Below are positions 1 to 60,601 of a stretch of 60,601 nucleotides of DNA, piece after piece. The position numbers and the translations under genes were made by a program. Source of the stretch: Candidatus Hermodarchaeum yapensis (GTDB taxonomy: Archaea > Asgardarchaeota > Hermodarchaeia > Hermodarchaeales > Hermodarchaeaceae). The number at the start of each line of letters is the position of its first letter. Within the stretch, counting starts at the first letter, position 1. The notes beneath the pieces are model-generated. The model saw only the letters and a program-made list of their open reading frames with translations. It was not told the DNA's origin and did no database searches. The stretch spans positions 1-60,601 of the forward strand of contig JAEOSK010000016.1 in the NCBI GenBank assembly GCA_016840405.1, in the 5' to 3' direction.

Positions 1-384
1 GCACCAGCCCCCGCACCTGTTCCAGCTCCTGCCCCCGCAACTGCACCTGCCCCAACACCTGCCCCAGCCGCTGCCCCAGCACCGGAGCCACGGCGACCCT
101 CTGACGTCCCCGACACACGAGTTGCCACTGTGATTGAGGCACAGGAGAACATTATCAATGATTTGAAAGGTCGACAACGCGTGCAACGCGAATACCTGAA
201 GCCCTTAATCGAACAAGCTCGAGACACCGCGATGAATAATCTAAGCAGCCGTGCGAAAGCTGCCGGCGTGTTCAAGGAATTAATTGCTCTGTTGAAATCC
301 AGTCCTTCAGATCTACCTCCCGATACCGTTGCGACAGTAATAGCGAAACTTGAAGATCTGGTTATGCATATCCGTACGATGTAG
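1..384 (+). CDS. 3' part of a hypothetical protein with a Pro/Ala-rich linker and helical C-terminal domain (runs off the window)
   Basis: Frame 1 is open from base 1 (APAPAPVPAPAPATAPAPTPAPAAAPAPEP...) into the listed 130..384 ORF. Confidence 0.75.
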   Translation, partial: APAPAPVPAPAPATAPAPTPAPAAAPAPEPRRPSDVPDTRVATVIEAQENIINDLKGRQRVQREYLKPLIEQARDTAMNNLSSRAKAAGVFKELIALLKSSPSDLPPDTVATVIAKLEDLVMHIRTM

Positions 385-492
385 TGCAGCCTAATCATCT
401 TTCACTTTGTGCAGAATTGTCACTCTTGTGAGCGGAGCTACCGTTTAATAGCAGAAACACCTTATCCGAGTAGAGGAATTAGAGAGTGATCT

Positions 493-1314
493 ATGATGAC
501 TGAATCGAAGGCAAATTCAACTGTATCAGAGAAAGTTGAATCACGTGGTAAATCAATGGCAACGAATCAGTTGGTCGAATTGATTCGAATGCGCCGAAGC
601 ATTCGCCGAATGACCGGTGAACGACTGCCAGATGAGGATTTAGAATTGATACTGGATGCAGCTCGATATGCTCCATCACCTGAAAATATGCAGATGTGGC
701 GGTATGTGGTCATTCGAGATGATCAGGAGATGAAACGGATTATCGCAGACATCAGTCAGGAAGCAGCCCGGTATGTCTTTGGGAATTTTCCGTACGAGGC
801 GACTCAAGGACGTTTATGGTACTTACCAGACGCAAGTCGCCCATCAATATATGAAGATATACGAGACGGGTCCCTGTTCCGCTATCCTGAGAAAGCGGAT
901 GCAGTCATAGTTTGTTGCGCCTCGGAAACTTGGCACGACAGCACAGCGATGTATCCCAATGAATTGTGCGGTAGCGTCGTCGTAGCGATGGGGGTCCTGA
1001 ATATGTGGTTGGTCGCACACTCAATGGGTTATGCGTGTGCTTACCAAGTAGTGCCTTTTGTAGATAAACGCCACGTAGAGTTCATCTGTGATAAGATAGG
1101 GATTCCTCGCACCTGGACTCCAATCGCCGCCTTTTGTATTGGTATTCCTGAAAAACCACGGATGCTCGGACCATCCCGGTGGCCGCTTGAAGGTAGTTTC
1201 TATGCAGAACGATGGGGTATTCCGTATCAACGGCTTGCATTTCGAAATCAAAAAGCCAAGAAATCTAAACAAAAACCGAAGACAAAACGAAAAAAGAGGA
1301 AGGTTCAGAGGTGA
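493..1314 (+). CDS. nitroreductase family protein
   Basis: RRSIRR, ILDAARYAPSPENMQMWRYVVI, NMWLVAHSMGY motifs; Lys/Arg-rich C-terminal tail. Confidence 0.9.
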   Translation: MMTESKANSTVSEKVESRGKSMATNQLVELIRMRRSIRRMTGERLPDEDLELILDAARYAPSPENMQMWRYVVIRDDQEMKRIIADISQEAARYVFGNFPYEATQGRLWYLPDASRPSIYEDIRDGSLFRYPEKADAVIVCCASETWHDSTAMYPNELCGSVVVAMGVLNMWLVAHSMGYACAYQVVPFVDKRHVEFICDKIGIPRTWTPIAAFCIGIPEKPRMLGPSRWPLEGSFYAERWGIPYQRLAFRNQKAKKSKQKPKTKRKKRKVQR

Positions 1315-1598
1315 AAAGCGCTATGAAACTGGAATTACCAGAAGATGTTCGCAAGGGATTGGTACAGAAAGCCAAAGACGCAAATATCAGCGTTGAAGCT
1401 GCAGCACGCCTCATATTGGGAGAGTTCGTTCGGGTTTACGGTAGTTGCATCTATGCAGGTACTTGGCGGCGTGGAGACAAAGCAGGGAATAAAGGTATGC
1501 GGTATGTCGTGGATTGGCCATTTCAACCGGGTTTTGCTAAAATTCCAGGAGATCAATCCATCGACTTAGGAAAGGACAAAACTCCTCAAGGAGGATAG
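1311..1598 (+). CDS. small protein with N-terminal ribbon-helix-helix-like segment
   Basis: MKLELPEDVRKGLVQKAKDANISVEAAARLIL pattern; overlaps upstream stop; ATG at 1323 after GAGGTGA is the likelier start. Confidence 0.6.
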   Translation: MKSAMKLELPEDVRKGLVQKAKDANISVEAAARLILGEFVRVYGSCIYAGTWRRGDKAGNKGMRYVVDWPFQPGFAKIPGDQSIDLGKDKTPQGG

Positions 1599-1601
1599 GT
1601 T

Positions 1602-1874
1602 ATGCCACGATACAAAAAAGCTTCAGATGGTGAATGGCCAGGGTATCCACACTTACGGATTAACGATATTGAAACTCTAACGATTCATCAGAACAAGTAC
1701 GTTGCCAAAGCCATGGTGAACAACCGGAAGGGTCGTGTTGTTCTATTAATGGACGAGGAACTCTACAACGAATTTCTGACCAAGGTTCAGGAACGAAAAG
1801 GTGACAAAAGTGCACGCCATGTCAATGCCGCAGTGCTTGATGCCGTACAAGATTGGATGAAACAGAAGAAATGA
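1602..1874 (+). CDS. small protein with C-terminal ribbon-helix-helix-like segment
   Basis: VLLMDEELYNEFLTKV...HVNAAVLDAVQDWM; GGAGG SD upstream. Confidence 0.6.
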   Translation: MPRYKKASDGEWPGYPHLRINDIETLTIHQNKYVAKAMVNNRKGRVVLLMDEELYNEFLTKVQERKGDKSARHVNAAVLDAVQDWMKQKK

Positions 1875-1882
1875 CCTAAAAG

Positions 1883-2254
1883 GTGACCATGTTGCCAAAT
1901 CAGATTGCTCAACTATTTGAGACAATGATTCAACAGGTGAATGATACACCTGAACACCGCGAGTTTGTCCGCAATTGGGTAGGACCCTATCAAGGGAAAG
2001 TACTTCAAGTAGAAACTGATGATGACACATTCCACATTTTATTGCACCGCAAGGGAACCATGGAGCTTCAAATTGGTTCCTACCCTTCTCCAGAAGTGAT
2101 TTACAAAGCCTCGACTGAGACCTTGATGAGTCTGTTTACTGGTCAAACCACGTTTCGTGATTTAATTAAACGATGGGAGCTCATAATCATCGGAGCAGGA
2201 CATGAATCCCTGCCCCTTGGTCAGCTCATGATGCGTGTCCTTCGAACTCGTTGA
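1883..2254 (+). CDS. SCP2 sterol-carrier-like domain protein
   Basis: PSPEVIYKASTETLMSLFTGQ...LIIIG pattern typical of SCP2; AGGTGA SD before ATG 1889. Confidence 0.65.
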   Translation: MTMLPNQIAQLFETMIQQVNDTPEHREFVRNWVGPYQGKVLQVETDDDTFHILLHRKGTMELQIGSYPSPEVIYKASTETLMSLFTGQTTFRDLIKRWELIIIGAGHESLPLGQLMMRVLRTR

Positions 2255-2314
2255 GGATTTGAAGACTCAAAGGCGAGAGGTCTAAAGCTAAAAGGATGCG
2301 ATTACGAGCTATGG

Positions 2315-3328
2315 ATGGTTATGGTTTTGTCTGAGCGAAAACGACCGCCTGCGAATCTGACGGCTGAAGACTGGTTTAATTTGGGTATTGCATTGGGTGA
2401 GCAGGGAAAATTAGAGGAAGCCTTAGAAGCGTTTTCGGTCACCACGGAACTCCGACCACGCGACGCAGCAGTGTGGTTTAATAGGGGACTAGTTCTCGAC
2501 CAGCTTGGTCGGATTAATGAGGCACTCGAATGCTACCAGAAGGCCACAGAGTTGGATCCGAGTTATATTGAAGCGTGGAATAACCTTGGAGCAGCTTACA
2601 AAGAACTGAATCGCTTTGAGGATGCCCTTCACAGTTTCACTCAAGCCACGCGAGTCTTCACTGCCAACCCGCAGGATTATGCTGATGCCTGGTATAACCG
2701 TGGATTAGTGTTACATGAACTTGGCCTCCACCAAGAAGCTCTTGAATGTCTTATTGAAACAGTCACCGTCAATCCCCGAGATGCAAAAGGATGGTACTAC
2801 CGAGGCAGTCTACACGAACAACTTGCCCAATGGGATGACGCAATCACTTGTTACAAGCGTGCAACTAAGCTTGCGCCCACCTATCTTGACGCTTGGATTG
2901 ATATGGGTGAATTGTTGGGTAACATCAACCGAGTTGACGAGGCCATCAAAGCCTTTGATAAAGCTTTAAAATTAGATTCAAAGAATGCTCGGGTCTGGTA
3001 CGATAAAGGTGTAGCACTCGGATTAATCGGAAAACATGCTAGTGCTGTAAACGCGTACCGCAAGGCAACAGTATTGAACCCTAACGATGAAAGATCATTA
3101 TTTAACTTGGCGAACACTTTAGCTCGTGATTTGAAGGAATATGAGCCTGCCCTTGAAATCGTCAACACATTACTGCAAATCAATCCCGAACACACTAATG
3201 GATTATACCTTCGAGGTCGTATCCTTATCGAACTCAACCGAAATAAAGAAGCCAACGAGTGTTTTAAGAAAGTCCTAACACTTGACCCTGATTACCCATA
3301 CCTTAAAGAAGAGAAGAACTCCGAATAG
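2315..3328 (+). CDS. tetratricopeptide repeat protein
   Basis: About nine 34-aa repeats (AWNNLG...EAL...A..L.P). Confidence 0.95.
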   Translation: MVMVLSERKRPPANLTAEDWFNLGIALGEQGKLEEALEAFSVTTELRPRDAAVWFNRGLVLDQLGRINEALECYQKATELDPSYIEAWNNLGAAYKELNRFEDALHSFTQATRVFTANPQDYADAWYNRGLVLHELGLHQEALECLIETVTVNPRDAKGWYYRGSLHEQLAQWDDAITCYKRATKLAPTYLDAWIDMGELLGNINRVDEAIKAFDKALKLDSKNARVWYDKGVALGLIGKHASAVNAYRKATVLNPNDERSLFNLANTLARDLKEYEPALEIVNTLLQINPEHTNGLYLRGRILIELNRNKEANECFKKVLTLDPDYPYLKEEKNSE

Positions 3329-3355
3329 AAGAGTCAGACTAAAGGTGCACGGCCA

Positions 3356-4321
3356 ATGCAAAATCCTAGTTTGACCGACGTGTTAGTAGCCCAACAACGA
3401 ATCAAACCGTATCTGAAACCCACACCATTGCACAGTTACCCTGCCATCAATGATCTGATTGGAGCTCATGTATTCATCAAGCACGAAAATGTCCAACCAG
3501 TGGGAGCCTTCAAAGTCAGAGGAGGCATCAACCTCATATCTCAACTATCGGAGGACGAAAAACGACGAGGGGTGATTACCGCTTCAACTGGGAACCATGG
3601 ACAGTCTGTGGCTTACGCCTCACGCATCTTTGGAGTAGAAGCCAGGGTTGTGGTGCCTGAAGGGGCAAATCCAGGAAAAGTAGCCGCGATGAAGGCGATG
3701 GGCGCAGAAATCATCGTTCACGGTAAGAATTTCGATGAATCACGCGTCCATTGTGAACAATTGGCAGAGAAACACAACTATCGGTATATCCACTCAGGGA
3801 ATGAACCCCACCTAATTGCAGGCGTGGGTACGATAACATTAGAAATATTGCAGGAACAACCTGAAATCCAGACAATAATCGTCCCCCTTGGGGGCGGGAG
3901 TGGAGCATCAGGAGCTAGCATTGTAGCAAAGGCTTTGTCTCCACCCACTCAGGTCCTAGCCGTTCAATCTAGTGCGTCCCAAGCAGCTTACCAATCCTGG
4001 AAACAAAAGAAACTTGTTGAATCTCCTAATCAAACATTTGCTGAAGGGTTAGCCACCGGAACCGCGTTTAAACTTCCGCAATCAATTTTAGGGAAGCTGT
4101 TAGATGATTTTATTCTCGTGAGTGATGACGAAATTTTACAGGCGATGGTGTGGATGCTTGAGAAGGCTCATACGCTAGTAGAAGGAGCCGGAGCTGCCCC
4201 ATTGGCTGCAGCATACAAACTTCGACGAAAACTCCAAAACCAGAGAGTGGCCTTGATTTGTTCTGGTGGAAACGCCTCCCTCAAAAATCTAAAAATGGCC
4301 CTTAATTCGATCAAAGATTGA
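3356..4321 (+). CDS. PLP-dependent threonine/serine dehydratase family
   Basis: KHENVQPVGAFKVRG, ASTGNHG, PLGGGSG, EGAGAA, CSGGN. Confidence 0.93.
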   Translation: MQNPSLTDVLVAQQRIKPYLKPTPLHSYPAINDLIGAHVFIKHENVQPVGAFKVRGGINLISQLSEDEKRRGVITASTGNHGQSVAYASRIFGVEARVVVPEGANPGKVAAMKAMGAEIIVHGKNFDESRVHCEQLAEKHNYRYIHSGNEPHLIAGVGTITLEILQEQPEIQTIIVPLGGGSGASGASIVAKALSPPTQVLAVQSSASQAAYQSWKQKKLVESPNQTFAEGLATGTAFKLPQSILGKLLDDFILVSDDEILQAMVWMLEKAHTLVEGAGAAPLAAAYKLRRKLQNQRVALICSGGNASLKNLKMALNSIKD

Positions 4322-4517
4322 TCGTTATTCTAGGCTTAAGTATAAAGGTTTGAATTCACCCTACAAAATAATAGAGGGATATAGAAACCTGGTGTGGGTC
4401 AGTTACCGTAATTACAGTCGAACCAACGACATTTATCTGAACTAATGACACTTAGTCACACTTAGGGTCCTATGTCTCCCAATGTACACCCTCGGAAAAT
4501 ACAAGTGGTGAAACAAT

Positions 4518-5480
4518 ATGAGTGAAACTTCATTAAATGACAAGCAACAGAAGAAAATGTACGAGTATTCGGGTTCTCCAGCCCCGTTAGTGACATTCCT
4601 CGCTTTAGGAATAATCTGCATATTCCTGGCAGTATTTGGAGGGTCACTCCTTACACCGTTCTTCGGATTCTTTGGAATATTTATTGCACCAATATTGTTT
4701 GGATTTCTTGCAATCTTGTTCTTCGGTTTAGTTCCGTTCACTGTGGCCGTCAATAAGCAATGGCAGGAGGCGATTATTCTCCGCTTTGGGCGATTCATCC
4801 GATTAGTTGGTCCTGGCATCTTCTATAAATGGCCGTGGATTGAGCGGTTCCTTCGACAGGACATTCGTATTCAAACACTCGATGTGATGAAGCAAGAGGT
4901 TATGACTCGAGATAACATCAGCCTCATGGTCGACGCTGTTGTCTTCTTGAAAATCATCAACACCCCGAAGAGCCTTATTAACATCCTCAATGTGAAATTA
5001 AGCACAGTCCAGTACTCACAAACAACAATGCGTGATGTCATCGGAAACGTCGAGCTCGATGAGCTACTTGCCCAACGCGATCAAATCGCTGACCGCATCA
5101 AAACCATCGTGGACAAAGAAACAGAAGAATGGGGCGTTGACATCCTAAGTGTCAACCTCCAAAACATTGAACTTCCTGACGACATGAAGCGCGTCATTGC
5201 CCGTCAAGCTGAAGCCGAACGAGAACGCCGAGCAGTCATCATCAAAAGCGAAGGGGAACTCGTTGCGGCTAAAAACCTTGAAGAAGCCGTCCGACAAATG
5301 AGTACCCAAGCCCTTTACCTACGAACCCTTTCGAGTCTAGAAGACATAAGTTTCGATCAAAGTAATACCATTGTCTTCGCAATTCCCCTGGACATGGTGG
5401 GCGGTCAGATCATGGGGCTTGCAGGATTAGTAGGTGCGAATCAACCGCCTGTTGTGCGTGAAGTTCGTAAAAAGAAGTAA
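4518..5480 (+). CDS. SPFH/band-7 (stomatin-like) membrane protein
   Basis: N-terminal TM segments; QEVMTRDN, QTTMRDVIG, ARQAEAERERRA. Confidence 0.93.
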   Translation: MSETSLNDKQQKKMYEYSGSPAPLVTFLALGIICIFLAVFGGSLLTPFFGFFGIFIAPILFGFLAILFFGLVPFTVAVNKQWQEAIILRFGRFIRLVGPGIFYKWPWIERFLRQDIRIQTLDVMKQEVMTRDNISLMVDAVVFLKIINTPKSLINILNVKLSTVQYSQTTMRDVIGNVELDELLAQRDQIADRIKTIVDKETEEWGVDILSVNLQNIELPDDMKRVIARQAEAERERRAVIIKSEGELVAAKNLEEAVRQMSTQALYLRTLSSLEDISFDQSNTIVFAIPLDMVGGQIMGLAGLVGANQPPVVREVRKKK

Positions 5481-5514
5481 ACCGAGTGACCTTGAGATAT
5501 CCTGAATACATCAA

Positions 5515-5594
5515 GAATCGACAGGGATTTTGTCCCATGTCGATTCCACACCTTTTTTATCACCTTCAAAGAAGTGCTTGCAATGCTTCTTTGA
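5515..5594. terminator. paired hairpins between convergent genes (putative terminators)
   Basis: gaatcgacaggga/tcccatgtcgattc (5515-5546) followed by a T-run; tcaaagaagt/gcttctttga (5566-5594). Confidence 0.55.
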
Positions 5595-5605
5595 TTTGAG
5601 GACGG

Positions 5606-6886
5606 TTATTTTTTCGATTTAGATTTACTCCAAAAATCAGGCACTTTTCCTTCCCTAGGACCCCAAGGATCGGGATAATCTTTTCCGGAATAGCTTAGAC
5701 GGAAGCCTGTGTCCAGTTCTGTTACTTGGGTTTCTTTGAGAATGGCTTGTCCAGCGACCAACCGTTGGATTTGGTTTGTGCCTTCATAGATTTGGGTGAG
5801 TTTGGCGCCGCGCATCATTTGTTCGGCGGGGTATTCTTTGGCATAACCGTAGCCGCCCATGATTTGGATGCAGTCAAGAGTGTTTTGCATGGCAGCATCG
5901 GTGGCGAAAAACTTGGCGCAGCTGGATTCTTTGGTGTTACGTTGCCCCTGATCGACAAGCCAAGCAGAGTAACGCGTAGCCCAACGAGCGTGCATGGCTC
6001 TGGATTCCATATCTGCGAGCATGAAACTGATACCTTGGTAGGCTCCAATGGGCTTACCAAACTGTCTGCGGTGATTAGCGAAAATGGCGGCTTCATGGAC
6101 AGCGCGTTGAGCGATACCTACGCCAAGAGCTGCGATGCCTGCTCGAGTGCGGTCGAGGGTTTGCATGGCGTACTTGAACCCTTTGCCAACTTCGCCGAAA
6201 AGGCAATCATCCGGGATGCGGACATCTTTGAATTCGATTTCAGCTTGAAAGGATGCGCGTTGGCCTAATTTGTCCTCAAGCATGGTCACTTCAATTCCAG
6301 GTAATTCTTTGTCCACTAGGTGAAGGGCCATTCCCTTGTAACCTTTGGTTGGATCGACAGTGGTGAAGACTGTGAGAAATTTCGCGATATGGCCGTTAGT
6401 GCTGAAGCATTTTCGACCATTTATGACCCATTCATCACCATCTTTGGTAGCAAGTGTTTTTACTGCTGCAGCATCTGATCCGGCTTCACGTTCAGTTAGA
6501 CAGAAAGCGGCGAATTGAGGTTCTTTGCCCGTGGCAAAAGGTTTGATGTATTTTTCCATTTGTTCTGGCGTCGCAGTAATCAAAAGAGGTGTTAGTGCTA
6601 AGTTATTTGCCATGAATGTAGTGGCAACACCACCATCACCATAACCAAAAGCTTCGCCAATGAGGGTTTCGTCAACCATTGAATGCCCAGGTCCACTGTA
6701 TTTTGTTGGAACGTGGCTGTTCATAAGTCCAGCATCAAAAGCTAATTGTGCGAGTTTCCATGGAAATTCGTCAGCTTCTTCAAGCTCCCGAGCATAAGGA
6801 ACAATATACTTCTTGGAAAACTCCATGGCTGTGTCAAAGATTTTTTGTTCTTGTTTGGAAAGAGCAAAATCCACCATTAAATTCAA
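5606..6886 (-). CDS. acyl-CoA dehydrogenase
   Basis: FCLTEREAGSD, INGRKCFSTNG, RRQFGKPIG, GGYGY, IYEGTNQIQR. Confidence 0.96.
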   Translation of the reverse strand: MNLMVDFALSKQEQKIFDTAMEFSKKYIVPYARELEEADEFPWKLAQLAFDAGLMNSHVPTKYSGPGHSMVDETLIGEAFGYGDGGVATTFMANNLALTPLLITATPEQMEKYIKPFATGKEPQFAAFCLTEREAGSDAAAVKTLATKDGDEWVINGRKCFSTNGHIAKFLTVFTTVDPTKGYKGMALHLVDKELPGIEVTMLEDKLGQRASFQAEIEFKDVRIPDDCLFGEVGKGFKYAMQTLDRTRAGIAALGVGIAQRAVHEAAIFANHRRQFGKPIGAYQGISFMLADMESRAMHARWATRYSAWLVDQGQRNTKESSCAKFFATDAAMQNTLDCIQIMGGYGYAKEYPAEQMMRGAKLTQIYEGTNQIQRLVAGQAILKETQVTELDTGFRLSYSGKDYPDPWGPREGKVPDFWSKSKSKK

Positions 6887-6996
6887 CCTCGCTTCGAGTG
6901 GGGCGACTAGTTATTAATCCCGCTTAAAAGTGTGCGGTTCGCTCGACACAAAACTTTGCTATACAGTAGTCAGACCGGATTGCCACGGAGTATATC

Positions 6997-7004
6997 TTTA
7001 TATA
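6997..7004 (+). promoter_or_regulatory. TATA box upstream of structured RNA copy 1
   Basis: TTTATATA. Confidence 0.45.
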
Positions 7005-7062
7005 TCGCTGGCTATCAAGTTTACAATGGACCGGGCTTAGGGTCATTCAACTTGACTGAGTG

Positions 7063-7172
7063 GTCACTGTAGCGGCGAGAAGTATTGGCACCTCTCTCCC
7101 CCCTAGAAAACCATTCCCTCTCCGATGTTTTCATTTTACCAGAGGTGTCTAATCCGCCAATGCTCCAGTGGC
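7063..7172 (+). ncRNA. candidate structured ncRNA, copy 1 of a dispersed two-copy element
   Basis: Long imperfect hairpin; 28-nt loop ctcccccctagaaaaccattccctctcc (7096-7123) identical to 35125-35152; stems covary between copies. Confidence 0.65.
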
Positions 7173-7292
7173 AATACACTAGTATTCTCCACATATCTTC
7201 TGGATGAAATTTTTTTTCTTGCATAGTGAGTAACTTTAAGTAACGGGGCTTTGAGCATAATTCAAACTAAATTCCTGAAGGAGTTTGGATTA

Positions 7293-7871
7293 ATGGAAAC
7301 TCATGAAGATAAAAGCGGACAAGCATTTCGAAAGTTTCTACGAAGAAATACAAGAATGGCATTAGCCATTACTATAGTACTCGCAGTAGCTGCTATTGTC
7401 GCAGTTTACGTATTTTTCAAAGTTGTAGCTGATGCACAAGTGCTAGGAATCGTGCCAACTACCCTTGGACTATGGTCCGTCGGCACAGTTTTCGTATTTT
7501 GCATCACAGTGGTTATCTGGGAACTTATCTTTGTCGCAATTTGGCTTATTCCAGTAGTAATAGTCATATTCATTCTATGGTACAGAAAACTACCAGAAGA
7601 AGAACGAAAAGAGTACGGTATGTCCCCCAAACGTGGAACCGACCCCCGACGTACCGAAGGCAGTGGGTTCTTTTCATTTTTGGTTAGTGTGGTATGGCTG
7701 ATAATTGTGTGGATCACCGGAAGGTGGACCCTCCCCTTTAATGCATGGACATTCAATGACTTCGTATATACGTGGTTTATCGCATTTCTCTGGATTCTAG
7801 TGCCTGCTTTCATTGCCGGGACAATATTCCTAATCTGGTGGTTGCGAAAAGAGCCAAAAGAAGAATCCTAA
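7293..7871 (+). CDS. hypothetical membrane protein (about 4 TM)
   Basis: Hydrophobic segments; AAGGAG SD before ATG 7293; T-run after the stop. Confidence 0.8.
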   Translation: METHEDKSGQAFRKFLRRNTRMALAITIVLAVAAIVAVYVFFKVVADAQVLGIVPTTLGLWSVGTVFVFCITVVIWELIFVAIWLIPVVIVIFILWYRKLPEEERKEYGMSPKRGTDPRRTEGSGFFSFLVSVVWLIIVWITGRWTLPFNAWTFNDFVYTWFIAFLWILVPAFIAGTIFLIWWLRKEPKEES

Positions 7872-7977
7872 AATTCTCCCCCTTTAGGATTCCTTTTTTC
7901 TTTTTTTGAAATCTAGCCTTAATTTTGGATTTGGCATAAGGGAAGTTGAAGTATAACTGCGAATATTTTCACTAGTA

Positions 7978-10311
7978 CTAATCTCGACTTTCCCATGCAG
8001 CCAGGGGAGGGATGGATCGACGACTTCGTCTGAATGCCCAGATCAGTAGTGCTACGAGGATTAGGACAACTACCGCGATCATGGCGGTCAATAGCCACCA
8101 ATCAAGAGTGGGTGGCCACATGGATGGAAGATTGAATCGGTATATTAGTAGAATTGGTGCTACAATCAGGGCAATCAGGTTTACAACTTTAATCATTGGG
8201 TTCAAGGCGGGACCAGCTGTATCTTTCAGTGGGTCGCCAATTGTGTCCCCGCATACTGCTGCCTTGTGTCGTTCTGAACCTTTTCCTGTACCAGCGGAGA
8301 TATCACAGAATTCATCTTCAATGGTTTTCTTCGCATTATCCCATGCCCCGCCTGCCACTGACATGTAGACAGCGAGGAGTAAGCCGGAGGCAATGAGTCC
8401 TGCTAAGAATCCACCCAATGCCTCAATCTGTAAGAGAAAGCCGATTACAATTGGTGTGATTACAGCTAGGACGGTCAAGCTGATGAGTTCTTTTTGTGCG
8501 GCTGCGGTTGTAATTGAAACCACACGATCATAATGTGGTTTCACTGTGCCTTCCATTACGCCAGGAATCTTGAACTGTTCTCGGACTTCTTCTATAATCT
8601 GTGACGAAGCACGACTGACCGCCCGAATCGCTAATGCAGAGAACAACCAAGGCAAAGCAGCTCCGATTAATAATCCTGCTAAGACAACGGGATTGTTGAT
8701 TTGAATTCCAAATTCCAATGGGTTTGGAATCACCCAGTAAGTTGCCATTCGACTCACATCTACGACGAAACTATAGAACAGGGCACTTGCCGCAATCACC
8801 GCAGAAGCAATGGCGATATTCTTCGTAATCGCTTTCATTGTATTCCCAACCGCATCAAGGTCAGCTAATACTTTCCGAGAAGTCTCAGGCATATCTGCTA
8901 ACTCAGCAATCCCCTGTGCGTTATCGGCAATCGGACCATAACTATCCATTGCCACATTATTTCCTGTGTGCGAAAGCATGCCAATGCCGATAAGGGCAAT
9001 TCCGTAAAGGACAAAATTGGGTGCAATGAGGAATGCAAGGATGAAACTGGCGACAATGACGACGGTAATCCAAACAGCAGCCTCATAACCGGTGCTGATA
9101 CCACTGAGAACTATGGTTGCAGGTCCCCCATGAGATTGTTCAACGATTTCTTCGACAGGTCGGTGGCGGTGACTAGTAAAGTAATTTGTGAGGGGATTAA
9201 AGCTCACTGCAAGGAGAACACCAACGCCCACTAGGATGCCAAGGCGAATGTCATGTGTATACACCCAAGCGAAGATGGTGGAAACAATAATCGTGAAGGC
9301 GCTACTGACTTCATAGCTGTAGAACATTGCTTTTTCCGCTTTTTCGGTGCGCCAGACAGCAACCATAAAGGTTCCGATGATGCTGCTGATAACACCAATA
9401 GCACGCACGACAAGGGGGAAGATGACCCAGAAGATATGGCCAGTAATAGCGTAGAGAGCAACACCCAGGATAAGTGTAGAAACAATCGTGACCTCATAGG
9501 ATTCAAAGATGTCTGCAGCCATTCCTGCACAGTCACCGACGTTGTCACCTACAAGATCCGCAATGACGGCTGCATTGCGGGGATCGTCTTCGGGAAGACC
9601 GGCTTCCACTTTTCCAACGAGGTCAGCGCCGACATCAGCAGCTTTAGTGTAAATACCACCACCAATACGCATGAAGAGAGCGAGAAGCGTCCCACCCAAC
9701 CCAAAGCCAAGAAGGGCGTCAGGGGCGCTGATACCGAAAGCGATGAAAATCATAGTGCCTCCGAGGAGGCCAAGACCATCAGTGAGCATACCCGTGAAGG
9801 TTCCGCCATGGTAGGCAATTTTTAGGGCTTCACGATAGCTGCGTCCAGAGGCAGATGCCACGCGGACGTTGGATTCAATGGCAATTCGCATTCCCAGTTG
9901 TCCCACAGCGAGAGAGGAGAGGGCACCCATGACAAATGCGACAGCTCGCCCAGATGCGATAATGAGAGCAGTGTTATAGAATGCTTGAGGAAAGACTTCA
10001 ACGGCTTCCTCCGTTGGAGGGATAATGTATACGGAGAAGAAGAGGATAAAGGTCAGAAGAAGGATGATAGGAATGATTGTGCGAAGTTGCTTACGGAGAT
10101 AGGCATTAGAACCTTCTTTAACTGCATTCCAGACTTCTTGCATTTTTTTGGTGCCCTTATCATGTTTGAGGACATCACGCCGGAGCCACAAAGCGTAAAT
10201 GAAGCTTATAATGGCAGCGGTGATAACGAAATAAATCATGGCCTGCTCGATGGGGGAGAGGCTGAGGAAAGTGGAGAAGAATCCAGTCATGTAATCACCG
10301 TTGAAGTTCAC
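7978..10311 (-). CDS. hppA: membrane-bound H+-translocating pyrophosphatase (K+-independent type)
   Basis: GGGIYTKAADVGADLVGKVE, DNVGD, GDTIGDPLKDTAGPALN; GNTMKA has Lys at the K+-independence position. Confidence 0.96.
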   Translation of the reverse strand: MNFNGDYMTGFFSTFLSLSPIEQAMIYFVITAAIISFIYALWLRRDVLKHDKGTKKMQEVWNAVKEGSNAYLRKQLRTIIPIILLLTFILFFSVYIIPPTEEAVEVFPQAFYNTALIIASGRAVAFVMGALSSLAVGQLGMRIAIESNVRVASASGRSYREALKIAYHGGTFTGMLTDGLGLLGGTMIFIAFGISAPDALLGFGLGGTLLALFMRIGGGIYTKAADVGADLVGKVEAGLPEDDPRNAAVIADLVGDNVGDCAGMAADIFESYEVTIVSTLILGVALYAITGHIFWVIFPLVVRAIGVISSIIGTFMVAVWRTEKAEKAMFYSYEVSSAFTIIVSTIFAWVYTHDIRLGILVGVGVLLAVSFNPLTNYFTSHRHRPVEEIVEQSHGGPATIVLSGISTGYEAAVWITVVIVASFILAFLIAPNFVLYGIALIGIGMLSHTGNNVAMDSYGPIADNAQGIAELADMPETSRKVLADLDAVGNTMKAITKNIAIASAVIAASALFYSFVVDVSRMATYWVIPNPLEFGIQINNPVVLAGLLIGAALPWLFSALAIRAVSRASSQIIEEVREQFKIPGVMEGTVKPHYDRVVSITTAAAQKELISLTVLAVITPIVIGFLLQIEALGGFLAGLIASGLLLAVYMSVAGGAWDNAKKTIEDEFCDISAGTGKGSERHKAAVCGDTIGDPLKDTAGPALNPMIKVVNLIALIVAPILLIYRFNLPSMWPPTLDWWLLTAMIAVVVLILVALLIWAFRRSRRSIPPLAAWESRD

Positions 10312-10442
10312 GTTTTTTGGGGACTCTTCTTAACGAGTTCTTTTGCCTTATATACTGATTCCGTGTTCAAGAAAGAGGTCTCTGGTATCAATCCTTCGAT
10401 TATACAAACGACTGTAACGCTTATGTACTGGCGCTCATACCT

Positions 10443-11939
10443 TTGACGGCAACAATTCATGTCTTGTTGTCGGAGGCGTCCAATTTGCCTGGTAACATTG
10501 AGAAATTTGTTGAAGAAGCCACGAAAGTAGTCGGTTCTGACCACATCACGACCAATCTTGCGATTCGACACAGCTACATGGCCAGGTCCGTGATGGGCAT
10601 TCGAGCCGGTGTCGCAGAAGCAATTGTTAAACCTGCTAACCGCGATGAAACCCAAGCCATTGTTAATTTATGTAACAAATACAAGATTCCCATTAGCCCG
10701 TATTCTGGGGGATTAAGTGGTGGATACGCCCAGCCCCTCAAACCGGAGGGCATCATCCTTGACATGGTACGGATGGACAACATCATCGAAGTTGATGAAG
10801 ATGCCCGCTATGTCGTCGTAGAACCAGGCGTAACAGCAGGACAAGTATGGACGTATTTCCGAAAACACCACCCCGAATGGGCACCCCCCGTACCAGACGG
10901 CGCACCACCCCGTGCTACGCTAATCGGAGATGCATTAGAACGCGGTTTCAGCTTAGTCACGAGCAAGTATGGGCCGCAAGGCCGGATGATCAATGGACTC
11001 GAAGTTATCCTGCCACGAGGAGACATCATCTATACAGGAAGCTGGGCTTTGAAAGGCTTCAAACCCTACTATCCCTGGGGCCCCGGACCGGATTTCACCG
11101 GACTCTTCCTCGGTGCGCAAGGCACCATGGGCATCATCACGAAAGCCGCCATTCGTATCATCCCTCATCCACCGTACATTGATCTGGTCGCCTATGACTA
11201 TGATACCCCAGAAGACATGCAAAATCACTCCATGGCCGTGCTCAAAAAAGAAGTCGGAGTAATGGTGCAAGGCGGCAACTGGTGGCTCGTCCCCAGCCGC
11301 AAAGATGAACGCGAAGTGCCTAAAACCATCGAAGAATGGCGTGAAAAGAAATACTACATTCCCGAATGGTTGATGAACTACGAACTCTGGGCCCACACCG
11401 AAAAGGAAATGCAAAGCCAGATAGACATCATCGAAGAAGAAGCCAAGAAAATCGTGGACGCCGGGGGGAAAGCGGAACCCATGGAGCTCCACCCCCGTGC
11501 AAAAGCCGTACGGCTCACCAAACCCAACCTCATCGCTGTGCCATACGCTATGCACCGCGCTGGTTTTGTCTTCATCACCTGGTACTGCCCCTGGAAGGAT
11601 TGTGCAGAAATTTCCCGTGTCTCGGTCGAAACCATGGAGAAATTCGACATTCCACCCGTCCAATGGGTAGCCAGTATTGAACAAGGTCGCCAGTGCATCT
11701 CGATGCCCATTATCACCTTCGATAGCCGAACCGAGAAGGGCTATGAGCAGGCCGAAGCCTGGGACAAACACTTCACAAAAATCGCCCATAAGAAAGGTTG
11801 GATGAATTACCGTCCAAACGCATTCATTCACTGGCCAGCCATGCGTCCATTGATGCCAGAGTATGTGAAGATGCTTAAAGAACTCAAAGAAATCTGGGAC
11901 CCGAACGGCATCATGCATCCCGGGCGCCTAGAAGTTTAA
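10443..11939 (+). CDS. FAD-binding oxidoreductase (GlcD/VAO family)
   Basis: PYSGGLSGG, VEPGVT, GAQGTMGIITKA, WDPNGIMHPG. Confidence 0.9.
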   Translation: MTATIHVLLSEASNLPGNIEKFVEEATKVVGSDHITTNLAIRHSYMARSVMGIRAGVAEAIVKPANRDETQAIVNLCNKYKIPISPYSGGLSGGYAQPLKPEGIILDMVRMDNIIEVDEDARYVVVEPGVTAGQVWTYFRKHHPEWAPPVPDGAPPRATLIGDALERGFSLVTSKYGPQGRMINGLEVILPRGDIIYTGSWALKGFKPYYPWGPGPDFTGLFLGAQGTMGIITKAAIRIIPHPPYIDLVAYDYDTPEDMQNHSMAVLKKEVGVMVQGGNWWLVPSRKDEREVPKTIEEWREKKYYIPEWLMNYELWAHTEKEMQSQIDIIEEEAKKIVDAGGKAEPMELHPRAKAVRLTKPNLIAVPYAMHRAGFVFITWYCPWKDCAEISRVSVETMEKFDIPPVQWVASIEQGRQCISMPIITFDSRTEKGYEQAEAWDKHFTKIAHKKGWMNYRPNAFIHWPAMRPLMPEYVKMLKELKEIWDPNGIMHPGRLEV

Positions 11940-11979
11940 GGCGAACGGAACCATTCAGCTTGACCTGCTTTTACATATG

Positions 11980-13404
11980 TTAGTCGTATTTCCGTTTTCG
12001 GTAAAGGAGTATTGCCCCGATGGTTGTAACTAGTCCAATGAAAATCGCTTCGACCGGGAAACCAGGAATGGAAGGTGTTATTATCGGAATTGGAGGAAAA
12101 TCGTCAGGTATGCGTACAACCCACATGTCACCAGCTTGAGCCCCAAAGCTATTTGCCATGCCGATAGTAACGAAATCCCCGTCACTCGTAATTATTCCTG
12201 CCCAGAATTGATCAAAGTAGTTACCACCATAGGTTGAATTCCACAGGGCAGTGCCATTCGCAGCTGTCCGGATAATCCAGCCATCTGAAATGAAAGAAGT
12301 ACGGTAGTTCAGAGAGAAAATGGCAAAGCCCCCGTCGCTACACTCGGCGAACTCAAATGCGGCTTCAATATCAGTGTCCCCATAAGTCTGATTCCAAAGG
12401 TGTTGACCGTTTGCATCAATTCGAACTAAAAGCACATCTAAAGTGCGTTCTGTATTATTTCCTTTTGCTCCAATAAGTGCGAAATCACCATTCTGGCACT
12501 CCACAGCATAGGTCGCTGTATGTTCAGTCCCATAGGTTTGATTCCAGAGGTGGTTGCCATCAGCATCCACCCGAACCACCCAGCAGCCAACATCATTCTT
12601 GAAAGCGTCAGAATCAGCGGCGTAACTAAAATTACCAGTCCATCCCGTCATGAGGAAGCCACCAGTGCTCACTTCGATGACATTGTAACACAGTTCCCCC
12701 CATGTGGGATTTCCATAGGTGTAGTTCCACAGATGATTTCCATCCGCATCAGTACGAATCAACCAACTCTCGATGTATCTGAGGGTCGTATTCTCAGTAA
12801 AGCCCCCGGAGATGAACCCTCCATCGCTACATGCAACTGATTCGACAAAAAAGTCATCATCAGGTCCGCCATAGGTGTAGTTCCACAGATGATTTCCATC
12901 CGCATCAGTACGAATCAACCAACCATCGGCATCTCCACCACTATAGTGGGCAGTATGACTCGAGATGAGAAAGCCGCCATCCGACAAATCTTCCAATCTC
13001 ACGGATTTATGAAAGGGATCCATATGTCCACCAGCAATCATACCTCCACCATAGGTGTGATTCCAGAGATGGGTGCCATTTTCATCACAGCGAACTAGCC
13101 AAACCTCATCTATGCCTACCACTGCGCCATAGCTTGCTGTGCGTCCCGCGACGGCAAACCCGCCATCCGCGGTTTCGACAATCGCTGTCCCTTCTTCGTA
13201 AGCAATTCCACCGAAAATCTGGTTCCAAACATAATTTGTGGATACCATCGGTGCTAGTCGAGCCTGTGCACTTACAGTACCACTTTTACAAACAACTGGT
13301 ATGAAAAGCCAGGCACACAATAAGACAATTAATACAACTTGTGACCACTTGAATCGTGTCAAAGTGAAACCCTCCACTCGCGCATACTGTGAAGCATATA
13401 CCAT
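11980..13404 (-). CDS. exported repeat (beta-propeller-like) protein with PGF-CTERM-like anchor
   Basis: Signal-like N-terminus; ~50-aa repeats WLIRTDADGNHLWNYTYG; C-terminal PGF + TM + RKRK. Confidence 0.85.
   Translation of the reverse strand: MVYASQYARVEGFTLTRFKWSQVVLIVLLCAWLFIPVVCKSGTVSAQARLAPMVSTNYVWNQIFGGIAYEEGTAIVETADGGFAVAGRTASYGAVVGIDEVWLVRCDENGTHLWNHTYGGGMIAGGHMDPFHKSVRLEDLSDGGFLISSHTAHYSGGDADGWLIRTDADGNHLWNYTYGGPDDDFFVESVACSDGGFISGGFTENTTLRYIESWLIRTDADGNHLWNYTYGNPTWGELCYNVIEVSTGGFLMTGWTGNFSYAADSDAFKNDVGCWVVRVDADGNHLWNQTYGTEHTATYAVECQNGDFALIGAKGNNTERTLDVLLVRIDANGQHLWNQTYGDTDIEAAFEFAECSDGGFAIFSLNYRTSFISDGWIIRTAANGTALWNSTYGGNYFDQFWAGIITSDGDFVTIGMANSFGAQAGDMWVVRIPDDFPPIPIITPSIPGFPVEAIFIGLVTTIGAILLYRKRKYD
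12713..12923. repeat. perfect 55-bp direct repeat inside the exported repeat protein
   Basis: 12713-12767 equals 12869-12923; 156-bp period. Confidence 0.9.
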
Positions 13405-13485
13405 TTAAATAGCGCAGGTTACAGGGCAGTCCTTCCTTGATAGGAATGGAAGACAACCTGAAACTCATATAAACTCTCAGGGCTA

Positions 13486-13772
13486 ATGCTAACGTACTGG
13501 ATACCTAGGGGACTGTGGGAGATGGCGATAAAACAGTCGATATAGTGGATGCTCTTGCTTGGGATTATTCTAAGTTATGTAGTGACAGGCTATATCGCGA
13601 TTCTCTATTTCTTTAGAACCTTCCAAACCCTTCCAATGGAGCTTTTTGTTCCCGTCCTTGGCCCTTCATAATAGCATTGACAGCAAATATGTTCACAGTA
13701 CACCTAGAAGATAAACTCGATGAAGACCCGTCAATGATACAGGAACCGATCGCTATTGGAATGATATTCTAG
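13486..13772 (+). pseudogene. possible decayed small membrane-protein gene
   Basis: MAIKQSI*WMLLLGIILSYVVTGYIAILYFF... with in-frame TAG at 13543; apparent frameshift near 13665 continuing FIIALTANMF... Confidence 0.3.
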
Positions 13773-13861
13773 ATGGGTAAGTATCGGACAACGGCAAAGA
13801 GTAAAAGGCATTAATGCATGTGAAAACAGGTTATTCACCGACTATTCGGAGGATCTCGTAC

Positions 13862-15079
13862 ATGACCGAATCTGAAAAAGGAAAAACCGAACTAAAAGAC
13901 TTTGAACTTGAAATTGCTCGTTGTATTCACTGCAAAGCTTGTACGATTGCAGATGCTGCGAATCCAAATGGTGGCTTTGAAGTAGGTTGCCCTGCTTGGA
14001 GTGCTATGGAATGGGAAGCCTATAGTGGCGGTGCAAAATTATGGCTTGCTCGTGCTATCCTCAATGGTAACTATAAGCTTAACACAGACGCAGGTGATCT
14101 CCTTTTCCGCTGTTCGACTTGTGGACAGTGTGAAGAACAATGTGAAAACGAATTACCAACCGTTGATATCATCGAGGCAATACGTGCAGAAGCTGTCAAA
14201 GCAGGGGTGGGTCCGTTAGATAAGCAGATAGGTTATTCTAAAGCGGCTGAAGTGAAGCGGAACCCATATAATGAGGAACACGAGAATCGGACCGACTGGG
14301 TTCCTAAGGAATTGAAACTGAAGGAAAAAGCAGATGTTATTTATTTTGTGGGTTGCACTGCATCTTATCGTCTTCAAGAGCTAGCGGTTTCTACGATGCG
14401 TGTAATGGAGAAGCTTGGAGCCGATGTAACAGTGAAAGAAGATGAATGGTGCTGTTGTTCACCATTAATCCGAGTTGGAAAGTTAGATTTGGTCGAAGAG
14501 TATGTGAAGCATAACGTGGAGCTCTTCCAGAACTCGGGTGCCAAGATCGTTGTCTCATCATGCGCAGGGTGTTTCCGAACAATGAAGCGAGACTGGCCAA
14601 AATATTATGGTCCATTGCCATTTGAAGTCAAACACAGTGTAAACTATATTGCAGAACTGCTTGAAGCAGGTCAAAAGGAACTTAAACCCCTCAAGGGTAT
14701 CAAAGCCACATATCATGATCCTTGCCATTATGGGCGACATGTGGCACATCTGATTAAAAATCGAAAGGAGAAAGCTGAGTGGTTTGAAGTTCCTCGAAAG
14801 ATTCTTCGAAGACTACTTGGTGACAATTTTGTCGAGATGCCCCGTAACAAAGAAAATGCTTGGTGCTGTGGAGCAGGTGGCGGAGCTCGAGCTCAATTCC
14901 CTGATTGGACCCTTGATACTTCAATAGAACGAATTAAGGAAGCTGAAGCAACAGGTGCAACACACTTAGTGAGTGCTTGTCCATTCTGCGAAACTTCACT
15001 GGCGCTAGCCATCGAGAAGAGTGGCTCGAAGCTGAAGATGGTCGATTTGATTCAGTTTGTCGAGGAAGCCCTCGTATAA
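13862..15079 (+). CDS. Fe-S oxidoreductase, HdrD/GlcF-like (4Fe-4S plus two CCG domains)
   Basis: CIHCKAC, CSTCGQCEEQC, WCCCSP, SCAGC, HDPCH, WCCGAGGG, ACPFC; GGAGG SD before 13862. Confidence 0.92.
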   Translation: MTESEKGKTELKDFELEIARCIHCKACTIADAANPNGGFEVGCPAWSAMEWEAYSGGAKLWLARAILNGNYKLNTDAGDLLFRCSTCGQCEEQCENELPTVDIIEAIRAEAVKAGVGPLDKQIGYSKAAEVKRNPYNEEHENRTDWVPKELKLKEKADVIYFVGCTASYRLQELAVSTMRVMEKLGADVTVKEDEWCCCSPLIRVGKLDLVEEYVKHNVELFQNSGAKIVVSSCAGCFRTMKRDWPKYYGPLPFEVKHSVNYIAELLEAGQKELKPLKGIKATYHDPCHYGRHVAHLIKNRKEKAEWFEVPRKILRRLLGDNFVEMPRNKENAWCCGAGGGARAQFPDWTLDTSIERIKEAEATGATHLVSACPFCETSLALAIEKSGSKLKMVDLIQFVEEALV

Positions 15080-15203
15080 CCCAGGTAGACTCTATCTTAG
15101 GACTAGCACATTTGCATTGTTCAGTTAGTGCACATGATGGTAGCAGTAATAGGGGGGAAGCAATGTTTAGCTAGTATACAGACAGATCTGAGAGTCGATT
15201 CCT

Positions 15204-16370
15204 GTGGCACGTACATACAAGATTCAAGTGTTGCCTGGTGACGGTATAGGTCCTGAAGTCATTCAGGAAGCTGTCAAGGTTCTCGAAATTGTTTCGGGAG
15301 CAATTCAAAGGTTAGATCTTGCCTTTCACGAGTTTCCTTGTGGAGGGAAATACTATCTTGAAACAGGAGTTGAATGGCCCGGAGAAGCGGAGGTCTTTGC
15401 CCAACAGGAAGCGGACGCGATTCTGTTAGGGGCTGTGGGTTGGGAGATAGCTCCGGGGCAACCGGTTCGCCGTAAGGATGGGCAACTAGCGGGAGCTGAA
15501 GTCGTTCTTGGGCAGCGTCGGGATCTGGAATTGTATGCGAATGTTAGACCAGTGAAACTTTATCCGGGGGTTCCAACCCCATTGGCGGATAAGCAGCCTG
15601 CTGATATTGATTTTGTCATTATCCGTGAAAATACTGAAGGGCTCTATTCGGGAATTGGGAAGCGTTATGGTGAAAACGAGCCTGGAGAATTAGCAATCGA
15701 TGTTCGTCCTATTTCACGGATGGGTGCGGAACGTGTAATTCGGTACGCAGGTCGACTTGCCCAGAAACGGGGGAAGGGTGCTCCAAAAGATGGGAAACAG
15801 CGGTTGACTTGTGTAGACAAAAGCAATGTGCTTCTTGGCGACCAACTGTTCCGCCAAGTCTTTGAAGAAAGTATGCATGACTTTCCGGAGATAGAACCTG
15901 ATTTTGCTTACGTTGATGCGTGGGTGATGTGGTGCGTTCGTCAACCAGAGTACTACAATGTCGTAGTCGCTCCGAATTTGTATGGGGATATAATCTCAGA
16001 TTTAGGAGCAGCAATTCAGGGTGGCATGGGAGTGGCAGCAGGAGGAAACATTGGTGATAATCATGCCATGTTTGAGCCCATTCATGGTTCGGCTCCCCGT
16101 CATGCCGGAAAACGACGAGCGAATCCTACTGCAGCAATTCTTGCAGGAAAAATGCTGTTGGAATGGCTTGGAGAACGACACAATGATCATCAAGCAATGA
16201 ACGCAGCCACGATTATTGAAGAGGCAGTTACAACAGTTCTCAAGGAGGGAAAGGTCCGCACCTACGATTTATGTAAAGGATCCTATTCCAGCCAAAAGCC
16301 CTCAACGACAAAACAGATGGGAACTGCAATTCGAAAGATAATTCAAAAAACGCTGAAAGAGAGGAGTTAA
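15204..16370 (+). CDS. isocitrate/isopropylmalate dehydrogenase family (LeuB/homoisocitrate dehydrogenase-like)
   Basis: PGDGIGPEV, RENTEGLY, NLYGDIISD, FEPIHGSAP. Confidence 0.93.
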   Translation: MARTYKIQVLPGDGIGPEVIQEAVKVLEIVSGAIQRLDLAFHEFPCGGKYYLETGVEWPGEAEVFAQQEADAILLGAVGWEIAPGQPVRRKDGQLAGAEVVLGQRRDLELYANVRPVKLYPGVPTPLADKQPADIDFVIIRENTEGLYSGIGKRYGENEPGELAIDVRPISRMGAERVIRYAGRLAQKRGKGAPKDGKQRLTCVDKSNVLLGDQLFRQVFEESMHDFPEIEPDFAYVDAWVMWCVRQPEYYNVVVAPNLYGDIISDLGAAIQGGMGVAAGGNIGDNHAMFEPIHGSAPRHAGKRRANPTAAILAGKMLLEWLGERHNDHQAMNAATIIEEAVTTVLKEGKVRTYDLCKGSYSSQKPSTTKQMGTAIRKIIQKTLKERS

Positions 16371-16371
16371 C

Positions 16372-17625
16372 ATGACTCAGCAGACAATGGCAGAAAAAAT
16401 CCTGACAACTCATTCTGATCAGAAAGCAGTTGCGCCAGGTGAAATTGTCGAAGCCTTCGTGGATGTGGCCATGAGCCACGAAATGATGGGTACTCGAGTC
16501 ATTCCTCACCTTGAGGAAGCAGGGGTTACTAAGGTTTGGGATCCAAGTCGGGTAGTAATGATTTTAGATCATTGGGTTCCAGCGCCTACAGTAGAGGCTG
16601 CGACCATTCACCAACGAGTACGTAACTTTGTACGAGATTTTCAGATTCAACACTTCTACGATGTGGGAAGTGGCGTTTGTCACCAGATACTTGTGGAAGA
16701 AGGTCATGTACGTCCAGGAGAGCTGTTGGTGGGGACTGATTCCCATACGACAACTGGAGGGGCATTCGGTGCACTTACAACAGGTATTGGGGCCACTGAT
16801 ATGGCCATTGTCTTAGGTACAGGTCGGTTGTGGTTCCGAGTCCCTGATACAATCAAAATTACGATTACCGGGAAATTACCTGCCAAAGTGATGGGAAAGG
16901 ACATCATTCTCAACATTCTTTACCGGCTTGGTGTGGAAGGAGCATCTTTCCAAGCCATCGAATACCATGGGGATACCCTTAAGCAATTGAGTTTGGATGC
17001 TTGGATGACCCTTACCAATATGGCTGTTGAAGTTGGGGCGATGGCAGCTCTCATTCCACCAGATAAACGGGTTCTCGATTATGTTAAACAACAGACACCA
17101 CAATCCTTCACCCCAGTTTACCCAGACGAAAAAGCAACTTATCATCAAACCCATGAACTTGATGTATCGAAACTTGTACCACAGGTGGCAAAACCGTCTC
17201 TCCCAAGTAATGCCGTCCCTGTGACTGAAGTTGAGGGGATTCACATTGATCAAGCACTATTAGGTTCATGCACAAATGGTCGATTAGAAGATCTGCGTGT
17301 GGCGGCTCAAATTGTAAAAGACAAACAGATTGCAAAGGATGTTCGGTTTATCGTCAATCCTGCTAGTCGACGAATTTACTTAACGGCTCTCGAGGAAGGG
17401 ACAATTGGTACCCTTGTAAAAGCAGGAGCCACTATTGGTCCAGCAACTTGTGGCGCATGTTTTGGAGGCCATTGTGGACTTCTTGCTTCTGGAGAAATCT
17501 GTATTAGCACATCAAACCGCAATTTCCCAGGTAGAATGGGAAGTGCGGATTCACACATCTATCTTGCTTCACCAGCAACGGTTGCTGCCAGCGCAATTGC
17601 AGGAAAGATTACTGATCCTCGATGA
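16372..17625 (+). CDS. 3-isopropylmalate dehydratase/homoaconitase large subunit
   Basis: DSHTTT, GSCTNGR, CGACFG, STSNRNFPGRMG. Confidence 0.95.
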   Translation: MTQQTMAEKILTTHSDQKAVAPGEIVEAFVDVAMSHEMMGTRVIPHLEEAGVTKVWDPSRVVMILDHWVPAPTVEAATIHQRVRNFVRDFQIQHFYDVGSGVCHQILVEEGHVRPGELLVGTDSHTTTGGAFGALTTGIGATDMAIVLGTGRLWFRVPDTIKITITGKLPAKVMGKDIILNILYRLGVEGASFQAIEYHGDTLKQLSLDAWMTLTNMAVEVGAMAALIPPDKRVLDYVKQQTPQSFTPVYPDEKATYHQTHELDVSKLVPQVAKPSLPSNAVPVTEVEGIHIDQALLGSCTNGRLEDLRVAAQIVKDKQIAKDVRFIVNPASRRIYLTALEEGTIGTLVKAGATIGPATCGACFGGHCGLLASGEICISTSNRNFPGRMGSADSHIYLASPATVAASAIAGKITDPR

Positions 17626-17638
17626 GGTTGAGAACCCT

Positions 17639-18160
17639 ATGCCAGAACAACGGACGACAGTTGAAGGAAAAGCTTGGCGATTTGGTTCCAACATCAGTAC
17701 TGATGATATCATTTCAGCCGCCCATCTAACTAGCCTCTCCATTGAAGAAATTGCACCGTTTGCATTCGAAAATCTACGCCCCGAATTTGCCAAAAACGTA
17801 CAGCCTAATGATATCATTGTAGCTGAGGAGAATCTTGGCATCGGATCAAGCCGTGAGTCAGCTGCAGCCATTCTACGGAGCCTAGGCGTGGGAGCGATTA
17901 TTGCGGCATCTTTTGCCCGAATCTTCTTTCGGAACGCATACAATTTGGGTGTTCCCGCAATCGAATTTCCAGCAATTGCTAAAGATCCCAACTTAGTCAG
18001 AGATGGAGATAGAATACGAATCGATTTGAAAGAGGGGACACTGTTTAACCATCGTACAGATCAAAGCCATCAAATAACCAAAGTTCCGCCTTTTCTCATT
18101 CAATACATTGAAGCAGGTGGCGCAATTCCACTCCTAAAACAGAAACTAAAAACAATCTAA
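17639..18160 (+). CDS. 3-isopropylmalate dehydratase/homoaconitase small subunit
   Basis: NISTDDII, GIGSSRE, SFARIFFRNAYNLG; start moved to ATG 17639 (GAGG SD). Confidence 0.93.
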   Translation: MPEQRTTVEGKAWRFGSNISTDDIISAAHLTSLSIEEIAPFAFENLRPEFAKNVQPNDIIVAEENLGIGSSRESAAAILRSLGVGAIIAASFARIFFRNAYNLGVPAIEFPAIAKDPNLVRDGDRIRIDLKEGTLFNHRTDQSHQITKVPPFLIQYIEAGGAIPLLKQKLKTI

Positions 18161-18216
18161 AGGAATATGGACGGGGTAGAATAGACTTTATTCCCAAAGA
18201 AAAGAAGGTTTTCAAA

Positions 18217-19002
18217 ATGGAGAAAAAAGAGAAGCGGGAACTGCCTGAGTTTGGTCACTATAGTGATGTTAACGGATTGCACATGTATTATGAGGATCGA
18301 GGAAAAGGAACCCCCCTAATTTTACTTCATGGAGGACTAGGAACAGTAGAGCTTGGATGGGCTGAGTTAAGGGAGATCTTTTCTCAAAAATTCCGCGTAA
18401 TAGCCCCAGACTGCAGAGGTTCAGGTCGAACGAATAATCCTCAGAAAGTTCTAAATTATGCCTTAATGGCAGATGATATTGTTGCATTAGTCAGAGCCTT
18501 GGATGTCGAAAAGCCTATCATTTGTGGGTGGAGTGATGGCGGTCAGATTGCAATGGAAATTGGGATTCGATATCGAGAGCTCCCTAAAGCGCTTGTTCTA
18601 GGTGGAGCGACGCATAGACTTTCAAAACATACAAGTGACGCCCTTTCTGCTGTTCGAGACTGGCTTCAATCAGACCCAGAACTTGAGGAATCACTAAGAA
18701 ATGCACATGGTCAGGTTTACGGTCCCATGTATTTGGAAACACTCCTCGAACTACTATTGCAAATGTGGGGGGATCCAACGGGGTATCCGAATGAAGCCAT
18801 TAAATCGATAGAAGCGCCATCTCTGCTAATAATAGGGGATAAAGACGAAGCGATGCCCCTTGAAATCCAGTTAGAGATGTATAACTTAATCCCCAATGCT
18901 GAATTAGCGATTATACCAAATATGACGCACATGAATTATGTCACCGAACGGAGTACAATATTTTCTACCATTGTTTTGGATTTTCTCAAGAGGATTTCCT
19001 AA
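18217..19002 (+). CDS. alpha/beta-fold hydrolase
   Basis: LLHGG, GWSDGG nucleophile elbow, GDKD, C-terminal His. Confidence 0.92.
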   Translation: MEKKEKRELPEFGHYSDVNGLHMYYEDRGKGTPLILLHGGLGTVELGWAELREIFSQKFRVIAPDCRGSGRTNNPQKVLNYALMADDIVALVRALDVEKPIICGWSDGGQIAMEIGIRYRELPKALVLGGATHRLSKHTSDALSAVRDWLQSDPELEESLRNAHGQVYGPMYLETLLELLLQMWGDPTGYPNEAIKSIEAPSLLIIGDKDEAMPLEIQLEMYNLIPNAELAIIPNMTHMNYVTERSTIFSTIVLDFLKRIS

Positions 19003-19093
19003 AAAAAATGAATTACTTCTTCTTGGTAATCACTCACCTCAGATAATTCAAATTAAACAGACTCATAAGCACGATGCTAACTATGCAAGGAGC

Positions 19094-19807
19094 ATGTTGC
19101 ACCTCATCATCTATGGTCTTCTATTCTGGCTCTTTGCTACTATCTCAGCCTTTCTCAAAGCTGTTCGAGAAGACGAACTTGCTTATCAAACCGAACGAAT
19201 CAAAAACTTACCCAAGGGTCTCTTTATTGCCATTAAGGTCCTTCCCGCACTGATTTCAGTCATCATCATAGTTGTCTTTCGACCCTCCGGAGCTCTGTTT
19301 TACATCCTGTTAGCCGTAGCCTTAGTCTTCTGTGCTCTGGGTGATGTTGGAATGGAAACCAAATTCCTAGCAGGTGTGTTGTTCTTCCTTATTGCCCACC
19401 TCTTTTTAACAGCAAACTTTCTTTGGCACAGCTACATACTTGGAGTCTCCTTGATTCCACTTCTATCCTTTGTCATCTCATATGTTATCATGATTTTTGT
19501 CATCATCTATGCTGTTCGATTTCTTGATTCGTCCGAACCTCGATTAGGACCCCTGAAGATCCCCCTGCTCATTTATGTCCTCATCCTTTCCCTAACCCTG
19601 AGCAGCTCACTAATATTGTGGATTACAATAGGAAACCCATTGGGAGTCGTCCCCTTCATTGGAGCCATTATCTTCGTCATATCTGATCTCCTTATCGGCA
19701 TCAGGCTCTTTCATCACCACTTCAACAAGGCGGAGTTTACTATCTTCTCAACTTATTACCTTGCTATCTTTCTCCTCACCCTCAGTTTTACCATTTACCT
19801 ATTCTGA
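19094..19807 (+). CDS. YhhN-like membrane protein (lysoplasmalogenase family)
   Basis: LGDV, FFLIAH, FVISD, TYYLA; AAGGAG SD before ATG 19094. Confidence 0.85.
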   Translation: MLHLIIYGLLFWLFATISAFLKAVREDELAYQTERIKNLPKGLFIAIKVLPALISVIIIVVFRPSGALFYILLAVALVFCALGDVGMETKFLAGVLFFLIAHLFLTANFLWHSYILGVSLIPLLSFVISYVIMIFVIIYAVRFLDSSEPRLGPLKIPLLIYVLILSLTLSSSLILWITIGNPLGVVPFIGAIIFVISDLLIGIRLFHHHFNKAEFTIFSTYYLAIFLLTLSFTIYLF

Positions 19808-19843
19808 ACAGCAAAAAAAGAAACAGACTAGTACAACGAGACC

Positions 19844-21682
19844 TCAATAGTCTTGGGTGGAGAGGTAATCTAGTATCTGTTTCGCGAGTGCTGGTGAAAT
19901 TCCTGGCACAGCTGCTACTTCGTCGACGCTTGCTTTGGCAAGCTTCTTCAAACTTTCAAAGCGTTGGTGGAGTACTGTTGCCCGTTTCTTTCCCACGCCT
20001 GGAATTTCAGTTAGAACCAATTTTAGTCCTTGACTTTTTCGGAGTTTTCGATGATAGCTGATGGCAAAGCGATGAGCCTCATCTCGGACCCGTTTTAAGA
20101 GCCGTAGTCCTTCACTATCTGCGGGAATGTCAACGGGTGTTGATTGCCATGGTACATAGATGGCATCGGGATCTGGTGGATCTCCTTTAGCAATTCCAAT
20201 TGCAGGGAGATTCTCCACACATAATGACTCCAGGGCTTTTTGGGCCATACTGAGTTGACCACGTCCTCCATCAATAACAATGAGATTTGGCAAGGGGGTT
20301 TTTTCCGCCAGTTTGCGTCGATAACGGCGTTCCACGACTTCTCGCATCATCGCGAAGTCGTCTTGTCCTTGAACCTCTCGAATTTTGAACCGGCGATAGG
20401 CTTTCTTATACGGCATTCCATCTTGAAACGCGACACTTACCCCAACTGATGCTGCGCCCTGTAATGTAGAAATGTCAAACCCTTCAATGTAGGCAGGCTC
20501 CTCAGGGAGTTTCAGGTATTCTATCAAATCCTGGTAAGCGCGATGACGTCGTCCTTCATCGGCAGCTAGGCGTTCGATTAACTGGTGGAGGTGAAATTGA
20601 GCATTTTCATTCGCCATTTCAACTAGACTAAGGAGAGGAGCCTTGGTTGGATGAATGATGTGAACTTCATCTGATTCGCTTCGTCGTGAACTGAGCCATT
20701 CTTCTAGGAACTGTGAATCGGAAACAGGAACAGAAATGACTACTTCTTGCGGGATTTCGGTAGCCCGGATATAGTACTGTTTGAGAAAGGCTTCGAGAAC
20801 GGTATCATCGGGGAGAGTCGCAGGAGCGCTGAGAGGAAATGGTTGTTGTCCAACCACGCGACCTTCGCGAACCACAAGCAACTGAACCAAAGCATCTGGT
20901 CCTGCACGAGCTAGTCCGAAAACATCACGGTGTCCAGGAAGTTGATTCCAAAACGTTGCCCGTTGAGCTTGCCGTCCACGCTGGACGGCTCGGAGACGAT
21001 CGCGGAATCGTGCAGCCTTTTCATACTCTTTAGCCTGAGAGGTGGCTTCCATCCGCTCCATTAGGTGTGCCTCTAGCTCGTCATGGCGTCCTGTGAGCAA
21101 GAGCGTGTATTCATTAACTAACTCAGCATAGTCTTCTTTGCTGATTTTGCCCATGCAGGGTGCCGGACAACGTCCGATATCGTACTTGAGACAGGGACGT
21201 TTGCGTTTTCCAATTACAATTGTGGGCTTACAGGTGGCGATGGGAACGACGCGATTAATGGATTTGAGAAAGCCGTCCAAGGCTTTGACGTTAGAGTACG
21301 GACCAATATATCGGCTGCCATCCTGGACGAGGGTTCGTGTCTTCTCGACGCGTGGAAATTCATCGGCGAGGGTGATGCGAACGTAGGGGAAGCTTTTGTC
21401 ATCTTTTAATCGAATGTTGTATCGGGGTTTGTAGCGTTTGATCATGTTATCTTCGAGGACAAGAGCTTCGGATTCATTGGCAGTTACCATGTATTCGAGT
21501 TCAGCGACTTCCTGACTAATGGGTGAAAAGACATTTCCTTTGCCTAGACCTCGAAAATGAGCCGGGACCCGTTTCTTCAATGACCGGGCTTTTCCGACAT
21601 AGATGACGGTGTCACTCTCATCATAGAGTAAGTAGACACCCGGTTCGTCGGGTAAATCTTTCAGTTCCTGTTCAAGATTCAT
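19844..21682 (-). CDS. uvrC: excinuclease ABC subunit C
   Basis: GIY-YIG (PGVY...YVGKA), YRRF, DGGRGQ, RDEAHRFA, HhH. Confidence 0.97.
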   Translation of the reverse strand: MNLEQELKDLPDEPGVYLLYDESDTVIYVGKARSLKKRVPAHFRGLGKGNVFSPISQEVAELEYMVTANESEALVLEDNMIKRYKPRYNIRLKDDKSFPYVRITLADEFPRVEKTRTLVQDGSRYIGPYSNVKALDGFLKSINRVVPIATCKPTIVIGKRKRPCLKYDIGRCPAPCMGKISKEDYAELVNEYTLLLTGRHDELEAHLMERMEATSQAKEYEKAARFRDRLRAVQRGRQAQRATFWNQLPGHRDVFGLARAGPDALVQLLVVREGRVVGQQPFPLSAPATLPDDTVLEAFLKQYYIRATEIPQEVVISVPVSDSQFLEEWLSSRRSESDEVHIIHPTKAPLLSLVEMANENAQFHLHQLIERLAADEGRRHRAYQDLIEYLKLPEEPAYIEGFDISTLQGAASVGVSVAFQDGMPYKKAYRRFKIREVQGQDDFAMMREVVERRYRRKLAEKTPLPNLIVIDGGRGQLSMAQKALESLCVENLPAIGIAKGDPPDPDAIYVPWQSTPVDIPADSEGLRLLKRVRDEAHRFAISYHRKLRKSQGLKLVLTEIPGVGKKRATVLHQRFESLKKLAKASVDEVAAVPGISPALAKQILDYLSTQDY

Positions 21683-21751
21683 AACCTAGTCACACATTCG
21701 CAATAGACGTGTCTATTATTGGGGTAATTCGCATTGAAGAACGGTTCGCTC

Positions 21752-24715
21752 TTACCGTGAGAGAATTTTTACACGTCCTGAGGACTCTTCATCGCGTTCA
21801 GATTTTGGTGCTAGTGCTTCACGGAGGACGACTCCTGTGAATGACTTCTGCTCTTGAGCGACCTGTTCGGGTGTTCCGTGAGCTACTACGTACCCACCTT
21901 GATCTCCACCCTCTGGACCTAGATCGATGATGTAATCTGCCCCCTTGATTACATCAGGTTGATGTTCGATCACAATTACCGTGTTGCCAGCGTCAACCAG
22001 ATGGTTAAGCACGTCTAATAGCTTCTGCACGTCAGCAAGATGTAATCCTGTTGTAGGTTCGTCAAGGATGTAGAGGGTCTGAGTGGTGCTCCGTTTACCT
22101 AGCTCACGACTCAGTTTGATACGCTGAGCTTCACCTCCACTCAGGGTGGGTGAGGGTTGCCCCAATTCCATGTAACCTAACCCTACAGCTTGCAATGTTC
22201 CGAGGATTCGGGCAATTTTGGGAATGTTTTCAAAGAATTCCGCAGCTTCGTCCACAGTCATGCGGAGGATTTCATAGATTGTTTTGCCTTTGTACCGGAC
22301 TTGGAGTGTTTCTTTATTGAAACGTTTTCCGTTACATTCATCACAGACTACATAGACATCGGGGAGAAATTGCATTTCGATGCGAATAACTCCAGCACCG
22401 CGACAGGCTTCGCATCGTCCACCTTTCACGTTGAAACTAAACCGCCCTGGTTTATACCCACGTTTTCGAGCTTCCTGTGTCAACGAAAAGAGTTGACGAA
22501 TTGGATCGAAGACTTTCGTGTAAGTTGCTGGATTGGATCGAGGTGTCCGACCAATCGGGGATTGGTCCACTAGAATGACTTTATCAATCAACTCCACACC
22601 TGAGAGTGACTTGAAAGGACCTGGTTTGTGAAGCTGACTGGTGAGAATCGCGTCAGATTGACGTCGACGACGTCGTCTGAACTGCCAAATTATCCCTGGA
22701 TAGAGAGTATCGGTGATGAGCGTACTTTTCCCGGAACCTGAGACCCCTGTAATGCAAATGAATGTACCTAATGGAAATGTGACGTTGATGTTCTTCAGAT
22801 TACGATGGCGTGCACCTTTTATCTGGAGACTAGCTCCATTCCCAAGTCGTCTGGTGGGTGGAACGGAAATGACTTTATCTCCACGAAGATACTGGCCCGT
22901 GATTGATTTTTGATTACCTTCAATGTCTGGAACCGTGCCCTCAGCTACCACTTGACCACCATGAATCCCTGCCCCTGGACCAAGGTCAATGACCCAATCA
23001 GCTGCCCGAATAAAACCTTCATCATGTTCTACAACGATAACCGTGTTTCCCAGATCCCTTAGTTGGAGAAGCATTGAGAGCAGCCGTTCATTATCCCGCA
23101 TATGTAGTCCAATACTGGGTTCGTCGAGGATGTAGGTCACTCCAACCAGCCGTGACCCAATTTGTGTGGCCAATCGAACTCGCTGGGCTTCTCCACCGGC
23201 AAGAGTGGCAGAGAGACGATTGAGTGTAAGGTAGTCCAGACCTACTGAAGAGAGAAATTGGAGACGCTGATTGATTTCACGAAGGGTTTGACGAGCGATA
23301 GTGGCTTCTTTTTTCGTGAGATTCAAATTCGTAAAAAATGCTAGGGTCTCATTGATGGAAAGGTCTGTAACATAATCGATGCTTCGATTCTGAATAGTAA
23401 CTGCTAGGGCTTCAGGGCGGAGCCTACGTCCTTCACAGACGGGACACGGAAGTTGGGCCATGAAGTGTGTGGTCTGTTCACGGATGAACTCTGAGCTGGT
23501 AAACTTGTAACGATGTTTCAGACCAGGAATAGCTCCCATCGTTGGTTTCTCACTTATCCATTCCCACTTCCGACCAGAGGAAGTGACGCCCCGATGTTCG
23601 AAGCGAATCTCTTCACTACCAGAACCATAGAGTAAGATATTTTGATGCTCAGGAGACAAGTCTTGGAAAGGAGTATCAAGGCTAAACCCGTAATGATTTG
23701 CGATGCTGGTAAGGCTTCGCAGACGCCAACCTTTTACTGGCAGAGCATAGGATGCGATGGCTCCTTCGAGAACTGATTTTGTGGGATCAGGGACAACGAG
23801 GTCAGGATCAACTTCGAGGGTGTATCCTAACCCCTTACAGGTTGGACACGCACCGTACGGAGAGTTGAAGCTGAAGAGTCGTGGTGCAAGGTCGGGAAAG
23901 CTGATACCACATACCGGACACCCAGCTGATTCGCTGAAGAGGTATTCTTGATCACCTTGCACATCGACGGTAACCAAGCCTTTACCGAATTCTAGAGCGG
24001 TTTCCACAGATTGCGTGAGCCGGTGCTCCACTGACGGTTTTAACACCAATCGGTCTACAATAATTTCAATGGTGTGTTGCTTGTAGCGGTCGAGTTCAAT
24101 TTCATCTTTATCGAGTCGGTGTTCTTCTCCATCTACTCGGACACGGACAAATCCCTCACCGTGTAGTTTCTTGAAAAGTGCCTTATAGGTCCCCTTACGC
24201 CCTCGTACAACGGGAGAAAGAATGCGAACGCGTTTACCTTCATCAAACTCCATAATCTGCTTGACGATGGATTGAGCTGATTGAGGTGTGATGCGTCGCC
24301 CACACTTATGACAGTGGGGGATGCCAATGCGAGCCCAAAGCAATCGCATGTAATCATAAATTTCAGTGGTGGTGCCCACTGTGGAGCGAGGATTACCTCC
24401 CGCTGACCGTTGATCAATTGAGATAGCTGGGCTTAAACCTTCAATGGAATCAACATCGGGTTTATCCATTCGCCCCAAGAACTGTCTAGCATAAGCCGAG
24501 AGGGATTCAACATAGCGACGTTGACCTTCAGCAAAGAGGGTGTCGAAGGCTAAGGAGGATTTGCCAGACCCGGAGAGTCCAGTAATGACTACGTATTTGT
24601 CCCGCGGTATTTGTACGGTGATGTTCTTCAGGTTGTGGACGCGGGCACCTTTGACTGTGATGTACTTGTCGTCGCTCACCCGTTTGTCACCTATCTTCCG
24701 CCGCTCCGATGACAC
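21752..24715 (-). CDS. uvrA: excinuclease ABC subunit A
   Basis: GARVHNLKN, two Walker A motifs, FSFN zinc fingers, LSGGEAQR. Confidence 0.98.
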
Positions 24716-24868
24716 AGAATGTCATAAGAGTTGCGGTTTTGCACCCACCCCAGGTTCAATGAACTGGTAGCTCCGCTGTTGAGATGATGGGTGTTTTCTG
24801 TGTTGTGGTAGTGTGCTGTTCGGTTAATCATATAAACAAAAGGGGGAGTAGAGTGAAAGTAATCTGAG

Positions 24869-26893
24869 CTAGGATCGCCTACGATCTGGTTTGGTTTGTA
24901 ATCCCATATAGGCTTCAATTTCGTTTATGAGATCCCGTAACTCAGCGGCCCGTTCAAAGTCCAACTCTTCGGCAGATTGTAGCATCTCTTCCCGTAATTC
25001 AACGATTAGAAGAGCTAAATCGCTTTCATTCGCCGTTCGCCAGTTCTTGGGCACTCGGACTGCAGTCCGTGACTCAGCAGCCACCCGTTCGACACCTTCT
25101 GCAATATCTGTGATGGATTTCACGATAGTGGTCGGTGTAATCCCATGTTCTTTGTTGTGCGCAATTTGCATGTCACGACGTCGGTTGTTCTCGGTAATCG
25201 CCCGTTTCATAGAGTCAGTCATACGATCTGCATAGAGAATAACGGTGCCATTGACATTCCGACTAGCTCGCCCCATGATTTGAATTAGACTGGTATCGGA
25301 GCGGAGAAAACCTTCCTTGTCAGCGTCTAGAATGGCGACAAGGGATACTTCAGGTAGGTCTAGTCCTTCACGGAGCAGGTTGATGCCCACCACAACATCA
25401 TGTTTTCCACGGCGAAGATTCCGTAATACTTCCACTCGTTCAAGTGTTCCGACTTCTGAGTGGAGATATTCTGCTTTGACTCCGGCATGCACCATGTAAT
25501 CCGCGAGGTCTTCAGACATACGTTTTGTCAATGTGGTAACTAGGATGCGTTCTTCTTTTTTGGCCCGGTCACGGATTTCACTCAGCAGATCTTCCACTTG
25601 CCCTTCTGTTGGACGGACAATAATCTTAGGATCAACCAGACCGGTTGGACGAATGATTTGTTCAACTATCTGATCGGAATGTTCTCGTTCATAAGCAGAG
25701 GGTGTTGCAGATGTGTAGAGTACTGTCCGCATGTAGGGTTCGAATTCTTCAAAGGTTAGGGGGCGATTATCATAGGCGGAGGGGAGCCGAAAGCCGAAGT
25801 CAACAAGGTTTCGTTTCCGTGACAAATCCCCATGATACATTCCTCCAATTTGCGGAACTGTGATGTGCGATTCGTCAATGACGAGTAGAAAATCATCGGG
25901 GAAGTGATCAAGTAGACAGTAGGGCTTTTGCCCTGATTTCCGTCCATCAAAATATCTGGAGTAGTTTTCAATTCCCCCAGTCCAGCCGACTGACCGCATC
26001 ATTTCAATATCGTATTTCACTCGTCGTTTAAGGCGATCAGCTTCGAGTATCTTTTCATTGGCCTCGAGTTCTTTGAGGTGTTCTTCCAGTTCGTCCTCAA
26101 TGGCATCTAAGATATCGGGTAGCACGGCTTGGTCGGTTGTGAACTGTTTGGCAGGGAAGATTTTGACCTTATCGCGTTCATAAAGGACGGTCCCTTTGAT
26201 GGGAGCGATGTCGGTGATGCGTTCAATAGTATCGCCAAAGGTTTCTAAGCGAATGGGATGGTTTGCATAGGCAGGAAACACTTCGATGACATCACCACGA
26301 ACTCGGAAGGTTCCACGACGGAAATCGAAGTCATTGCGGTCATAGTTAATGTGGACTAATCTGGCGAAGAGTTCATCACGTGTGATTTCTTGACCTTGTT
26401 CTAGTTCAACGACAAGATTCCGGTAGGAACCCGGAGCGCCAATTCCGTAAATACATGAGACAGTTGCCACAATGAGGACATCTTTCCGTACTGCCAGGGA
26501 TGCAACTGCTGATAGACGCATTCGTTCGACTTCTTCATTGATGGAGGCATCTTTTTCGATGTAGGTATCTGAAGTGGGCATATACGCTTCTGGCTGAAAG
26601 TAATCATAATATGATGTGTAATACTCAACGGCATTGTTGGGGAAATATTCCCGGAACATGCTGGTAAGTTGTGCCGCTAACGTCTTGTTGGGGGCGATGA
26701 CGAGGGTTGGCATTTGGAGGGCAGCTACGATTGAGGCCACGGAGAAGGTTTTTCCAGATCCGGTGACACCAAGGAGGGTTTGCTGTTTTTTGTCTTGATT
26801 GTACCCGTCAATGAGGCGCTGAATAGCTTTGGGTTGGTCTCCTCGGGGTGTGTATTCTGGATTGAGTTCAAATCGGCGTGATGTTGTTGCCAC
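24869..26893 (-). CDS. uvrB: excinuclease ABC subunit B
   Basis: GVTGSGKT, YYDYFQPEAY, DESH, GINLLREGLD, C-terminal UVR domain. Confidence 0.98.
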   Translation of the reverse strand: MATTSRRFELNPEYTPRGDQPKAIQRLIDGYNQDKKQQTLLGVTGSGKTFSVASIVAALQMPTLVIAPNKTLAAQLTSMFREYFPNNAVEYYTSYYDYFQPEAYMPTSDTYIEKDASINEEVERMRLSAVASLAVRKDVLIVATVSCIYGIGAPGSYRNLVVELEQGQEITRDELFARLVHINYDRNDFDFRRGTFRVRGDVIEVFPAYANHPIRLETFGDTIERITDIAPIKGTVLYERDKVKIFPAKQFTTDQAVLPDILDAIEDELEEHLKELEANEKILEADRLKRRVKYDIEMMRSVGWTGGIENYSRYFDGRKSGQKPYCLLDHFPDDFLLVIDESHITVPQIGGMYHGDLSRKRNLVDFGFRLPSAYDNRPLTFEEFEPYMRTVLYTSATPSAYEREHSDQIVEQIIRPTGLVDPKIIVRPTEGQVEDLLSEIRDRAKKEERILVTTLTKRMSEDLADYMVHAGVKAEYLHSEVGTLERVEVLRNLRRGKHDVVVGINLLREGLDLPEVSLVAILDADKEGFLRSDTSLIQIMGRASRNVNGTVILYADRMTDSMKRAITENNRRRDMQIAHNKEHGITPTTIVKSITDIAEGVERVAAESRTAVRVPKNWRTANESDLALLIVELREEMLQSAEELDFERAAELRDLINEIEAYMGLQTKPDRRRS

Positions 26894-26983
26894 GGATTAG
26901 TTGCGCCTCCCAAGACCCAGCAGGAATGGAGGTTTATCACTGTTACGGGGTTATTGATAATAGATTCAGTTTCATTTGTGTTG

Positions 26984-27871
26984 TTACTCTCTTCGGTAGG
27001 ATTGGATAATGTCTTCGAGTTCTTGGAACACATCTGGATGAAGCGGCGTTTCGCCTCGGGATTCCTTCGGTCCGTCATCAATTTTCTTTTTACGTATCTG
27101 TTCGAGTTGAACTGTGATGGTTTGGATTCTGTCTATGTCTTTGGAATATTTCGAGTACGACCATGTATAGATTCCCCCAAGTAATGCAGCGCTACAAACG
27201 AGGAATATTATGAGACTTGTTAGTGCCATGGACCATGGGCTAATCCCCAGGAGATAGAGATACCCTGGAAATTGACTGGGAAAACTCAGACCAGAAAATG
27301 TAACTATTTCGAGGAGGAGACAGACCAAATATCCGAACAATAAGGTGACAGCAAACATGAGGGTGAATAAACCAAAGAGGAATCCATCATGGGTAGTCTG
27401 CAATCCCCTGTACAACCTGTGACCCATTATTGGCGAAGCTCCATCGCGTCCTCCACCACTAATTAGGAATCCTTCTATCGAAAAAACTCCTGATCGAGTG
27501 GGATAGTTAACAGTTTGCAACCAATTGATTCCCTTGGTTGACAGACTCGTATGCCAAAAGGTATGAAAGGCACAATAGACACTAACCACCATTAATATGT
27601 AAAACAAGAAATTCATCAGAGTCCAGTACCCAATGAGCCATCCGATTGTCAAGTCTGTTTGGAGAAGACTGAGTTGGGGTGAAAGGACAATACCTATGGA
27701 AATTGCTAACACTGCATATATTCCAATAATGGTTGCCAGATACAAGATGGCAAACATCCGAGATTTGCTTCCATGATGGCTAGACCATGTAAGTAATGAT
27801 CGAACAAGGACTTCATCTTCGACAGAAACCACTCTTTCGGCTTCCAGTTCCTCTAATCCTGGAAACTCCAA
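26984..27871 (-). CDS. hypothetical membrane protein
   Basis: About 4 TM segments; GGTGA SD. Confidence 0.7.
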   Translation of the reverse strand: MEFPGLEELEAERVVSVEDEVLVRSLLTWSSHHGSKSRMFAILYLATIIGIYAVLAISIGIVLSPQLSLLQTDLTIGWLIGYWTLMNFLFYILMVVSVYCAFHTFWHTSLSTKGINWLQTVNYPTRSGVFSIEGFLISGGGRDGASPIMGHRLYRGLQTTHDGFLFGLFTLMFAVTLLFGYLVCLLLEIVTFSGLSFPSQFPGYLYLLGISPWSMALTSLIIFLVCSAALLGGIYTWSYSKYSKDIDRIQTITVQLEQIRKKKIDDGPKESRGETPLHPDVFQELEDIIQSYRRE

Positions 27872-28015
27872 ATCACCATCCCTCCTATCGGTGAATATGG
27901 ACTGGTTAAAGATGAATGTCCTTACTTAAAAGCGTGTACTGTAACCGAGGCATTGGAGAGTCAAGTGGGTGGAGGACGAATGTCTCATCTTAAGTTGCTG
28001 AGAACGCGTTGAGAA

Positions 28016-28642
28016 TCAAATGAGGAGGAAAGAAAGAATTCCTTCAGGATATTGTAAGAAGAGGAGTACTGCTTGAATAATCCCGATGATGGATAGGATA
28101 AAGGTGATCGGTCGTGAGGCAAGGATCATGGCAAAGGCCTTGATGAGCGATTCGAACCATTTCAGAGAGATGAAGACAAGAATTCCAGTAATTAGGAATA
28201 CAGCGATGAGGATATAGGTGAAGTTGAATGGAAGAATCGGAATGATAAGTGGAGAGAGCAGGACGAGGATAAATGAGGCGATAATAGCGACAAAGAGGGC
28301 TATGAGCGCAGCCCATGGAACCTTTGCGATTGGGGCTATGAGGAGCACAAAGCCAAGGAGCCCTAAGAGAACTAACGTGAGGATGTCACGGTAGAGTGGC
28401 GAAAGCAGGGGAACCGTCACGAGTGAGAAGAGCGTGACAAAACAGACAACACCGATTGCCATGCCAAAAAATTGGAGAATTTTAATTCCACCGCGAAGAC
28501 AGCTTTCAACATCTACTCCAGGCTCATCGGTTCTTCGAAGGAACGCATCCAACAACCAAATGCCAACAACGAAAGATGCGAGACCTAGAATGCTGGGGGT
28601 AAGCTGGACGAGAGTATCTTGAATTATAGTCATTTGAATCAC
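28016..28642 (-). CDS. hypothetical polytopic membrane protein
   Basis: About 6 hydrophobic segments. Confidence 0.75.
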   Translation of the reverse strand: MIQMTIIQDTLVQLTPSILGLASFVVGIWLLDAFLRRTDEPGVDVESCLRGGIKILQFFGMAIGVVCFVTLFSLVTVPLLSPLYRDILTLVLLGLLGFVLLIAPIAKVPWAALIALFVAIIASFILVLLSPLIIPILPFNFTYILIAVFLITGILVFISLKWFESLIKAFAMILASRPITFILSIIGIIQAVLLFLQYPEGILSFLLI

Positions 28643-28686
28643 TGTATAGGAACTCAGTGTAACTTTGAAAAAAAGGTTTTGTCAAC

Positions 28687-29895
28687 TTAGTACGTATAGG
28701 GACTATAGAGGGGGAGCTGTGGGAACCAGTTTTGTAGGAGTTCACGGGTTTGCTTATCAGCGCCCTTGAGCCACTGTGCATATTCGATTTCTTCTAGAGA
28801 ATGAGTTCCATAGACAAGGGCACTTAGACCATGAATGGTTAGTGCAGTTTTCGTTGCCTGTGTTGTAGGCTGAATTTGCAGTTGTTTTCCATTGGATTTG
28901 AGAAGATAGGTGCCAGTATTCCATTCACATTGGGAATCACTTAGTGTAAATACCAGTTCACCCTTTTCAGTGGCAGGAAGACCTGAGAGGGCTTCTTTGA
29001 CGTCAATAACACGGATCATCCAAGGATGCCAGACTTTGATTTGAATCCAGTCTCTCAAGTCCTCAAACCAGTGCTGAAAGTTGGTTCCGTAGGGAAGGAT
29101 CATTATGAGTTTTTGAAACTGGTCTCGGTGTTTGCTGAAGAAGTTGAAGAGGGCGGCTTGGGCTGGGAGATTACGCCAGTACATTTCCTCAATTTGAAGT
29201 TGCCCAGGTTCTTCGAAGTGCATGTAACCTTTAAACTTGAAGCGAGCAAGCGCTTCAATCTTCCCTCCTTTTTTCACCAACACATAATGCCGGTCTTTGT
29301 TACGACGTTTCCATTCTTCATCAGAAATGACCGGGTTGAAAGCATAACCGTGAAAGGCACTTGGAGCGAAATCTTGGATGAAAGCCATGTAAGCATCTTT
29401 TACTTCTTGTCCTGAAACGCGTTCAATCTCCAAGTCATCATTGATTTCATGATTTGCCTTTACGCGTAGCCCGTCAAGCGGAGCTTGTAGGCGATATTTT
29501 TCATATGCGGGGACATAGCCAAATTTGTCGTAGAAGGTTTCTCGGAAGGGTTCGAGCATGCTGACGGAAAATCCTTCATCTTTCATTTTTTGAAACGCCT
29601 TTTGCATTAACGAGCGAGTATAACCTTTCATCCGGGCTTCAGGGTAGGTACCGACCATTGATATTCCGCCCATCATTTTCAGGACGCCACGAATGGACTG
29701 TTTCGTTTTCATTATCGTTAGAACTGAGAGAAGGTCTTTTTTGTCAAACACGCCGATTGTGTTTTCAGGAATTATGAAGTCATGGTCTTCTTCGCGAACC
29801 TCTTGGTCGGACCAGAAGCCATAGGCATATTGGTGGAGCTTGAGGACTTTGGGCATTTCCTTTTTTGTGAGTTTTCGGATTTCCATCGTTGGCAT
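28687..29895 (-). CDS. Eis-like GNAT acetyltransferase with C-terminal SCP2-like domain
   Basis: VGTYPEARMKGY, FYDKFGY, D..C.WNTG, LSALVYG. Confidence 0.88.
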   Translation of the reverse strand: MPTMEIRKLTKKEMPKVLKLHQYAYGFWSDQEVREEDHDFIIPENTIGVFDKKDLLSVLTIMKTKQSIRGVLKMMGGISMVGTYPEARMKGYTRSLMQKAFQKMKDEGFSVSMLEPFRETFYDKFGYVPAYEKYRLQAPLDGLRVKANHEINDDLEIERVSGQEVKDAYMAFIQDFAPSAFHGYAFNPVISDEEWKRRNKDRHYVLVKKGGKIEALARFKFKGYMHFEEPGQLQIEEMYWRNLPAQAALFNFFSKHRDQFQKLIMILPYGTNFQHWFEDLRDWIQIKVWHPWMIRVIDVKEALSGLPATEKGELVFTLSDSQCEWNTGTYLLKSNGKQLQIQPTTQATKTALTIHGLSALVYGTHSLEEIEYAQWLKGADKQTRELLQNWFPQLPLYSPYTY

Positions 29896-30001
29896 CTTCC
29901 AGAATTATCTGTCTACTTTAGATGTCTTATATTGAATAGGTTGTTAGAACATCCTTTAATGACCTAGCATCTAACTGAATGTAGCAGTACTGATTAATTC
30001 G

Positions 30002-30754
30002 CTATTTTTGCGTGATAAAATAAACCCGCCGACTTTCTTTCGTTAATGGGCTTTGATCTTCGAGATCTCCCCAACAAGCAAGTTCTTGAAAACCAGCATC
30101 CTTCAGGCATTCTTGAATTTCTCCGATGGTATAACCTCGTTCTTTGTGAATTTCATCGACGCGCCGGAGCCAACGATCTTTTTCTTTGACAAAGGCCGTA
30201 ATGTAGAAAGTAGCAATATTTTTGTCAAAATCATAGGAGTGGCGGTGTACTTGGAAGATTTCTTCGGTTTCCCGTTCAACTGTTACAGCGTAGCGTTGAG
30301 CGAGAGTGACGAGCCAGTAAATGGTGTTCATATCGAAAACGAATAGACCGTTCTCTCGTAACGCGTTGTGAACTCCTCTGAAGGTGGCACAAAGATCGTC
30401 GAGTTCAAGGAGGTAGTTCAGACTGTCAAACCAGCAGGTGACAATATCGAATGAGTTTTCATATTCAAGGTGTTGCATTTCGAGTTGGCGCCAGGTGACC
30501 GATACCTTTTCGGTTCTACTTTTCGTTTTGGCGAGTTTGAGCATGGCAGGAGACCGATCAATGCCTGTCACTTGATAACCAGCCTGTGCCATTGATATTG
30601 CAAAGGTGCCCTCTCCACACGCTAAATCTAGAATTGTTTCAGGAGTTTGGTTAAAGTGTCTCATAAGGGAGGGAAACGCTTCAGTCATTCGCTGGCTATA
30701 TTGAGTAAAGCCTCCAGAGGCGTAGTATGGAGCGAATGCGTCGTAGATCCCCAT
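30002..30754 (-). CDS. class I SAM-dependent methyltransferase
   Basis: ILDLACGEG, GIDRS, DSLNY. Confidence 0.92.
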   Translation of the reverse strand: MGIYDAFAPYYASGGFTQYSQRMTEAFPSLMRHFNQTPETILDLACGEGTFAISMAQAGYQVTGIDRSPAMLKLAKTKSRTEKVSVTWRQLEMQHLEYENSFDIVTCWFDSLNYLLELDDLCATFRGVHNALRENGLFVFDMNTIYWLVTLAQRYAVTVERETEEIFQVHRHSYDFDKNIATFYITAFVKEKDRWLRRVDEIHKERGYTIGEIQECLKDAGFQELACWGDLEDQSPLTKESRRVYFITQK

Positions 30755-30790
30755 TCCTAGTAGCTCCTTGGGGGTGTTGTAGTGACAGAG

Positions 30791-32710
30791 TTAGTTTGTA
30801 CTGAAATATTGTTTGTAGAAGGCTTTAATTTCCTTCGCTGAGGGTAGGGTGATTTGTTCCCATACCTGAATTATGTCTTTTAGTTGGTTTTCTCCTTTTT
30901 GTCCAGCAAATAGGTCTTGTAGATAGGTAGTTCGTTCTGTTATGTCACGTTGGCAAAATTGTAGGAATTCTTCGGGTGTATAGAATCGGAGGGGATTGAA
31001 TCGTTCGCGGTATTTGGGTAATCCATGGACTTCTTCGAGTTCGGTTGGATTTGGAATGAGGAAGGATTGTCCGAAAACAGGATGAGGTATCCATTGCTGG
31101 ATTTTTCGGTTTTCGATAAGATCGACGAGGAGTTTGGTATCCTGCACCTTGATTTTCTCACCTAGTCCAAGATATACGGGTTTTCCTTGTCCGTTGAGGT
31201 AGGGTTTCCCAGTGGCTTGATCGATTTTCGGAACAGGTTGACCTTTTTCGTCTAGCAATGGTCGTTGTTTCCCGTCGAGATTGTATTCACCGACAAAACC
31301 AGAATTTACAATAGCGAAGACCAGTTTGTTTTGAGGTCCAATTCCCATGTCCTTATACATTTGGAGTTTCATGATTGCCTGTTGAGCTTGTTCTCGAGCC
31401 ATGAAATCTGTAGCGGCGTAGGAGCGGACCCGTGTACCAGGTATTTTACCGCCTATAGCTGAAGTGATGACGGATTCACAGGCTGAATCAAGAGCGACTG
31501 CCATCACAGGATCTGTAATGCAGGCGACTACTGGGAAGATGTCAAAGCGTCGAAAAGAGAGCATCACGGTTTGAAGGATTTTCTCAGAACCAGATTTCCA
31601 GTTAGGGTTAAGGTCATAAAAGCGGAACACAAAGCGTCCATTGGTGGTTCCGGATTGCTCATATCGTGTGGGTTGGAGGTGTCCTGCCTGTTTTCCTGGA
31701 AGGGGTTGGGGGACTTTTACTGTATGTCCTGCAATTGTTTCTATTCGATATTCGATGTTCTCACAATCGATGTTCTGAGCTAACACGATAGGGCGTGTAC
31801 CATCAGCTTGGACTTCTTGTGATTTCATGAGACCTGCCCATTCCGGGCTCGTGTCGGTTAGACCCTCGCTTTTTGCATAGGAGGCAGCTTCCAATCCAAT
31901 AAGCCGTATTTGGTGAATATGTCGATTCGATTCTGAATATTCGAGTAAACCGAGTATGGCGTCATCCTGTTCCAGTTGAGGACCAACGGTGAGTGTGGTT
32001 TTTCCAGTTCCAGAGAGTCCCTTGAGAACACGATTTTTAGTGCAACCTGCATGATAGGAGATTAGCCCTTTAGCTTCACCGCGATTCCAGACCATCGTCA
32101 GATTGGGTTTCTTGAATGCACCACCAAAATAGTCGACACGAAGACTCATGACACGGCGGTGGTCCTCATCCATCCGGGTAAGATCATAAAGTGTCAGGGG
32201 CTCATCAGGATCAAACTCGGGCCAAAAGGACTGGATTTCTTTAATAACATCATCGGGAAGCCGTTCTTGAACAATATAGTTCCAACAATTGATGTCCATA
32301 CCTTCTTCAGGTGGGTAGACCATCAGACGTCCAAACCAGGTGATATAAGCAGTATGTGGGTTCTCAACGCTAAGGACGATACGTAGCCCAGTCTTAAAAT
32401 CAGCTTCACCTTGAATGCCATCCTGAACAATCACTTTAGCAGTTTTAAGATATCTGAGAACGACATCAAAGAGTTGCAATCCGATTTCACGATCAAAACT
32501 GGGTTGGCCCTTCCCTAGTCTATAACCATCAGGGATAAGGTAAAAAGCTCGATCAGGACGGCGTCCGGCTTGTGTATTGCCAAACAGGTATTGTCCATCG
32601 ATGGTGTGGAGATAGTAGGGTTTGAGGTATTCAATAAACCAAGAATCATCGGGATTTCTTGTAACATTTTCATCTTTGAAAAAGAGATCATCTTCGATGT
32701 TAACAGGCAC
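30791..32710 (-). CDS. pckA: divergent ATP-dependent phosphoenolpyruvate carboxykinase-like protein
   Basis: YFGGAFKK, YHAG, GLSGTGKTTL, QDD, EAASYAK, NGR match ATP-PEPCK motifs in order. Confidence 0.75.
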   Translation of the reverse strand: MPVNIEDDLFFKDENVTRNPDDSWFIEYLKPYYLHTIDGQYLFGNTQAGRRPDRAFYLIPDGYRLGKGQPSFDREIGLQLFDVVLRYLKTAKVIVQDGIQGEADFKTGLRIVLSVENPHTAYITWFGRLMVYPPEEGMDINCWNYIVQERLPDDVIKEIQSFWPEFDPDEPLTLYDLTRMDEDHRRVMSLRVDYFGGAFKKPNLTMVWNRGEAKGLISYHAGCTKNRVLKGLSGTGKTTLTVGPQLEQDDAILGLLEYSESNRHIHQIRLIGLEAASYAKSEGLTDTSPEWAGLMKSQEVQADGTRPIVLAQNIDCENIEYRIETIAGHTVKVPQPLPGKQAGHLQPTRYEQSGTTNGRFVFRFYDLNPNWKSGSEKILQTVMLSFRRFDIFPVVACITDPVMAVALDSACESVITSAIGGKIPGTRVRSYAATDFMAREQAQQAIMKLQMYKDMGIGPQNKLVFAIVNSGFVGEYNLDGKQRPLLDEKGQPVPKIDQATGKPYLNGQGKPVYLGLGEKIKVQDTKLLVDLIENRKIQQWIPHPVFGQSFLIPNPTELEEVHGLPKYRERFNPLRFYTPEEFLQFCQRDITERTTYLQDLFAGQKGENQLKDIIQVWEQITLPSAKEIKAFYKQYFSTN

Positions 32711-32877
32711 TGGATATCCATCCTTTGCTATCGTTTGACTCCTCAGCTTGTTCCCTTTTATATCTAGATGCTCGTTTGGAGTTTCAGATTGTGGGATTCG
32801 AAGGACATGCTCTTCCCTTTTTTAGCCTGTTGGTTGCTCTGCAAAGCAGTTATAAGGAGAGGAAGCTTGGCGATGTC

Positions 32878-32938
32878 TGAGCGGGTGGGATACTCGCACC
32901 GTGCTCCGCTCATTCAAATAAATCCCGGGCTGCGAGGT
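32878..32938 (+). promoter_or_regulatory. candidate riboswitch-like pseudoknotted leader of queT
   Basis: TTATAA at 32850-32855; P1 32878-84/32906-12; gggat 32887-91/atccc 32922-26; ctcgca 32893-98/tgcgag 32931-36 overlapping SD GAGGT. Confidence 0.5.
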
Positions 32939-32946
32939 TGCATGTT

Positions 32947-33453
32947 ATGTTATATCAAGCCAGATTAAATCGCACACAAAGTATCGCCGTGATGGCAATC
33001 ATGTCGGCGGTGTATGCTGCAGTAACTATTGTGTTACAACCCATCAGCTATTATGGATTACAGTTCCGAGTAGCTGATATTCTATTACCATCGCCCTTTA
33101 TCCTAGGCTGGCCCATGGTCGTTGCACTATTCATTGGTGGATTTGTAGCCAACATTTTCGGTGGACTAGGAGTCATTGACATCGTTCTTGGTAGCCTCCT
33201 TAACCTCTTAGCAGGAATTCTGGTAATGAACCGGAAAACTTGTCCCCACTGGCTCCTTGCCTGGTTGTATCCAACATTAATCATCGGATTGGGCGTTCCA
33301 GCCTATCTTCAGTTCCTATTCTTTACACCCTATATTCTCCTGATGCCTGAAATCTTGGCGAGCACAGCCATCCTGTGTGCCATTGGTGTCGTAGTGATGT
33401 TTGGTGTTGAAAGGGCCCTTCCCCAAGTCTTTGTTAAATCAAAGGAATCCTGA
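32947..33453 (+). CDS. queT: QueT-family transporter (queuosine/archaeosine precursor ECF S-component-like)
   Basis: AVYAAVT...PISYYGLQFRVAD, GGFVANIFGGLGVIDIVLGS. Confidence 0.85.
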   Translation: MLYQARLNRTQSIAVMAIMSAVYAAVTIVLQPISYYGLQFRVADILLPSPFILGWPMVVALFIGGFVANIFGGLGVIDIVLGSLLNLLAGILVMNRKTCPHWLLAWLYPTLIIGLGVPAYLQFLFFTPYILLMPEILASTAILCAIGVVVMFGVERALPQVFVKSKES

Positions 33454-33519
33454 CTTTAGCGAAGGATAAAATAGTAGTACCGCATTGCCCTTCGTCTACC
33501 AAGAGAGTATACTCCAGGG

Positions 33520-34983
33520 ATGCCTATGGATGATAAGACCTTCCAGCAATTCGAAGAATTCATCCACTCCAAATCCGTTGCAATCATCGGAACAAGCTCT
33601 TCTGCAGGCTACTACTGGCTACGGTCTTTCCTCGACTTCGGTTTTCCGGGCAAAATCTATCCCGTGAACCCAAAAATCGACGAAGACTTAGGACTCAAAT
33701 TCTATAAATCACTCAGCGAAGTCCCAGGTGATGTGGATTATGCAGTTCTTCGTGTCCCCGCCCGGATCGTTCCAAGTGTACTTGATGAATGTGTTGCAAA
33801 GAACTGCAAAGCAATTACCATCTTTACCAGCGGATACAGTGAATTAGGCACTGAAGAGGGACGACAACGCGAACAACTCATCACTGAAAAAATCAAATCC
33901 AGTCCTTTTCGAGCGTTTGGTCCAAACTGCATTGGCTTAGCATGTCCGGAAACCGGTTTTGCATTTCGCCCAGACTTAAAACCCAATCCTGGACCCATCG
34001 GTTTCGTTTCTCAATCAGGAGGCAAAGCCATTGACTGCTATCTAGCCGTTGTAGAAACACAACTTGGTATAAGCAAAATCTTCAGCTACGGCAATGAAGC
34101 AGATATCAGCAGCTGGGAACTTGTAGAATACCTCCACCGTGATCCCAAAACCCAAGTCATTGGCATTTACATTGAAGGCGTTCGGGATGGCCCTCGCCTT
34201 CGGAAAGCCATTGCCGATTGTGCAACCGACAAACCTGTCGTTGTGTGGAAATCTGGCATCACTGAAGCAGGAAAGCGAGCAGTATCTAGCCACAGCGCCG
34301 CCCTTGCAGGATCAAATGATATCTGGCAAGCACTCCTCCGACAAACGGGTGCTGTGTCTGTTGATAGTTTTGAACAACTCATCAACACGACTGTGACATT
34401 TTTGCGATGTCCGCCACCACCTGGGAAACGAGTTGCTCTTATTGCCATTAGTGGAGGAGCAGGTGTTGCTGGAACTGACTCACTCGCTAGGCATGGTTTC
34501 GAAATCCCCCGATTATCTCCTAATACCATTCAATCCCTGTCCAAATATATCAAGGATGTCGGCACCAACATCAAGAATCCTGTAGATATGGCCTCTAGTT
34601 ATTTCTACCCGGACAATACTGTTCAAACCATTCGGCATGTTGCGGAAGATAAGAACATCGACGCCATCATCGTTGAAGCGGCCCCCCATTATGTGAATTT
34701 CATGGCCAACCATATGGGAATGGACAATTTTGCCACAACATACTGGAACATGATGATTGAAGCAGGAACATATTGCGTCAAAGTCGTTCACAAACCCTTC
34801 TTCGTTGCAGTCCCAGCCATCGGATATCCACTTGAAAACCTAGCTACCCGGAATCAATTTCGTGAAGGGAACCTCCCTGTCTTTGCAACGATTGCTGAAG
34901 CCGCAGAGATACTTCGGTTCATTTACGAATATTACCAACGCCATCCCAAGACTCCCGTTCCGCCTGCCCTTGAATTGGAGTAA
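33520..34983 (+). CDS. ADP-forming acyl/acetate-CoA ligase alpha subunit
   Basis: SVAIIG, YPVNP, GPNCIG, SQSGG, SHSAALAG phospho-His, SGGAGV, NPVD. Confidence 0.93.
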   Translation: MPMDDKTFQQFEEFIHSKSVAIIGTSSSAGYYWLRSFLDFGFPGKIYPVNPKIDEDLGLKFYKSLSEVPGDVDYAVLRVPARIVPSVLDECVAKNCKAITIFTSGYSELGTEEGRQREQLITEKIKSSPFRAFGPNCIGLACPETGFAFRPDLKPNPGPIGFVSQSGGKAIDCYLAVVETQLGISKIFSYGNEADISSWELVEYLHRDPKTQVIGIYIEGVRDGPRLRKAIADCATDKPVVVWKSGITEAGKRAVSSHSAALAGSNDIWQALLRQTGAVSVDSFEQLINTTVTFLRCPPPPGKRVALIAISGGAGVAGTDSLARHGFEIPRLSPNTIQSLSKYIKDVGTNIKNPVDMASSYFYPDNTVQTIRHVAEDKNIDAIIVEAAPHYVNFMANHMGMDNFATTYWNMMIEAGTYCVKVVHKPFFVAVPAIGYPLENLATRNQFREGNLPVFATIAEAAEILRFIYEYYQRHPKTPVPPALELE

Positions 34984-35058
34984 ACGAATTGTGTTTGCCG
35001 GCTTACGTAACCTTTTATGGCTGTAAGGTAATTTATAACCTGGCGGGAAAAGGAAGTC

Positions 35059-35066
35059 TTTAAATA
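35059..35066 (+). promoter_or_regulatory. TATA box upstream of structured RNA copy 2
   Basis: TTTAAATA preceded by purine-rich BRE-like gaaaaggaag, about 25 nt before the hairpin. Confidence 0.5.
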
Positions 35067-35091
35067 AAAAAAAGAAACCTTATAGTTGGGA

Positions 35092-35206
35092 ATACTGGGT
35101 TTGGCGAAAGATATTGGCACTTCCCTCCCCCCTAGAAAACCATTCCCTCTCCCCTCCAATTGTGTCCTTTTTAAGGAGGTGCCTAATCCGCCATAAAACC
35201 CAGTAT
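35092..35206 (+). ncRNA. candidate structured ncRNA, copy 2 of a dispersed two-copy element
   Basis: atactgggttt/aaacccagtat outer stem, ggcacttcc/ggaggtgcc inner stem, same 28-nt loop as copy 1, pyrimidine tract after. Confidence 0.65.
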
Positions 35207-35285
35207 CTCATTTCTTCTTACATATTTTACTCTCTGATGTTATTTTGATGATGACTCTGAAGAAGAAAAATAGCTTAATTCAGGA

Positions 35286-35888
35286 ATGTTTAAGCATCAG
35301 TTTCTTTTAGATAATGTGAGGGATTCATTTTCTGTGAATGAGTTTAAGGTTTCTAGTCCGCCTTCATTGTTCACCCGTTTTCGAGAACGATTTTCGTCTT
35401 GGGGTCCTTGGCGACGAGTTTTTTTCATAATTGGAATTTATGCCCTACTGTCTTGTATTCTAATGTTGCTGTTCTGGATTTTTCCGCCTCCTATTATTAT
35501 CAGGAGCCCTGGGTGGGAACCATATGTTGAACTGGCTAGCAATTGGACAATTATCATTCCAGTGGGGATGATAGTTGTCAGTGTTTTTGTAACTAATATT
35601 GTGTTTAGGATTCCAGAGGATACACGATTTATTCTTCGATTCGTTACTCTCTTGGTTTGTGTTGAAATTGCTGTTCTAGCATCATGGAATGCTTTGGAGG
35701 CGTATATCAATTGGTACGTGATATTGGCTCCATTACTAGGACTTGAAATTCCAATCGACCCGTTTCAAAATGTATGGTTCTTATCTACTTTTCTACGGTT
35801 TATTGGTTTACATCGTCTGTTTGGTTTCTTGTTCCTTATTGGGTTAGGTGTCATGGTGATAGCACTACTTCTTGAAAATATAATCTAA
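35286..35888 (+). CDS. hypothetical membrane protein (about 4 TM)
   Basis: Hydrophobic segments; start uncertain. Confidence 0.7.
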   Translation: MFKHQFLLDNVRDSFSVNEFKVSSPPSLFTRFRERFSSWGPWRRVFFIIGIYALLSCILMLLFWIFPPPIIIRSPGWEPYVELASNWTIIIPVGMIVVSVFVTNIVFRIPEDTRFILRFVTLLVCVEIAVLASWNALEAYINWYVILAPLLGLEIPIDPFQNVWFLSTFLRFIGLHRLFGFLFLIGLGVMVIALLLENII

Positions 35889-35948
35889 TTTCTGTGGTTT
35901 CAAAAAGTAATGCTAGTAAGTAGCTTAGATTTGAGCATACTGAGTGTT

Positions 35949-37331
35949 TTAAAAGTGTAGGATAACCGTGATATCACGGACATTGGTATGGGTGGGTCCG
36001 GTTTTGATATGATCATTCAATGCCTGAAAAAGAGTGAAAGTGTCGTTCTGGTTTAACAATTCATCAGGTTTTATATTCAAGGATTGAGCTCTTGCATAGG
36101 AGTCGCTGTCAGCTATAGCCCCTGCGTATAGTGTGGGTCCGTCAATGCCGTCGGTGGCAAGGCTAGCGATGACGAGACCCTCATGGTTTTGGAGGAATGG
36201 GAGTGTGGCGGCGATGAGTTCAGTGTTTCGTCCTCCTTTTCCGGGATGTCGTAATGTCACGGTTGTTTCAGAACCAACAATTACTACCTGTGGATCTTTT
36301 TTGGAAGTCAGCTTTTGAGCGAGTGTTCCCAGTTGTTCGCCTACTTGTCGGGCTTCACCTTGGCATTCGGTCGTGAGAATTTGGGCTTTGAATCCTTCTT
36401 GTCGTGCTGCAAAGAGAGCAGCTTTACAGGCATCAATATTACTTCCGATAAGTTTGTTAACTGTATGTTCAAAGGCGGGATGGTCTGGTTTGGGTGTCTC
36501 TGGTACGGTTCCGTCCAGACCCGCTTGAATGTGGTCTCGAACCCGTTGTGGTATCTTATCCCATAATTGGTATTCGTCAAGAATTCGGCCAGCGGTCAAA
36601 AAAGTGGTGGAATCAGGAACCGTTGGTCCACTAGCAATCATGTCAAGTTGGTCTCCGGGAACGTCTGAAATTAACATGACCCAATGTTTTCGTGGGTGGA
36701 CCTGAAGTGCAAATTGACCTCCCTTGACTTGGGAGAGGTGTTTTCGAAGGGTGTTAATGCCGCTGATTGGAACACCTGACTGTAATAGAAGGGTCGTTGT
36801 GTGTTGGAGATTCTTTAGAGTGATATGAGTTGAAGGGAGAGTGAAGAGTGCGGAACCGCCTCCCGAGAAAAGGCTTAGGATTAGGGCATCATCGGGGCTA
36901 GTTTCGATTAGTGTGATAATTTGTTTGGTGATGGACATACTTGAATGCGTTGGGAGGGGGTGTCCTCCTTCTCGGATTTGCACGCGATCTAGAGTATAAT
37001 CTTCACTTGTGTTGGGTGGAACGATGATGATACCATCAGTGAGGTGGTCTCCCAAGATTTCTTCAACCGCTTCTGCCATGCGACCCGTAGCTTTCCCAGC
37101 ACCGACAAGATAGACACCGTTTGTCCTATCAAGGTTGATTCGATGATTGAATAAGCTGAGTTGTGACCCTCTGACTTTTAATGTGTTGTACACCATTTGA
37201 GATGGATTAGCGGTAGCTAAGGCAGCTTCCAGCAATTCTAAGGCGAAGCGTCGAGCTTTTTGATTGACCAGCGAACCTTTGATCAATTCTGAAGAATTTT
37301 TAATTTTAGGAAATTCGGAATTGCTCACCAT
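35949..37331 (-). CDS. glycerate 2-kinase (MOFRL family)
   Basis: GAGKA, GGHPLP, SGGGSAL, RKHLSQVKGG, SDVPGD, GKGGRN, TDGIDG, TGPTHTNV. Confidence 0.95.
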   Translation of the reverse strand: MVSNSEFPKIKNSSELIKGSLVNQKARRFALELLEAALATANPSQMVYNTLKVRGSQLSLFNHRINLDRTNGVYLVGAGKATGRMAEAVEEILGDHLTDGIIIVPPNTSEDYTLDRVQIREGGHPLPTHSSMSITKQIITLIETSPDDALILSLFSGGGSALFTLPSTHITLKNLQHTTTLLLQSGVPISGINTLRKHLSQVKGGQFALQVHPRKHWVMLISDVPGDQLDMIASGPTVPDSTTFLTAGRILDEYQLWDKIPQRVRDHIQAGLDGTVPETPKPDHPAFEHTVNKLIGSNIDACKAALFAARQEGFKAQILTTECQGEARQVGEQLGTLAQKLTSKKDPQVVIVGSETTVTLRHPGKGGRNTELIAATLPFLQNHEGLVIASLATDGIDGPTLYAGAIADSDSYARAQSLNIKPDELLNQNDTFTLFQALNDHIKTGPTHTNVRDITVILHF

Positions 37332-37402
37332 CTCTTTTCAACCCTTAGCGTTCAAAACCTGTAAAAAGGATTTCCCGTTTCTTTGCACGGGGCAGGAGGT
37401 CG

Positions 37403-37801
37403 CTAGGTGGTATTGTCAAATTCGGAGCGATCGTCAAATGCTGCGAACATGGATTTCATGATTTTTTCCAACAGGTCTTTGAGTAAGTCGCCATAGACGA
37501 TGCCGTTGATGAAATCACGCATTTTTTTGAAATCTTCATCGGTTTCAAAGTGTAACAGTACGCCTTTTCCATCTGGGAGCGGTTCAGATGTGTAATTGAT
37601 TTCTTCGTCCAGGAGGTTTTTAGACATGCGTTTCAATCCCTCTTCGTCTTCCAGCATGTCTTGAAAGGGGATTTCTTCGTAGATACTGCCCTTGAATTCG
37701 AGTTTGATGGTGCGTGCGGTTTCATCTACTTCAATGTCAAGGTTCTCTTGAATTGCGGCTTGAATTTTATCAAAGGGAAGTTCGAAACTCATGGAATTCA
37801 C
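37403..37801 (-). CDS. acidic hypothetical protein
   Basis: Clean ORF filling the space between same-strand genes. Confidence 0.75.
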   Translation of the reverse strand: MNSMSFELPFDKIQAAIQENLDIEVDETARTIKLEFKGSIYEEIPFQDMLEDEEGLKRMSKNLLDEEINYTSEPLPDGKGVLLHFETDEDFKKMRDFINGIVYGDLLKDLLEKIMKSMFAAFDDRSEFDNTT

Positions 37802-37879
37802 CGAACAGATAGGCTCATGAGCTTGGGGAGTCTACTCAGAGGAAGTTCTCCCTAAAAAGCCTCGCATCTGAACCCGAAT

Positions 37880-39082
37880 CTAAAAGTACACAACGTTGTA
37901 GAGGGGAAGGAGTGGGAACCAGCGTTGAAGCGTATGTCGAGCCCAATCTTCAGTGATGGTAATTTCCCCTTGAAACTCTAATTCCTCAACAGAAAGAGTA
38001 CCGAAGACCAGGGAAGAAAGCGCCTTGATAGAAAGCTTCACAACTGGTTTGCCGGAACTCTTGTTCATGTGAAGACAGTTTTTCTCTGATTGAATTGTGA
38101 ATATACCATTGTTCCAAGCACAATCGGGATCAGAAATTTCTAGTGTCACCATATCCTCGCCTGAGGCTGGAATGTTTTCAACGGCTTTTTGAGCATCGAT
38201 AACTCGAACCATCCATGGAGCCTTTCGCTCGATACTCAACCTAGCATCTTCAAACCAATGTTCTACTCTCGTTTCAAACGGAGCATGGATGATGATATCA
38301 TCGATTTGATCTTGATGAGTGGCAAAGAAGTCAAAAAGCTTCATTCTTGCTTCCCGGGTTCGCCATAAGATGTCTATGACCGTTAGTTCTGATACCCAAC
38401 GACCTTCTCTTCGTTCGCCTTTGATTCGATAGCGGCTTGCGGCTTGAATCACTCCTTTGTTTTTCACAAAGACAACAATACTGTCTTTGGTCCTGCGTTT
38501 CCACATTCCGTCGGGGATTGATTTGAAAATAATGAATCCATGATACTGGGCTGGTCCAATTTCTCGGATAAATTCCAAGAGAGTATCTTTAGCGTCAACC
38601 GCACGTAACCTTTCATAGCTCCATTCCGAATTCGCATCTTCTCTCCCAGTGTGCTTGAGATGTTTTATGGGAGCTTTGACGAGATATGGAGCGTTGGCGG
38701 TTGCATACCCAAATTTTGCGTAAAAACTTGGTTTAAAGGGGTCCAGCATACTCACGGATTGGTCTTGCTTATACATTTCTTTAAATCCAGCGAGCATGAG
38801 TTGTCGTACATAGCCTTTATGGCGTACTTCAGGGTAACTGGCTACACCTGCGATGCCACCACAATCTTTGAGAACCCCTCGCACTGATTGTTGAAATTCA
38901 TGGAGTCTCGTGGATGAGACAAGCTGCCCATTTTCAAATAAGCCAAGGGTTTCATGAGTGAGGATTTCTTCAAGCTCTTCATCCTTGATTTCTTGATCTG
39001 ACCATTCGGTGTAGGCGTATCGGTATAGGTCCATCAAGGCTTTGCGATCCTTGGCAGTGATTTTTCGGATTTCCATAGTCAT
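37880..39082 (-). CDS. Eis-like GNAT acetyltransferase (paralog of 28687..29895)
   Basis: VASYPEVRHKGY, FYAKFGY, DPDCAWNNG; collinear similarity to the other copy. Confidence 0.88.
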   Translation of the reverse strand: MTMEIRKITAKDRKALMDLYRYAYTEWSDQEIKDEELEEILTHETLGLFENGQLVSSTRLHEFQQSVRGVLKDCGGIAGVASYPEVRHKGYVRQLMLAGFKEMYKQDQSVSMLDPFKPSFYAKFGYATANAPYLVKAPIKHLKHTGREDANSEWSYERLRAVDAKDTLLEFIREIGPAQYHGFIIFKSIPDGMWKRRTKDSIVVFVKNKGVIQAASRYRIKGERREGRWVSELTVIDILWRTREARMKLFDFFATHQDQIDDIIIHAPFETRVEHWFEDARLSIERKAPWMVRVIDAQKAVENIPASGEDMVTLEISDPDCAWNNGIFTIQSEKNCLHMNKSSGKPVVKLSIKALSSLVFGTLSVEELEFQGEITITEDWARHTLQRWFPLLPLYNVVYF

Positions 39083-39138
39083 CCCTTCGTGGCAGAATCA
39101 GTACAATTATTCCACTTGTTATATTCTTTTCTTGTTGA

Positions 39139-39513
39139 TTGGAGTGGAATACGACTCAAGGATTATATGCTTGTATTACCGATAGAAAAGCAGGGTTGAG
39201 GAAATTGAAAAAACAATTAGAAGTTAGTTATGTCTTAATTAGTGGTCAAATATTGGTTCGGCTTGATTCCCAACAATTTCAAGAAGTTGTAGCTGAAGAA
39301 GAGTTACCTGTCATTTCAGGCTATATTAAGAGATCCATCTTCAGGTTTGAGCCCCCAGGTTATTACTATATTGCCTCCAATGGATCACTCACCTACTATC
39401 TGCGAGTAAGAGAACCTATTGATGAAATTATTCCCGATATTATTGCAAGCAAAATACAAATTCAGCTTCATCCATCGCAACCGAATGTAGCAGTAGAGAG
39501 AAAATATTTATGA
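39139..39513 (+). CDS. hypothetical protein
   Basis: ORF directly upstream of the HDAC gene; start uncertain. Confidence 0.55.
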   Translation: MEWNTTQGLYACITDRKAGLRKLKKQLEVSYVLISGQILVRLDSQQFQEVVAEEELPVISGYIKRSIFRFEPPGYYYIASNGSLTYYLRVREPIDEIIPDIIASKIQIQLHPSQPNVAVERKYL

Positions 39514-39535
39514 GCAATTTTTTGACAGCTGACCA

Positions 39536-40507
39536 ATGATGAACAAGAAACAGACTCTCATTCTTTACCATCCACTCATGGCAATGGAAGGGTACCCAGT
39601 TCTCGCTGGGCGTGTAGAACCTGCTTTTGAGTATCTTCGGGAAAGCGGAACTTTAGACGCCCCAGAGGTTTTTGTAGAAGAAGCCCAAGATGTACCTGAA
39701 GATTTGCTCTTATCGGTTCATACGGCGAATCATATCCAGCGTGTTAAGGATTCGGGGTACGATCCAGCTTCGCTTGTATCTGGTGGGGCGGCTGTCAGAG
39801 CGGGTGAAGCCGTTTGGCTCGGTGAAGCTGCTAATGCGTTTGCATTCACTGGTTGTGCAGGACATCATGCCAGTCGTGATTCGTTCTGGGGATTTTGTTA
39901 TTATAATAATTCAGCCCTGCTGGTGCGGCATCTTCAGCAAGTACATGATGTGAAGCAATTTTTCATTGTGGATACTGACCCTCATCCTGGTGATGGCACC
40001 CGTGACACGTTGGGTGATGATGAGGGTGTTTTTCATTTGAATTTCGAGGCGAGTTTCCGAGAACGAGTTGATATCACATCTGATCGACATGTGGATGTGC
40101 CTTTTCCGAGTAGTAGTGGAGATGAATCCTTTGTTGAAGCGGTTCGTCGATTGGTCCCTCCATTGGCTCGTCGAAGTCGAGCACAAATGATTCTGTGGAA
40201 TATGGGTCACGATGCCCATGCGCAGGATTATGGGGGATTCAATCTGTCGCTTCGGGCATTCCCTGCTATGACAGATATTTTGATTCAGGCAGCAGCTCAA
40301 GTGTGCTCAGGACGGCTTGTAGTACTGTTATCAGGGGGTTCCGAGGTGTTCGTGGCGCAGCACGCGATTTCGAGCATAGTCCGGAAACTGGCAGGTTTAC
40401 CATCACTACCTGAGGATATCCAAGATCAACCCAGCACTGAATCGAATGCTACGAAAGAAACAGCCCGTAAACTGACAGATACAGTCCTTCAGGAATGGGA
40501 CCTTTAA
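39536..40507 (+). CDS. histone deacetylase (HDAC/AcuC) family protein
   Basis: GHHA, GFCYYNN, DTDPHPGDGT, GHDAH; the EGGY motif appears as SGGS. Confidence 0.92.
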   Translation: MMNKKQTLILYHPLMAMEGYPVLAGRVEPAFEYLRESGTLDAPEVFVEEAQDVPEDLLLSVHTANHIQRVKDSGYDPASLVSGGAAVRAGEAVWLGEAANAFAFTGCAGHHASRDSFWGFCYYNNSALLVRHLQQVHDVKQFFIVDTDPHPGDGTRDTLGDDEGVFHLNFEASFRERVDITSDRHVDVPFPSSSGDESFVEAVRRLVPPLARRSRAQMILWNMGHDAHAQDYGGFNLSLRAFPAMTDILIQAAAQVCSGRLVVLLSGGSEVFVAQHAISSIVRKLAGLPSLPEDIQDQPSTESNATKETARKLTDTVLQEWDL

Positions 40508-40515
40508 GAGGAACA

Positions 40516-40974
40516 TTAGGTGGTTCCTACTTTTTCCCAAGCCACCCATTTACCTTGCGCTCGTCGGACTAAGACGAGCCCAAATCGTTGCCAGATTTCT
40601 TCACGGGTAAGAGGTTCTTCCGAGGACATGTGAAGTTGTGAATCGTGCTGGGGGCGTATAAGAGGAGACGGTTTCGTATAGAATAAGTTATCAATTAAAG
40701 CGCCCACGCGTCCTTTTTGGTATTGATCTTTAACGAAGATGAGGATCTGCTCAGAGGGAATATCGGCGGGTTGCAGAGTATGGCGAGGAACTCCTTGGCT
40801 AAATGAGGGACAGACACCACCCATAGTAGAGTGGACAATTTCAAGACATTGAGGGTCAACGAAAAACTGACACCGGACACATTGATGCCACCCGTCGTGA
40901 ATGGCTTGCTCTAACGTGGTCCGGGACCCGCAGGCCATGCAAGTGATGCCCACGGTGGAGAGATCTAACTTCAT
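40516..40974 (-). CDS. RING-like zinc-finger protein (Nse1-type spacing), last gene of the SMC operon
   Basis: CMAC...CVRC-x4-D-x2-C-x11-CP...H; ATGA overlap with upstream gene. Confidence 0.65.
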   Translation of the reverse strand: MKLDLSTVGITCMACGSRTTLEQAIHDGWHQCVRCQFFVDPQCLEIVHSTMGGVCPSFSQGVPRHTLQPADIPSEQILIFVKDQYQKGRVGALIDNLFYTKPSPLIRPQHDSQLHMSSEEPLTREEIWQRFGLVLVRRAQGKWVAWEKVGTT

Positions 40975-41612
40975 AGTTTATCACCCTCCTGAGTTGCTGT
41001 GGCACCTGCGAGATAGATGGTCGAAGCATTAGCTATAGCTTCGCGTCGTTCAGCGTCAAATTCCAGTTCAAGGCGGGGTCCATATGTGATTCGTCGAGCT
41101 GTGCGGGTGATGTATCCCAATTCACCAAGTCGACGAAGAATCCGATCTAATTGATAGCGAGAGAGTCGTCCTCGGGCAACAAGCACAGTTTCGATGTCTT
41201 TGGTGGCAATTCGTCGAGGTCGCTTAGTTTTACTAGCTCGTTCAATCGTGGCAATGATGACGCCTAAGACAGCATACTCGGGATCTGAGAGTTCTCCCGG
41301 TACCCCATAGAGGGTTCGAATACAGTACAGAGTATCGCGACCGAGTCGATATTCGACAAGTTCCAGACCTAACGGTGCGATTTCTTGGCGAAGCAAATCA
41401 AGGAGCCTTGTTAGCCCAGTCTTGTTGATATGGAGAGCTTCCTGCAAGTCTTGACGTTTGACCCCGATATTTAACTGGCCTTCTTCGTTTCGATACCGGG
41501 CGGTGAGAGCAGCAAAGAGTTGACCGAGAAGATGCCGTTCTTCAAATTCCTCTTCTTCCTTGACATCTGAAGGGTCAGGCACGTCATTAGGAGCATTAGG
41601 ATCGGTGGTCAT
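40971..41612 (-). CDS. kite-like tandem winged-helix protein (Nse1/Nse3/ScpB-like)
   Basis: Two WH-like units, APLGLELVE and LGELGYI...ITYGPRLELEF; position in the SMC operon. Confidence 0.65.
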   Translation of the reverse strand: MTTDPNAPNDVPDPSDVKEEEEFEERHLLGQLFAALTARYRNEEGQLNIGVKRQDLQEALHINKTGLTRLLDLLRQEIAPLGLELVEYRLGRDTLYCIRTLYGVPGELSDPEYAVLGVIIATIERASKTKRPRRIATKDIETVLVARGRLSRYQLDRILRRLGELGYITRTARRITYGPRLELEFDAERREAIANASTIYLAGATATQEGDKL

Positions 41613-42406
41613 CGACGACGCACCTCCGCGTATTTTTTCGCTTCAATGGCAACTGCGGCAAAAGTTGCATTGGCTGAAGGTTCTTTGTGTTTCGATAGAA
41701 ATTTTACTGAATTTTTGTCGAAGAGTGCAGGAATTATATTATCACGAATCATCTGGCTAAGAAGGTCCAATTCCCAATTTGTCAAGTGATCGGATAATTC
41801 GGAGTATTTGAAACGTTTTCCTTGAAGCCGTTTATGAAGTGTGTTTCTTAACGTATCAAGTGAGTCGATTGATACCTCAGAAAAGGGAACCTGATGTTGC
41901 TTCATCGCTTGTTGATCATCACGAGTGGGTGCTTCTGACATTGTTACAGGATTATCAGTATCGGGAAGGGAGAAGTGTGGAACGGAACGTTCACGATTCA
42001 CCAAAAACATTAGAGGTGTGGCTCGCCGCTTGACTTCCTCTGCGAAGTGGATAATCCATTCTTCTGGAGCTAGTTCAGGTGCTGCTAGATGAGAATCACG
42101 GTGGTGTTGCATGGTGGCAAGGGTATGGTAAAACCGACCGTCAAGATTCCGTTCCCATGGAGTTTCTAGGACCCGATAAGCATCAGCTACTTCTTCCCGA
42201 TCGATCTCAGCTTCTTTCACAGGAATGATATCCTTTTGCTTCAAAGCCCCTTCGTATTTCTTGGTAAGATTCCACAACGTGATTGTAATTCGTTTCGTTC
42301 CAAAGGGTGTCAATCGGTTGCGTTTGTAGTTATGTTGGAATGTTTCATACCAGGCTTTCCGTCGGGGGAATGCACGAAGATAGGTGGAGGTTTCATTTGA
42401 TAGCAT
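41609..42406 (-). CDS. putative kleisin-like SMC partner
   Basis: Coupled to the SMC stop; LDGRFYHTLATM...SHL and C-terminal FKYSEL segments loosely recall ScpA/Nse4; mainly positional. Confidence 0.45.
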   Translation of the reverse strand: MLSNETSTYLRAFPRRKAWYETFQHNYKRNRLTPFGTKRITITLWNLTKKYEGALKQKDIIPVKEAEIDREEVADAYRVLETPWERNLDGRFYHTLATMQHHRDSHLAAPELAPEEWIIHFAEEVKRRATPLMFLVNRERSVPHFSLPDTDNPVTMSEAPTRDDQQAMKQHQVPFSEVSIDSLDTLRNTLHKRLQGKRFKYSELSDHLTNWELDLLSQMIRDNIIPALFDKNSVKFLSKHKEPSANATFAAVAIEAKKYAEVRRR

Positions 42407-45336
42407 TAGGATTTCACCTCCCCTTTCAGAAGCACTATGTGATGCATGGTCTCGGGGATTTGGAGTCCCACGGTCGAAGGCGCCATCAGGAGAAACTGTG
42501 GTGGAATGAGTGTGTCTTCACTGCTAAGGGCTAGAGTTCGTTGCACAACGCTCAGAACAGCCGCCCGACTAGCCTCATCCAGACGTTGTGTGAATTCATC
42601 AATGACATGGAGGGGGCTCTTTGCGAGTGTATGTAATGCAAGGATAAAGGTCTGAGTGGCAAGAACTCGCTCACCACCCGACATTTCTTGATAAGTACGC
42701 CAATCGCCCTTTCGATTGATCGCAAGTTGAAGGTGCAATTCCGCTCGACTTGGTTCATCAGGAAAACGAACTATGAGTTTGACTTGTTTCAAGAAGTGGC
42801 TGAGAAGTTGATTCATTCGAAGATTGAGAGTTTCGACTGTTTGTTCTAGCTGGTGTCTCCATTCTGTTAACCGACGCTCAACATCTGTCATGAGGTTTTC
42901 AAGATGAAGCTGACGTTCTTTGAGATAATCATGAAGTTCCGACACAACTTTTTCTTGCTCTTCAAAGGCTGTGCGATCTTTCGCTGTTGCGGTGATTGTT
43001 GTTATCATTGCTTGAATTTGTAGTTGTTCGTCTCGAACAACGGAAGGCGTGCGGACCTCCTGAGGTCGTTCTCCCAACGATTTTGCTGTTTTTCGGAACT
43101 CTTTTGCTTGATCTAATATGTGTTTGTATTCATCTTCGCGTTGACGGAGTTCTTCGGTGATTTGGTCTATTATCGCCGAACGACGAGCCCGACGAGTATC
43201 TAGATTTTGGAGTTGCCCCTCGATCTTTTGTAATCGGGAATTGAGTGGAGAAAGCTCAGCTGATTGGTTTTGATAATCTTGACCCCATGCATCTCTTTGA
43301 TTATCTAGTTCCAAAATTTGTTGATGTAAGTCAGTGGCACGGAGTTCCAAATCCGATACCAGCGTGGTTTTTTCCATGTCAGTGAGTGTAGCAGTTTGTC
43401 CGTGCCGTAGATCTTGGAGCTGCACTCGGAGTTGACTGATTTCCGAGTTGGCCCGCATCCGATCTCGCATTAATCGTGCTTCTTCTTCGCGGAGTTCCCG
43501 AAGGAGTTGTCGGATTTTTGCGGTGTCCTGGGTTATTCCCAACTCGCGTAGTGGGGTACCTAAGTTGATGGTTACGGGGCGGGGTGGACGGGCAAAGGCT
43601 CCGATGCGGAGGTAAAAACTGGATCCTTCACTAGTGATGATGTTACCATTGAGTTGTTGTGTGGCATCCACTAGAGAGTTAGGATCTGCAGACTCTTCTG
43701 CGACAGCAGTGTTGACGACGCGACTGAGAAAACTCACTGCATAGGTGTCGCCTTCAATGAGATCAGCTGCCCATCCGAACACTGGGGGAGACACCACGGG
43801 TCTATCGCGGGTGATCGAAGTTGTTGGATTGGTTCGAGCAACCACTAGGTTTGGTTTTTCTTGAGGCCAAAGTTGATCAAAAAGGGTTTTTGCCTCGCTG
43901 AAAGCTTCACGGTTCAGAGCAATGAAGGCATAATTGTATCGACCCATTGCGAGTTTTACTGCGGTTTCGTGCTGAGCATGTTCTGGTTTCATACCAATTA
44001 GTGTGAAAATGGGACCAATCACAGAATCGGAGAGTACGCGTTGATCAAGCCCTTCTCGGAACCGCTGGCAAGCACGTAAGATGGTTTCTTCATAGCGGGG
44101 ATAACGTTGTGGTTGGGTAAACAGTTCTTCCTCGGTTGCTGTAATATCTTGTCGAAGGCTAGCCAGTTGTTCATCTAGCAGGTCACGTTCATTGGCAAAT
44201 GTAGTTAGTTCTTGTTGTAACACGGATTCTTTGGTTTTCTTAGTCCGTGGTCGCTTAGATTTTGAATAGCGTTGAATCTGCGAATTGACTGTGTTTAATT
44301 CATTTTCAAGTCCTTGGTGATGTCCTCTTGCCTGCATTTGCTGATCCCGAATTGACTCCAGCTTTCCTTGCAGCTTTTCCTTCTTTTCTCGTGCACGTTC
44401 ATATTTGGAGATAAGTTCAGCTCGTCGGTCATCGAGTTTGGTCAGATTCGCATTTTCAGTGGCTAAAAGCGCTTCCTGATTTGATATTTGTGTTTGAAGC
44501 TGTTCGGCTAATTCTTCTCGATAGGCAACTTCTGCCCAAGCAGCCTCGTTATCGAGAACCTGCAATCGCTCTTGCAGTTGTTGTTTTTGAAGAAACGCTT
44601 CATAGGCAGTTTTCAAAACTTGTAATCGTTGTTCCTCGTGTCGTATTCGATACTCCAAGGGCTTTACATTTGCCTTGGCTTGAAGAACTAGGAGGCGTGC
44701 TTCCTCAAGTTTTTCCATCCAATTCCGCAAACCTGTTTCATTTAGGAGCGTCTCAAATTTTCGTTTTGGTGATTGGGAGGCAAAATGGTCGAGGGTTTCG
44801 GCTTCGGTGATTGCTAGTGGTGAATCCCCAAATAGTCCTGCAGCTTGAAAGAGTTTCCGAATATCGGTTCGCGTGATTTGAGAACCATTAAGTGATCGTT
44901 GTCCATTAATCCAGTAAGAAATTCGGTTACTAGGATGAATTCGGAGACGAATCGATACTATGTCCCGGTCAAGGAGTTTCGCCAATGCATGATCAGGACT
45001 AGTAAGTATTCGTCGTCCATTCAATTGATAATTATTCAGTTCCAAAACAACTTCAGCGTATTTTTCAAAACGCCCAATGAAGGCTGCGTTCCGTTGTCGC
45101 TGTACCCGTCGAGATTCTACACCGATGGCATAGAGTAGAGCATCGAGAATTAGGGTTTTTCCACTTCCATTAGAACCCGTTATCAAAACAATGGGAGAGG
45201 CATCTAATCGAACGGTGGTGTCGCGGTGAATGACAAAGTTCACTAGGCGGATGCTACGAAATGCCAATGGTGGAATTGAAGGCGATAGCTCTTGCCCAGT
45301 GGTCATACGTCTACCTATCTCCCACGCGTTTTTCAT
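42406..45336 (-). CDS. SMC ATPase, Smc5/6-like
   Basis: IRLVNF, GSNGSGKT, coiled coils, hinge VIGPIFTLI, MSGGER...SPLHVIDEFTQRLD (Smc5/6-style head). Confidence 0.9.
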   Translation of the reverse strand: MKNAWEIGRRMTTGQELSPSIPPLAFRSIRLVNFVIHRDTTVRLDASPIVLITGSNGSGKTLILDALLYAIGVESRRVQRQRNAAFIGRFEKYAEVVLELNNYQLNGRRILTSPDHALAKLLDRDIVSIRLRIHPSNRISYWINGQRSLNGSQITRTDIRKLFQAAGLFGDSPLAITEAETLDHFASQSPKRKFETLLNETGLRNWMEKLEEARLLVLQAKANVKPLEYRIRHEEQRLQVLKTAYEAFLQKQQLQERLQVLDNEAAWAEVAYREELAEQLQTQISNQEALLATENANLTKLDDRRAELISKYERAREKKEKLQGKLESIRDQQMQARGHHQGLENELNTVNSQIQRYSKSKRPRTKKTKESVLQQELTTFANERDLLDEQLASLRQDITATEEELFTQPQRYPRYEETILRACQRFREGLDQRVLSDSVIGPIFTLIGMKPEHAQHETAVKLAMGRYNYAFIALNREAFSEAKTLFDQLWPQEKPNLVVARTNPTTSITRDRPVVSPPVFGWAADLIEGDTYAVSFLSRVVNTAVAEESADPNSLVDATQQLNGNIITSEGSSFYLRIGAFARPPRPVTINLGTPLRELGITQDTAKIRQLLRELREEEARLMRDRMRANSEISQLRVQLQDLRHGQTATLTDMEKTTLVSDLELRATDLHQQILELDNQRDAWGQDYQNQSAELSPLNSRLQKIEGQLQNLDTRRARRSAIIDQITEELRQREDEYKHILDQAKEFRKTAKSLGERPQEVRTPSVVRDEQLQIQAMITTITATAKDRTAFEEQEKVVSELHDYLKERQLHLENLMTDVERRLTEWRHQLEQTVETLNLRMNQLLSHFLKQVKLIVRFPDEPSRAELHLQLAINRKGDWRTYQEMSGGERVLATQTFILALHTLAKSPLHVIDEFTQRLDEASRAAVLSVVQRTLALSSEDTLIPPQFLLMAPSTVGLQIPETMHHIVLLKGEVKS

Positions 45337-45375
45337 TCGGTGACGTTATTCACTAACTCAAACTAGACCATGACT

Positions 45376-45494
45376 CTTAAACTTTCACTTAATCGAAGGA
45401 CAGGGCGCCACTTCTAACCTTTTTTGTCCCGACATATTTCCAGCCTTGATTAAACAAGGACGAGAAGGCGAGTTAGCATCGAGAAAAGTTAAAG
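45376..45494. promoter_or_regulatory. divergent promoter region between the SMC and Ubl operons
   Basis: Minus-strand gaaagtttaag (45376-45386) and plus-strand gaaaagttaaag (45483-45494) BRE/TATA-like boxes. Confidence 0.45.
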
Positions 45495-45530
45495 TGTGTG
45501 CTACGCTCCTCCCCAGATAGGTGATTTGTC

Positions 45531-45857
45531 ATGAGCAATGAAGAAGGTTTTTGGCGCTCAATCATTGTGGACGTTGAGCCACGCCAGAAGGAATTTCGAA
45601 TTGGTATTGATGATGAAACCCGAGTTGAAGAAGTAATTCGCACCCTTGTAACACAAGCTCGGGATGAAGGCGTGAGTGTTGATGATTGGGCGAAAGCAAA
45701 GATTGGAGATCAACGCCCAGAATTCGTTCTAATTCGAAAAGCCCCAGAACCCACCAGATTAAGCCCCGGTGCCACCTTTGGGGAATTGGAACCAAAAATC
45801 ACTGATGATGAGTTCTTCCTCTTAGATGTCGTACCAGAAGTAGGGTTCTCGTCCTAA
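45531..45857 (+). CDS. ubiquitin-like (beta-grasp) modifier with C-terminal VG-FSS
   Basis: Beta-beta-alpha pattern (IIVDV...FRIGIDDETRVEEVIRTL), FVL strand, L..GATFGEL, final strand ending EVG + 3 residues; first gene before E2. Confidence 0.7.
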   Translation: MSNEEGFWRSIIVDVEPRQKEFRIGIDDETRVEEVIRTLVTQARDEGVSVDDWAKAKIGDQRPEFVLIRKAPEPTRLSPGATFGELEPKITDDEFFLLDVVPEVGFSS

Positions 45858-45906
45858 TGAGAGAAGTCTTACTCCTTGCTAATCAGAGGATTAGGGGAAA
45901 CTTGCC

Positions 45907-46668
45907 ATGTCGCGTCCAGTATTCTCAACGGAGTTATTCAACGCTCGAGTCGAAACTCAGATTCACACGTTCTTCGATACAATGAGCAATCTGTACGGTC
46001 GAAGGGGTTGGCAACCGGACCCACCAATTCGGGAGGACACCACATGGTCAAATGCAGATTTCACTGTAGCCATTATCAGCCGATATCGTGATGGAACATA
46101 TAAACGAATACGGTTTATTATGCGAAACCTCCCTGGATATGTGCGGGAGCCTGACTCGTTAACAAGCACAAGGTCCTTACGGTATGAGCATCGATTTGTG
46201 TTCGATCTTCCCCGGGAGTATCCCCAAAACATTGGTACGATTCGACCCGCAGCAGAATTACCACTCTTTCATCCCCGGCTATCAGCGAGTGGAACTGGAC
46301 ATGCTTGCTATTCAGTTCGCGGGGAATTGGACCGCATTTTAGAGGACCTGCCATTCTTTGTGTTGTTGAAACCAGACCGTGTGGAACCGCCATCTCAATT
46401 CCAATCGGACCGAGGTCTGAATGCTGCAGCTATGGCCTGGTATGAAAAAGATACAGAGAATATCGTGAATACTCTGGACCGTCTTTGGGAAGACCGTCAT
46501 CAGACTAGCGTTATTATGACTCCATTGAAAGGGCGTGTCCGAATTCTTGATGGTGAACCTGAACCAGCTAGAACAAGTCGACGACCACCACGTATTTTGG
46601 ATGTGAAAGAACAGCGGTCTGGGACAGTACGAATTCTAGATGATTCATCTTCAAATGACGATTCTTAG
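45907..46668 (+). CDS. E2 ubiquitin-conjugating-enzyme-like protein
   Basis: FVFDLPREYP...PLFHPRL...GHAC (catalytic Cys), LNAAAMAWY; disordered tail. Confidence 0.82.
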   Translation: MSRPVFSTELFNARVETQIHTFFDTMSNLYGRRGWQPDPPIREDTTWSNADFTVAIISRYRDGTYKRIRFIMRNLPGYVREPDSLTSTRSLRYEHRFVFDLPREYPQNIGTIRPAAELPLFHPRLSASGTGHACYSVRGELDRILEDLPFFVLLKPDRVEPPSQFQSDRGLNAAAMAWYEKDTENIVNTLDRLWEDRHQTSVIMTPLKGRVRILDGEPEPARTSRRPPRILDVKEQRSGTVRILDDSSSNDDS

Positions 46669-46681
46669 GTGATTTTGCGCA

Positions 46682-46882
46682 ATGTCGGACCGTCCACCTG
46701 ATAAGGAAGAAGAGAAGGAAGAATCGGAAAAAGATGAGGAACCGACATCAAATCGCATTGTTGTATTAAATGAACGGGATATACCCTTTGAAGAAGAACG
46801 CCCACCGAATTTTTCACCACACTTTGCAGTTAAAGTGCACCGTGTGCAGAAAGACACTAGTTCGGAGGAGAATGAGAAGTGA
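46682..46882 (+). CDS. small acidic hypothetical protein in the Ubl operon
   Basis: AGGTGA SD; overlaps next gene; RIVVLNE motif. Confidence 0.55.
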   Translation: MSDRPPDKEEEKEESEKDEEPTSNRIVVLNERDIPFEEERPPNFSPHFAVKVHRVQKDTSSEENEK

Positions 46883-47265
46883 GTGTGCATGGCGCATCGC
46901 ATATGAAGTGCGTAGCCTGTGCAAACCAAGTTTCACTGGATGAAGCACGACGTGAATGGTGGATTTGTACAACATGTGGTAGCTACATGTGTCCCAACTG
47001 TCGATCATTGTTTCTTGAAACTGGACAGGGAACCTGTCCTGGCACAATCGTTCGGGGGGTTGAATCTCACCCACCCCATTTCACACGGTTCCTCGGTCCA
47101 CGAGATGAACCAGAAGTTGTGTTACCTGAAATTCGTTCAACGGTGGAAATCTTAGAAGATGTGCGACGGAATCAGCCCCGTTCACCCGGTGGTCGAGTGA
47201 TTATCCTTGATGACGATGAAGCCCTAGGCGAAGCTGACGAAGAAACGCAAGGTCAGGAGCAATGA
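46879..47265 (+). CDS. RING-like zinc-finger protein (putative E3)
   Basis: CVAC...CTTC-x4-CPNC-x11-CP...H; acidic tail with VIILDDDE. Confidence 0.7.
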   Translation: MSVHGASHMKCVACANQVSLDEARREWWICTTCGSYMCPNCRSLFLETGQGTCPGTIVRGVESHPPHFTRFLGPRDEPEVVLPEIRSTVEILEDVRRNQPRSPGGRVIILDDDEALGEADEETQGQEQ

Positions 47266-48137
47266 AAACTTCCTCCACAATTCTTTCTCACAGAGTCACC
47301 TATTCAACCAAGATTCAAAATACTTCGGATAATCCACTCTCTGGGATCCGTGTGTTTGTTGCCTTTCCACCACCCCTCCCTCCTCGCCAAGAACTCATTA
47401 ATCTGTCATCAATTCCTGTTTCGGGTCGTCAGGCCACAGATTTGAAGGGAAATCATTGGTTGGATTTGACCTGCGACCGATTAGCTGGAAAGGAAACATT
47501 CACCTGTGGTTACACTGCGTTGGTCCGGAATCGTTCCATCCATTACAGACTGCCCCAGTCTACTAGAAACTCCTCAGTACCCTCCAGCCTCGTTGGATAC
47601 ACCAAACCAGAAAACTTCATAGAATCTCACCATCACCTAATCAAAGACCTAGCCCGTGACCTTTCCAGCAAAAACCCCAATCCCATTCCATTCGTGAAAG
47701 CTGCAATGCGTGCTGTAACAAAAACAATTCGATATTCTCCTCAGAAGTATGAGCGCGGGGCTGCTTTTGCGATTGAAAAACACGTCGGAGATTGCACCGA
47801 ATTTGCTGCACTATTTACTGCCCTCTGTCGGGCGAAAGGAATTCCTGCAAGATTAGAAGCGGGATTTGCATATAATAGGAAAAAGTGGGAGCGGCATGCA
47901 TGGAGTGTAGTGTGGATTCAGGACAATTGGATTCCCGTTGATCCGACGTGGTATGGCAACAGTGGCTGGTTGGGCGTGACCAACCGTCACATTCCCCTCA
48001 TTATTGGTAACTGGATGGATATTCGTATCCACCAAGAGTTCAAAATGACATGGTCGCACAAACCACAAACAACTCCACCACAATTGGGTTCAAAATGGAA
48101 AGTCACGAAAGTTGTGAGTATCTTAAATTCAAGCTAG
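47262..48137 (+). CDS. transglutaminase-like (Cys-His-Asp) protein
   Basis: GDCTEFA...CRAKGIPAR, HAW, WIPVDPTW. Confidence 0.92.
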   Translation: MKTSSTILSHRVTYSTKIQNTSDNPLSGIRVFVAFPPPLPPRQELINLSSIPVSGRQATDLKGNHWLDLTCDRLAGKETFTCGYTALVRNRSIHYRLPQSTRNSSVPSSLVGYTKPENFIESHHHLIKDLARDLSSKNPNPIPFVKAAMRAVTKTIRYSPQKYERGAAFAIEKHVGDCTEFAALFTALCRAKGIPARLEAGFAYNRKKWERHAWSVVWIQDNWIPVDPTWYGNSGWLGVTNRHIPLIIGNWMDIRIHQEFKMTWSHKPQTTPPQLGSKWKVTKVVSILNSS

Positions 48138-49004
48138 TTATTTGTGTTTTCGTTTGTCCCGACAAAATGTCTCACTACATCGTGGGTTCACCATTATTTG
48201 ACCCGACGCAGCCTGATGTCGATTTAGGTCGTACTTGATAAACCGACCCAAAGCAGGTTCCAAACCGTCTTGCCACTGTCCCGTTTCTCGCCACTGTTTC
48301 AACCCCACAAGAACGCGAACCGCCTCCCAGGCCATTACAGCACCCACCACTGAGGTCACAAAACTAATCATAGGAAATCGCGGAACTGTGTCCACAAAGA
48401 AAGGGTCACATCGTGTCCGTACCTCATTGGCGACAACGTGGTCGACGAAGTCTTTACTCCACGAGCACACAAGACATGCTGTGTGAGGAGGCGCAAGCAC
48501 CTCAACTGAGACAAAATCCTTGCCCATCGCCCCATTAATGAGAGGATGTGGTGGATTAAAGCTGAAATTTTTCGCATTTAGGAGATAGCGTGCATAGTGA
48601 TTATCTACACCAACCAAGACCAGTTGAGTATCCCAGACAGAATCGGGCGCTTGTTGAATAGTCGCTGCGTGAGGTTCGACTACAGTGTTCGTGGCGAGTT
48701 CTGGTAACCGTTCAGCTACCGCCTCCACTTTGAATTTGGCTTCATGGTCTCCTGGGCGGAAAAAGATACAACGATTAAGATTCGATGCAGCAACTTTGTC
48801 CGGATCCACCAAGATAATTTTGCCTACGCCAAGTAATCCAAGGTTTTTACATACCTCATTTCCAACAGCACCAGCGCCTACCATGAGTACTGTAGATTGT
48901 TGGATGGTTTCGAGATTATTAGCTCCCAGCCAGCGACGAGTCCGATCGTGTTGATCTCGCTCGAAAAAACTAAGTTCAATTGGCGTGGGTGATTCCTTAG
49001 TCAT
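48138..49004 (-). CDS. E1-like ubiquitin-activating enzyme (ThiF/MoeB family)
   Basis: VGAGAVGNEVCKNL, DPDKVAASNLNR, VDN, CLVC, candidate catalytic Cys in RTRCD; ATG 49004 overlaps the JAB stop. Confidence 0.92.
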   Translation of the reverse strand: MTKESPTPIELSFFERDQHDRTRRWLGANNLETIQQSTVLMVGAGAVGNEVCKNLGLLGVGKIILVDPDKVAASNLNRCIFFRPGDHEAKFKVEAVAERLPELATNTVVEPHAATIQQAPDSVWDTQLVLVGVDNHYARYLLNAKNFSFNPPHPLINGAMGKDFVSVEVLAPPHTACLVCSWSKDFVDHVVANEVRTRCDPFFVDTVPRFPMISFVTSVVGAVMAWEAVRVLVGLKQWRETGQWQDGLEPALGRFIKYDLNRHQAASGQIMVNPRCSETFCRDKRKHK

Positions 49005-49611
49005 GAGGTTCAGCCTCCTCATCCTGTTGGGTCTCTTCAGAAGTTGGTGTGCTTTCGTCAATTGGTACAGAGGGTTGGTAAGTACACCAGTCTACCTGTT
49101 CGAGTTGAAGACCTGGTTCATCGGGTCGAGGACGAAGCATATAGACTTTGAAAATGCGACTCAACGGGTCAATGAGGAAGAAGATATTACCCTCAGCACA
49201 GAATGGTGTATTGAAGAAAGTGCGTAAATCAGTGGATGAGAACTGCGGGTCGCCACCGAATGGGTGCGAATGCCAGAGCCCTACAACGCGAGGCGTATGT
49301 GGATTAGTCCCATATCGATCATGTAATGCTAAGCGGTATTCTAGAATGCCTTCTGGTGTGAACCGAGCATACGCCATACTTGCTTCAACGCGTCCAGTGG
49401 CCCAATCAGTTACTCGGATGTAATTTTCATCTAGCCATGTACGGCGGAAGCCGAGAATCACCCCGAGCGCTTCACGCGGTGGCTGCCGTATTGCTTCCTG
49501 ATGACAAAAATTGAATATCTCATGGCAGGTCCGTTTATAGACATAAACTGGGTACACTGGTTCATCGATTAATGTATCACTGTTTACCATGGGAATATCT
49601 TGATTTGACAT
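48997..49611 (-). CDS. JAB/MPN+ (JAMM) metalloprotease
   Basis: EALGVILG, VVGLWHSHP...FSSTD, LIDP. Confidence 0.92.
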   Translation of the reverse strand: MSNQDIPMVNSDTLIDEPVYPVYVYKRTCHEIFNFCHQEAIRQPPREALGVILGFRRTWLDENYIRVTDWATGRVEASMAYARFTPEGILEYRLALHDRYGTNPHTPRVVGLWHSHPFGGDPQFSSTDLRTFFNTPFCAEGNIFFLIDPLSRIFKVYMLRPRPDEPGLQLEQVDWCTYQPSVPIDESTPTSEETQQDEEAEPHD

Positions 49612-49715
49612 GAGCCGTTCACACCATTTCACTTGATTATGAATAGTTAAATCCTAGTGATACACCCATATATTTCCAAGCAGTCTATCACAAATGGAAA
49701 GGGAGTTGGATAGCA

Positions 49716-50222
49716 ATGAAACAACCTACAGAAAGCAATCCTAGGGCTCAACAAGGTTGGCGTATAGGATTTGTTCTTCTTTCAGCAGCCATAACCTGTC
49801 TGTTCATAATTGCAATTGTTATCTTAGGAATTTCCCGGCTTACTTATATCCGAGGTGTTTGGGGGTTAGCGATTGGCATTCTCCAATTCTTCAGTCTCTT
49901 TTTCATCTTGATCGTTACGGGGCTGGTGGGAATATGGTACACTATGATCGTGATTTTCAATACTACTCACCCTAAATATCCCCCTGATTATTCTCGATGG
50001 GTAGTTATTGGATTTTTGATGTTCTTCTTAATACTAGGCTGCTGCTGGGCTGAATTGTTTTATTTAGTAGGCATAACAATCCCAAGTGCGACAATACCTG
50101 ATTCCTTTGTAGTAATGGAATGGCTCTTTGTCATGGTGTTTTTTGGAGTCGCTGGATTCTTTTTTGCTGCGATGAGTGCTATCACATGGTGCAAGTGGTT
50201 GAGTCTATCTGTTAAAGAATGA
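49716..50222 (+). CDS. hypothetical membrane protein (about 4 TM)
   Basis: Hydrophobic segments; GGGAG SD. Confidence 0.75.
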   Translation: MKQPTESNPRAQQGWRIGFVLLSAAITCLFIIAIVILGISRLTYIRGVWGLAIGILQFFSLFFILIVTGLVGIWYTMIVIFNTTHPKYPPDYSRWVVIGFLMFFLILGCCWAELFYLVGITIPSATIPDSFVVMEWLFVMVFFGVAGFFFAAMSAITWCKWLSLSVKE

Positions 50223-50259
50223 ATTTCTGCTTCTGATTGAATCTTAGTTGAAAAAATGG

Positions 50260-51738
50260 CTAAAACTGGCTAAGATGAGAGGTATCACCAAGTTTGCTAG
50301 ACCAGGGATAGCGCTCCATGATATTATCTAGTAGGCGACGTAGCTTCGTAACTTCAGATGTATTTGAATAAACTAGAAAGACAACTCGTCCACCACGACT
50401 GCGTTTCATTTTCTGATAAATTGTCTTTGTTGTGTTCACTGTATCACAGATAATGAGTAAATCTGTATCTGGTAAATCCAAGTCACGTTCCCCTACAGGT
50501 GAGAGGATGACCGCAGCGGGGGGTTTGGCTTGCCTGAACTCTGAGAGTAAAGCTTGTTTGTCCATCGTCCGCCCAGTAAGCTGAAAGGTTTGGACTCCTT
50601 TTTCTGTGAGGAGCCTATCGATTTCACTGACAACAGTAAGGTATGAGGAGAGGATTACGGTTTTTTCTGCATTAAGAGCAAGATCTCGGGCTTCGATGGA
50701 TTTCGGTGTAGTTTTGGGCCAATCTTGCATCATTCGGTTGACATCGATTTGGGGTTTAATGGTGGGATGATGAAGATACCGTCGAAAACTCTTTGCAGAC
50801 ATGCCGTAGAGATATTTCCGAATCATCAGAAGTCCATTATATTTTTGTCCGAGTTCTTCAGAGATGGGTAGTTCGTGAAGCATCAAGTGGAGTAACCGCG
50901 TGTTCTCGGGAAGTGTTCCGACGGGTTCTTTTGTAGCTTCTCGAACGGTTTCATAGATTTCTTCTCGAGTCGACTGAATTAGGTCATCGAGGACCAATGC
51001 CATTGTCCGGATGACTGGATTCTGGACCGGAGCTGCGTCAAGGATGGTGGGTTTGATGTATTGCTCCAAGTCAGTGCCTACGAGTTCATCCATGCTGATC
51101 AATTCAACATTGGTCAGAAAAGTGGCGAGGGTTTGGAGTTCATCTCGAATTTGAATTTGCGCGTCGTTGAAGATGACGTGGTCGTCACGAAGTGTTCCAC
51201 TAAGCCCAATAATCCAGCGATCTTTAAAGAAGTCCAGGAGGAAGCTCCAGGGTTGGATGAGAACTTGATTATGTCCAACACGACGGAGAATGGTATCTAC
51301 CTCGTTGATGAGGAGTCCTTCGAAATGCTCAGGGCCGAGTTCACCTTTTCGGAGAATATTCGCAAGGACGCGAGCGGTACTAAGAACGACGCGTGAGTCG
51401 CGTAGGAGTTTGACACGTTGGGGTCCACGAACAAATGGTGTGAGGACCCCCAACCCTTCGACACCACCGTATTCTTCCTCGAGATATTGGGCAGTTTCTT
51501 GGAGTGAGGATGAAGAATTGACAGTAATTACAAAACGTGTGGTGGGGAAGAGCTCGGTGACAAGTTTGTAAGTGAGAACGCGTTTTCCAAGCCCGCAATC
51601 TAATTCCACTAGGATGTTGTTGTTGCGATTTTCCTTGACGCGTTTGAGAATGTGCTCTTGATATTGTCGTGTGTCAAATCGGGGGGTGTCGGAATCGCAA
51701 TCCAGTGGTTCTGCGGGGGGAGTAGGTGACATCTTCAC
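50260..51738 (-). CDS. degenerate Hef/FANCM-like SF2 helicase
   Basis: RQYQ, DCGLGKR, INEVD, GLSGT, SPVGERDLDLP, QKMKRSRGG: SF2 motif order with altered catalytic residues. Confidence 0.75.
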   Translation of the reverse strand: MKMSPTPPAEPLDCDSDTPRFDTRQYQEHILKRVKENRNNNILVELDCGLGKRVLTYKLVTELFPTTRFVITVNSSSSLQETAQYLEEEYGGVEGLGVLTPFVRGPQRVKLLRDSRVVLSTARVLANILRKGELGPEHFEGLLINEVDTILRRVGHNQVLIQPWSFLLDFFKDRWIIGLSGTLRDDHVIFNDAQIQIRDELQTLATFLTNVELISMDELVGTDLEQYIKPTILDAAPVQNPVIRTMALVLDDLIQSTREEIYETVREATKEPVGTLPENTRLLHLMLHELPISEELGQKYNGLLMIRKYLYGMSAKSFRRYLHHPTIKPQIDVNRMMQDWPKTTPKSIEARDLALNAEKTVILSSYLTVVSEIDRLLTEKGVQTFQLTGRTMDKQALLSEFRQAKPPAAVILSPVGERDLDLPDTDLLIICDTVNTTKTIYQKMKRSRGGRVVFLVYSNTSEVTKLRRLLDNIMERYPWSSKLGDTSHLSQF

Positions 51739-51756
51739 TTTTCCTATGGCAACGAG

Positions 51757-52434
51757 CTAGATAAGTTGCTCAATTTCTGCAATTGATTTCAGGATGTGAT
51801 TGGCGAAGGGTTTCAAGTCCTCGGTGGTGCCAAAGCCTGTCAGAACCCCTATCGTCACAAAACCAAGATTTTTCGCGGCTTCGAGTTCTCCTGCTGAATC
51901 GCCAACAACCCAGACATCACCTTCAGATTTAACGTCTTGAAGAGCTAGTTGAATGAGTCGGCGCCGGTGTGGAAGAAAGGGAAAAAGTGGGATGCGTTCT
52001 TTCCCTTCTACTTGGGCTAGATCACCTCTTGTGAATATTCGCTCAAAGCACTTATGGAGACCAAATCTATGGATTTCTTGACGGGTTTGATCAATGGCCT
52101 GTCGTGATGTGATTAATCGCATGTGGTTTGTGAGGGGTTGAACCTGTTTGAGGGCTTCAAAGGCGCCAGGGATGACCGTGGATAGCTGCCAGTTAGCAAA
52201 GAAGTAATCACGAAATCCGATGATGTATTGGATGAACTCGCTATCTGAGAGGTGGATGTTTAATCGGTTGAGCAGGTCTCTGGCATCAAATGAATACTTG
52301 TACAAGTCGCGGACTTGCTCGGGAGTCACTTCGTATCCAAGGACCTGGAGTCCGTTGGCGTGGGAGTGTATGGCTCTTTCTCGTGTGTCAAGGAGGGTTC
52401 CATCGAGATCGGATAAGAAAGCCTTCAGCATCAT
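51757..52434 (-). CDS. HAD-family hydrolase
   Basis: DLDGTL, ITS, VGDS, GVLTG. Confidence 0.92.
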   Translation of the reverse strand: MMLKAFLSDLDGTLLDTRERAIHSHANGLQVLGYEVTPEQVRDLYKYSFDARDLLNRLNIHLSDSEFIQYIIGFRDYFFANWQLSTVIPGAFEALKQVQPLTNHMRLITSRQAIDQTRQEIHRFGLHKCFERIFTRGDLAQVEGKERIPLFPFLPHRRRLIQLALQDVKSEGDVWVVGDSAGELEAAKNLGFVTIGVLTGFGTTEDLKPFANHILKSIAEIEQLI

Positions 52435-52498
52435 TGTCGATGGTGGAAAAGGAGGTTTAGTCTTGTTATAAGGTTGACTATGGCTTTGGTAAAAGTGA

Positions 52499-53179
52499 TT
52501 AGAGAAGTGTGGAAAAATCAGCGATGGAATCGAGGATATGTGAACAGAAAGGTTCCAAGTCTTGTTTTGTGGAGAACCCGGTTAAGACACCTACAGTTGT
52601 GGCATTGAGCTTTTGAGCTGTTTGCATTTCAACGGTTGAGTCCCCGATAACCCAGATATCATCTTGATTGTCAAGATCAGCAATAGCTAGTTTGATGAGA
52701 CGTTGTCGATGTTCAAAGAAGGGGTATAATGGAACCTCATTAACTCCATCTACCCGTGCAAGGTCACCCCGCGTAAATACATGGTGATCAAAGACTTGGT
52801 CAAGTCCAAAGAATTCGACTTCGCGTCGTGTTTCTTCTACCCAAGCTCGAGATGTAATTAGTCGTAGGGCATCTACTCGTGGACGGACCGCTTTCAGGAC
52901 TTCGATGGTGCCGGGAAATACAAAGGAGTGTTGCCAGCCTTTGTAGAATTCTTCTTCAATTCGAGAGAAATATTGGACGAGTTTGTCTGGGGTCATGGAG
53001 ATATCGAGACCGCCTAGGAAGTTCGCATAATCCATGGCAAAGGCCAATTGCATGAGGGGGGAAACTTGGTCAACGGTCACTGTATAGCCACAGCTTGCTA
53101 GGGCATTGACTTGTGCGTGAGCAAATCGATTGCGAACATCTAGAATTGTTCCATCAAGATCAGAAACGATGATTGGCAC
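52499..53179 (-). CDS. HAD-family hydrolase (tandem paralog)
   Basis: DLDGTI, ITS, IGDS, GVLTG; shares the FTRGDLA insert with its neighbour. Confidence 0.92.
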   Translation of the reverse strand: MPIIVSDLDGTILDVRNRFAHAQVNALASCGYTVTVDQVSPLMQLAFAMDYANFLGGLDISMTPDKLVQYFSRIEEEFYKGWQHSFVFPGTIEVLKAVRPRVDALRLITSRAWVEETRREVEFFGLDQVFDHHVFTRGDLARVDGVNEVPLYPFFEHRQRLIKLAIADLDNQDDIWVIGDSTVEMQTAQKLNATTVGVLTGFSTKQDLEPFCSHILDSIADFSTLL

Positions 53180-53198
53180 GCCGATAGCCGCTCCTCGA

Positions 53199-54560
53199 TT
53201 AGACGGGCGCTTTGGGTATGAATCCGTTATCCATTAATGATTGGGTTACATCGATGGAGCGTTTAATAATCTTGGTTGCGTGTTTGAGTAGTTCGGCTTC
53301 TTCCCATTCTTTCCGGGCTACCCCTTGTTCAATGGCTTTCATGCCGACAGCAGTTGCTTCCCGTGGGTAGAGTTCCCATTCTTCCATACCGGGAATCACA
53401 TAGTCATCGCGAAGCCCACGTTCTTCCGCAATGTCAGCAAGAGCCTGAGCGGCAGCAATGCACATTTCATCTGTGATTGTTGTTGCTTGGACATCCAATG
53501 CACCACGGAAAATCGCTGGGAACCCTAAGCTGTTATTGATTTGGTTGTCAAAATCAGATCGGCCAGTTCCAACAACTTTTGCTCCGGCTTCTTTTGCTTC
53601 CCATGGCCAAATTTCAGGGAGGGGATTTGCACAGGCAAAGACAATGGAATCTGAAGCCATGGTTTTAACCCATTCTTTCTTTATCAAACCCGGTTTAGGA
53701 GCAGACGCGGAAATGCACACATCCGCGCCACGGAGGGCTTCACCAAAATCTCCGGACCGCTGTTCCTTATTAGTTAAAATTGCCAAGTCATACTTTTCGT
53801 GTTCATCATCTTTCATTTGCTTCAGATCTTCACGGCTCTTGTAGAGTAACCCTTTACGATCGCAGAGTATGAGATTTCCTGGCGGTACACCAGCTTCCAT
53901 GAGAATTTCCGCCGTGGTGGTATTTGCAGCTCCAACACCATGCATTGCAATCTGCACTTGATCTAATTCTTTTCCTACATGCCGTAGGGCTCCAAGAAGT
54001 CCAGCTAGTATGATGGCAGCTGTACCCTGCGCATCATCATGCCAAACTGGGATGTTCATATCCGTTCGTAACCGATGAAGAATGTTGAAGCACTTTGGTT
54101 TCGAAATGTCCTCAAGATTGATTCCCCCAAAACTCGGTTGGAGAAGTTTGGTCGCTCGGATGAAATTCTCAGGATCTTGTGTGTTTAGGCAGATGGGAAC
54201 AGCATCGACACCACCAAGGTATTTGAAAATGAGGGCTTTTCCTTCCATAACTGGACCAGCTGCTTCAGGTCCAATATTCCCTAATCCTAGAACCCGGCTT
54301 CCGTCTGTAACAACGGCAATCATGTTGGCTTTGTTGGTGTGCTCCCAGACTTTTTCGGGATGTTTTTGAATGTCACGACAGGCAGCAGCAACACCTGGCG
54401 TATACCATATAGCGAAGTCATCAAATCCGCGAATTATACATTTAGGGATGGTCTGGATTTTTCCTTTGTAATAAGGATGGAGTTTTAGGGCGTCTTTGGC
54501 GGGTTGTTTAGCCTTTTCGAGGAGTTCTTCTTTTGTGGGTGGTCGTTCAGCTTGGGTCAT
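53199..54560 (-). CDS. NAD(P)-dependent malic enzyme
   Basis: YTPGVA, VLGLGNIG, PVMEGK, INLEDI, HDDAQGT, ANPLPEI, NQINN. Confidence 0.96.
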   Translation of the reverse strand: MTQAERPPTKEELLEKAKQPAKDALKLHPYYKGKIQTIPKCIIRGFDDFAIWYTPGVAAACRDIQKHPEKVWEHTNKANMIAVVTDGSRVLGLGNIGPEAAGPVMEGKALIFKYLGGVDAVPICLNTQDPENFIRATKLLQPSFGGINLEDISKPKCFNILHRLRTDMNIPVWHDDAQGTAAIILAGLLGALRHVGKELDQVQIAMHGVGAANTTTAEILMEAGVPPGNLILCDRKGLLYKSREDLKQMKDDEHEKYDLAILTNKEQRSGDFGEALRGADVCISASAPKPGLIKKEWVKTMASDSIVFACANPLPEIWPWEAKEAGAKVVGTGRSDFDNQINNSLGFPAIFRGALDVQATTITDEMCIAAAQALADIAEERGLRDDYVIPGMEEWELYPREATAVGMKAIEQGVARKEWEEAELLKHATKIIKRSIDVTQSLMDNGFIPKAPV

Positions 54561-54748
54561 TTCTTTGCATCTCGAAATTGAATTCTTCCCCCTCAGTTGG
54601 GGTTTGAATGGTTAGGAGAGAGTATTAAGTGTGTTTCTCATCTTCGAGGTTTGAAAACGGTGAATTCGTGGAAAGTTACACCTGTAGTAACTATTTCAAG
54701 GAGAAAGCACCATAATTGGATTCAAGTTCTTTTGCATGAGGGTCTTAG

Positions 54749-56569
54749 ATGGTATCAGTGAGAAAGAAGGCCATGGACGTTTTTGGCATTCCCGACTTAA
54801 TGTTGTTAGACGTATCACATGATGGAAAATTTCTGTTAGCTGTGAGTAATAAGGAAAATGTCCATCAGGTTTACCAAATTCCTGTGAATAACCCGGATAA
54901 GTGGAAAGCAATAACCTCGGGTGAAGACCGCGTTTTATCTGGGTCGTTATTCAAAGATGATTCACGATTTCTGTTTCCGAAAGCAACCGGAGGCAGTGAA
55001 AAACACGACCTATATGTATATGATTTTTCGACAAGAAAAACGTCGATTCTACAAGAATTAGATTCGATCCGTATCTACGAAACAAAATGGACACCAGATA
55101 ACTTCATTCTTTATGACGGGTCCTCTCCAACAGCTATTGGTCTCTGGAAATATGACTTTTCAGACAAGTCCATTTCGTCATTGTACCAAACAAAACAGTT
55201 GGCAGGGATGGGACCTCTAAACCCAAAAAAGCCCCTCGTCACTTGGATGGAATACCGCGAAGGATCCCGAACATCTACAGTCATGAAAACGATTAATTAC
55301 AAGACAGGTAAAGTCATTGATACGATATTTGCGTCGGGCACGAGCTTTGATAGTCCCTGGGTGTGGGATGAAACGGGGGAAAACCTAATTTTTTCGACCA
55401 ATGCACAAGGTGAACCAACACTGGCGGTTTGGAACTGGAAAAACAAGAACATTCACTATCTCAGAGCAACGGAAATGGGACTCGCCCTCGATTATGCGGA
55501 TGTCAAATGGATTCCTAAAACTAAAGAGATTCTCTATGCAGCGAAAAAAGATGGGCAAACAAAATTATTCCGTGAGACTATAGATGCGTCAACACCACCA
55601 GTCGAACTGCCTATAATGACAGGGTGGGTCAGCGCAATCAGGATAAATAAGAAAACTAAACGGATTTTCCTTGCTTGGTCGACTTTTGATACACCAACGC
55701 AGATAGGGGAATACTTACCTGAAACCGGGAAGTTCAAAGTTCTGGTAAAATCCAAACCTAAGGCTATCAGGAAATTATCGAAAGGTGAATTTGTACATTA
55801 TCCAACCTTCGATAGATTGTCTATTCCCGCGTTTGATATACCACCGAATGAAGATGCACCGGAATTACCGGGAAATCCTATCATTGTGCTAGTTCATGGA
55901 GGACCCTCTTGGGAGTTCTCTCATGATTGGATGGCTATGGGTTCGGTTATTCAAGCCTATGCCGCTTCTGGATTTCGCGTCTTTTGCCCCAATATCCGAG
56001 GTAGCACGGGATATGGACGGGAATTCTATGAAGCCAACATTCTGGATTTGGGTGGGGCAGATCTTAAAGACGTGATAGCAGCTCGAGACCATCTAATGAA
56101 GAAGTATCCACGTACCAAGAAGATACTCTTAACAGGGGCTAGTTATGGGGGTTTTACGACTTTTCTGGGTATGACGAAATATCCCGGACGCTTTGATGCC
56201 GGAGCAGCGATTGTCGGGATAACTGATTGGTTTGAGATGCACAGACAGGGTGATGCAGTGTTCAAGGCATTCACTGAACACTTCTTTGGAAAACCCGAAG
56301 AAAATGAAGCACTTTACAAAGACCGGTCGGCGATTAATTTCATAGATCAGCTCCAAGAACCGCTAATGATAATTCATCGAGCGAACGATTCAAGATGCCC
56401 AGTGGAACCCATCTACACTTTTATGGGGAAGGGCATTGCCTTGGGCAAGCAGGTTGAGATTTTCGTTGAAAAGGAAGCAGGGCATGGACATCAAAAACTA
56501 GAGCATCTGCAACAACAATATGGAAAAGCTATTGAATTCTTCTTAAGGCAAGTCAAGCAGAAGGAGTAA
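54749..56569 (+). CDS. S9 family (acylaminoacyl/prolyl oligo)peptidase
   Basis: Propeller N-terminus; HGGP, RGSTGYG, GASYGG, DSRC, GHG. Confidence 0.93.
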   Translation: MVSVRKKAMDVFGIPDLMLLDVSHDGKFLLAVSNKENVHQVYQIPVNNPDKWKAITSGEDRVLSGSLFKDDSRFLFPKATGGSEKHDLYVYDFSTRKTSILQELDSIRIYETKWTPDNFILYDGSSPTAIGLWKYDFSDKSISSLYQTKQLAGMGPLNPKKPLVTWMEYREGSRTSTVMKTINYKTGKVIDTIFASGTSFDSPWVWDETGENLIFSTNAQGEPTLAVWNWKNKNIHYLRATEMGLALDYADVKWIPKTKEILYAAKKDGQTKLFRETIDASTPPVELPIMTGWVSAIRINKKTKRIFLAWSTFDTPTQIGEYLPETGKFKVLVKSKPKAIRKLSKGEFVHYPTFDRLSIPAFDIPPNEDAPELPGNPIIVLVHGGPSWEFSHDWMAMGSVIQAYAASGFRVFCPNIRGSTGYGREFYEANILDLGGADLKDVIAARDHLMKKYPRTKKILLTGASYGGFTTFLGMTKYPGRFDAGAAIVGITDWFEMHRQGDAVFKAFTEHFFGKPEENEALYKDRSAINFIDQLQEPLMIIHRANDSRCPVEPIYTFMGKGIALGKQVEIFVEKEAGHGHQKLEHLQQQYGKAIEFFLRQVKQKE

Positions 56570-56575
56570 GGAGCT

Positions 56576-57163
56576 CTAAACGGCTAGCGAGCTCACCTGT
56601 TGTGCATCTGCTGTAATTAGGCGATTCCACATCAAAGAGCTGATTGTGTCAAATACTTCAATTACGTTATAGCCTTCTTTGGAGCTAGTCTCTATAAAAC
56701 CCGCAAGAGAGTTGGTTTGGGCATAACGCAGCCCTTCGTCAGATGGGTATTTGGCTGCATCACGTTTGGTGGCAACCAAGAGAATAGGAATGTCGGCGGT
56801 ATTTTCTCGAACAAGCGTTAACCAGTCATCGAGATGATAGAAGGTTGGCGGTCGAGTTAAGTCAAAAGCAAGAATACACCCAAGAGCGCCTCGACAATAG
56901 CTTGGCATCAGAAACCGAAATCGCTCTTCACCAGCAAAATCCCAGATTGCGAGTGTAATTACCACGCCTTCCATTTCGATATCGCGTGTTGCAAAACCTG
57001 AACCAACAGTCATTCGTTGGTCAAGATAGTTTCCTGTCAAATAGCGATGGATAAGAGTAGTTTTACCAACGCCTCCATCCCCTACTACAATTAGCTTTAA
57101 TACTGCTTTACGAGTTGGGCTTCCATCTCCTGAAGAGACCCATCCTATCAGGTTTGGCTGCAA
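56576..57163 (-). CDS. Rab-like small GTPase (Ras superfamily)
   Basis: GDGGVGKT, TVG, WDFAGEERF, ATKRD, ETSSK. Confidence 0.93.
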   Translation of the reverse strand: MQPNLIGWVSSGDGSPTRKAVLKLIVVGDGGVGKTTLIHRYLTGNYLDQRMTVGSGFATRDIEMEGVVITLAIWDFAGEERFRFLMPSYCRGALGCILAFDLTRPPTFYHLDDWLTLVRENTADIPILLVATKRDAAKYPSDEGLRYAQTNSLAGFIETSSKEGYNVIEVFDTISSLMWNRLITADAQQVSSLAV

Positions 57164-57387
57164 TACGTCTCACTACCCTTCCCTGTTGTTTTCCATTGAG
57201 ACTGGGGAGTAGAGTGTTATGTGTTACCCGCTGGATTGTTTTCAGTCCCCATCGTTCCTCAACGGAACAGGTAAAAGCTATTCGAGGAATACAAGTAATT
57301 GCTGGCTAGGTCCTTCTTAAAGCTACTCTCAAAATATCTCCAAGAGCGTCTTCTGTTGCGGTTTTCTCTACTCAAAGAAGTCATTTT

Positions 57388-58176
57388 TCACTTTTGAGCA
57401 ATACGATTTGCGATATGAGCTGCGATCGCACCAGCACCAATTCCATTATCGATGTTTACAACTGCGAGACCGAGAGAACAGGATTGTAGCATGGAAATCA
57501 ATGCACCTAATCCTTCACCACCAAGACCATAACCAGTGGAAACAGGAAGTCCAATCACGGGAATATCAACTAGCCCCGTTACAAGCGAAGGGAGAGCACC
57601 TTCCATTCCCGCGGCAACGATGAGGACATCTATCCCCTGTTTAATCATATCCTCAAGTTCAGGAAACAAGCGGTGTACACCAGCTACACCAACATCATGA
57701 GCTGTAAAAACTTGGCACCCCATTTGTTCCGCCATTACTTGGGCGGCTTCAGCGGCTCGACGATCAGAAGTTCCTGCGGCAACAATCCCAATTTTACCAC
57801 CCTTAAAGTCTGGTTTGAACTTGGGCTCATGAATAACCGCAATGGCTCCTTCACCTTTTACGTCAATGATGTAATCTTTGCTCAACTGCTTTTTGAGGGC
57901 TTGTTCTTGCTCTTCTGAAAGTTGACTCAATAAAATAACGGGTTTCGCTTCCAAACCAGCTTTTACAATTTCAACTAAATCTGTGGCTGTTTTGTGTTTG
58001 GCGAACACTACTTCTGGAATTCCCTTTCGCGTTTCTCGGGATACATCGAGTTTAGCCATCCGTGCAACTTCGATGATATTAAAGAGTCGTAGCTTTGTTT
58101 CAGCTTCTTCCACGGAGCATTCACCCTTAGCCAGTTTTTCTAGGGTATCTCGAAGGTCAGTCATTGCATTCACCAC
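57388..58176 (-). CDS. larB: nickel-pincer cofactor biosynthesis protein LarB
   Basis: GIPEVV, AGTSD, DVGVAG, AGMEGALPS, STGYG, VVNIDNG. Confidence 0.95.
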   Translation of the reverse strand: MVNAMTDLRDTLEKLAKGECSVEEAETKLRLFNIIEVARMAKLDVSRETRKGIPEVVFAKHKTATDLVEIVKAGLEAKPVILLSQLSEEQEQALKKQLSKDYIIDVKGEGAIAVIHEPKFKPDFKGGKIGIVAAGTSDRRAAEAAQVMAEQMGCQVFTAHDVGVAGVHRLFPELEDMIKQGIDVLIVAAGMEGALPSLVTGLVDIPVIGLPVSTGYGLGGEGLGALISMLQSCSLGLAVVNIDNGIGAGAIAAHIANRIAQK

Positions 58177-58240
58177 TAGTTTCTCATAGATGAAGCAAGC
58201 ATATTAAAGCTTGAAGAATTGTCAAATCTAGTGGGAATCC

Positions 58241-59518
58241 TTGATGTCAAGTGAAAAAGTTCTCGTTATCGACGCCCAGATGGCAGGGGTTGCTGGTGAT
58301 ATGTTCGTAGCAGCGCTTCTCGACCTGGGAGCGGACTTTGAAGCCGTTATTTCTGCGATGGAGGCTGCCGTAAGCTATGTACCAGACTGTAAAAGCATCA
58401 AAGTAACACCCAAAAACGTTACACGGAGCCATATTGGTGGTCTATACTTGGATATCCAAATCGAGGAGTCCTATGAAACACGGGCGGGAAAAATTCTACT
58501 TGATGCCGTCGACACAATGGGAAAGGACCTCAAATTATCATCTCAGGCAAGAGCCTATGCCAATCGAGCCATTCATTGCCTCGTTGAGTGTGAAGCTGCC
58601 GTCCATCGACATACTCCCGAGAAAGTTCATCTTCATGGTGCGGGTTCCGTAGATACCGTTATTGACATCATCGGAGCAGCTACAGCGCTAGAACAGCTTG
58701 AGATTATCAACCCAAAATCTACACAGTATTTCGTGTTACCCATTGCAGTGGGTGGCGGAACGTTTCCTAGCGGACATGGACAACTAGCCGCCCCAGGACC
58801 TGCAGTGACCCAAATCCTTACACAATCAAAATTACTCTTCAAAGGTGGCCCCCTGAAGCGTGAGCTGGCAACGCCAACAGGAGCAGCACTTATTGCCGCA
58901 TTGAACCCCACTTCTACAGAAGCCTACCCACTTTTCCAACCACTAACTGTAGGCTATGGTGCAGGAACAGCTGAGTTGCCAGATATTCCCAATCTTCTGC
59001 GATTTGTAATGGGAGAATCGATTCCCCAACCACGGCTCTATCAAGATCAAGTCATTATTTTGGAAACGAATGTAGACGATGTCTCCGGTGAAACCTTGGG
59101 TTATGCCATTGAACGGTTAATGCAAGCAGGAGCTAAGGACGTGTCAATAGTTGCGACAACGACGAAGAAGAACCGACCCGGCCATTTAGTGTCCGTGATT
59201 GCAGCACCGGAACATGAAGAACTGCTCACACATCTTCTATTAGTTGAAACTGGAAGCCTTGGAGTGCGGGTAATTCGAAGTGATCGGCATCTCTTAGCCA
59301 GGGAAATTCATTCGGTTCGAGTCAAGAGTGGAAAACAGGAAGTGACCATTCGTGTAAAAATCGCTACTGATCGAACTGGTGCAATCATTCAAACAAAGGC
59401 TGAATTTGATGATGTCAAAGCAGCGACAAAGAAAACCGGTGAACCATTAGTTGAAATCGCTCGAAAGGCGGAAGCGCTTGCTCGTCTTGAGTACTCCAAA
59501 AAAGGAGGGAACTGCTAA
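58241..59518 (+). CDS. larC: nickel-pincer cofactor biosynthesis protein LarC
   Basis: GVAGDM, EAAVH...VHLH, TPTGAA, GYGAG, LETNVDD, KKNRPG. Confidence 0.94.
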   Translation: MMSSEKVLVIDAQMAGVAGDMFVAALLDLGADFEAVISAMEAAVSYVPDCKSIKVTPKNVTRSHIGGLYLDIQIEESYETRAGKILLDAVDTMGKDLKLSSQARAYANRAIHCLVECEAAVHRHTPEKVHLHGAGSVDTVIDIIGAATALEQLEIINPKSTQYFVLPIAVGGGTFPSGHGQLAAPGPAVTQILTQSKLLFKGGPLKRELATPTGAALIAALNPTSTEAYPLFQPLTVGYGAGTAELPDIPNLLRFVMGESIPQPRLYQDQVIILETNVDDVSGETLGYAIERLMQAGAKDVSIVATTTKKNRPGHLVSVIAAPEHEELLTHLLLVETGSLGVRVIRSDRHLLAREIHSVRVKSGKQEVTIRVKIATDRTGAIIQTKAEFDDVKAATKKTGEPLVEIARKAEALARLEYSKKGGNC

Positions 59519-59535
59519 CGACTGCAAACAACCTT

Positions 59536-60354
59536 TTGACTCTTCATGAAAAACGGAAGAGGATTATTGAGCGTTTTCATAAGCTAGGAAGTGTGTTGGT
59601 TGCCCTCTCTGGTGGAGTCGACAGCTCGGTTGTAGCGGCTCTAGCCTTTGAGGCTCTTAACGATAAGGCTATTGCAGTGACTTTTGACTCACCGTTAACT
59701 CCTGCGGATGAGGTTGAGGATGCCCAGATGGTAGCTAAAGTCATTGGTATCCATCACCAGGTTCACACATTTGACGATTTAAAGAACGCGTCCATGATTG
59801 CAAATCCACCTGATCGCTGTTATCATTGTAAGCTTGCTCGATTCCGTCAAGCTAGAGTGCTGGCTGTTAAACTTGGCATTGAAGCCATCGTTGATGGTTC
59901 AACATTAAGCGATGAGGGAGAATACCGACCGGGTCTGCAGGCCATTGATGAGTTAGGTATTATTAGCCCCTTACGTGAAGTGAAAATCACGAAATCTGAA
60001 GCACGTCAACTTGCCCGAGAGCTACAGCTTCCCGTGGCCGACAAACCGGCTAACAGTTGTCTTGCGACTCGTATTCCGTATAATGAACCTCTCACCAGAG
60101 ACCGCCTTTCTCGCATTGCCGCTGCAGAAAAAGCAATTCGCGAAATCATCGATGTGGATGTTTTGCGAGTCCGCGAGCATGGTAATCTTGCCCGCATCGA
60201 AATAGCCTTCGATAAACTTGACCTTATTCAACAAGAAAAAGTCGCTCAAAGAATCGTAGAAGAATTAACCGCACTCGGGTATGAATTTGTGACCATTGAT
60301 CTTCGTGGATATCGGTTTGGTAGCTTTGATAAAGAGTCTTCACAAAAAGAGTAG
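59536..60354 (+). CDS. larE: ATP-dependent sulfur transferase LarE
   Basis: SGGVDS PP-loop, RCYHCK, RPG, SCLATRIPY, RVREHG. Confidence 0.94.
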   Translation: MTLHEKRKRIIERFHKLGSVLVALSGGVDSSVVAALAFEALNDKAIAVTFDSPLTPADEVEDAQMVAKVIGIHHQVHTFDDLKNASMIANPPDRCYHCKLARFRQARVLAVKLGIEAIVDGSTLSDEGEYRPGLQAIDELGIISPLREVKITKSEARQLARELQLPVADKPANSCLATRIPYNEPLTRDRLSRIAAAEKAIREIIDVDVLRVREHGNLARIEIAFDKLDLIQQEKVAQRIVEELTALGYEFVTIDLRGYRFGSFDKESSQKE

Positions 60355-60464
60355 GAAGTCAAATAAACACAACAACAACGACCTTTGTAAAGGCTTTTAA
60401 CACTCCCCGCTAACGAATATCAAGTCTTACTCTTACAACCAATTGTATTCCATGGAGGTTCAAT

Positions 60465-60601
60465 ATGTTGAAACCAAAAGTTGGTCTGATCACGCTCTCC
60501 TTAGAGCGCGAAAGAACTGATATCGCGGAGCAAGCCCATAAGGAACTGCTCAAGGCTTTGAAAACTCAACCATTGGATGTTGTACCCCAGAAGAAACTCG
60601 T
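60465..60601 (+). CDS. 5' fragment of a CDS running off the window
   Basis: GGAGG SD, then MLKPKVGLITLSLERERTDIAEQ... open to the window end. Confidence 0.6.
   Translation, partial: MLKPKVGLITLSLERERTDIAEQAHKELLKALKTQPLDVVPQKKL

Follow-up and report, generated by a model that had tools for sequence, protein, structure and literature searches.

We found that the hairpin element at 7062-7172 (+), here called copy 1, in a 60,601-nucleotide stretch of DNA from Candidatus Hermodarchaeum yapensis (the window, that is, the whole stretch that was analysed) gives rise to an 81-nt circular RNA. The hairpin itself is a precursor, in which a frame of GGCG and CGCC with 3-nt bulges constitutes a BHB splice motif that was absent from an earlier, sequence-only reading of this DNA. 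Copy 1 is very probably one of four paralogous stand-alone Hermodarchaeota genes, each dedicated to a small circular RNA. In the proposed pathway, the gene would be transcribed from its own TATA promoter through to a T-tract, and the precursor, as sequence and covariation show, folds into an hBHBh' structure. Based on the geometry of this structure and on the presence of the corresponding genes, the tRNA-splicing endonuclease (EndA) would cleave each bulge behind its second nucleotide, whereupon RtcB would close the excised piece into the ring 7080-7160. The two 'exons' are the arms of the outer helix alone, devoid of conserved sequence, and the ring would most likely act in trans as an exonuclease-resistant platform whose loop binds a partner.

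Precursor hairpins and the BHB motif

The window contains two long hairpins, copy 1 and copy 2 (35091-35206, + strand). They share a 28-mer, CTCCCCCCTAGAAAACCATTCCCTCTCC, which is identical at 7096-7123 and 35125-35152, both on the + strand; chance expectation for such a match is none, and it was obtained in 0 of 100 shuffles. The sequence-only reading had pointed out a common frame around this loop (GGCG, ATTGGCAC and GAGGTG(T/C)CTAATCCGCCA), a compensatory change in the inner stem, and outer stems that are unrelated in sequence and nevertheless keep their pairing in both copies. All of these features were recovered. In the inner stem, GGCACCTCT/AGAGGTGTC of copy 1 stands against GGCACTTCC/GGAGGTGCC of copy 2, including one replacement of T-A by C-G. 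Because the G-U wobbles are located at different positions in the two copies, their inner stems pair solely on the + strand. Folding energies on this strand were -36.1 kcal/mol (z -5.0) for copy 1 and -34.7 kcal/mol (z -4.8) for copy 2, whereas the - strand folds were far less exceptional (z -1.6 and -2.9, respectively). Features of the two copies in the window are listed below.

6994-7001 (+): TATA-like CTTTATAT of the type A gene (copy 1), conserved in 14/14 aligned type A loci, ~60 nt 5' of the stem
7062-7073 (+): outer helix P1, 5' strand, in the short 5' 'exon'; pairs with 7162-7172
7074-7077 (+): central helix, 5' strand GGCG; pairs with CGCC at 7155-7158
7078-7080 (+): 5' bulge AGA; predicted cut between 7079 and 7080; the RNA contig joint starts at 7080
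7080-7160 (+): excised 81-nt circular RNA (RNA contig joint in run X1; circular fold)
7087-7095 (+): inner stem P3, 5' strand GGCACCUCU; pairs with 7141-7149; stem of the ring
7096-7123 (+): invariant loop segment CUCCCCCCUAGAAAACCAUUCCCUCUCC, exact in both window copies, predicted to be unpaired in the ring
7106-7132 (+): putative small helix P4, GAAAAC (7106-7111) with GUUUUC (7127-7132), from minimum-energy folds
7141-7149 (+): inner stem P3, 3' strand AGAGGUGUC, from the fold and the family alignment
7155-7158 (+): central helix, 3' strand CGCC, which becomes part of the small junction loop of the ring
7159-7161 (+): 3' bulge AAU; predicted cut between 7160 and 7161; the RNA contig joint ends at 7160
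7162-7172 (+): outer helix P1, 3' strand, in the short 3' 'exon', from the fold and covariation
7212-7219 (+): T8 tract, likely archaeal terminator of the precursor
35091-35206 (+): type B paralog (copy 2), with TATA TTTAAATA at 35059-35066 and ring 35109-35194 (86 nt)
35103-35106 and 35189-35192 (+): central helix GGCG:CGCC of the type B BHB, with bulges AAA (35107-35109) and AUA (35193-35195)

In a canonical pre-tRNA, the intron is located between positions 37 and 38 and the cuts are made after the second nucleotide of each bulge. Copy 1 has a canonical hBHBh': the outer helix has 11 bp and the central helix 4 bp, each strand contributes one 3-nt bulge, and an inner helix lies beyond the bulges. 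Its strand arrangement follows the pre-tRNA order on both the 5' and 3' sides. The same geometry, a 4-bp helix between opposite-strand 3-nt bulges, was found in 61 of 63 family copies. The central helix occurs in several covarying variants (GGCG:CGCC, AGCG:CGCU, GGCA:UGCC, AACG:CGUU and CGCG:CGCG). A 5' bulge of 3 nt that begins with A is present in all 61 BHB-bearing copies, and A is nearly always the first nucleotide of both bulges. The helix inside the bulges has 3 bp in types B, C and D; in type A, it is weak (A.C, G.U and U-A) and is followed by the 9-bp P3. The type A BHB is therefore slightly relaxed next to the 5' bulge.

Certain copies departed from this pattern. The type C copy of this genome (G000:C21:22058-22166, - strand; L069) has a C.A mismatch in the central helix (GGCG vs CACC), and its closest relative, L073, has CGCC; the mismatch could mean that the splice signal is truly weaker in this copy, or it could stem from an error in the assembly. 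In two copies from the sister genus, L093:301-399 (+) of genome G017 and L137:301-398 (-) of genome G016, the loop ...CCCCCCUAGAAAAACCAUUCCCUCUCCCCUCCAAUUGUGUCC... is kept and the central helix and bulges are absent. Such copies may have decayed, may be variants that stay linear, or may be processed through a different signal.

Covariation was examined with type-specific and model-based alignments, as combined MAFFT alignments misaligned the outer stems of types A and B, which is also why RNAalifold gave only 12 pairs. Among type A orthologs, two-sided changes were seen at 6 of 11 outer-helix pairs, and in the whole family all 11 pairs changed on both sides. When the 63 family copies were fitted to the covariance model, a procedure that somewhat favours the modelled structure, 22 of 25 pairs showed changes on both sides and 89.5% of cells were paired, compared with 34-44% when partners were slid; none of 500 shuffles attained the observed pairing values. 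For the 9-bp P3, 6 of 8 modelled pairs changed on both sides family-wide and 94.8% of cells were paired. The alignment contained 114 G-U cells vs 60 A-C cells, an excess that supports the + strand. Formation of the candidate helix P4 would place CAUUCCCUCUCCGAU in an apical loop. Sequence variation in this segment is low, and an analogous pairing of an A-run with a U-run occurs in types B and C.

The excised ring

RNA evidence came from low-depth assembled contigs of two sediment metatranscriptome runs (X1 and X2) of two studies, both of which cover a short part of the sequence; stretches without contig cover are uninformative on expression, and the small word shares in X1 and X2 are no evidence of habitat. 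Contigs were compared with 6850-7450. One X1 contig of 111 nt matched with 0 mismatches in two pieces, 7080-7127 and 7098-7160, and unambiguously joined 7160 back to 7080 ('goes back 81'). This joint, for which the evidence is one assembled contig (depth 2.2) in one of the studies, falls exactly after the second nucleotide of each bulge, that is, at both predicted cut sites. In the second study, an X2 contig carried a type B joint, CCGCCAT/AGATATTGG (the slash marks the joint), that matches the predicted 86-nt ring 35109-35194; the loose ends of this contig read ...CCGCCAT/AGA and then TATTGGCAC.

Predicted ring lengths across the family ranged from 77 to 108 nt, the commonest being 81 nt. Circular folds of all four types consisted of a 12-14-bp rod between two end loops. 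One end is a 6-7-nt junction loop containing CGCC. The other is a 45-60-nt pyrimidine-rich loop whose core, CCAUUCCCUCUCC, is predicted to be unpaired, with an occasional small A-run:U-run helix or inserted hairpin. The loop core UAGAAAACCAUUCCCUCUCC hardly changes between paralogs, between species or between the two genera, and reads GAAAACCAKUMCCUCUCC family-wide; several of its positions differ in type D. Because the 'exons' lack conserved sequence while the loop of the ring shows almost no variation, the functional product is in all likelihood the ring. The genome also encodes candidate processing enzymes: the EndA domain (PF01974) was detected on contigs C14 (104 bits) and C36 (71 bits), and RtcB (PF01139) on C74 (510 bits), with a partial match on C61.

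Rings of type B were larger in several species (for example L003:1426-1559 on the - strand, L004, L011, L014, L023 and L025), which carry an extra hairpin of 16-22 nt. It consists of UGUCC-loop-GGACA followed by AAUGUCC, resembles a local GUGUCC duplication, and extends the ring from 86 to 102-108 nt; the invariant core is untouched.

Gene units, family distribution and rival explanations

Both the TATA-like box 5' of copy 1 and the T-tract 3' of it had been noticed in the sequence-only reading, and the former is retained in every one of the 14 orthologous loci. Around this box is a conserved block, GTATATACCTTTATATG, which the type A gene has in common with an acyl-CoA dehydrogenase gene that runs divergently. 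Assuming the usual archaeal TATA-to-start spacing, type A transcription would start at ~7025-7030, and the T8 tract is likely to be the transcription terminator of the precursor; T-runs are found ~10-45 nt 3' of the stem in most orthologous loci. In type B, the TATA TTTAAATA is invariant and lies ~25 nt 5' of the stem. The type A block itself (6985-7006), conserved in 14/14 loci, includes a pair of TATA-like motifs in opposed orientation and could drive transcription in both directions.

Gene order around the rings was also conserved. Throughout the genus, type A has the divergent acyl-CoA dehydrogenase gene on one side and, on the other, a gene for H+-pyrophosphatase in convergent orientation. 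Type B follows an ADP-forming acetyl-CoA synthetase alpha gene and is itself followed by a convergent DUF4147/MOFRL (glycerate-kinase-like) gene. No linked gene for an RNA-binding protein was found at any of the four paralogs, which are surrounded by unrelated metabolic genes. This genome has + strand ORFs after copy 1 (7293-7871) and copy 2 (35286-35888). The two ORFs share no relationship, neither matches a Pfam family, and most orthologous loci lack them; no conserved + strand gene was found there downstream of either type A or type B. Since these ORFs are unrelated and mostly missing, copies 1 and 2 should be regarded as stand-alone genes and not leaders. The start of the small membrane-protein ORF 7293-7871 (7317-7448) was matched by contigs of both RNA runs with 6 differences. 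This ORF occurs in only a few species of the genus, and a close relative of it is present in the RNA libraries.

Besides A (copy 1) and B (copy 2), searches with a covariance model built from type A identified the following two paralogs, which brings the number in this genome to four.

G000:C21:22058-22166 (-): type C, found with the type A covariance model
G000:C44:5834-5951 (+): type D, found with the same model

Outside the window, the loop word was found in all 14 other species of the genus, mostly in two copies, which correspond to orthologous types A and B. In the type A and type B copies of these 14 sister species, the 23-mer core of the loop never shows more than one base change, and the stems vary. 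The type A model detected 3-5 copies per genome in the sister genus. A second model, built from 40 copies, had matches in 19/19 genomes of the class, with 3-5 copies in most (1-5 across these incomplete assemblies). Its application to 132 other Asgard genomes gave two weak matches alone (L132 and L133), neither of them convincing. When metagenome contigs were scanned with a pattern, 23 of the 43 loci obtained were family members, and a search of viral contigs for the family gave no match.

We also asked whether the ring belongs to a known class of RNA. Consistent with the sequence-only reading, in which no RNA family had been recognized, a whole-window Rfam scan had nothing at the gathering score, and the best match in a permissive scan of 6950-7300 had E = 3.8. 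Neither the window nor any of 61 doubled rings yielded a tRNA prediction with ARAGORN, and the 11-bp outer helix has no tRNA features, so that a tRNA or tricRNA was rejected. Similarly, the C box RUGAUGA was present in 0 of 61 doubled rings, excluding a C/D box sRNA, and K-turn, C/D and H/ACA motifs were not seen by eye. A Y RNA of a Ro RNP was rejected as well: the TROVE domain (PF05731) had no match in this 86%-complete genome, and there was no Y_RNA hit at E<=10. Finally, the + strand ORFs of 40-44 aa over both copies switch frame at a 5-nt indel and the nucleotides downstream remain conserved, indicating that the conservation is not protein-coding; a small protein was therefore discarded. 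Canonical full-length genes for 5S rRNA (77.6 bits), SRP RNA (120.8 bits) and RNase P RNA (166.2 bits) are located elsewhere in the genome, and the ring is thus not a permuted version of these housekeeping RNAs. With regard to the larger rRNAs, the 16S match (G000:C71:619-4212, - strand; L103) spans 3.6 kb for a 1478-position model, so that this gene carries about 2 kb of insertions (introns), and the 23S gene is divided between contigs C17 and C60 in overlapping pieces.

These data bear on several other explanations. The copies might be linear hairpin sRNAs or cis-acting leaders, with the ring as a rare by-product or an assembly artefact, and the + strand ORFs that follow both copies, together with the one low-depth contig for the copy 1 ring, could be read in this way. 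We consider it improbable. At the majority of orthologous loci a convergent gene comes next, and in this genome the T8 tract separates copy 1 from its ORF, on which grounds a cis-leader or riboswitch was rejected; moreover, a plain hairpin has no need of a BHB geometry held by covariation in 61/63 copies, and the joint lies exactly at both predicted cut sites, with a paralog joint in a second study. The earlier proposal of a multi-copy, structured + strand non-coding RNA under structural selection was upheld, whereas its cis-regulatory alternative was not, the next gene being mostly on the opposite strand. It is still less probable that the ring is a circularly permuted or otherwise disguised known RNA (tRNA, 5S, SRP RNA, C/D box sRNA or Y RNA) restored by splicing. 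Its size is tRNA-like and BHB-mediated restoration of permuted RNAs is known (PMC4731332), but the Rfam, ARAGORN, C and D box, and TROVE/Ro searches described above were all negative (Rfam with the unrotated sequence), canonical genes for 5S, SRP and RNase P RNAs exist elsewhere, and four diverged paralogs are unlike a housekeeping RNA. A mobile or DNA-level element (MITE, att site or origin repeat) appears extremely unlikely. Several copies with inverted-repeat arms might suggest such an element, and a MITE end had been named in the sequence-only reading as an outcome that would overturn it; however, there are just 3-5 copies, each syntenic across 14 species, the arms covary instead of being conserved, the G-U pairs give a strand asymmetry, viral contigs lack the family, and a joint was observed in RNA.

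Candidate partners and relation to known circular RNAs

With regard to the partner of the ring loop, a sequence-specific RNA-binding protein or RNP is the foremost candidate, with a likelihood that we place a little short of even. Short purine-rich (Shine-Dalgarno-like, GGAG-rich) RNA segments are a possible but less probable partner, and the chance that the ring does something else is slightly smaller again. A protein or RNP is somewhat likelier than an antisense target because the invariant stretch includes an A-rich part and no extended target was found. Apart from the strands antisense to the ring genes, the 86%-complete genome has no complement to the ring of at least 13 nt. Searches for exact complements of 11-13 nt, a genome-wide RNAduplex scan and a search for the motif GGAGAGGKAMTGG gave nothing beyond these antisense strands and G-rich stretches of a generic kind. 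Additional word hits on contigs C53, C12, C8 and C40 were attributed to chance, and a bipartite target at C3:60423 was dismissed as antisense to an ORF.

A sub-case of the dedicated ring gene, with the partner named, is that the ring is an antisense, anti-Shine-Dalgarno-like regulator, whose CCUCUCC and CCCCUCC loop would block or tune GGAG-rich ribosome-binding sites, circularity serving longevity. The ring loop is predicted to be single-stranded and is CCUC-rich, the 16S 3' end of the organism has the canonical anti-Shine-Dalgarno ...GGAUCACCUCCU, GGAG precedes the window gene at 7293, and the complement of the core resembles a ribosome-binding site plus AUG. Nevertheless, we regard this sub-case as rather doubtful: the genome has no mRNA complement of at least 13 nt, the best other duplexes being generic G-rich ones and the C3 match being antisense to its ORF; the 20-28 invariant nucleotides, A-rich part included, exceed what a short seed needs; and type D is without the AUG complement. 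A broader and quite tentative proposal, built on the dedicated ring gene, is that Hermodarchaeota have genes solely for regulatory circular RNAs made by the tRNA-splicing machinery. Being long-lived, such rings might serve as a sponge or scaffold, either of ribosome-binding sites or of a protein that binds pyrimidine tracts. They would then be what circRNA sponges and tricRNAs are in eukaryotes, and would belong to a wider Asgard habit of stand-alone BHB rings.

Archaeal BHB introns (tRNA introns) are excised by EndA and circularised by RtcB, and the Haloferax tRNA-Trp intron is a C/D box sRNA whose excised ring is the functional product. Further substrates of the endonuclease are rRNA processing stems and introns and the cbf5 mRNA intron. 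To our knowledge, in the known BHB/RtcB cases (tRNA introns, rRNA stems, a few mRNA introns and SRP RNA) the ring either arises as a by-product or serves to restore an RNA that is already known. Archaeal BHB introns resemble copy 1 in their hBHBh' geometry, cut positions and stable excised ring. The Hermodarchaeota ring differs in that it has no host gene, has its own promoter and terminator, is flanked by 'exons' that are outer-helix arms, lacks C/D boxes, belongs to no known family and occurs as 3-5 paralogs. A BHB intron has also been described in the 5' UTR of HVO_1309 (PMC7714728), permuted tRNAs are substrates of archaeal splicing endonucleases (PMC3978253), and circular RNAs of unknown function have been seen in Sulfolobus (PMC3326292). 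Also similar in organization are the SRP RNA of Thermoproteus, which is permuted and becomes circular via a BHB (Plagens et al. 2015, PMC4731332), and the circular pre-rRNA intermediates (PMC12918454), as these are stand-alone non-tRNA transcripts that obtain their functional form by BHB cleavage and ligation. However, a known housekeeping RNA is restored or processed there, whereas the Hermodarchaeota ring matches no known RNA. Metazoan tricRNAs are small, stable tRNA-intron circles whose function is unknown or regulatory (PMC4536317). They are likewise made by a homologous splicing endonuclease and RtcB, but they are by-products of tRNA genes, whereas the Hermodarchaeota gene is dedicated to its ring. 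Bacterial sRNAs with C-rich loops (RsaE/RoxS type) have C-rich motifs in unpaired loops that could pair with Shine-Dalgarno sequences. The likeness lies in the presentation of such motifs by a loop; these sRNAs are linear, bacterial and unrelated in sequence, and pairing by the ring is putative.

A full-text literature search found no paper that describes, for Asgard archaea, a family of stand-alone genes for rings, and recent work on circular 23S rRNA and Asgard tRNA introns made no mention of such genes. BHB biogenesis as such has precedents, and the novelty lies in the dedication of a gene to the ring and in its uncatalogued product. Here, a splice signal frames a gene without a host function and the ring is the sole conserved product, pointing to a dedicated circular small RNA in one Asgard class. 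Asgard archaea are the closest prokaryotic relatives of eukaryotes, and the family offers a concrete, testable case for functional circular RNAs before eukaryotes as well as a natural template for the production of stable rings. It also suggests that standard RNA annotation (Rfam and tRNA finders) overlooks a class of archaeal genes.

A separate observation concerns the two weak matches outside the class, L133:1495-1623 (-) in G049, a genome of another Asgard family, and L132:1495-1611 (-) in G026, which had E values of about 0.003-0.005 per genome. L132 folds poorly. L133 folds with a 14-bp outer helix (z -5.3) and a relaxed BHB-like junction (CGG:CCG, with bulges of 4-5 nt), and also has a helix of CCUAGAAAA with a U-run plus a C-rich loop; this locus may be a distant relative of the Hermodarchaeota rings.

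Follow-up and report, generated by a model that had tools for sequence, protein, structure and literature searches.

The 5′ leader of queT in the window, a 60,601-nucleotide stretch of Candidatus Hermodarchaeum yapensis DNA (contig JAEOSK010000016.1, forward strand), contains an element that, on comparative sequence evidence, is a real and conserved archaeal RNA. No earlier description of it was found in the searched literature, including a 2026 preprint on intergenic clusters, a search that left subscription papers mostly outside its scope. The element is probably a riboswitch that turns translation off in response to a 7-deazaguanine, with preQ0 the likeliest candidate, and it would represent a class not described before. 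The first-pass annotation of this locus had proposed a new 7-deazaguanine-sensing switch acting over the queT Shine-Dalgarno (SD) sequence; this proposal is supported by conservation of the motif in two phyla, covariation in two of its helices (P1 and P3), the position of the putative transcript start and a genomic setting confined to the uptake and synthesis of preQ0.

The gene behind the leader (32947..33453, + strand) encodes a 168-aa transporter assigned to the QueT family by a match to PF06177 (E 8e-25) and by the names of the members of its protein cluster, which are called QueT and come from Ca. Hermodarchaeia/Hermodarchaeota of the Asgard group. Translation starts at ATG 32947, and the resulting 168-aa product is present as a called protein. 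The SD sequence GAGGT (32934-38) begins 13 nt 5′ of this ATG, which is the peak SD position in the host genome; SD use in that genome is evident from 67 cases in the SD window versus 7–9 in control windows, and the 3′-end of the host 16S rRNA carries the anti-SD. Two other start codons were rejected, TTG 32938 because it overlaps the SD and ATG 32942 because it is out of frame and too close. Upstream lies a divergent gene (30791-32710, − strand) for a 639-aa PEPCK-like protein with a GTG start, the P-loop GLSGTGKTTL and a weak match to PF01293 (E 1.8e-10); a link between it and the leader was rejected, since the flanking genes vary in other lineages while queT stays. Two genes for Eis-like GNAT acetyltransferases of about 400 aa (28687-29895 and 37880-39082, both − strand) are also found near the locus.

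The alignment of related queT leaders that the first-pass annotation had suggested was carried out, and it revealed a conserved leader in which P1 and the anti-SD/SD helix covary. The motif was identified 5′ of queT at 17/17 loci of the host's own family and at 7 that belong to other Asgard families, and a pattern scan of GTDB yielded at least 120 further loci, mostly from Bathyarchaeia, together with Nitrososphaerota-labelled, Methanomethylicota and Asgard records. A covariance model search detected the motif in 27 of 151 Asgard genomes (four families) and, after one weak false match had been dropped, in 28 of 151 Thermoproteota genomes, with one copy in each; a single copy per genome was the rule wherever whole genomes were searched. 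A total of 168 distinct copies was thus collected from Asgard archaea and Thermoproteota (mostly Bathyarchaeia), of which relatives are not independent and most were found by a pattern that forces the core, exceptions to the core being visible in the model-found set. The motif was absent from the fetched DNA of more distant Asgard QueT homologues (L024–L027 and L029). Three candidate copies were rejected: L190, which lies inside a coding region and has no model score; L219, which scores 22 bits and has no queT; and L226, a single viral match with no SD context. Among the matches listed, the motif is exclusively archaeal except for one bacterial-labelled contig with an archaeal-type queT; this contig (L109), labelled as an Acidiferrales bacterium, carries the motif together with a Bathyarchaeia-like queT and is probably mis-binned.

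The core of the motif consists, in order, of GCGG-GU, a variable segment, an anti-SD, CCG, a loop of 2 or 4 nt ending in U, CCGC, an A-rich linker ending in A-N-AAA-Y-CC, CGG and the SD, and the whole spans 55–70 nt including the SD. The queT leader at 32879-32938 is the 4-nt-loop variant, which accounts for 23 of the 168 copies, the 2-nt form being found in 145. All of the short strings on which the first-pass annotation was built are in place, namely TTATAA (32850-55), TGAGCGG (32878-84) and CCGCTCA (32906-12), GGGAT (32887-91) and ATCCC (32922-26), CTCGCA (32893-98) and TGCGAG (32931-36), and GAGGT (32934-38). On the + strand, stem P1 is formed by GAGCGG (32879..32884) and CCGCTC (32906..32911). 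Its 5′ strand is followed by L1 (32885..32892), comprising the conserved G32885-U32886, a dinucleotide present in all 78 true model-aligned copies, and a variable G-rich segment; the distance from GCGG to CCG ranges from 9 to 22 nt across copies. The anti-SD CTCGCA (32893..32898), which is the 5′ strand of P3, and the conserved CCG (32899..32901), the 5′ strand of P2, precede L2 (32902..32905), which reads TGCT here and UU in most other copies; TT, TGCT, AGTT, AGCT and AT are the L2 sequences found in the 168 copies. The linker L3 (32912..32925) varies from 10 to 19 nt in length, is A-rich and contains no hairpin; it has A at −8 in 163/168 and at −5 in 167/168 copies, and CC in all aligned copies. 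It is followed by CGG (32926..32928), the 3′ strand of P2, and by the 3′ strand of P3, TGCGAG, which overlaps the SD (32931..32938).

Covariation across copies bears out P1, a stem that the first-pass annotation had proposed. Of the cells aligned in this stem, 94.9% are paired, and its covariation reaches 0.314, versus 0.094 in shuffled and at most 0.107 in slid alignments. The signal comes from the two pairs outside GCGG: the outer pair is Watson-Crick in 122/140 copies versus 67 after shuffling and occurs as all four pair types, the second shows weaker covariation than the outer one, and none was detected further out. The helix between CTCGCA and TGCGAG over the queT SD, also proposed earlier, covaries as well. 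P3 comprises at least 5 bp in 162/168 copies; CTCC in the loop and GGAG downstream occur together in 130 copies and are both lacking in 31, with only 7 discordant; and compensated versions, at least four of them unrelated, include CTCGCA/TGCGAG (as here), CCTCTC/GAGAGG, TTCCGAC/GTCGGAA, ACATCTC/GAGATGT and GTCTC/GAGAC. The complementarity is copy-specific, the mean energy of a copy's own duplex being −14.9 kcal/mol versus −13.1 ± 0.15 kcal/mol for cross-paired strands. The kinship of the copies means that these figures for P1 and P3 are not to be read as p-values.

The position of the promoter is consistent with a transcript that starts at this element. An archaeal promoter, consisting of a purine-rich BRE-like stretch and the TATA box TTATAA (32850-55), was identified at 32842..32855 (+). 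TATA-like hexamers are concentrated 31–36 nt 5′ of the core GCGG, behind an A-rich stretch (159 copies), and the corresponding distance at the 32850 locus is 31 nt. Archaeal promoter spacing puts the transcript start within a few bases of the P1 foot. From this spacing we infer a start near G32879 (±3), in agreement with the point at which P1 pairing ends. The same placement, directly behind a TATA box, might suggest that the GCGG...CCGC inverted repeat is a DNA operator for a repressor acting at the transcription start, or that the region encodes a leader peptide, given that ATG 32873 opens a frame of 31 codons. Either is extremely improbable: the two arms lie anywhere from 14 to 27 nt apart, and G-U pairs and anti-SD/SD covariation are features of RNA; ATG 32873 is not conserved, for which reason the leader peptide was rejected, and the leader carries indels of 1, 2 and 3 nt within the family.

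The third pairing, between CCG (32899-901) and CGG (32926-28), continues the SD helix and was absent from the first-pass annotation. It is found in 165/168 copies, and it appears from the sequences to extend P3 towards P1. No compensatory change was found in P2 or in the inner four pairs of P1, the core being so invariant, and this counts against the riboswitch reading. P2 is partly broken in three copies (L007, L217 and L218); in L217 (1501-1561, +) and L218 (1501-1563, −), CGG is replaced by CAA and the anti-SD/SD helix has 7 bp, so that these two variants are natural probes of the role of P2. Since P1 crosses P2 and P3, the resulting architecture is an H-type pseudoknot, and the covariation of P1, together with a loop anti-SD that changes with the SD region, supports a pseudoknot that buries the SD.

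A different pseudoknot had been proposed earlier, in which GGGAU in the loop of P1 pairs with AUCCC after the linker and the SD helix forms as a second step. This arrangement is very unlikely, even though in the 23 long-L2 copies its pairs 1–3 never deviate from G-C and 22 retain pair 5. It might act as a competing, clade-specific fold that releases the SD. Of these 23 copies, however, 12 have a broken pair 4 with no compensation, and in the other 145 copies the sequences are out of register, pairs 2, 4 and 5 being formed in only 34, 25 and 5, respectively. Its energy is only −4.4 kcal/mol versus −10.0 kcal/mol for P2 plus P3, it needs C32926, which is already used by P2, and it crosses P3, so that the two are unlikely to form together.

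Folding of the single leader was no better than that of shuffled sequences (z −0.3 to −1.1), and this weak fold, together with the lack of an Rfam match, means that the case rests on comparison. When pseudoknots are disallowed, the predicted fold of nearly every copy keeps the loop and the SD from pairing with each other and places the anti-SD within a hairpin, which is a plausible ON state. A candidate ON fold failed the cross-pairing test (−11.8 for own versus −12.4 for crossed strands) and showed no copy-specific complementarity, a result by which a specific covarying ON-state helix was rejected.

These observations suggest the following mechanism. The mRNA would begin at the foot of P1. 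In the ligand-free state, the loop is predicted to fold on itself or on the 5′ strand, leaving the SD open, and QueT would be made and would import a putative precursor for the archaeal tRNA-guanine transglycosylase (TGT). When the ligand is plentiful, it may bind at the junction of P1 and P2, framed by the GU of L1, the U of L2 and the AAAYCC of L3, a placement of the pocket made by analogy with preQ1-I. The bound ligand would lock the H-type pseudoknot, comprising CCG/CGG and anti-SD/SD, and initiation at ATG 32947 would thereby be blocked. The expression platform is P3, which covers an SD at the genome-typical position. An alternative is a static structure by which synthesis of a membrane protein is constitutively kept low or the 5′-end is shielded, or else a thermometer; strong GC pairing right at the 5′-end and the weak start codons of several copies would suit it. 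Such a role is quite unlikely: damping calls for pairing, not for a GU, a U and an AAAYCC that stay unpaired and unchanged in two phyla; a static structure would not be confined to preQ0 genes; and, as judged from record titles, copies originate from hot springs as well as from cool habitats.

The genes that follow the motif point to a 7-deazaguanine as the signal. In the 144 loci among the matches listed, the first gene is queT in 137, a queE-like gene in 5, queC in 1 and a gene for an unassigned membrane protein in 1; hence, 143/144 of these loci lead into queT, queE-like or queC genes. The five queE-like genes encode radical SAM proteins and are followed, where visible, by queC or GAT-queC. 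Among the 16 carriers that have QueC, 14 encode it at most about 1.5 kb 3′ of the motif, and one further Asgard carrier has QueC on another contig. Among 61 Asgard genomes, there are 14 with a full-length QueC and no motif and 25 carriers without QueC. TGT was found in 52/57 carriers, nearly always of archaeal length, and QueF in 0/57. The host genome (86% complete) encodes the archaeal G15 transglycosylase TgtA (524 bits) and a QueD/PTPS-family gene; QueC, QueE and QueF were not found in it, a Pfam QueC match having been rejected as LarE.

Several loci depart from the usual gene arrangement. In L063 (5727-6557, −), the motif is followed by an ORF of 277 aa whose C-terminal part is hydrophobic and which matches no NCBIfam family; it is a candidate for a new 7-deazaguanine transporter. 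The Bathyarchaeia-type queT genes behind the motif in L046, L062, L106, L108, L109, L122, L132 and L135 seem to begin with CTG, ACG or ATA, spaced as expected from a strong SD. In L028, L030, L126 and L128, the SD of the motif lies at a considerable distance 5′ of the QueT core and precedes an N-terminal extension or a short upstream ORF, an arrangement that counts against the riboswitch reading.

The near-invariance of the sequence even within helices, and the presence of TGT in 52/57 carriers, would also fit a leader bound by a macromolecule, such as TGT itself or an unmodified tRNA, which recognizes the core and shifts the SD helix. This is unlikely, as at none of the 144 listed loci does the motif lead into tgt or a regulator gene, TGT is found once per genome and away from the motif, and the motif is compact, shows no tRNA-like or T-box features and matches no Rfam family; small-molecule pockets, moreover, also yield invariant cores.

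If the riboswitch reading is adopted, preQ0 is the likeliest ligand, and a riboswitch for it is, taken overall, slightly more likely than not. Archaeal TGT uses preQ0 as its substrate and QueC produces it (PMC5485725), and it is the one compound common to the three gene contexts, queT alone, queT-queC and queE-queC. Carriers with archaeal TGT, without QueF and with QueC just downstream argue for preQ0 rather than preQ1; preQ1 is disfavored by the lack of QueF and by the host TGT being the archaeal G15 enzyme, and would have no known use in the carriers. Recognition of another ligand by the same riboswitch, namely 7-carboxy-7-deazaguanine (CDG), archaeosine base or nucleoside, or preQ1, is rather unlikely, although some observations fit it. 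No match over the cut-off to ArcS, RaSEA or a GTP-cyclohydrolase-I-fold (QueF-like) protein was found in five carriers that have archaeal TGT (G000, G007, G019, G029 and G151), three of which are single-contig genomes; in these, tRNA G15 modification either stops at preQ0 or involves an unrecognized archaeosine synthase. The host TGT reads GSPT where that of P. horikoshii has GGVV, and TGTs of organisms without ArcS have been proposed to have room for archaeosine base (PMC5485725). Archaeosine base is therefore conceivable as a ligand; it is, however, unstable and decays to preQ0. QueD gave no match in 12, and QueE in 13, of the 14 carriers whose queC follows the motif, which hints that QueT may import CDG for subsequent conversion by QueC, but QueE searches miss divergent QueEs. 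Motif-led queC loci in genomes without a QueD or QueE match were observed in G151, G152, G163, G171, G176, G187, G211, G219, G232, G259 and G303. Against all of these ligands, preQ0 alone is shared by the three contexts as the QueC product, and preQ1 in particular is at odds with the lack of QueF in 57 carriers.

The motif was compared with the preQ1 riboswitches as defined in PMC11625349 and PMC11602147. The first-pass annotation had noted a misfit to classes I, II and III, and this was confirmed, as the defining nucleotides are missing and no Rfam family matches. The Rfam search it had suggested gave only chance matches up to E 10, none of them at the motif here or in six loci, and a genome-wide search with the preQ1-I model gave matches elsewhere only, all below the cut-off. 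The nearest in logic is preQ1-I (RF00522, types I–III), specifically type III of E. coli; this class controls queT/yhhQ and queCDEF (PMC11625349). Both are small H-type pseudoknots with a G-C pair atop P1, an A-rich L3 and a loop anti-SD that pairs with the SD. However, preQ1-I has U or UU after the 5′ strand of P1 where the motif has GU in all true aligned copies, and UC or AC, including the specificity C, before the 3′ strand where the motif has CU or UU; UC arises there only if the top pair G32884-C32906 is assumed to be open. The lack of a cytosine at the class I specificity position counts against the riboswitch reading, as it bears on how a guanine-like face would be read. In addition, L3 of the motif ends in YCC, its loop and SD helix are longer, it receives no Rfam score, and its hosts are archaeal and lack QueF.

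Class preQ1-II (RF01054, the COG4708/queT motif) likewise lies upstream of queT, holds the whole SD in a pseudoknot helix and exerts translational control. It is an HL-out pseudoknot of four helices with U-A-U triples and is limited to Bacillota, whereas in the archaeal motif L3 forms no P4 hairpin and conserved U-rich strands are lacking, the core being G/C-rich. Class preQ1-III (RF02680) also regulates queT; it is larger, with five helices and about twice the size of the motif, and shares with class II a 10-nucleotide pocket in which a specificity C and U lie on U-A-U major-groove triples, whereas the motif measures 55–70 nt and lacks both the five-helix fold and the U-A-U pocket. By sequence and predicted structure, the motif is not a member of preQ1-I, -II or -III, although it may descend remotely from class I, in which case C32906 would flip out of P1 and recognize the ligand. 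The balance leans towards an archaea-specific class for preQ0 of the archaeosine pathway, with a pocket different from those of the three preQ1 classes and common to Asgard archaea and Thermoproteota. The few riboswitches known from archaea, TPP and fluoride and occasionally FMN, Mg2+-I and guanidine-II (PMC5473149), are, like the motif, cis-acting leaders of archaeal mRNAs; they belong to bacterial classes that are sparse in archaea (PMC5473149), whereas the motif is archaeal among the matches listed.

If this reading is correct, a class confined to archaea and widespread in Bathyarchaeia and several Asgard families would show that the lineage closest to eukaryotes has its own RNA-based control by metabolites, and would provide a fourth RNA solution for 7-deazaguanine binding, possibly a preQ0-selective one. 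The motif also points to the salvage of archaeosine precursors via QueT.

A further observation concerns the 16S rRNA gene of genome G000 (contig C71, ~630-4000, −), which is interrupted, with about 2.4 kb separating the 515 and 1492 landmarks. ORFs with LAGLIDADG-like motifs lie inside the interruption, and a hairpin insertion of about 33 nt is found near the 3′-end of the gene; the interruptions are probably rRNA introns with homing endonucleases.

Follow-up and report, generated by a model that had tools for sequence, protein, structure and literature searches.

What kind of product is made from a locus in which a long, interrupted stem encloses a loop that recurs, letter for letter, at a second locus? 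The window, that is, the whole stretch of 60,601 nucleotides of Hermodarchaeota (Asgard) DNA analysed here, holds two such members of a structured-RNA family, at 35088-35210 (+), termed copy 2, and at 7065-7170 (+), its sister gene, termed copy 1. An identical loop in both copies had been claimed from the letters alone, and this was confirmed: the same 28-nt segment occurs at 7096-7123 and at 35125-35152, two matches where none was expected in 100 shuffles. On the evidence presented below, positions 35059-35250 (+) are very probably a stand-alone non-coding RNA gene of this archaeon, from which the splicing endonuclease EndA and RtcB produce an 86-nt RNA ring. Neither the bulge-helix-bulge (BHB) signal on which this reading is founded, nor the 86-nt circle, formed part of the sequence-only reading.

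The stems form a canonical hBHBh' motif, namely, an outer helix, a central helix of 4 bp (GGCG/CGCC), two 3-nt bulges on opposite strands (AAA and AUA), and an inner helix. In copy 2, the outer helix h (P1) pairs 35088-35102, of which 35092-35102 is the perfect 11-bp portion, with 35196-35210, as indicated by sequence, fold and covariation. The central helix H joins GGCG at 35103-35106 to CGCC at 35189-35192, a pairing upheld by covariation, and is flanked by the AAA bulge at 35107-35109 and the AUA bulge at 35193-35195. The inner helix h' (P2b and P3), found by folding and covariation, has its 5' arm at 35110-35124 and its 3' arm at 35175-35188, and encloses a conserved C/U-rich loop (35125-35174), which includes the invariant 28-mer (35125-35152), a probable A-run/U-run helix termed P4, and an apical core with CCUCUCC. 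Direct reading of copy 1 gave the same layout, with P1 at 7065-7073/7162-7170, H at 7074-7077/7155-7158, bulges at 7078-7080 and 7159-7161, and a predicted circle of 81 nt (7080-7160); this copy scores 95.9 bits with covariance model R1.

The same BHB layout was read directly in all loci of the family. P1 measures 9 to 16 bp and differs in sequence at every locus, with pairing kept throughout. Variants of the 4-bp helix are compensated (GGCA/UGCC, AGCG/CGCU), such that 97% of its cells are paired in the 66 copies. The bulge on the 5' strand, directly after the 4-bp helix, is AAA, AAU or AGA, and that on the 3' strand, between CGCC and P1, is AUA, AAU or AAA. The handedness is that of pre-tRNA: in the 5' to 3' direction, the bulge comes after the 4-bp helix on each strand. 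The intron-bearing tRNAs called by ARAGORN in the same genome served as the control for this. The intron-bearing tRNA-Tyr (C36:11890-12021) has the same order, with anticodon stem, 4-bp helix and bulge on its 5' strand, and 4-bp helix, AUA bulge and anticodon stem on its 3' strand, the AUA bulge being the same as in copy 2.

Covariation supports this structure. Relative to chance, the fold has a z of -4.4 on the plus strand and -2.2 on the minus strand. In a MAFFT alignment of 51 sequences, 85.2% of the cells are paired, versus 33-48% when the partners are slid, and double-sided changes occur in 25 of 29 pairs, values that were reached by none of 500 shuffles. The alignment of 66 copies, which is model-aligned and leans towards the model, gave 86.2% of standard pair cells versus 34-43% with the partners slid, and double-sided changes in 28 of the 29 pairs (11/11 in P1, and 13/14 in the inner helix P2b and P3); across both alignments, the observed covariation values were reached by 0-1 of 500 shuffles. 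G-U pairs are frequent, for example 16 and 16 at two positions of P3 in the 51-sequence alignment, and since these become A-C mismatches on the minus strand, the RNA is read from the plus strand.

On that strand, copy 2 has the elements of a transcription unit. An archaeal TATA-box-like sequence, TTTAAATA, serves as its promoter at 35059-35066 (+); it was read directly, and every type-A ortholog, in either genus, has it unchanged, at a fixed spacing of ~21 nt 5' of the conserved GGGAA with which the helix starts. The GGGA at 35088-35091 is likely the transcript start. The distance of 25 nt from TTTAAATA to the perfect 11-bp stem (35092-35102/35196-35206), noticed earlier, was upheld by a check of the sequence, and so was the pyrimidine tract past the stem, with positions 35207-35250 being pyrimidine-rich and T-rich. 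Within it, the T-rich tail at 35211-35250 (+), which was read directly and whose counterparts in orthologs are T5-T7 runs within ~25 nt of the 3' arm, is a probable archaeal terminator region. A T5 run inside the ring gene could end some transcripts early; the conserved internal T run is, nonetheless, better explained as one strand of P4 than as a terminator. The view of copy 2 as a stand-alone plus-strand unit, already put forward by the sequence-only reading, is thus sustained by the conserved box, the T-rich runs past the 3' arm, the G-U pairs that exist on the plus strand only, and RNA in metatranscriptomes.

Pre-tRNAs are cut after the second nucleotide of each bulge, which yields the 7-nt anticodon loop. 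Because of this cleavage rule, cuts in copy 2 are predicted between 35108 and 35109, and between 35194 and 35195. The genome encodes the splicing endonuclease EndA (PF01974) twice, in frames of 188 and 202 aa (C14:43413-43667 and C36:10730-10990), and also RtcB (PF01139), with matches at two contig ends. By analogy with established archaeal RNA processing, and considering the motif and the junction described below, we infer that these are the processing enzymes: EndA would make both cuts in the bulges and RtcB would close the ring; RtcB would, in addition, ligate the two outer halves, leaving a hairpin with a 7-nt loop. Two separate EndA genes suggest an enzyme of the two-subunit, broad-specificity type, and one of them lies 0.9 kb from the intron-bearing tRNA-Tyr.

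The predicted joint was found in environmental RNA. The conserved part of the element is present in 14 RNA runs, and four runs from four different studies were compared with positions 34990-35290; the evidence consists of assembled contigs that stem from related populations in the environment and cannot be assigned with certainty to this MAG. In each of these four sediment metatranscriptomes, one contig carries a back-joint, whereby 35194, the final base before the joint, is followed by 35109, going back 86 nt. In these contigs the shorter side of the joint measures 51-52 nt with 0 mismatches, and its position has an ambiguity of 1 nt, the shared A. They are 103-116 nt long and contain ring sequence only; the outer helix and the flanks fall outside the cover of the RNA contigs, which is a gap in cover and not evidence. 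The contig from the smallest run (X8, 22 million letters) has 116 nt (86+30), as a closed cycle does in a graph with k=31. Given that the joint falls exactly on the predicted pair of cuts, we conclude that an 86-nt circular RNA, 35109-35194 (+), is made, and that, at the level of contigs, copy 2 behaves as a substrate cleaved after the second bulge nucleotide and ligated into a ring. In a further case, from run X2, loose contig ends spell the ring junction of a relative's type C/D locus, where AU, the 3' half-bulge, is joined to the third base of the 5' bulge. The ring-junction pattern gave 12 matches in JGI metagenome contigs, a chance number, none of them the element, so that a DNA form is neither supported nor opposed.

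These contigs bear directly on the alternative that fares best among those considered, according to which the gene makes a linear, stand-alone, anti-SD-like sRNA that captures translation-initiation regions, with the circle as a minor by-product. Some features do fit such an RNA, as the gene has its own TATA box, the CCUCC-type motifs of the loop resemble the 3' end of 16S rRNA, and SD motifs are in use in this organism. Yet the RNA contigs self-close exactly at the BHB cuts, in four studies and free of outer-helix sequence; an sRNA that is linear only would have no use for a strict BHB geometry with a covarying 4-bp helix; and scans of the genome returned no specific mRNA target. We therefore regard a linear product as unlikely.

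A second alternative takes the circle as real and denies it a function of its own, the element being a selfish or relic BHB intron-like repeat derived from a tRNA intron or a mobile element. In favour of this reading, intron excision in archaea yields rings, and archaeal introns can spread from one site to another; at the type C/D locus, the exons left over fold into a hairpin, together with an acceptor-like stem that ends in UCCA. The genomic setting of the family argues otherwise. Covariance models locate five loci in this genome, namely, type A (copy 2, C41:35089-35209), type B (copy 1, C41:7060-7175), type C/D (C21:22055-22171), type E (C44:5832-5955) and the diverged type F (C54:12395-12511). 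Type A always follows the gene of an ADP-forming acyl-CoA synthetase, in both genera; type B lies between the genes of an acyl-CoA dehydrogenase and an H+-pyrophosphatase (H+-PPase); and types C and D are one locus, adjoining a B12-radical-SAM gene. Because this upstream synteny is kept while the downstream ORFs are not, the loci are stable paralogous genes, neither mobile repeats nor leaders of ORFs. Unlike a scattered repeat, they are syntenic across two genera and have a promoter-like box at each locus; they are absent from the viral contigs searched, where the core found no match; and the ring core is near-invariant beside stems that drift with compensating changes, a pattern that marks selection on the ring. 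Nor is there a host gene at these loci: ARAGORN called no tRNA in the window, and the 20 tRNAs of the genome all lie outside the element loci, which speaks against a tRNA intron; likewise, the rRNA genes, on contigs C71, C17 and C60, are not at element loci, which speaks against an rRNA processing stem. A selfish or relic origin without function is, on balance, improbable.

As a side observation, the type-F copy lies ~45 nt before an ARAGORN call of a tRNA-Arg(tct) with an 812-nt intron (C54:12556-13464); this call overlaps a 473-aa ORF on the minus strand and may for that reason be spurious.

Still less credible is a cis-acting, leader or riboswitch-like control of small membrane-protein genes downstream, a reading for which the fact that three loci of this genome lie 75-77 nt before a same-strand ORF can be adduced. 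The plus-strand ORFs after the two window copies (200 and 206 aa) are unrelated, as the sequence-only reading had stated for the downstream genes, with no mutual similarity and no Pfam family. The link with membrane-protein genes that it drew, however, dissolved once flanking genes were compared: it is an accident of this genome, as the downstream ORFs adjoin the element in only 2-3 close relatives, whereas the element and its upstream neighbours are kept in all. Moreover, T-rich runs separate the element from the ORF, and the conserved part is excised from the transcript. Taken by themselves, these two ORFs (35286-35888 and 7251-7871), which match no Pfam family and are confined to the nearest relatives, are lineage-specific genes.

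The last alternative, a minus-strand minimal ORF acting as a ribosome-sensing element, can practically be discarded: the reverse complement of the 28-mer does read as an SD-like sequence followed by ATG GTT TTC TAG in both window copies, but the conservation that this earlier proposal itself demanded is lacking, with Met-Val-Phe-stop kept in only 25 of the 66 copies (another 26 have a shifted frame that reads on, and 15 have no ATG, one-base changes in the length of the A run having put loci C/D and the sister genus out of frame), and the G-U pairs that turn into A-C mismatches, a BHB handedness that is canonical on the plus strand only, and a TATA box that serves that same strand all oppose it.

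The distribution of the family was established with blastn and two covariance models. Among 185,579 species genomes, the exact loop pattern occurs in 49 stretches, which come from MAGs labelled Candidatus Hermodarchaeota, 'Promethearchaeota' or uncultured archaeon, plus one Odin- and one Thor-labelled MAG. The element was found in all 18 genomes of the Hermod family, which span two genera, with about five loci each; outside this family, it occurs in only one genus of another small Asgard class, three of whose four genomes carry one locus each. A search with stricter filters of 129 other Asgard genomes, which sample the phylum, did not find it. A weak match in genome G143 (24 bits) was lost with a wider model and was left out of the counts. 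Independently of the loci, a 16-nt exact fragment of the loop, comprising the core and AAUUGUGU, lies in the same sense at C12:11989-12004 (minus strand), with no BHB around it; it could be a decayed copy or a separate use of the motif, and similar fragments of 16-20 nt occur in several relatives.

Having argued for a dedicated ring, we turn to its anatomy. The ring, of 81-105 nt among the loci, is a rod in which a small junction loop is followed by the covarying 14-bp inner stem, a C-rich internal strand, the short A/U helix P4 and the apical core. The latter, CCUCUCC plus its flanks, is C/U-rich and predicted to be single-stranded; it hardly varies among the ~5 paralogous loci of each genome, and it is the sole part kept in each of the six locus types as well as in the second lineage. 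Because of this constancy, we consider the ring to be the functional product, and the variable outer helix a processing handle only. P4, in which an A run before the core would pair with a U run after it, is probable, with modest support. In types B and E this helix reads GAAAAC/GUUUUC, and types A and C/D have the A-run/U-run form; the sister genus has gained an additional A and an additional U, and in the second lineage the orientation is flipped to U-run/A-run.

Known classes of RNA did not account for the ring. With the linear order scanned, no Rfam 15 family reached its gathering score anywhere in the window, and a search of 34950-35350 at E<=10 returned nothing but noise; the unmatched families include C/D box, H/ACA, SRP and Y RNAs and ribozymes. 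A C/D box RNA was rejected, as the ring has no RUGAUGA or CUGA boxes; a K-turn reading of the internal loop was also set aside, since direct reading found no tandem G-A pairs.

What the ring does may be approached through its exposed core. The loop carries CCUCC-type motifs, the 3' end of 16S rRNA reads ...GAUCACCUCCU, and SD sequences are in use in this organism, as seen from a 5-fold enrichment of GGAGG between -16 and -12 relative to crude ORF starts; the loop, judging from these motifs, may thus be an anti-SD-like binder, as had been proposed from the letters alone. Acting in trans, the C-rich core would pair with purine-rich RNA, such as SD-like GGAGG sites, which we hold as a tentative option. 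That the core instead binds or titrates a protein is a conjecture of the same standing. Whichever the partner, circularity would confer resistance to exonucleases and a high steady-state level. The whole genome was scanned for trans targets with blastn-short and with patterns that tolerate mismatches; apart from the genes themselves, the matches were at chance level. For rRNA pairing, the best duplex energies were no better than those of shuffled loops. At C71:5600-5800, 1.5 kb upstream of the 16S gene, a G-rich/C-rich hairpin was considered, which looks like a coincidence.

Two peculiarities of the stems deserve mention in this context. First, in type E (C44:5832-5955 and orthologs L161-L170) the C run of the core pairs with a G run of the same ring in a CCCC...GGGG hairpin, as though a target mimic within the ring masked the core. 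Second, P3 of the inner stem resembles an SD/anti-SD duplex (35116-35124/35175-35183 and 7087-7095/7141-7149), with a 5' arm like the 16S tail (CACCUC or CACUUC) and a 3' arm of GGAGGUG or GAGGUG, which may be a coincidence.

Several known systems resemble the Hermod element in part. In archaea, tRNA introns, rRNA intermediates and one permuted SRP RNA are known to form rings through EndA and RtcB (PMC12558985, PMC12918454, PMC7714728, PMC4731332). The closest in mechanism is the tRNA-Trp intron of Haloferax and Halobacterium, which is excised as a stable ring and is itself a C/D box sRNA (PMC12558985): here too there is an hBHBh' motif, cuts fall in two 3-nt bulges 4 bp apart, and the excised piece is circularised, in that case into a functional small RNA. 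The Hermod element differs in having no host tRNA, its 'exons' being a hairpin handle only, in lacking C/D boxes, and in forming a multi-copy family with an invariant C-rich loop and a promoter per locus. The permuted and circular SRP RNA of Thermoproteus (Plagens et al. 2015, PMC4731332) is likewise the product of a stand-alone gene that is neither tRNA nor rRNA, whose flanks form a BHB and which EndA and a ligase turn into a circle; however, permutation there restores a known universal RNA, whereas the Hermod ring, scanned in linear order, has no Rfam match, is small (81-105 nt) and is multi-copy. In the circular intermediates of pre-16S and pre-23S rRNA, formed from BHB processing stems (PMC12918454, PMC7714728), a long BHB processing helix also brackets a product that is ligated into a ring, but the Hermod element is unlinked to rRNA genes and its small RNA product appears to stay circular. 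The metazoan tRNA intronic circular RNAs, or tricRNAs (PMC4536317), share the ancient enzyme pair and the motif, and are abundant small rings as well; they are by-products of animal tRNA genes, whereas this archaeon has dedicated genes.

With respect to the loop, the nearest parallel is bacterial. The C-rich-loop sRNAs of the RoxS/RsaE type pair with SD regions, and they have in common with the Hermod ring unpaired C-rich loop motifs and several sibling copies per genome; the latter is, nevertheless, archaeal and circular, and no homology is apparent, there being no Rfam match. A full-text search of the literature found no description of the Hermod ring family, and the novelty is a multi-copy family of stand-alone genes in Asgard archaea for a conserved small ring with an invariant C-rich loop.

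It is possible, and we put it forward tentatively, that these genes exist solely to supply abundant circular regulatory RNAs that titrate, through their invariant C-rich apical loop, either SD-like purine-rich sites of mRNAs or a protein that binds C-rich RNA. If true, sponge-type Hermod rings would be a prokaryotic counterpart of the circRNA sponges of eukaryotes, built on the machinery of tRNA splicing. Sediment metatranscriptomes of as little as 22 million letters contain enough of the ring for it to be assembled. As Asgard archaea are the closest prokaryotic relatives of eukaryotes, whether dedicated regulatory circular RNAs existed before eukaryotes becomes a question that can be put to the test. 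The Hermod element also represents a natural and compact BHB cassette for making rings.

Two further observations concern other features of the genome. The 16S gene (C71:619-4212, minus strand) spans 3.6 kb versus a model of 1.48 kb, and must therefore contain large insertions or introns; its 3' end at C71 reads ...GGAUCACCUCCU. Within the window, positions 12227-13108 hold six direct repeats of ~60 nt, spaced 150-183 nt, which fall in an ORF on the minus strand (11980-13404); this ORF, of 474 aa and with no Pfam family, probably encodes a novel repeat protein.

What the first reader, a model, noticed from the sequence alone, without database searches (positions are those of the whole stretch)
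40516..49611. Smc5/6-like operon physically coupled to a complete ubiquitin-like conjugation cascade
Seen: four translationally coupled minus-strand genes (SMC, kleisin-like, kite-like, RING-like) start ~190 bp from a divergent operon (Ubl, E2, small acidic protein, RING-like, transglutaminase fold). That operon abuts, stop-to-stop at 48137/48138, a convergent JAB-E1 pair. Known: eukaryotic Smc5/6 is the SMC complex with built-in Ubl ligases (Nse1 RING for ubiquitin, Nse2/Mms21 for SUMO) and it restricts extrachromosomal DNA. Archaeal Ub operons and archaeal Smc5/6-related proteins are each known separately. Inference: this may be a prokaryotic, genetically linked Smc5/6 plus Ubl-modification system, acting in chromosome maintenance or in nuclease-free defence against plasmids/viruses, and a possible ancestor of the eukaryotic coupling. 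I do not recall this linkage being described.
Basis: partly seen in the sequence, partly recalled or inferred. Interest (0 to 1): 0.93.

Follow-up and report, generated by a model that had tools for sequence, protein, structure and literature searches.

The report
Smc5/6-like complex with private ubiquitin-like cascade
This Asgard archaeon has a second, Smc5/6-type chromosome clamp with its own RING-like subunit, encoded beside a private ubiquitin-like tagging kit; the two stay together across distant archaea and some bacteria, so prokaryotes probably have an SMC complex controlled by protein tagging, as eukaryotes do.

Summary
All 11 genes are real and arranged as described. The host is a Hermodarchaeota-type Asgard archaeon that also has a canonical Smc-ScpA-ScpB operon and a canonical ubiquitin system elsewhere. 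The SMC falls in the Smc5/6-ClsN clan (96/89). The kite is homologous to that of the TACK Smc5/6-related operon. The E2 has a UBC fold with an invariant Cys, and the RING-like protein folds weakly like RING/U-box. The kleisin and the Ubl are assigned mainly by position and motifs. The linkage survives reshuffling. Gerdarchaeales carry one operon, SMC-kleisin-kite-RING-JAB-E1-Ubl-E2-acidic protein, and two bacterial genomes carry the same order through E2. E2-positive genomes carry the SMC in 31 of 32 Asgard and 13 of 13 bacterial cases. The reverse does not hold: family f4 keeps SMC plus RING without the cascade. Direct ancestry of the eukaryotic coupling is not shown, because RING-less ClsN-like SMCs lie nearer to Smc6. 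Nothing favours defence over chromosome upkeep. I found no paper on the linkage; this scan noted it before on other genomes. Not found in the scan's notes: SIM-like motifs, and a conserved -1 frameshift in bacterial Ubl-E2 fusions.

The parts
42406..45306 (-). SMC ATPase of the Smc5/6-ClsN clan (966 aa from Met11; the open frame extends to 45336)
   Evidence: Pfam SMC_N E 5e-23. Walker A GSNGSGKT, signature SGGE, Walker B/D-loop PLHVIDEFTQRLD, like Smc6 PFRCLDEFDVFMD and unlike canonical FDEVDAALD. Tree. The named eukaryotic hits among the top 150 that were looked up are all Smc6.
41609..42406 (-). Kleisin-position subunit (265 aa); kleisin identity inferred from position only
   Evidence: Lies directly after the SMC and, where the contig allows, before the kite in 7 Asgard families and in bacteria. 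No match to Nse4_C, ScpA, the TACK kleisin or PDB.
40971..41612 (-). Kite (tandem winged helix) of the Nse1/3-related type
   Evidence: Profile matches the kite of a Bathyarchaeota ClsN-like operon (prob 86%, E 5e-6), whose kleisin hits Nse4_C. No match to the genome's own ScpB. Family members weakly hit SMC_Nse1 (3 members, best E 0.002), MAGE and MksE.
40516..40974 (-). RING1: RING-like zinc protein (C-x2-C-x16-C-x2-C-x4-[CD]-x2-C-x11-C-x9-H) with a conserved C-terminal beta module; probable SMC-complex subunit
   Evidence: Ligands C12, C32, C35, C43, C55 and H65 invariant in 24 homologs. Profile top hits are RNF4, TRAF6, TRIM21 and NOT4 RINGs, all weak. Fold search top rows are U-box, RING and Nse2 SP-RING, Z 3.5-5.1, weak. 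Stays with the SMC operon even where the Ubl cascade is missing.
45376..45388 (-). Conserved BRE-TATA-like box for the SMC operon
   Evidence: CTTAAACTTTCAC invariant in 10 genomes; promoter role inferred from the archaeal consensus.
45480..45496 (+). Conserved BRE-TATA-like box for the Ubl operon
   Evidence: GAxAAAxTTAAAGTG conserved in 10 genomes; promoter role inferred.
45531..45857 (+). Ubiquitin-like modifier, made as a precursor (invariant V104-G105, then a 0-3 residue tail)
   Evidence: 88-95% identical within Hermodarchaeota; C-terminal VG invariant across Asgard families and present in bacterial copies. Only weak beta-grasp hints: YukD, RA, Rad60-SLD, UN_NPL4, E 0.03-0.13. Fused to E2 in bacteria. 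Fold not modelled.
45907..46668 (+). Divergent E2 conjugating enzyme with a disordered tail bearing two SIM-like motifs
   Evidence: AF2 model pLDDT 76. Foldseek top hits all E2s, best E 8e-5. VIA Z up to 8.6 to E2s. Invariant YP, HPR and Cys134 across archaea and bacteria. SIM-like VRILD twice.
46682..46882 (+). Small acidic protein with a SIM-like motif and an E-x-PPN motif; possible Ubl-binding adaptor
   Evidence: Follows E2 in Hermodarchaeota, Gerdarchaeales, Asgardarchaeia and some bacteria.
46879..47265 (+). RING2: paralog of RING1 with two SIM-like motifs in its tail (RNF4/STUbL-like layout)
   Evidence: Same ligand pattern as RING1; TVEILED and RVIILDDDE. In Gerdarchaeales it lies 6-9 kb from the operon, beside the transglutaminase gene where that was seen.
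47262..48137 (+). Transglutaminase-fold protein with a Cys-His-Asp triad; possible deconjugase; loosest member
   Evidence: Pfam Transglut_core E 3e-22. C178 and H212 invariant in 12 homologs. Near Ubl-E2 in f1, f5 and f29.
48138..49061 (-). E1 activating enzyme (ThiF/MoeB fold, no rhodanese domain)
   Evidence: Pfam ThiF E 1e-34. Invariant GxGAxG, NLNRC, D153, zinc Cys 196/199/295/300 and crossover-loop Cys218 in 20 homologs.
48997..49632 (-). JAB/MPN metallo-isopeptidase
   Evidence: Pfam Prok-JAB E 2e-8. Invariant E54, H121, H123, S132, D135.

Best explanation
This is one functional system: a second, Smc5/6-clan SMC complex (SMC homodimer, kleisin, kite dimer, RING1 subunit) served by a dedicated ubiquitin-like cascade. 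Proposed steps, all inferred: (1) JAB cuts the Ubl precursor after Gly105; (2) E1 adenylates it and holds it on Cys218; (3) E2 takes it on Cys134; (4) RING1, carried on the DNA-loaded SMC complex, positions the E2~Ubl so that SMC subunits or nearby DNA-bound proteins are modified; (5) SIM-like motifs in the E2 tail, the acidic protein and RING2 bind the Ubl non-covalently, as in SUMO pathways, and extend or read the mark; (6) JAB, perhaps also the transglutaminase fold, removes it. The most likely job is housekeeping: controlling loading, release or targets of the clamp in chromosome organisation and repair. Shown: genes, catalytic residues, E2 fold, SMC clan, conserved linkage. Not shown: any binding, conjugation, substrate or cellular role.
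For: The gene set recurs in at least four layouts. One co-directional operon SMC-kleisin-kite-RING1-JAB-E1-Ubl-E2-acidic in Gerdarchaeales with different flanks (named). The same order through E2 in bacterial genomes G530 and G398. SMC...RING1-JAB-E1 in Asgardarchaeia G004 and in L187, and RING1-JAB at a contig end in G267. E2 is in 32/351 Asgard genomes, 31 of them SMC-positive; the exception is a fragmented MAG. In a bacterial phylum E2 is in 13/301 and SMC in 14/301, all 13 shared, even on different contigs. The genome has a separate canonical Smc-ScpAB and canonical Ub, E2s and other E1-like genes, so this set is private. Catalytic residues are invariant. All 5 SIM-like matches in the 11 proteins fall in E2, the acidic protein and RING2 (447 aa; background 0.1 per 100 aa). 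For housekeeping: single copy, E2 in 18/18 and SMC in 17/18 genomes of the family, fixed among metabolic genes, GC 0.47 vs 0.45, no plasmid (SMC) or viral (E2) hit.
Against: Family f4 (28/31 SMC-positive) and f24 and f25 keep SMC-kleisin-kite-RING1 (f10: SMC-kleisin-kite to a contig end) but have no detectable Ubl or E2 of this family, so the clamp does not need this cascade. Synteny within Hermodarchaeota is uninformative because the flanks are conserved too. Kin are not independent, so the counts overstate. The RING fold match is weak. Kleisin and Ubl folds are unconfirmed. The SIM pattern was defined after the motifs were seen.
Confidence: 0.6

Rival explanations
1. Same machinery, but its job is nuclease-free defence: the clamp recognises plasmid or viral DNA, and the Ubl marks or blocks invader proteins, like Wadjet sensing joined to Bil/Bub-type conjugation.
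For: Patchy across Asgard; not found in the large families f6 and f9. Shared with a scattered set of bacteria, probably by transfer. No nuclease in the cluster. Eukaryotic Smc5/6 restricts viral DNA (own knowledge; also mentioned in the van Hooff supplement).
Against: Fixed single copy among housekeeping genes in every family member examined. Ubl 88-95% identical, unlike a gene in an arms race. PADLOC hits are generic ATPase, E1 and JAB matches. No plasmid or viral copy found.
Confidence: 0.22
2. The two modules are co-regulated neighbours with separate targets: RING1 is a structural SMC subunit and the cascade uses RING2 on other substrates.
For: SMC-RING1 persists without the cascade in several families. 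Each operon has its own promoter box here. The cascade has its own RING2.
Against: The cascade was practically never seen without the SMC. JAB-E1 directly follows RING1 in most layouts. RING2 was not found near the bacterial operons.
Confidence: 0.13
3. The Ubl/E1 pair is a sulfur carrier system (ThiS/MoaD/SAMP-like) and the resemblance to ubiquitination is superficial.
For: The E1 scores best against ThiF/MoeB families, below their cut-offs. The Ubl ends in a single Gly.
Against: A UBC-fold E2 with invariant Cys is adjacent or fused. Two RING-like genes. No rhodanese or cofactor genes nearby. The genome has separate GG-ending MoaD/SAMP-like proteins and other E1-like genes.
Confidence: 0.03

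Closest known systems
Archaeal SMC5/6-related SMC-kleisin-kite operons of TACK and Asgard, including ClsN/coalescin (van Hooff et al., bioRxiv 10.1101/2024.01.07.573240; Cell Rep 2025)
   Same: Second SMC operon beside a canonical Smc-ScpAB; order SMC-kleisin-kite; Smc5/6-clan ATPase; homologous kite.
   Different: Adds a conserved RING-like fourth gene and a Ubl cascade. That paper calls the Nse1 RING a eukaryotic innovation and does not mention a ubiquitin link. The SMC is a separate subfamily with full-length arms (about 970 aa against about 600-650 aa for most ClsN-like hits). The Bathyarchaeota operon checked has no RING gene after the kite.
Eukaryotic Smc5/6 holocomplex with Nse1 RING and Nse2 SP-RING/SUMO (PMC13503820)
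   Same: Smc5/6-clan SMC, kite, a RING-type subunit, a ubiquitin-like cascade and SIM-like motifs.
   Different: One SMC gene and one kite gene (homodimers). The RING stands alone, has a C7H-type ligand set and is not fused to the kite. No Nse4 homology detected. Ubl and E2 show no sequence match to SUMO, ubiquitin or Ubc9.
Archaeal Ub-E1-E2-RING-JAB operons (Caldiarchaeum, PMC3082918, seen in search only; Asgard ESCRT-linked ubiquitin)
   Same: Same five enzyme classes.
   Different: Different Ubl (108 aa, VG end) and E2 (no UQ_con match, HPR for HPN). The canonical system exists separately on contigs C19 and C40, next to ESCRT-like genes.
Wadjet (JetABCD/MksBEFG) and bacterial Bil/Bub/CBASS Cap2-Cap3 conjugation systems (from own knowledge)
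   Same: Wadjet: SMC-kleisin-kite operon besides the housekeeping SMC. Bil/Bub: Ubl, E1, E2 and JAB in one operon.
   Different: No JetD nuclease; SMC is in the Smc5/6 clan; RING E3-like genes present; fixed chromosomal position.

Membership tests
Smc5/6-related (ClsN) SMC clan | SMC head groups with Smc5/6 and ClsN, apart from canonical Smc and Rad50 | tested here: met
   Clade 99.4/98 (LG) and 96/89 starred (C20). Union with canonical Smc p-AU 0.036. No Smc5, Smc1-4 or MukB/JetC rows were available.
Smc5/6-related (ClsN) SMC clan | Nse1/3-type kite rather than ScpB | tested here: met
   Match to the TACK kite E 5e-6, none to ScpB; weak SMC_Nse1 and MAGE hits. Not folded.
Smc5/6-related (ClsN) SMC clan | Nse4-related kleisin | tested here: inconclusive
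   Right position and size, no detectable homology.
Eukaryotic Smc5/6 holocomplex | Smc5/Smc6 heterodimer and Nse1/Nse3 kite pair | tested here: not met
   One gene of each family in the genome, which is 86% complete.
Eukaryotic Smc5/6 holocomplex | Kite-RING fusion (Nse1) | tested here: not met
   Separate ORFs in all loci read; a search for longer forms found none, weak evidence.
Eukaryotic Smc5/6 holocomplex | Direct sister lineage of Smc5/6 | tested here: inconclusive
   The best tree puts ClsN-like SMCs next to Smc6 (94/90); the alternative is not rejected, p-AU 0.22.
Ubiquitin-like conjugation cascade | E1 with ATP site and catalytic Cys | tested here: met
Ubiquitin-like conjugation cascade | UBC-fold E2 with catalytic Cys | tested here: met
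Ubiquitin-like conjugation cascade | Beta-grasp modifier with C-terminal Gly | tested here: inconclusive
   Invariant VG; only sub-threshold beta-grasp hits; no model made.
Ubiquitin-like conjugation cascade | RING-fold E3 | tested here: inconclusive
   RING, U-box and SP-RING dominate the lists but Z is at most 5.1, and PHD/ZZ fingers also appear.
Ubiquitin-like conjugation cascade | JAMM protease motif | tested here: met
   E54, H121, H123, S132, D135 invariant.
Ubiquitin-like conjugation cascade | Covalent conjugation to substrates | not testable with these tools
   Needs biochemistry.
Wadjet | JetD toprim nuclease in the operon | tested here: not met
   No such gene among the 11; PADLOC gives only partial JetC ATPase matches.
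Rad50/SbcC | Head groups with Rad50; zinc-hook CxxC | tested here: not met
   Rad50 rows form a separate clade, no mid-protein CxxC, and the genome has its own Rad50-like gene on C40.

The most novel reading that the evidence does not exclude
The pairing of an Smc5/6-type clamp with a RING ligase and a SUMO-like, SIM-read modifier already existed in the Asgard ancestor of eukaryotes. RING1 is then the forerunner of the Nse1 RING or the Nse2 SP-RING, and this Ubl/E2 pair is a prokaryotic counterpart of SUMO/Ubc9.
Probability: 0.2. Interest if true: 0.95.

Novelty: new variant of a known kind. Interest (0 to 1): 0.82.

Why it matters
No prokaryotic SMC complex with its own ligase and ubiquitin-like modifier appeared in the literature I could search, and the current evolutionary account treats the ligases of Smc5/6 as eukaryotic additions. 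Whether ancestral or convergent, this is a minimal system of about nine genes in one operon in which to ask what Ubl tagging does to an Smc5/6-type clamp, a long-open question in eukaryotes. Bacterial copies make reconstitution easier. It also adds an E2/Ubl family that Pfam and NCBIfam miss.

Tried and rejected
Complex prediction of kleisin + 2 kites + RING1: verdict 'no answer' (score 0.40, one control 0.43); it is not used as evidence either way. Search for natural kite-RING fusions: none, weak test. SMC against PLSDB plasmids and E2 against IMG/VR: no hits. Pfam MAGE and Nse4_C against the own genome: nothing. Kleisin against ScpA, the TACK kleisin, Pfam and PDB: nothing. Ubl against PDB sequences and the genome's canonical ubiquitin: nothing significant (one search used wrong coordinates and is void). 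Foldseek of RING1: no hit at E 0.001 or better. Ubc9 heads the Foldseek list for E2, but VIA ranks many E2s equally, so I do not call it Ubc9-like. The first tree had faulty head extraction and was discarded. The sigma-70 promoter scan does not apply to archaea and found nothing. Taxon names for family f4 and for the bacterial genomes could not be read from the tools: 'bacterial' rests on SecA/AsmA and LPS-type neighbours, and 'Planctomycetota' on one contig label and earlier scan notes. Literature searches found no description of the linkage; subscription papers are mostly not covered.

Full report
Observation. The 11 ORFs, their strands, overlaps and the stop-to-stop junction at 48137/48138 are as described. 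The SMC start is probably Met11 at 45306 (invariant in homologs), so the spacer is 224 bp. The spacer holds two conserved BRE-TATA-like boxes facing outwards, at 45376-45388 and 45480-45496. Closest relatives are mostly labelled Hermodarchaeota or generic Asgard MAGs. Locus GC is 0.47 against 0.45 for the genome, and the flanks are metabolic genes conserved in relatives.

SMC module. The SMC has intact Walker A, signature and Walker B motifs. Its D-loop region (PLHVIDEFTQRLD) resembles Smc6 and ClsN-like proteins rather than canonical Smc. In a profile search of 1.8 billion representatives, the family itself came first, then other large SMCs, Bathyarchaeota ClsN-like proteins and eukaryotic proteins; those with names were all Smc6. 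Head-domain trees put it in one clade with Smc6 and ClsN-like proteins (99.4/98 under LG; 96/89 under C20), apart from canonical Smc and Rad50. Forcing it with canonical Smc was rejected narrowly (p-AU 0.036). ClsN-like proteins, not this family, were next to Smc6 (94/90), but the alternative was not rejected (p-AU 0.22). No Smc5, Smc1-4 or JetC rows were available. The genome has its own canonical Smc-ScpA-ScpB on contig C18. The kite is homologous to the kite of a Bathyarchaeota ClsN-like operon (E 5e-6), whose kleisin hits Nse4_C, and not to ScpB. The kleisin-position gene has no detectable homology and is assigned by position. RING1 has eight conserved zinc ligands. Sequence and fold searches are dominated by RING, U-box and SP-RING domains, but all scores are weak.

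Ubl module. The E2 has no Pfam match, but its model matches only E2 enzymes at the top of Foldseek and VIA lists, with invariant YP, HPR and Cys134. E1 keeps its ATP site, zinc ligands and crossover-loop Cys218. JAB keeps the JAMM motif. The transglutaminase fold keeps Cys178 and His212. The Ubl is highly conserved and ends in invariant VG plus a short variable tail; its beta-grasp fold is only hinted at. The genome has a separate canonical ubiquitin and two canonical E2s, so this cascade is an additional one. Five SIM-like motifs occur in the E2 tail, the acidic protein and RING2, and none in the other eight proteins; background is 0.1 per 100 aa, and E2 tails across the family average 2.1 per 100 aa. 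The pattern was chosen after seeing the motifs, so this is a lead.

Linkage. Synteny within Hermodarchaeota says little, because flanking genes are syntenic too. The test lies in other lineages. Gerdarchaeales have one co-directional operon SMC-kleisin-kite-RING1-JAB-E1-Ubl-E2-acidic with unrelated flanks. Asgardarchaeia G004 has SMC...RING1-JAB-E1 on one contig and Ubl-E2-acidic-transglutaminase on another; G267 has RING1-JAB at a contig end. Two bacterial genomes have the full eight-gene order, and L187 has SMC through E1. E2 was found in 32 of 351 Asgard genomes, 31 of them with the SMC; the Ubl shows the same family pattern. In a bacterial phylum, 13 of 301 genomes have the E2 and 14 the SMC, all 13 shared. 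The dependence is one-way: families f4, f24 and f25 keep SMC-kleisin-kite-RING1 without this Ubl or E2. The window's divergent layout is therefore probably a rearrangement of an older single operon (inference). Related genomes are not independent, so the counts are not a statistical test.

Mechanism. The most likely reading (0.6) is a clamp-bound RING ligase fed by a private cascade. JAB matures the Ubl; E1 and E2 relay it; RING1 on the SMC complex directs transfer to the complex or to DNA-bound neighbours; SIM-like motifs read or extend the mark; JAB reverses it. That bacteria fuse Ubl to E2 directly after the VG supports both JAB cleavage at that site and the Ubl-E2 pairing. A housekeeping role fits the fixed position, single copy and strong conservation. 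Defence (0.22) fits the patchy spread and bacterial copies but has no direct support. None of these steps is shown.

Known systems and novelty. Archaeal Smc5/6-related SMC-kleisin-kite operons are published; that work treats the Nse1 RING and Nse2 as eukaryotic additions and does not mention a ubiquitin link. Searches found no paper on this linkage. It works like Smc5/6 with Nse2 and SUMO but is not a member of that complex: one SMC, one kite, an unfused RING, no Nse4 match. Ancestry of the eukaryotic coupling is possible (0.2); parallel recruitment is at least as likely. Earlier reports of this scan reached a similar reading on other genomes. They are not independent support, but they gave the lead to the bacterial copies, which I then tested.

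Side finding. In six bacterial genomes of one class the fused Ubl-E2 gene changes to the -1 frame at an exact run of ten A residues about 44 codons into E2. That run is the only one of its length in five of the 12-20 kb loci and one of two in the sixth. A seventh genome has an A9 run there, and an eighth has C-CCT-TTC before a stop codon. Two others are fused in frame. This points to programmed recoding that yields more Ubl than E2.

Verdict. A real, conserved and apparently unpublished prokaryotic pairing of an Smc5/6-clan complex with a ubiquitin-like cascade. Interest 0.82; new variant of a known kind.

Noticed in passing
L192:9778-10703, L202:9290-10245, L203:9371-10335, L204:4065-5026, L205:1841-2799, L206:13210-14171; also L221:8308-9323 and L220:7391-8362: Bacterial Ubl-E2 fusion gene with a conserved -1 frame change inside E2: an exact A10 run in six genomes, A9 in one, C-CCT-TTC before a stop in another; in-frame fusions in L209 and L210. 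Probably programmed slippage or frameshifting that sets the Ubl:E2 ratio.
   Followed up: partly
window 46537-46647, 46757-46783, 47143-47211: SIM-like motifs (V/I-x-I/V-L-D/E) in the E2 tail, the acidic protein and the RING2 tail; RING2 has an RNF4-like RING plus SIM layout.
   Followed up: partly
window 50260-51738: Superfamily 2 helicase-like gene with altered motifs (LDCGLGKR, NEVD) upstream of JAB in Hermodarchaeota; a homolog also lies about 6 kb from the SMC in Asgardarchaeia G004 (L096:1219-2601). May or may not belong to the system.
   Followed up: no
L104:2580-11607 (G041) and L106:5824-11563 (G212): Related but distinct SMCs in other Asgard families, with different partner genes; in G041 a divergent five-gene operon including a kite-like gene. 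Possibly Wadjet-like or mobile systems.
   Followed up: no
L088:11660-17444 (G026): Partial tandem duplication: a truncated 214-aa SMC N-terminus and a second copy of the upstream gene, about 2 kb from the full SMC.
   Followed up: no
L226:1-9987: Further locus with SMC, three genes of kleisin/kite/RING size, a 523-aa gene, JAB, E1, a protein kinase and a 328-aa E2 homolog of fusion length.
   Followed up: no
L184:10001-13480, L211-L216, L222: In the bacterial class with the frameshifted Ubl-E2, the SMC is not followed by detectable kleisin, kite or RING homologs; the system seems dispersed or reduced there.
   Followed up: partly
G000 contig C19:22602-28329 and C40:3-1498: Canonical ubiquitin (ends TEGG), E2 and a small zinc finger beside Vps4/ESCRT-like genes; a second E2-E1 pair on C40.
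   Followed up: partly
window 19844-26893: uvrB-uvrA-uvrC-like operon (recognised from sequence), about 14 kb from the SMC operon.
   Followed up: no
window 37880-40507: Eis-like GNAT acetyltransferase and a histone-deacetylase-family gene flank the SMC operon's 3' end in most Hermodarchaeota; a second Eis-like paralog lies at 28687-29895.
   Followed up: no

Follow-up and report, generated by a model that had tools for sequence, protein, structure and literature searches.

Does the window, a stretch of 60,601 nucleotides from Candidatus Hermodarchaeum yapensis that was analysed as a whole, carry the SMC subunit Nse1 in two pieces? Eukaryotic Nse1 consists of two winged-helix units (WH-WH) ending in an R-x-x-x-E-L helix and followed by a RING with the spacing C-x2-C-x4-H-x2-C-x12-CP. 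To our knowledge, the prokaryotic kites ScpB, MukE and JetB have no RING. The Nse1 RING is of the C4HC3 type and has a structural role (PMC8750328), and it has been regarded as a eukaryotic innovation that is absent from archaeal kites (bioRxiv 10.1101/2024.01.07.573240). In the window, the gene of a kite candidate is followed by that of a 152-aa Cys-rich protein, which we named CysP (40516-40974, minus strand). According to the original prediction, fusion of these two genes would give the Nse1 architecture. The genes and domains of the operon in which they lie are listed below.

42406..45336, minus strand: SMC-like ATPase (976 aa; Pfam SMC_N, E 5e-23), the second, non-canonical SMC of the genome
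41609..42406, minus strand: kleisin candidate (265 aa), named for its position between SMC and kite and for its architecture; no family match
40971..41612, minus strand: kite candidate (213 aa), whose two halves each have weak matches to winged-helix proteins; conserved as the third operon gene
40516..40974, minus strand: CysP, zinc protein (152 aa) with a predicted RING-like domain and a C-terminal alpha/beta domain
40777..40950, minus strand: RING/U-box-like two-zinc finger of CysP (residues 9-66), predicted from eight conserved ligand columns, the model and structural matches
40519..40776, minus strand: C-terminal domain of CysP (residues 67-152), modelled as a helix pair and a three-stranded sheet joined by a low-confidence linker
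45337..45530, no strand: divergent intergenic region of 194 bp, common to the SMC operon and the Ubl operon (from the ORF coordinates)

The list of open reading frames showed that the SMC, 265-aa, 213-aa and 152-aa genes are four tightly packed genes on the minus strand. The overlap between the last two, noted in the original prediction, is real: the frames at 40971-41612 (213 aa) and 40516-40974 (152 aa) share 4 nt, ATGA, which holds both the kite stop codon TGA and the ATG of CysP. Further, GGAGG is located 8-13 nt upstream of this ATG. The PDB matches of the 976-aa SMC were the heads of Smc, SMC3, Smc4 and SMC6, and phmmer detected Pyrococcus Smc (5e-18), SMC3 (8e-12), SMC6 (3e-9) and SMC5 (6e-4), values that do not discriminate an SMC5/6 affinity. 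Another contig of the same genome encodes a canonical SMC of 1199 aa with an adjacent ScpB. In the 265-aa protein, a helical N-terminal block and a winged-helix-like C-terminal block are conserved and the acidic linker between them is variable. This architecture and the position of the gene make the protein a candidate kleisin; hhalign found nothing between it and ScpA or between it and the kite. A second SMC accompanied by kleisin-sized and kite-sized genes, beside canonical SMC-ScpAB, is also a feature of the archaeal SMC operons related to SMC5/6 (bioRxiv 10.1101/2024.01.07.573240; PMC8665677). The operons in those papers have three genes, whereas a RING-like gene is the constant fourth gene here.

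The 213-aa protein had been predicted to comprise two winged-helix-like units and to end with ITYGPRLELEF. Both of its halves matched winged-helix proteins, but sub-threshold or weakly throughout: Pfam gave MarR at residues 50-74 (E 0.014) and MarR_2 at residues 144-172 (E 9e-4), and a PDB profile match to SarS covered residues 143-199 (E 0.0011). The motif ITYGPRLELEF is present but does not end the protein, which continues for 28 residues beyond it. The gene occupies the position of a kite, downstream of SMC and the kleisin candidate in one operon, and this order is kept in 16 loci. A weak match to MksE was found in 2 of the 22 kite members scanned, and hhalign found nothing between the kite and the ScpB of the same genome. 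Profile comparison with the families to which the original prediction had pointed, SMC_Nse1, MAGE and zf-RING-like, gave no match for the kite or for the finger of CysP. SMC_Nse1 (PF07574) did not match the kite at E <=1, any of 22 kite members at E <=10 or any protein of the whole genome at E <=10. Further, MAGE did not match the kite in Pfam profile scans, and neither an Nse1 nor an Nse3 chain appeared in the PDB profile search with the kite. ESM Atlas returned low-score leads only (MAGE and DUF4194 at 0.80).

We examined the distribution of the operon among 301 Asgard genomes sorted by family (f1, f4, f5, f24, f25, f27, f29 and others). CysP orthologs were found in 57 of the 301 genomes, and in two more with a deeper profile. 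The families that have the kite subfamily are those that have CysP, with equal counts (15/18 in f1, 26/29 in f4, 9/11 in f27, and others), and neither was detected in the two most populous families (0/76 and 0/68). Two genomes seemed to have the kite alone, but CysP was present when the deeper profile was used. Across the 301 genomes, the occurrence of CysP matches that of the kite subfamily one to one. Further, the order SMC, kleisin candidate, kite, CysP was observed in all 14 loci with enough flanking sequence (f4, f5, f24 and f27) and in two further loci from f25, that is, in 16 of 16 loci from at least five Asgard families. CysP is the constant fourth gene of the second, non-canonical Asgard SMC operon and is translationally coupled to the kite gene. 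In a third, more distant SMC-kite operon, which belongs to another family, no zinc gene follows the kite.

The spacing of Cys residues in CysP was confirmed as C12-x2-C15-x16-C32-x2-C35-x4-D40-x2-C43-x11-C55-P56, including D40 and C55-P56. Residues C12, C32, C35, C43, C55 and H65 are invariant in CysP orthologs down to 24% identity. C15 is replaced with His in one family (f27), and ligand 2 of the CysP paralogs is Cys, His or Asp. Because the position of D40 is occupied by Cys in every CysP family except that of the window, its Asp is a derived ligand change. The eight metal-ligand columns form four pairs, and the only replacements within them, His or Asp for Cys, are themselves metal ligands; the pattern is therefore far from chance. 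The ligand scheme is C4-C/D-C2-H, in which ligand 8 is a His located 8-10 residues past ligand 7, and the CP motif after ligand 7 is conserved. The residue before ligand 2, which usually contacts E2, is variable in the orthologs (A, G, F, E, L or S). In the C-terminal domain, F98, E126, W128, R138, G141 and W146 are conserved.

When 61 members of the finger family were scanned with Pfam, none of the RING models reached its cut-off. Below threshold, zf-RING_4 matched 10 of the 61, and the best E values of zf-C3HC4 and zf-RING_UBOX were 0.001 and 2e-4, respectively. B-box, IBR and FYVE models matched equally, also below threshold, and B-box and IBR were the commonest weak matches; zf-RING-like, the Pfam model of the Nse1 RING, was absent among the weak matches of these members. 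The best PDB sequence match of the finger profile was the RING of RNF4, over ligands 5-7 and the intervening helix, followed by FYVE, Hakai, TRIM21, BRE1 and NOT4, and no Nse1 chain was detected at E <=10. The PDB profile searches with the whole of CysP and with the kite gave no informative match, and ESM Atlas returned low-score leads only for CysP (B-box and Prok-RING_1). In other Asgard proteins, the finger is fused to Ras-like GTPases, to SWIM-like proteins (identified by eye) and to proteins without a family match. It is thus a general, mobile module of Asgard archaea.

Diverse relatives of CysP were collected by a profile search of 1.84 billion representatives, which gave a 61-sequence alignment. 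The AF2 model built with this alignment had a pLDDT of 86 overall and of approximately 95 over residues 11-80, and it superseded an earlier model from a shallow 21-sequence alignment (pLDDT 51). In the finger, the model contains strands at residues 9-12, 18-20 and 30-32 and, between ligands 6 and 7, a helix at residues 41-50. Two further helices, at residues 74-86 and 92-98, begin the C-terminal part, in which a linker of low confidence leads to three strands within residues 122-148 (pLDDT of approximately 90 for residues 121-150).

Foldseek against the PDB gave no match at E <0.09 with the first model or at E <0.33 with the second. VIA, a structure search that is independent of Foldseek, compared CysP with 48,161 chains. 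Most of the 50 top matches, which we inspected, were RING, U-box, SP-RING or ZZ domains, with a best Z of 5.8; all values were below 6, a range that can reflect a common arrangement of small domains. The matches included APC11 (Z 5.5; 63 residues, 3.0 A), RBX1 (Z 5.4, in a second look), the U-box of Prp19 (Z 5.0-5.2; 1.7-1.8 A over 48 residues) and SP-RING chains (Z 4.5-4.8), among them that of Nse2 (Z 4.8). The RING of Nse1 ranked 36th (2ct0, Z 4.4; 58 residues, 3.3 A) and 49th (7dg2_A, Z 4.2). With the CysP finger as query, its Z of 4.2-4.4 was lower than that of APC11, RBX1 or the U-box (5.4-5.8). A zinc-ribbon alternative, the 30S ribosomal zinc protein 9fhl_a of S. solfataricus (Z 5-6), was a single match among dozens of RING and U-box matches and was rejected. 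The fold class of CysP rests on the uniform list of structural matches together with the ligand pattern: in a confident model with modest Z values (<=5.8), the N-terminal approximately 70 residues are predicted to form a RING/U-box-like two-zinc domain, in agreement with the RING-like reading of the original prediction.

Non-ligase fingers (ZZ, B-box and FYVE) match the CysP finger about as well, and this brings in the main rival explanation. CysP could be a non-catalytic ZZ- or B-box-like module that braces the kite-kleisin module or serves as a reader of DNA, of a peptide or of a Ubl-tagged protein, and it would then have no E3 function. A ZZ domain was matched over nearly its full length (9lgr_A, 58 of 59 residues, Z 4.5), and the prominence of B-box and IBR among the weak Pfam matches points the same way. 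ZZ fingers have a distant His as their last ligand, as does CysP. Further, the Nse1 RING is itself structural (PMC8750328). On the other hand, the top structural matches are catalytic RING and U-box domains, and CysP has kept the CP that follows ligand 7 as well as the helix that lies between ligands 6 and 7.

The fold also bears on the question of a split Nse1, in which CysP would be either a precursor of Nse1 from before the fusion or a split form of Nse1 that has survived, and fusion of the kite and RING-like genes toward eukaryotes would have given WH-WH-RING. The two genes are adjacent, overlapping and in the correct order, Nse1 RING chains are among the structural matches (2ct0 and 7dg2_A), and the core spacing C-x2-C-x4-ligand-x2-C equals that of Nse1. 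Further, the operon is of the second SMC type, which has been linked to SMC5/6 (PMC8665677; bioRxiv 10.1101/2024.01.07.573240). However, the Nse1 RING is C4HC3 (PMC8750328), whereas ligand 5 of CysP is Cys or Asp, its last ligand is a distant His and there is no CPxC knuckle. Neither the finger nor the kite matched Nse1 in sequence, the Nse1 RING is not the structurally closest RING, and the finger family is common to many unrelated Asgard proteins.

The kite and the finger are encoded by two genes with an intervening stop codon, not by one polypeptide as in Nse1. A search for natural fusions detected none, either among kite homologs of 117-373 aa or in a finger profile search without a length limit. 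Long proteins with the finger at the C-terminus (243-397 aa) were considered as Nse1-like fusions and rejected: three are Ras-like GTPases, and for the others there was no match to Nse1 or to the kite. A concealed fusion by read-through was likewise rejected for this genome, as the frame of the finger is closed just upstream of the ATG and is open for 153 codons only. In the solved Nse1 chain 7dg2_A (231 residues), the RING match covers residues 176-232 and ends at the C-terminus of the chain. A kite-CysP fusion would carry an extra C-terminal domain of approximately 85 residues, because CysP has a second domain of its own, which has no counterpart in Nse1. Accordingly, the original prediction of a split Nse1 is supported for the arrangement and the modelled RING-like fold but not for ligands, sequence, fusions and the extra domain. 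We consider it unlikely that CysP is such a precursor or split form. The likeness to Nse1 is partly supported as one of arrangement, a kite followed by a RING-like finger; nothing shows that CysP is a member of the Nse1 family or that Nse1 was born by the fusion of these two genes.

On the other side of the intergenic region, the SMC gene is faced by a cluster of genes of a ubiquitin-like (Ubl) cascade, as follows.

45531..45857, plus strand: Ubl candidate (108 aa, ending VG-FSS), with a weak YukD match; orthologs in another family end at VG
45907..46668, plus strand: E2-like protein (253 aa) with an HPR...C134 motif and weak PDB profile matches to E2 enzymes
46879..47265, plus strand: small zinc-finger protein (128 aa), paralog of the CysP finger (BLASTP 2e-7)
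47262..48137, plus strand: transglutaminase-like protein (Pfam Transglut_core, E 3e-22)
48138..49061, minus strand: E1-like protein (ThiF; Pfam ThiF, E 1e-34)
48997..49632, minus strand: JAB/MPN metalloprotease (Pfam Prok-JAB, E 2e-8)

The cluster diverges from the SMC gene at a distance of 194 bp, and the genes of the ThiF-type E1 and JAB are convergent to it. In another family, the Ubl orthologs stop exactly at the conserved VG, to which the Ubl of the window adds FSS. The E2-like protein did not match Pfam UQ_con; 19 of the 22 weak PDB matches of its profile were E2 enzymes, aligned over the region of the active-site Cys. The 128-aa protein has Cys at the position of D40 of CysP and weak matches to RING, FYVE and IBR, and it does not have the conserved C-terminal domain of CysP. 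The transglutaminase-like gene is paired with a small zinc protein in another family as well.

The coordinates showed that the divergent Ubl/SMC layout is present in the window and in 12 further genomes of its family. In f27 and f5, the order is instead SMC, kleisin candidate, kite, CysP, JAB, E1, and in f27 the Ubl and E2-like genes come next after E1 on the same strand. The Ubl cascade is thus genetically linked to the SMC operon in two different arrangements. The E2-like family is confined to families that bear CysP (18/18 in f1, f5, 9/11 in f27 and 2/2 in f29). In f4, the largest CysP-bearing family, it was found in 0 of 29 genomes despite the presence of CysP in 26 of 29, and the CysP finger therefore cannot depend on the Ubl cascade. 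Canonical UQ_con E2 genes were found in all five f4 genomes tested. Because the distribution of the E2-like family is nested within the CysP families, the broader unit is the module of SMC and CysP, to which some lineages add the private cascade.

These results bear on two of the explanations for CysP. The direct tandem of CysP, JAB, E1, Ubl and E2-like genes in f27 and f5, and the paralogy between CysP and the small zinc protein of the Ubl operon, would be consistent with CysP being a free E3 or regulator of the Ubl cascade that has the SMC complex as its substrate and is merely co-transcribed, without being a stable SMC subunit. Against this, CysP comes after the kite in all lineages, also where the cascade was not found, its gene overlaps the kite gene, and it owns a conserved C-terminal domain that is missing from the Ubl-operon paralog; a free E3 or regulator is therefore very unlikely. 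With regard to the non-catalytic ZZ- or B-box-like module, the retention of CysP in f4, where the neighbouring E2-like family was not found, is in its favour. The canonical E2 genes of the f4 genomes tested weigh on the other side, as does the 128-aa paralog, which fills the place of the RING E3 in a cluster of Ubl, E2, E1 and JAB genes; archaeal ubiquitin operons with a small RING E3 are known (PMC5654768). A purely non-catalytic role seems doubtful to us.

We consider it probable that the second Asgard SMC complex includes CysP as a dedicated fourth component, whose finger, a two-zinc cross-brace of the RING/U-box kind, acts as an E3-like adaptor on the kite-kleisin module. CysP would be made in step with the kite and incorporated into the kite-kleisin module, for which its C-terminal domain may provide the contact. 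With a charged E2 recruited by the finger to the complex on DNA, the SMC complex or its neighbours would be tagged. The partner would be the neighbouring E2-like enzyme where this is present and a canonical E2 encoded elsewhere in other lineages. Alternatively or in addition, CysP may serve as a structural brace that holds the subcomplex together, comparable to the Nse1 RING.

By analogy, CysP may work like the ligase arm of eukaryotic Smc5/6. As in the Nse1-Nse3-Nse4 part of that complex, a RING-like two-zinc finger is located at the kite position of a non-canonical SMC with a link to ubiquitin-type conjugation. In contrast to Nse1, the CysP finger is encoded by a separate gene and is not a domain of the kite, and no counterpart of a second kite, Nse2 or Nse5/6 was seen in the Asgard operon. 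Nse2/Mms21, the SP-RING SUMO ligase bound to Smc5, is also a separate RING-type polypeptide that provides an SMC complex with a Ubl-ligase arm, and SP-RING chains matched CysP with Z of 4.5-4.8. Nse2/Mms21 binds a single zinc in its SP-RING and uses a helical domain to attach to the arm of Smc5. CysP differs in its eight ligand columns and its unrelated C-terminal domain. The third comparison is with srfp, the small E3 of the ubiquitin operons of Caldiarchaeum and Asgard archaea, which was modelled in C. subterraneum as a RING-H2 (PMC5654768). These operons also combine a small zinc finger with Ubl, E1, E2 and a JAB/Rpn11-type protease, and the finger in question here is the 128-aa paralog. 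Unlike srfp, CysP and this paralog do not have His at ligands 4 and 5, CysP lies in an SMC operon and has a second domain, and the E2 of the cluster is divergent (HPR motif, no Pfam UQ_con match).

Our literature search brought up no report of a zinc-finger gene in the SMC operons of archaea. That a RING-like protein is the constant companion of the kite in the second Asgard SMC operon, and is genetically linked to a Ubl cascade in two independent arrangements, contrasts with the view that the RING was a eukaryotic gain. In the most far-reaching scenario, the ubiquitin-type ligase arm of Smc5/6 would be pre-eukaryotic: a second Asgard SMC with a RING-like subunit would have been wired to E1, E2, Ubl and JAB, and CysP or a relative would later have been fused to a kite to form Nse1. 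We put this forward as a speculation with a low chance of being correct. The four genes of the SMC operon and the five of the Ubl cluster are a set small enough to be reconstituted in vitro, and such a system could reveal what use a ligase arm is to an SMC machine. Our results suggest that it may have been in archaea that a complex of the SMC5/6 type was first coupled to protein tagging.

The following genes of the window are considered here:

39536-40507 (+), histone-deacetylase-family gene
41609-42406 (-), 265-aa kleisin candidate
45531-45857 (+), ubiquitin-like (Ubl) candidate
45907-46668 (+), E2-like protein
46879-48137 (+), small zinc protein and transglutaminase-like protein
50260-51738 (-), 492-aa SF2 helicase-like protein

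When the profile of the kleisin candidate was compared with the PDB, just two matches were obtained at E values up to 10. The top match was an Nse1 chain (7dg2_A, E 0.03), in which residues 36-146 of Nse1 were aligned with profile positions 104-213. This match could reflect a chance similarity between winged helices, or it could be a hint that the kleisin candidate is itself kite-like. Alignment of the kleisin candidate with the 213-aa kite candidate using hhalign yielded no match.

A third, more distant SMC-like operon was detected in a genome of another Asgard family (G038, locus L058, 3570-7201). It comprises:

835-aa SMC
218-aa protein
172-aa kite-like protein

There is no zinc-finger gene after this operon.

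The zinc-finger module of CysP, the 152-aa zinc protein of the window, also forms the C-terminal part of other proteins (P0131, P0133, P0140, P0132, P0135, P0137 and P0139). These include Ras-like small GTPases, proteins that on visual inspection look SWIM-like, and proteins with coiled coils but without a family match. Ligand 2 of the module in these carriers is Cys, His or Asp. The CysP gene is convergent with the histone-deacetylase-family gene (Pfam Hist_deacetyl, E 1e-41), and 8 bp separate their ends. The helicase-like protein (ResIII and Helicase_C) is encoded just past the Ubl cluster.

Within that cluster, the small zinc protein and transglutaminase-like genes are joined by an ATGA overlap. 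They form a conserved pair, and in family f27 (locus L037, 8105-10003) the same two genes are adjacent, 6.6 kb from an E2-like gene. The E2-like protein of the window carries HPR in place of HPN and an N-terminal extension of approximately 90 residues. It did not match Pfam UQ_con, and nearly all of its weak PDB matches were E2 enzymes. Two canonical UQ_con genes are present elsewhere in the same genome.

The Ubl candidate of the window ends in VG-FSS, whereas its orthologs in another Asgard family terminate exactly at the conserved VG. This difference in the termini suggests that the window's Ubl candidate is a pro-form that would be trimmed to a single C-terminal Gly.
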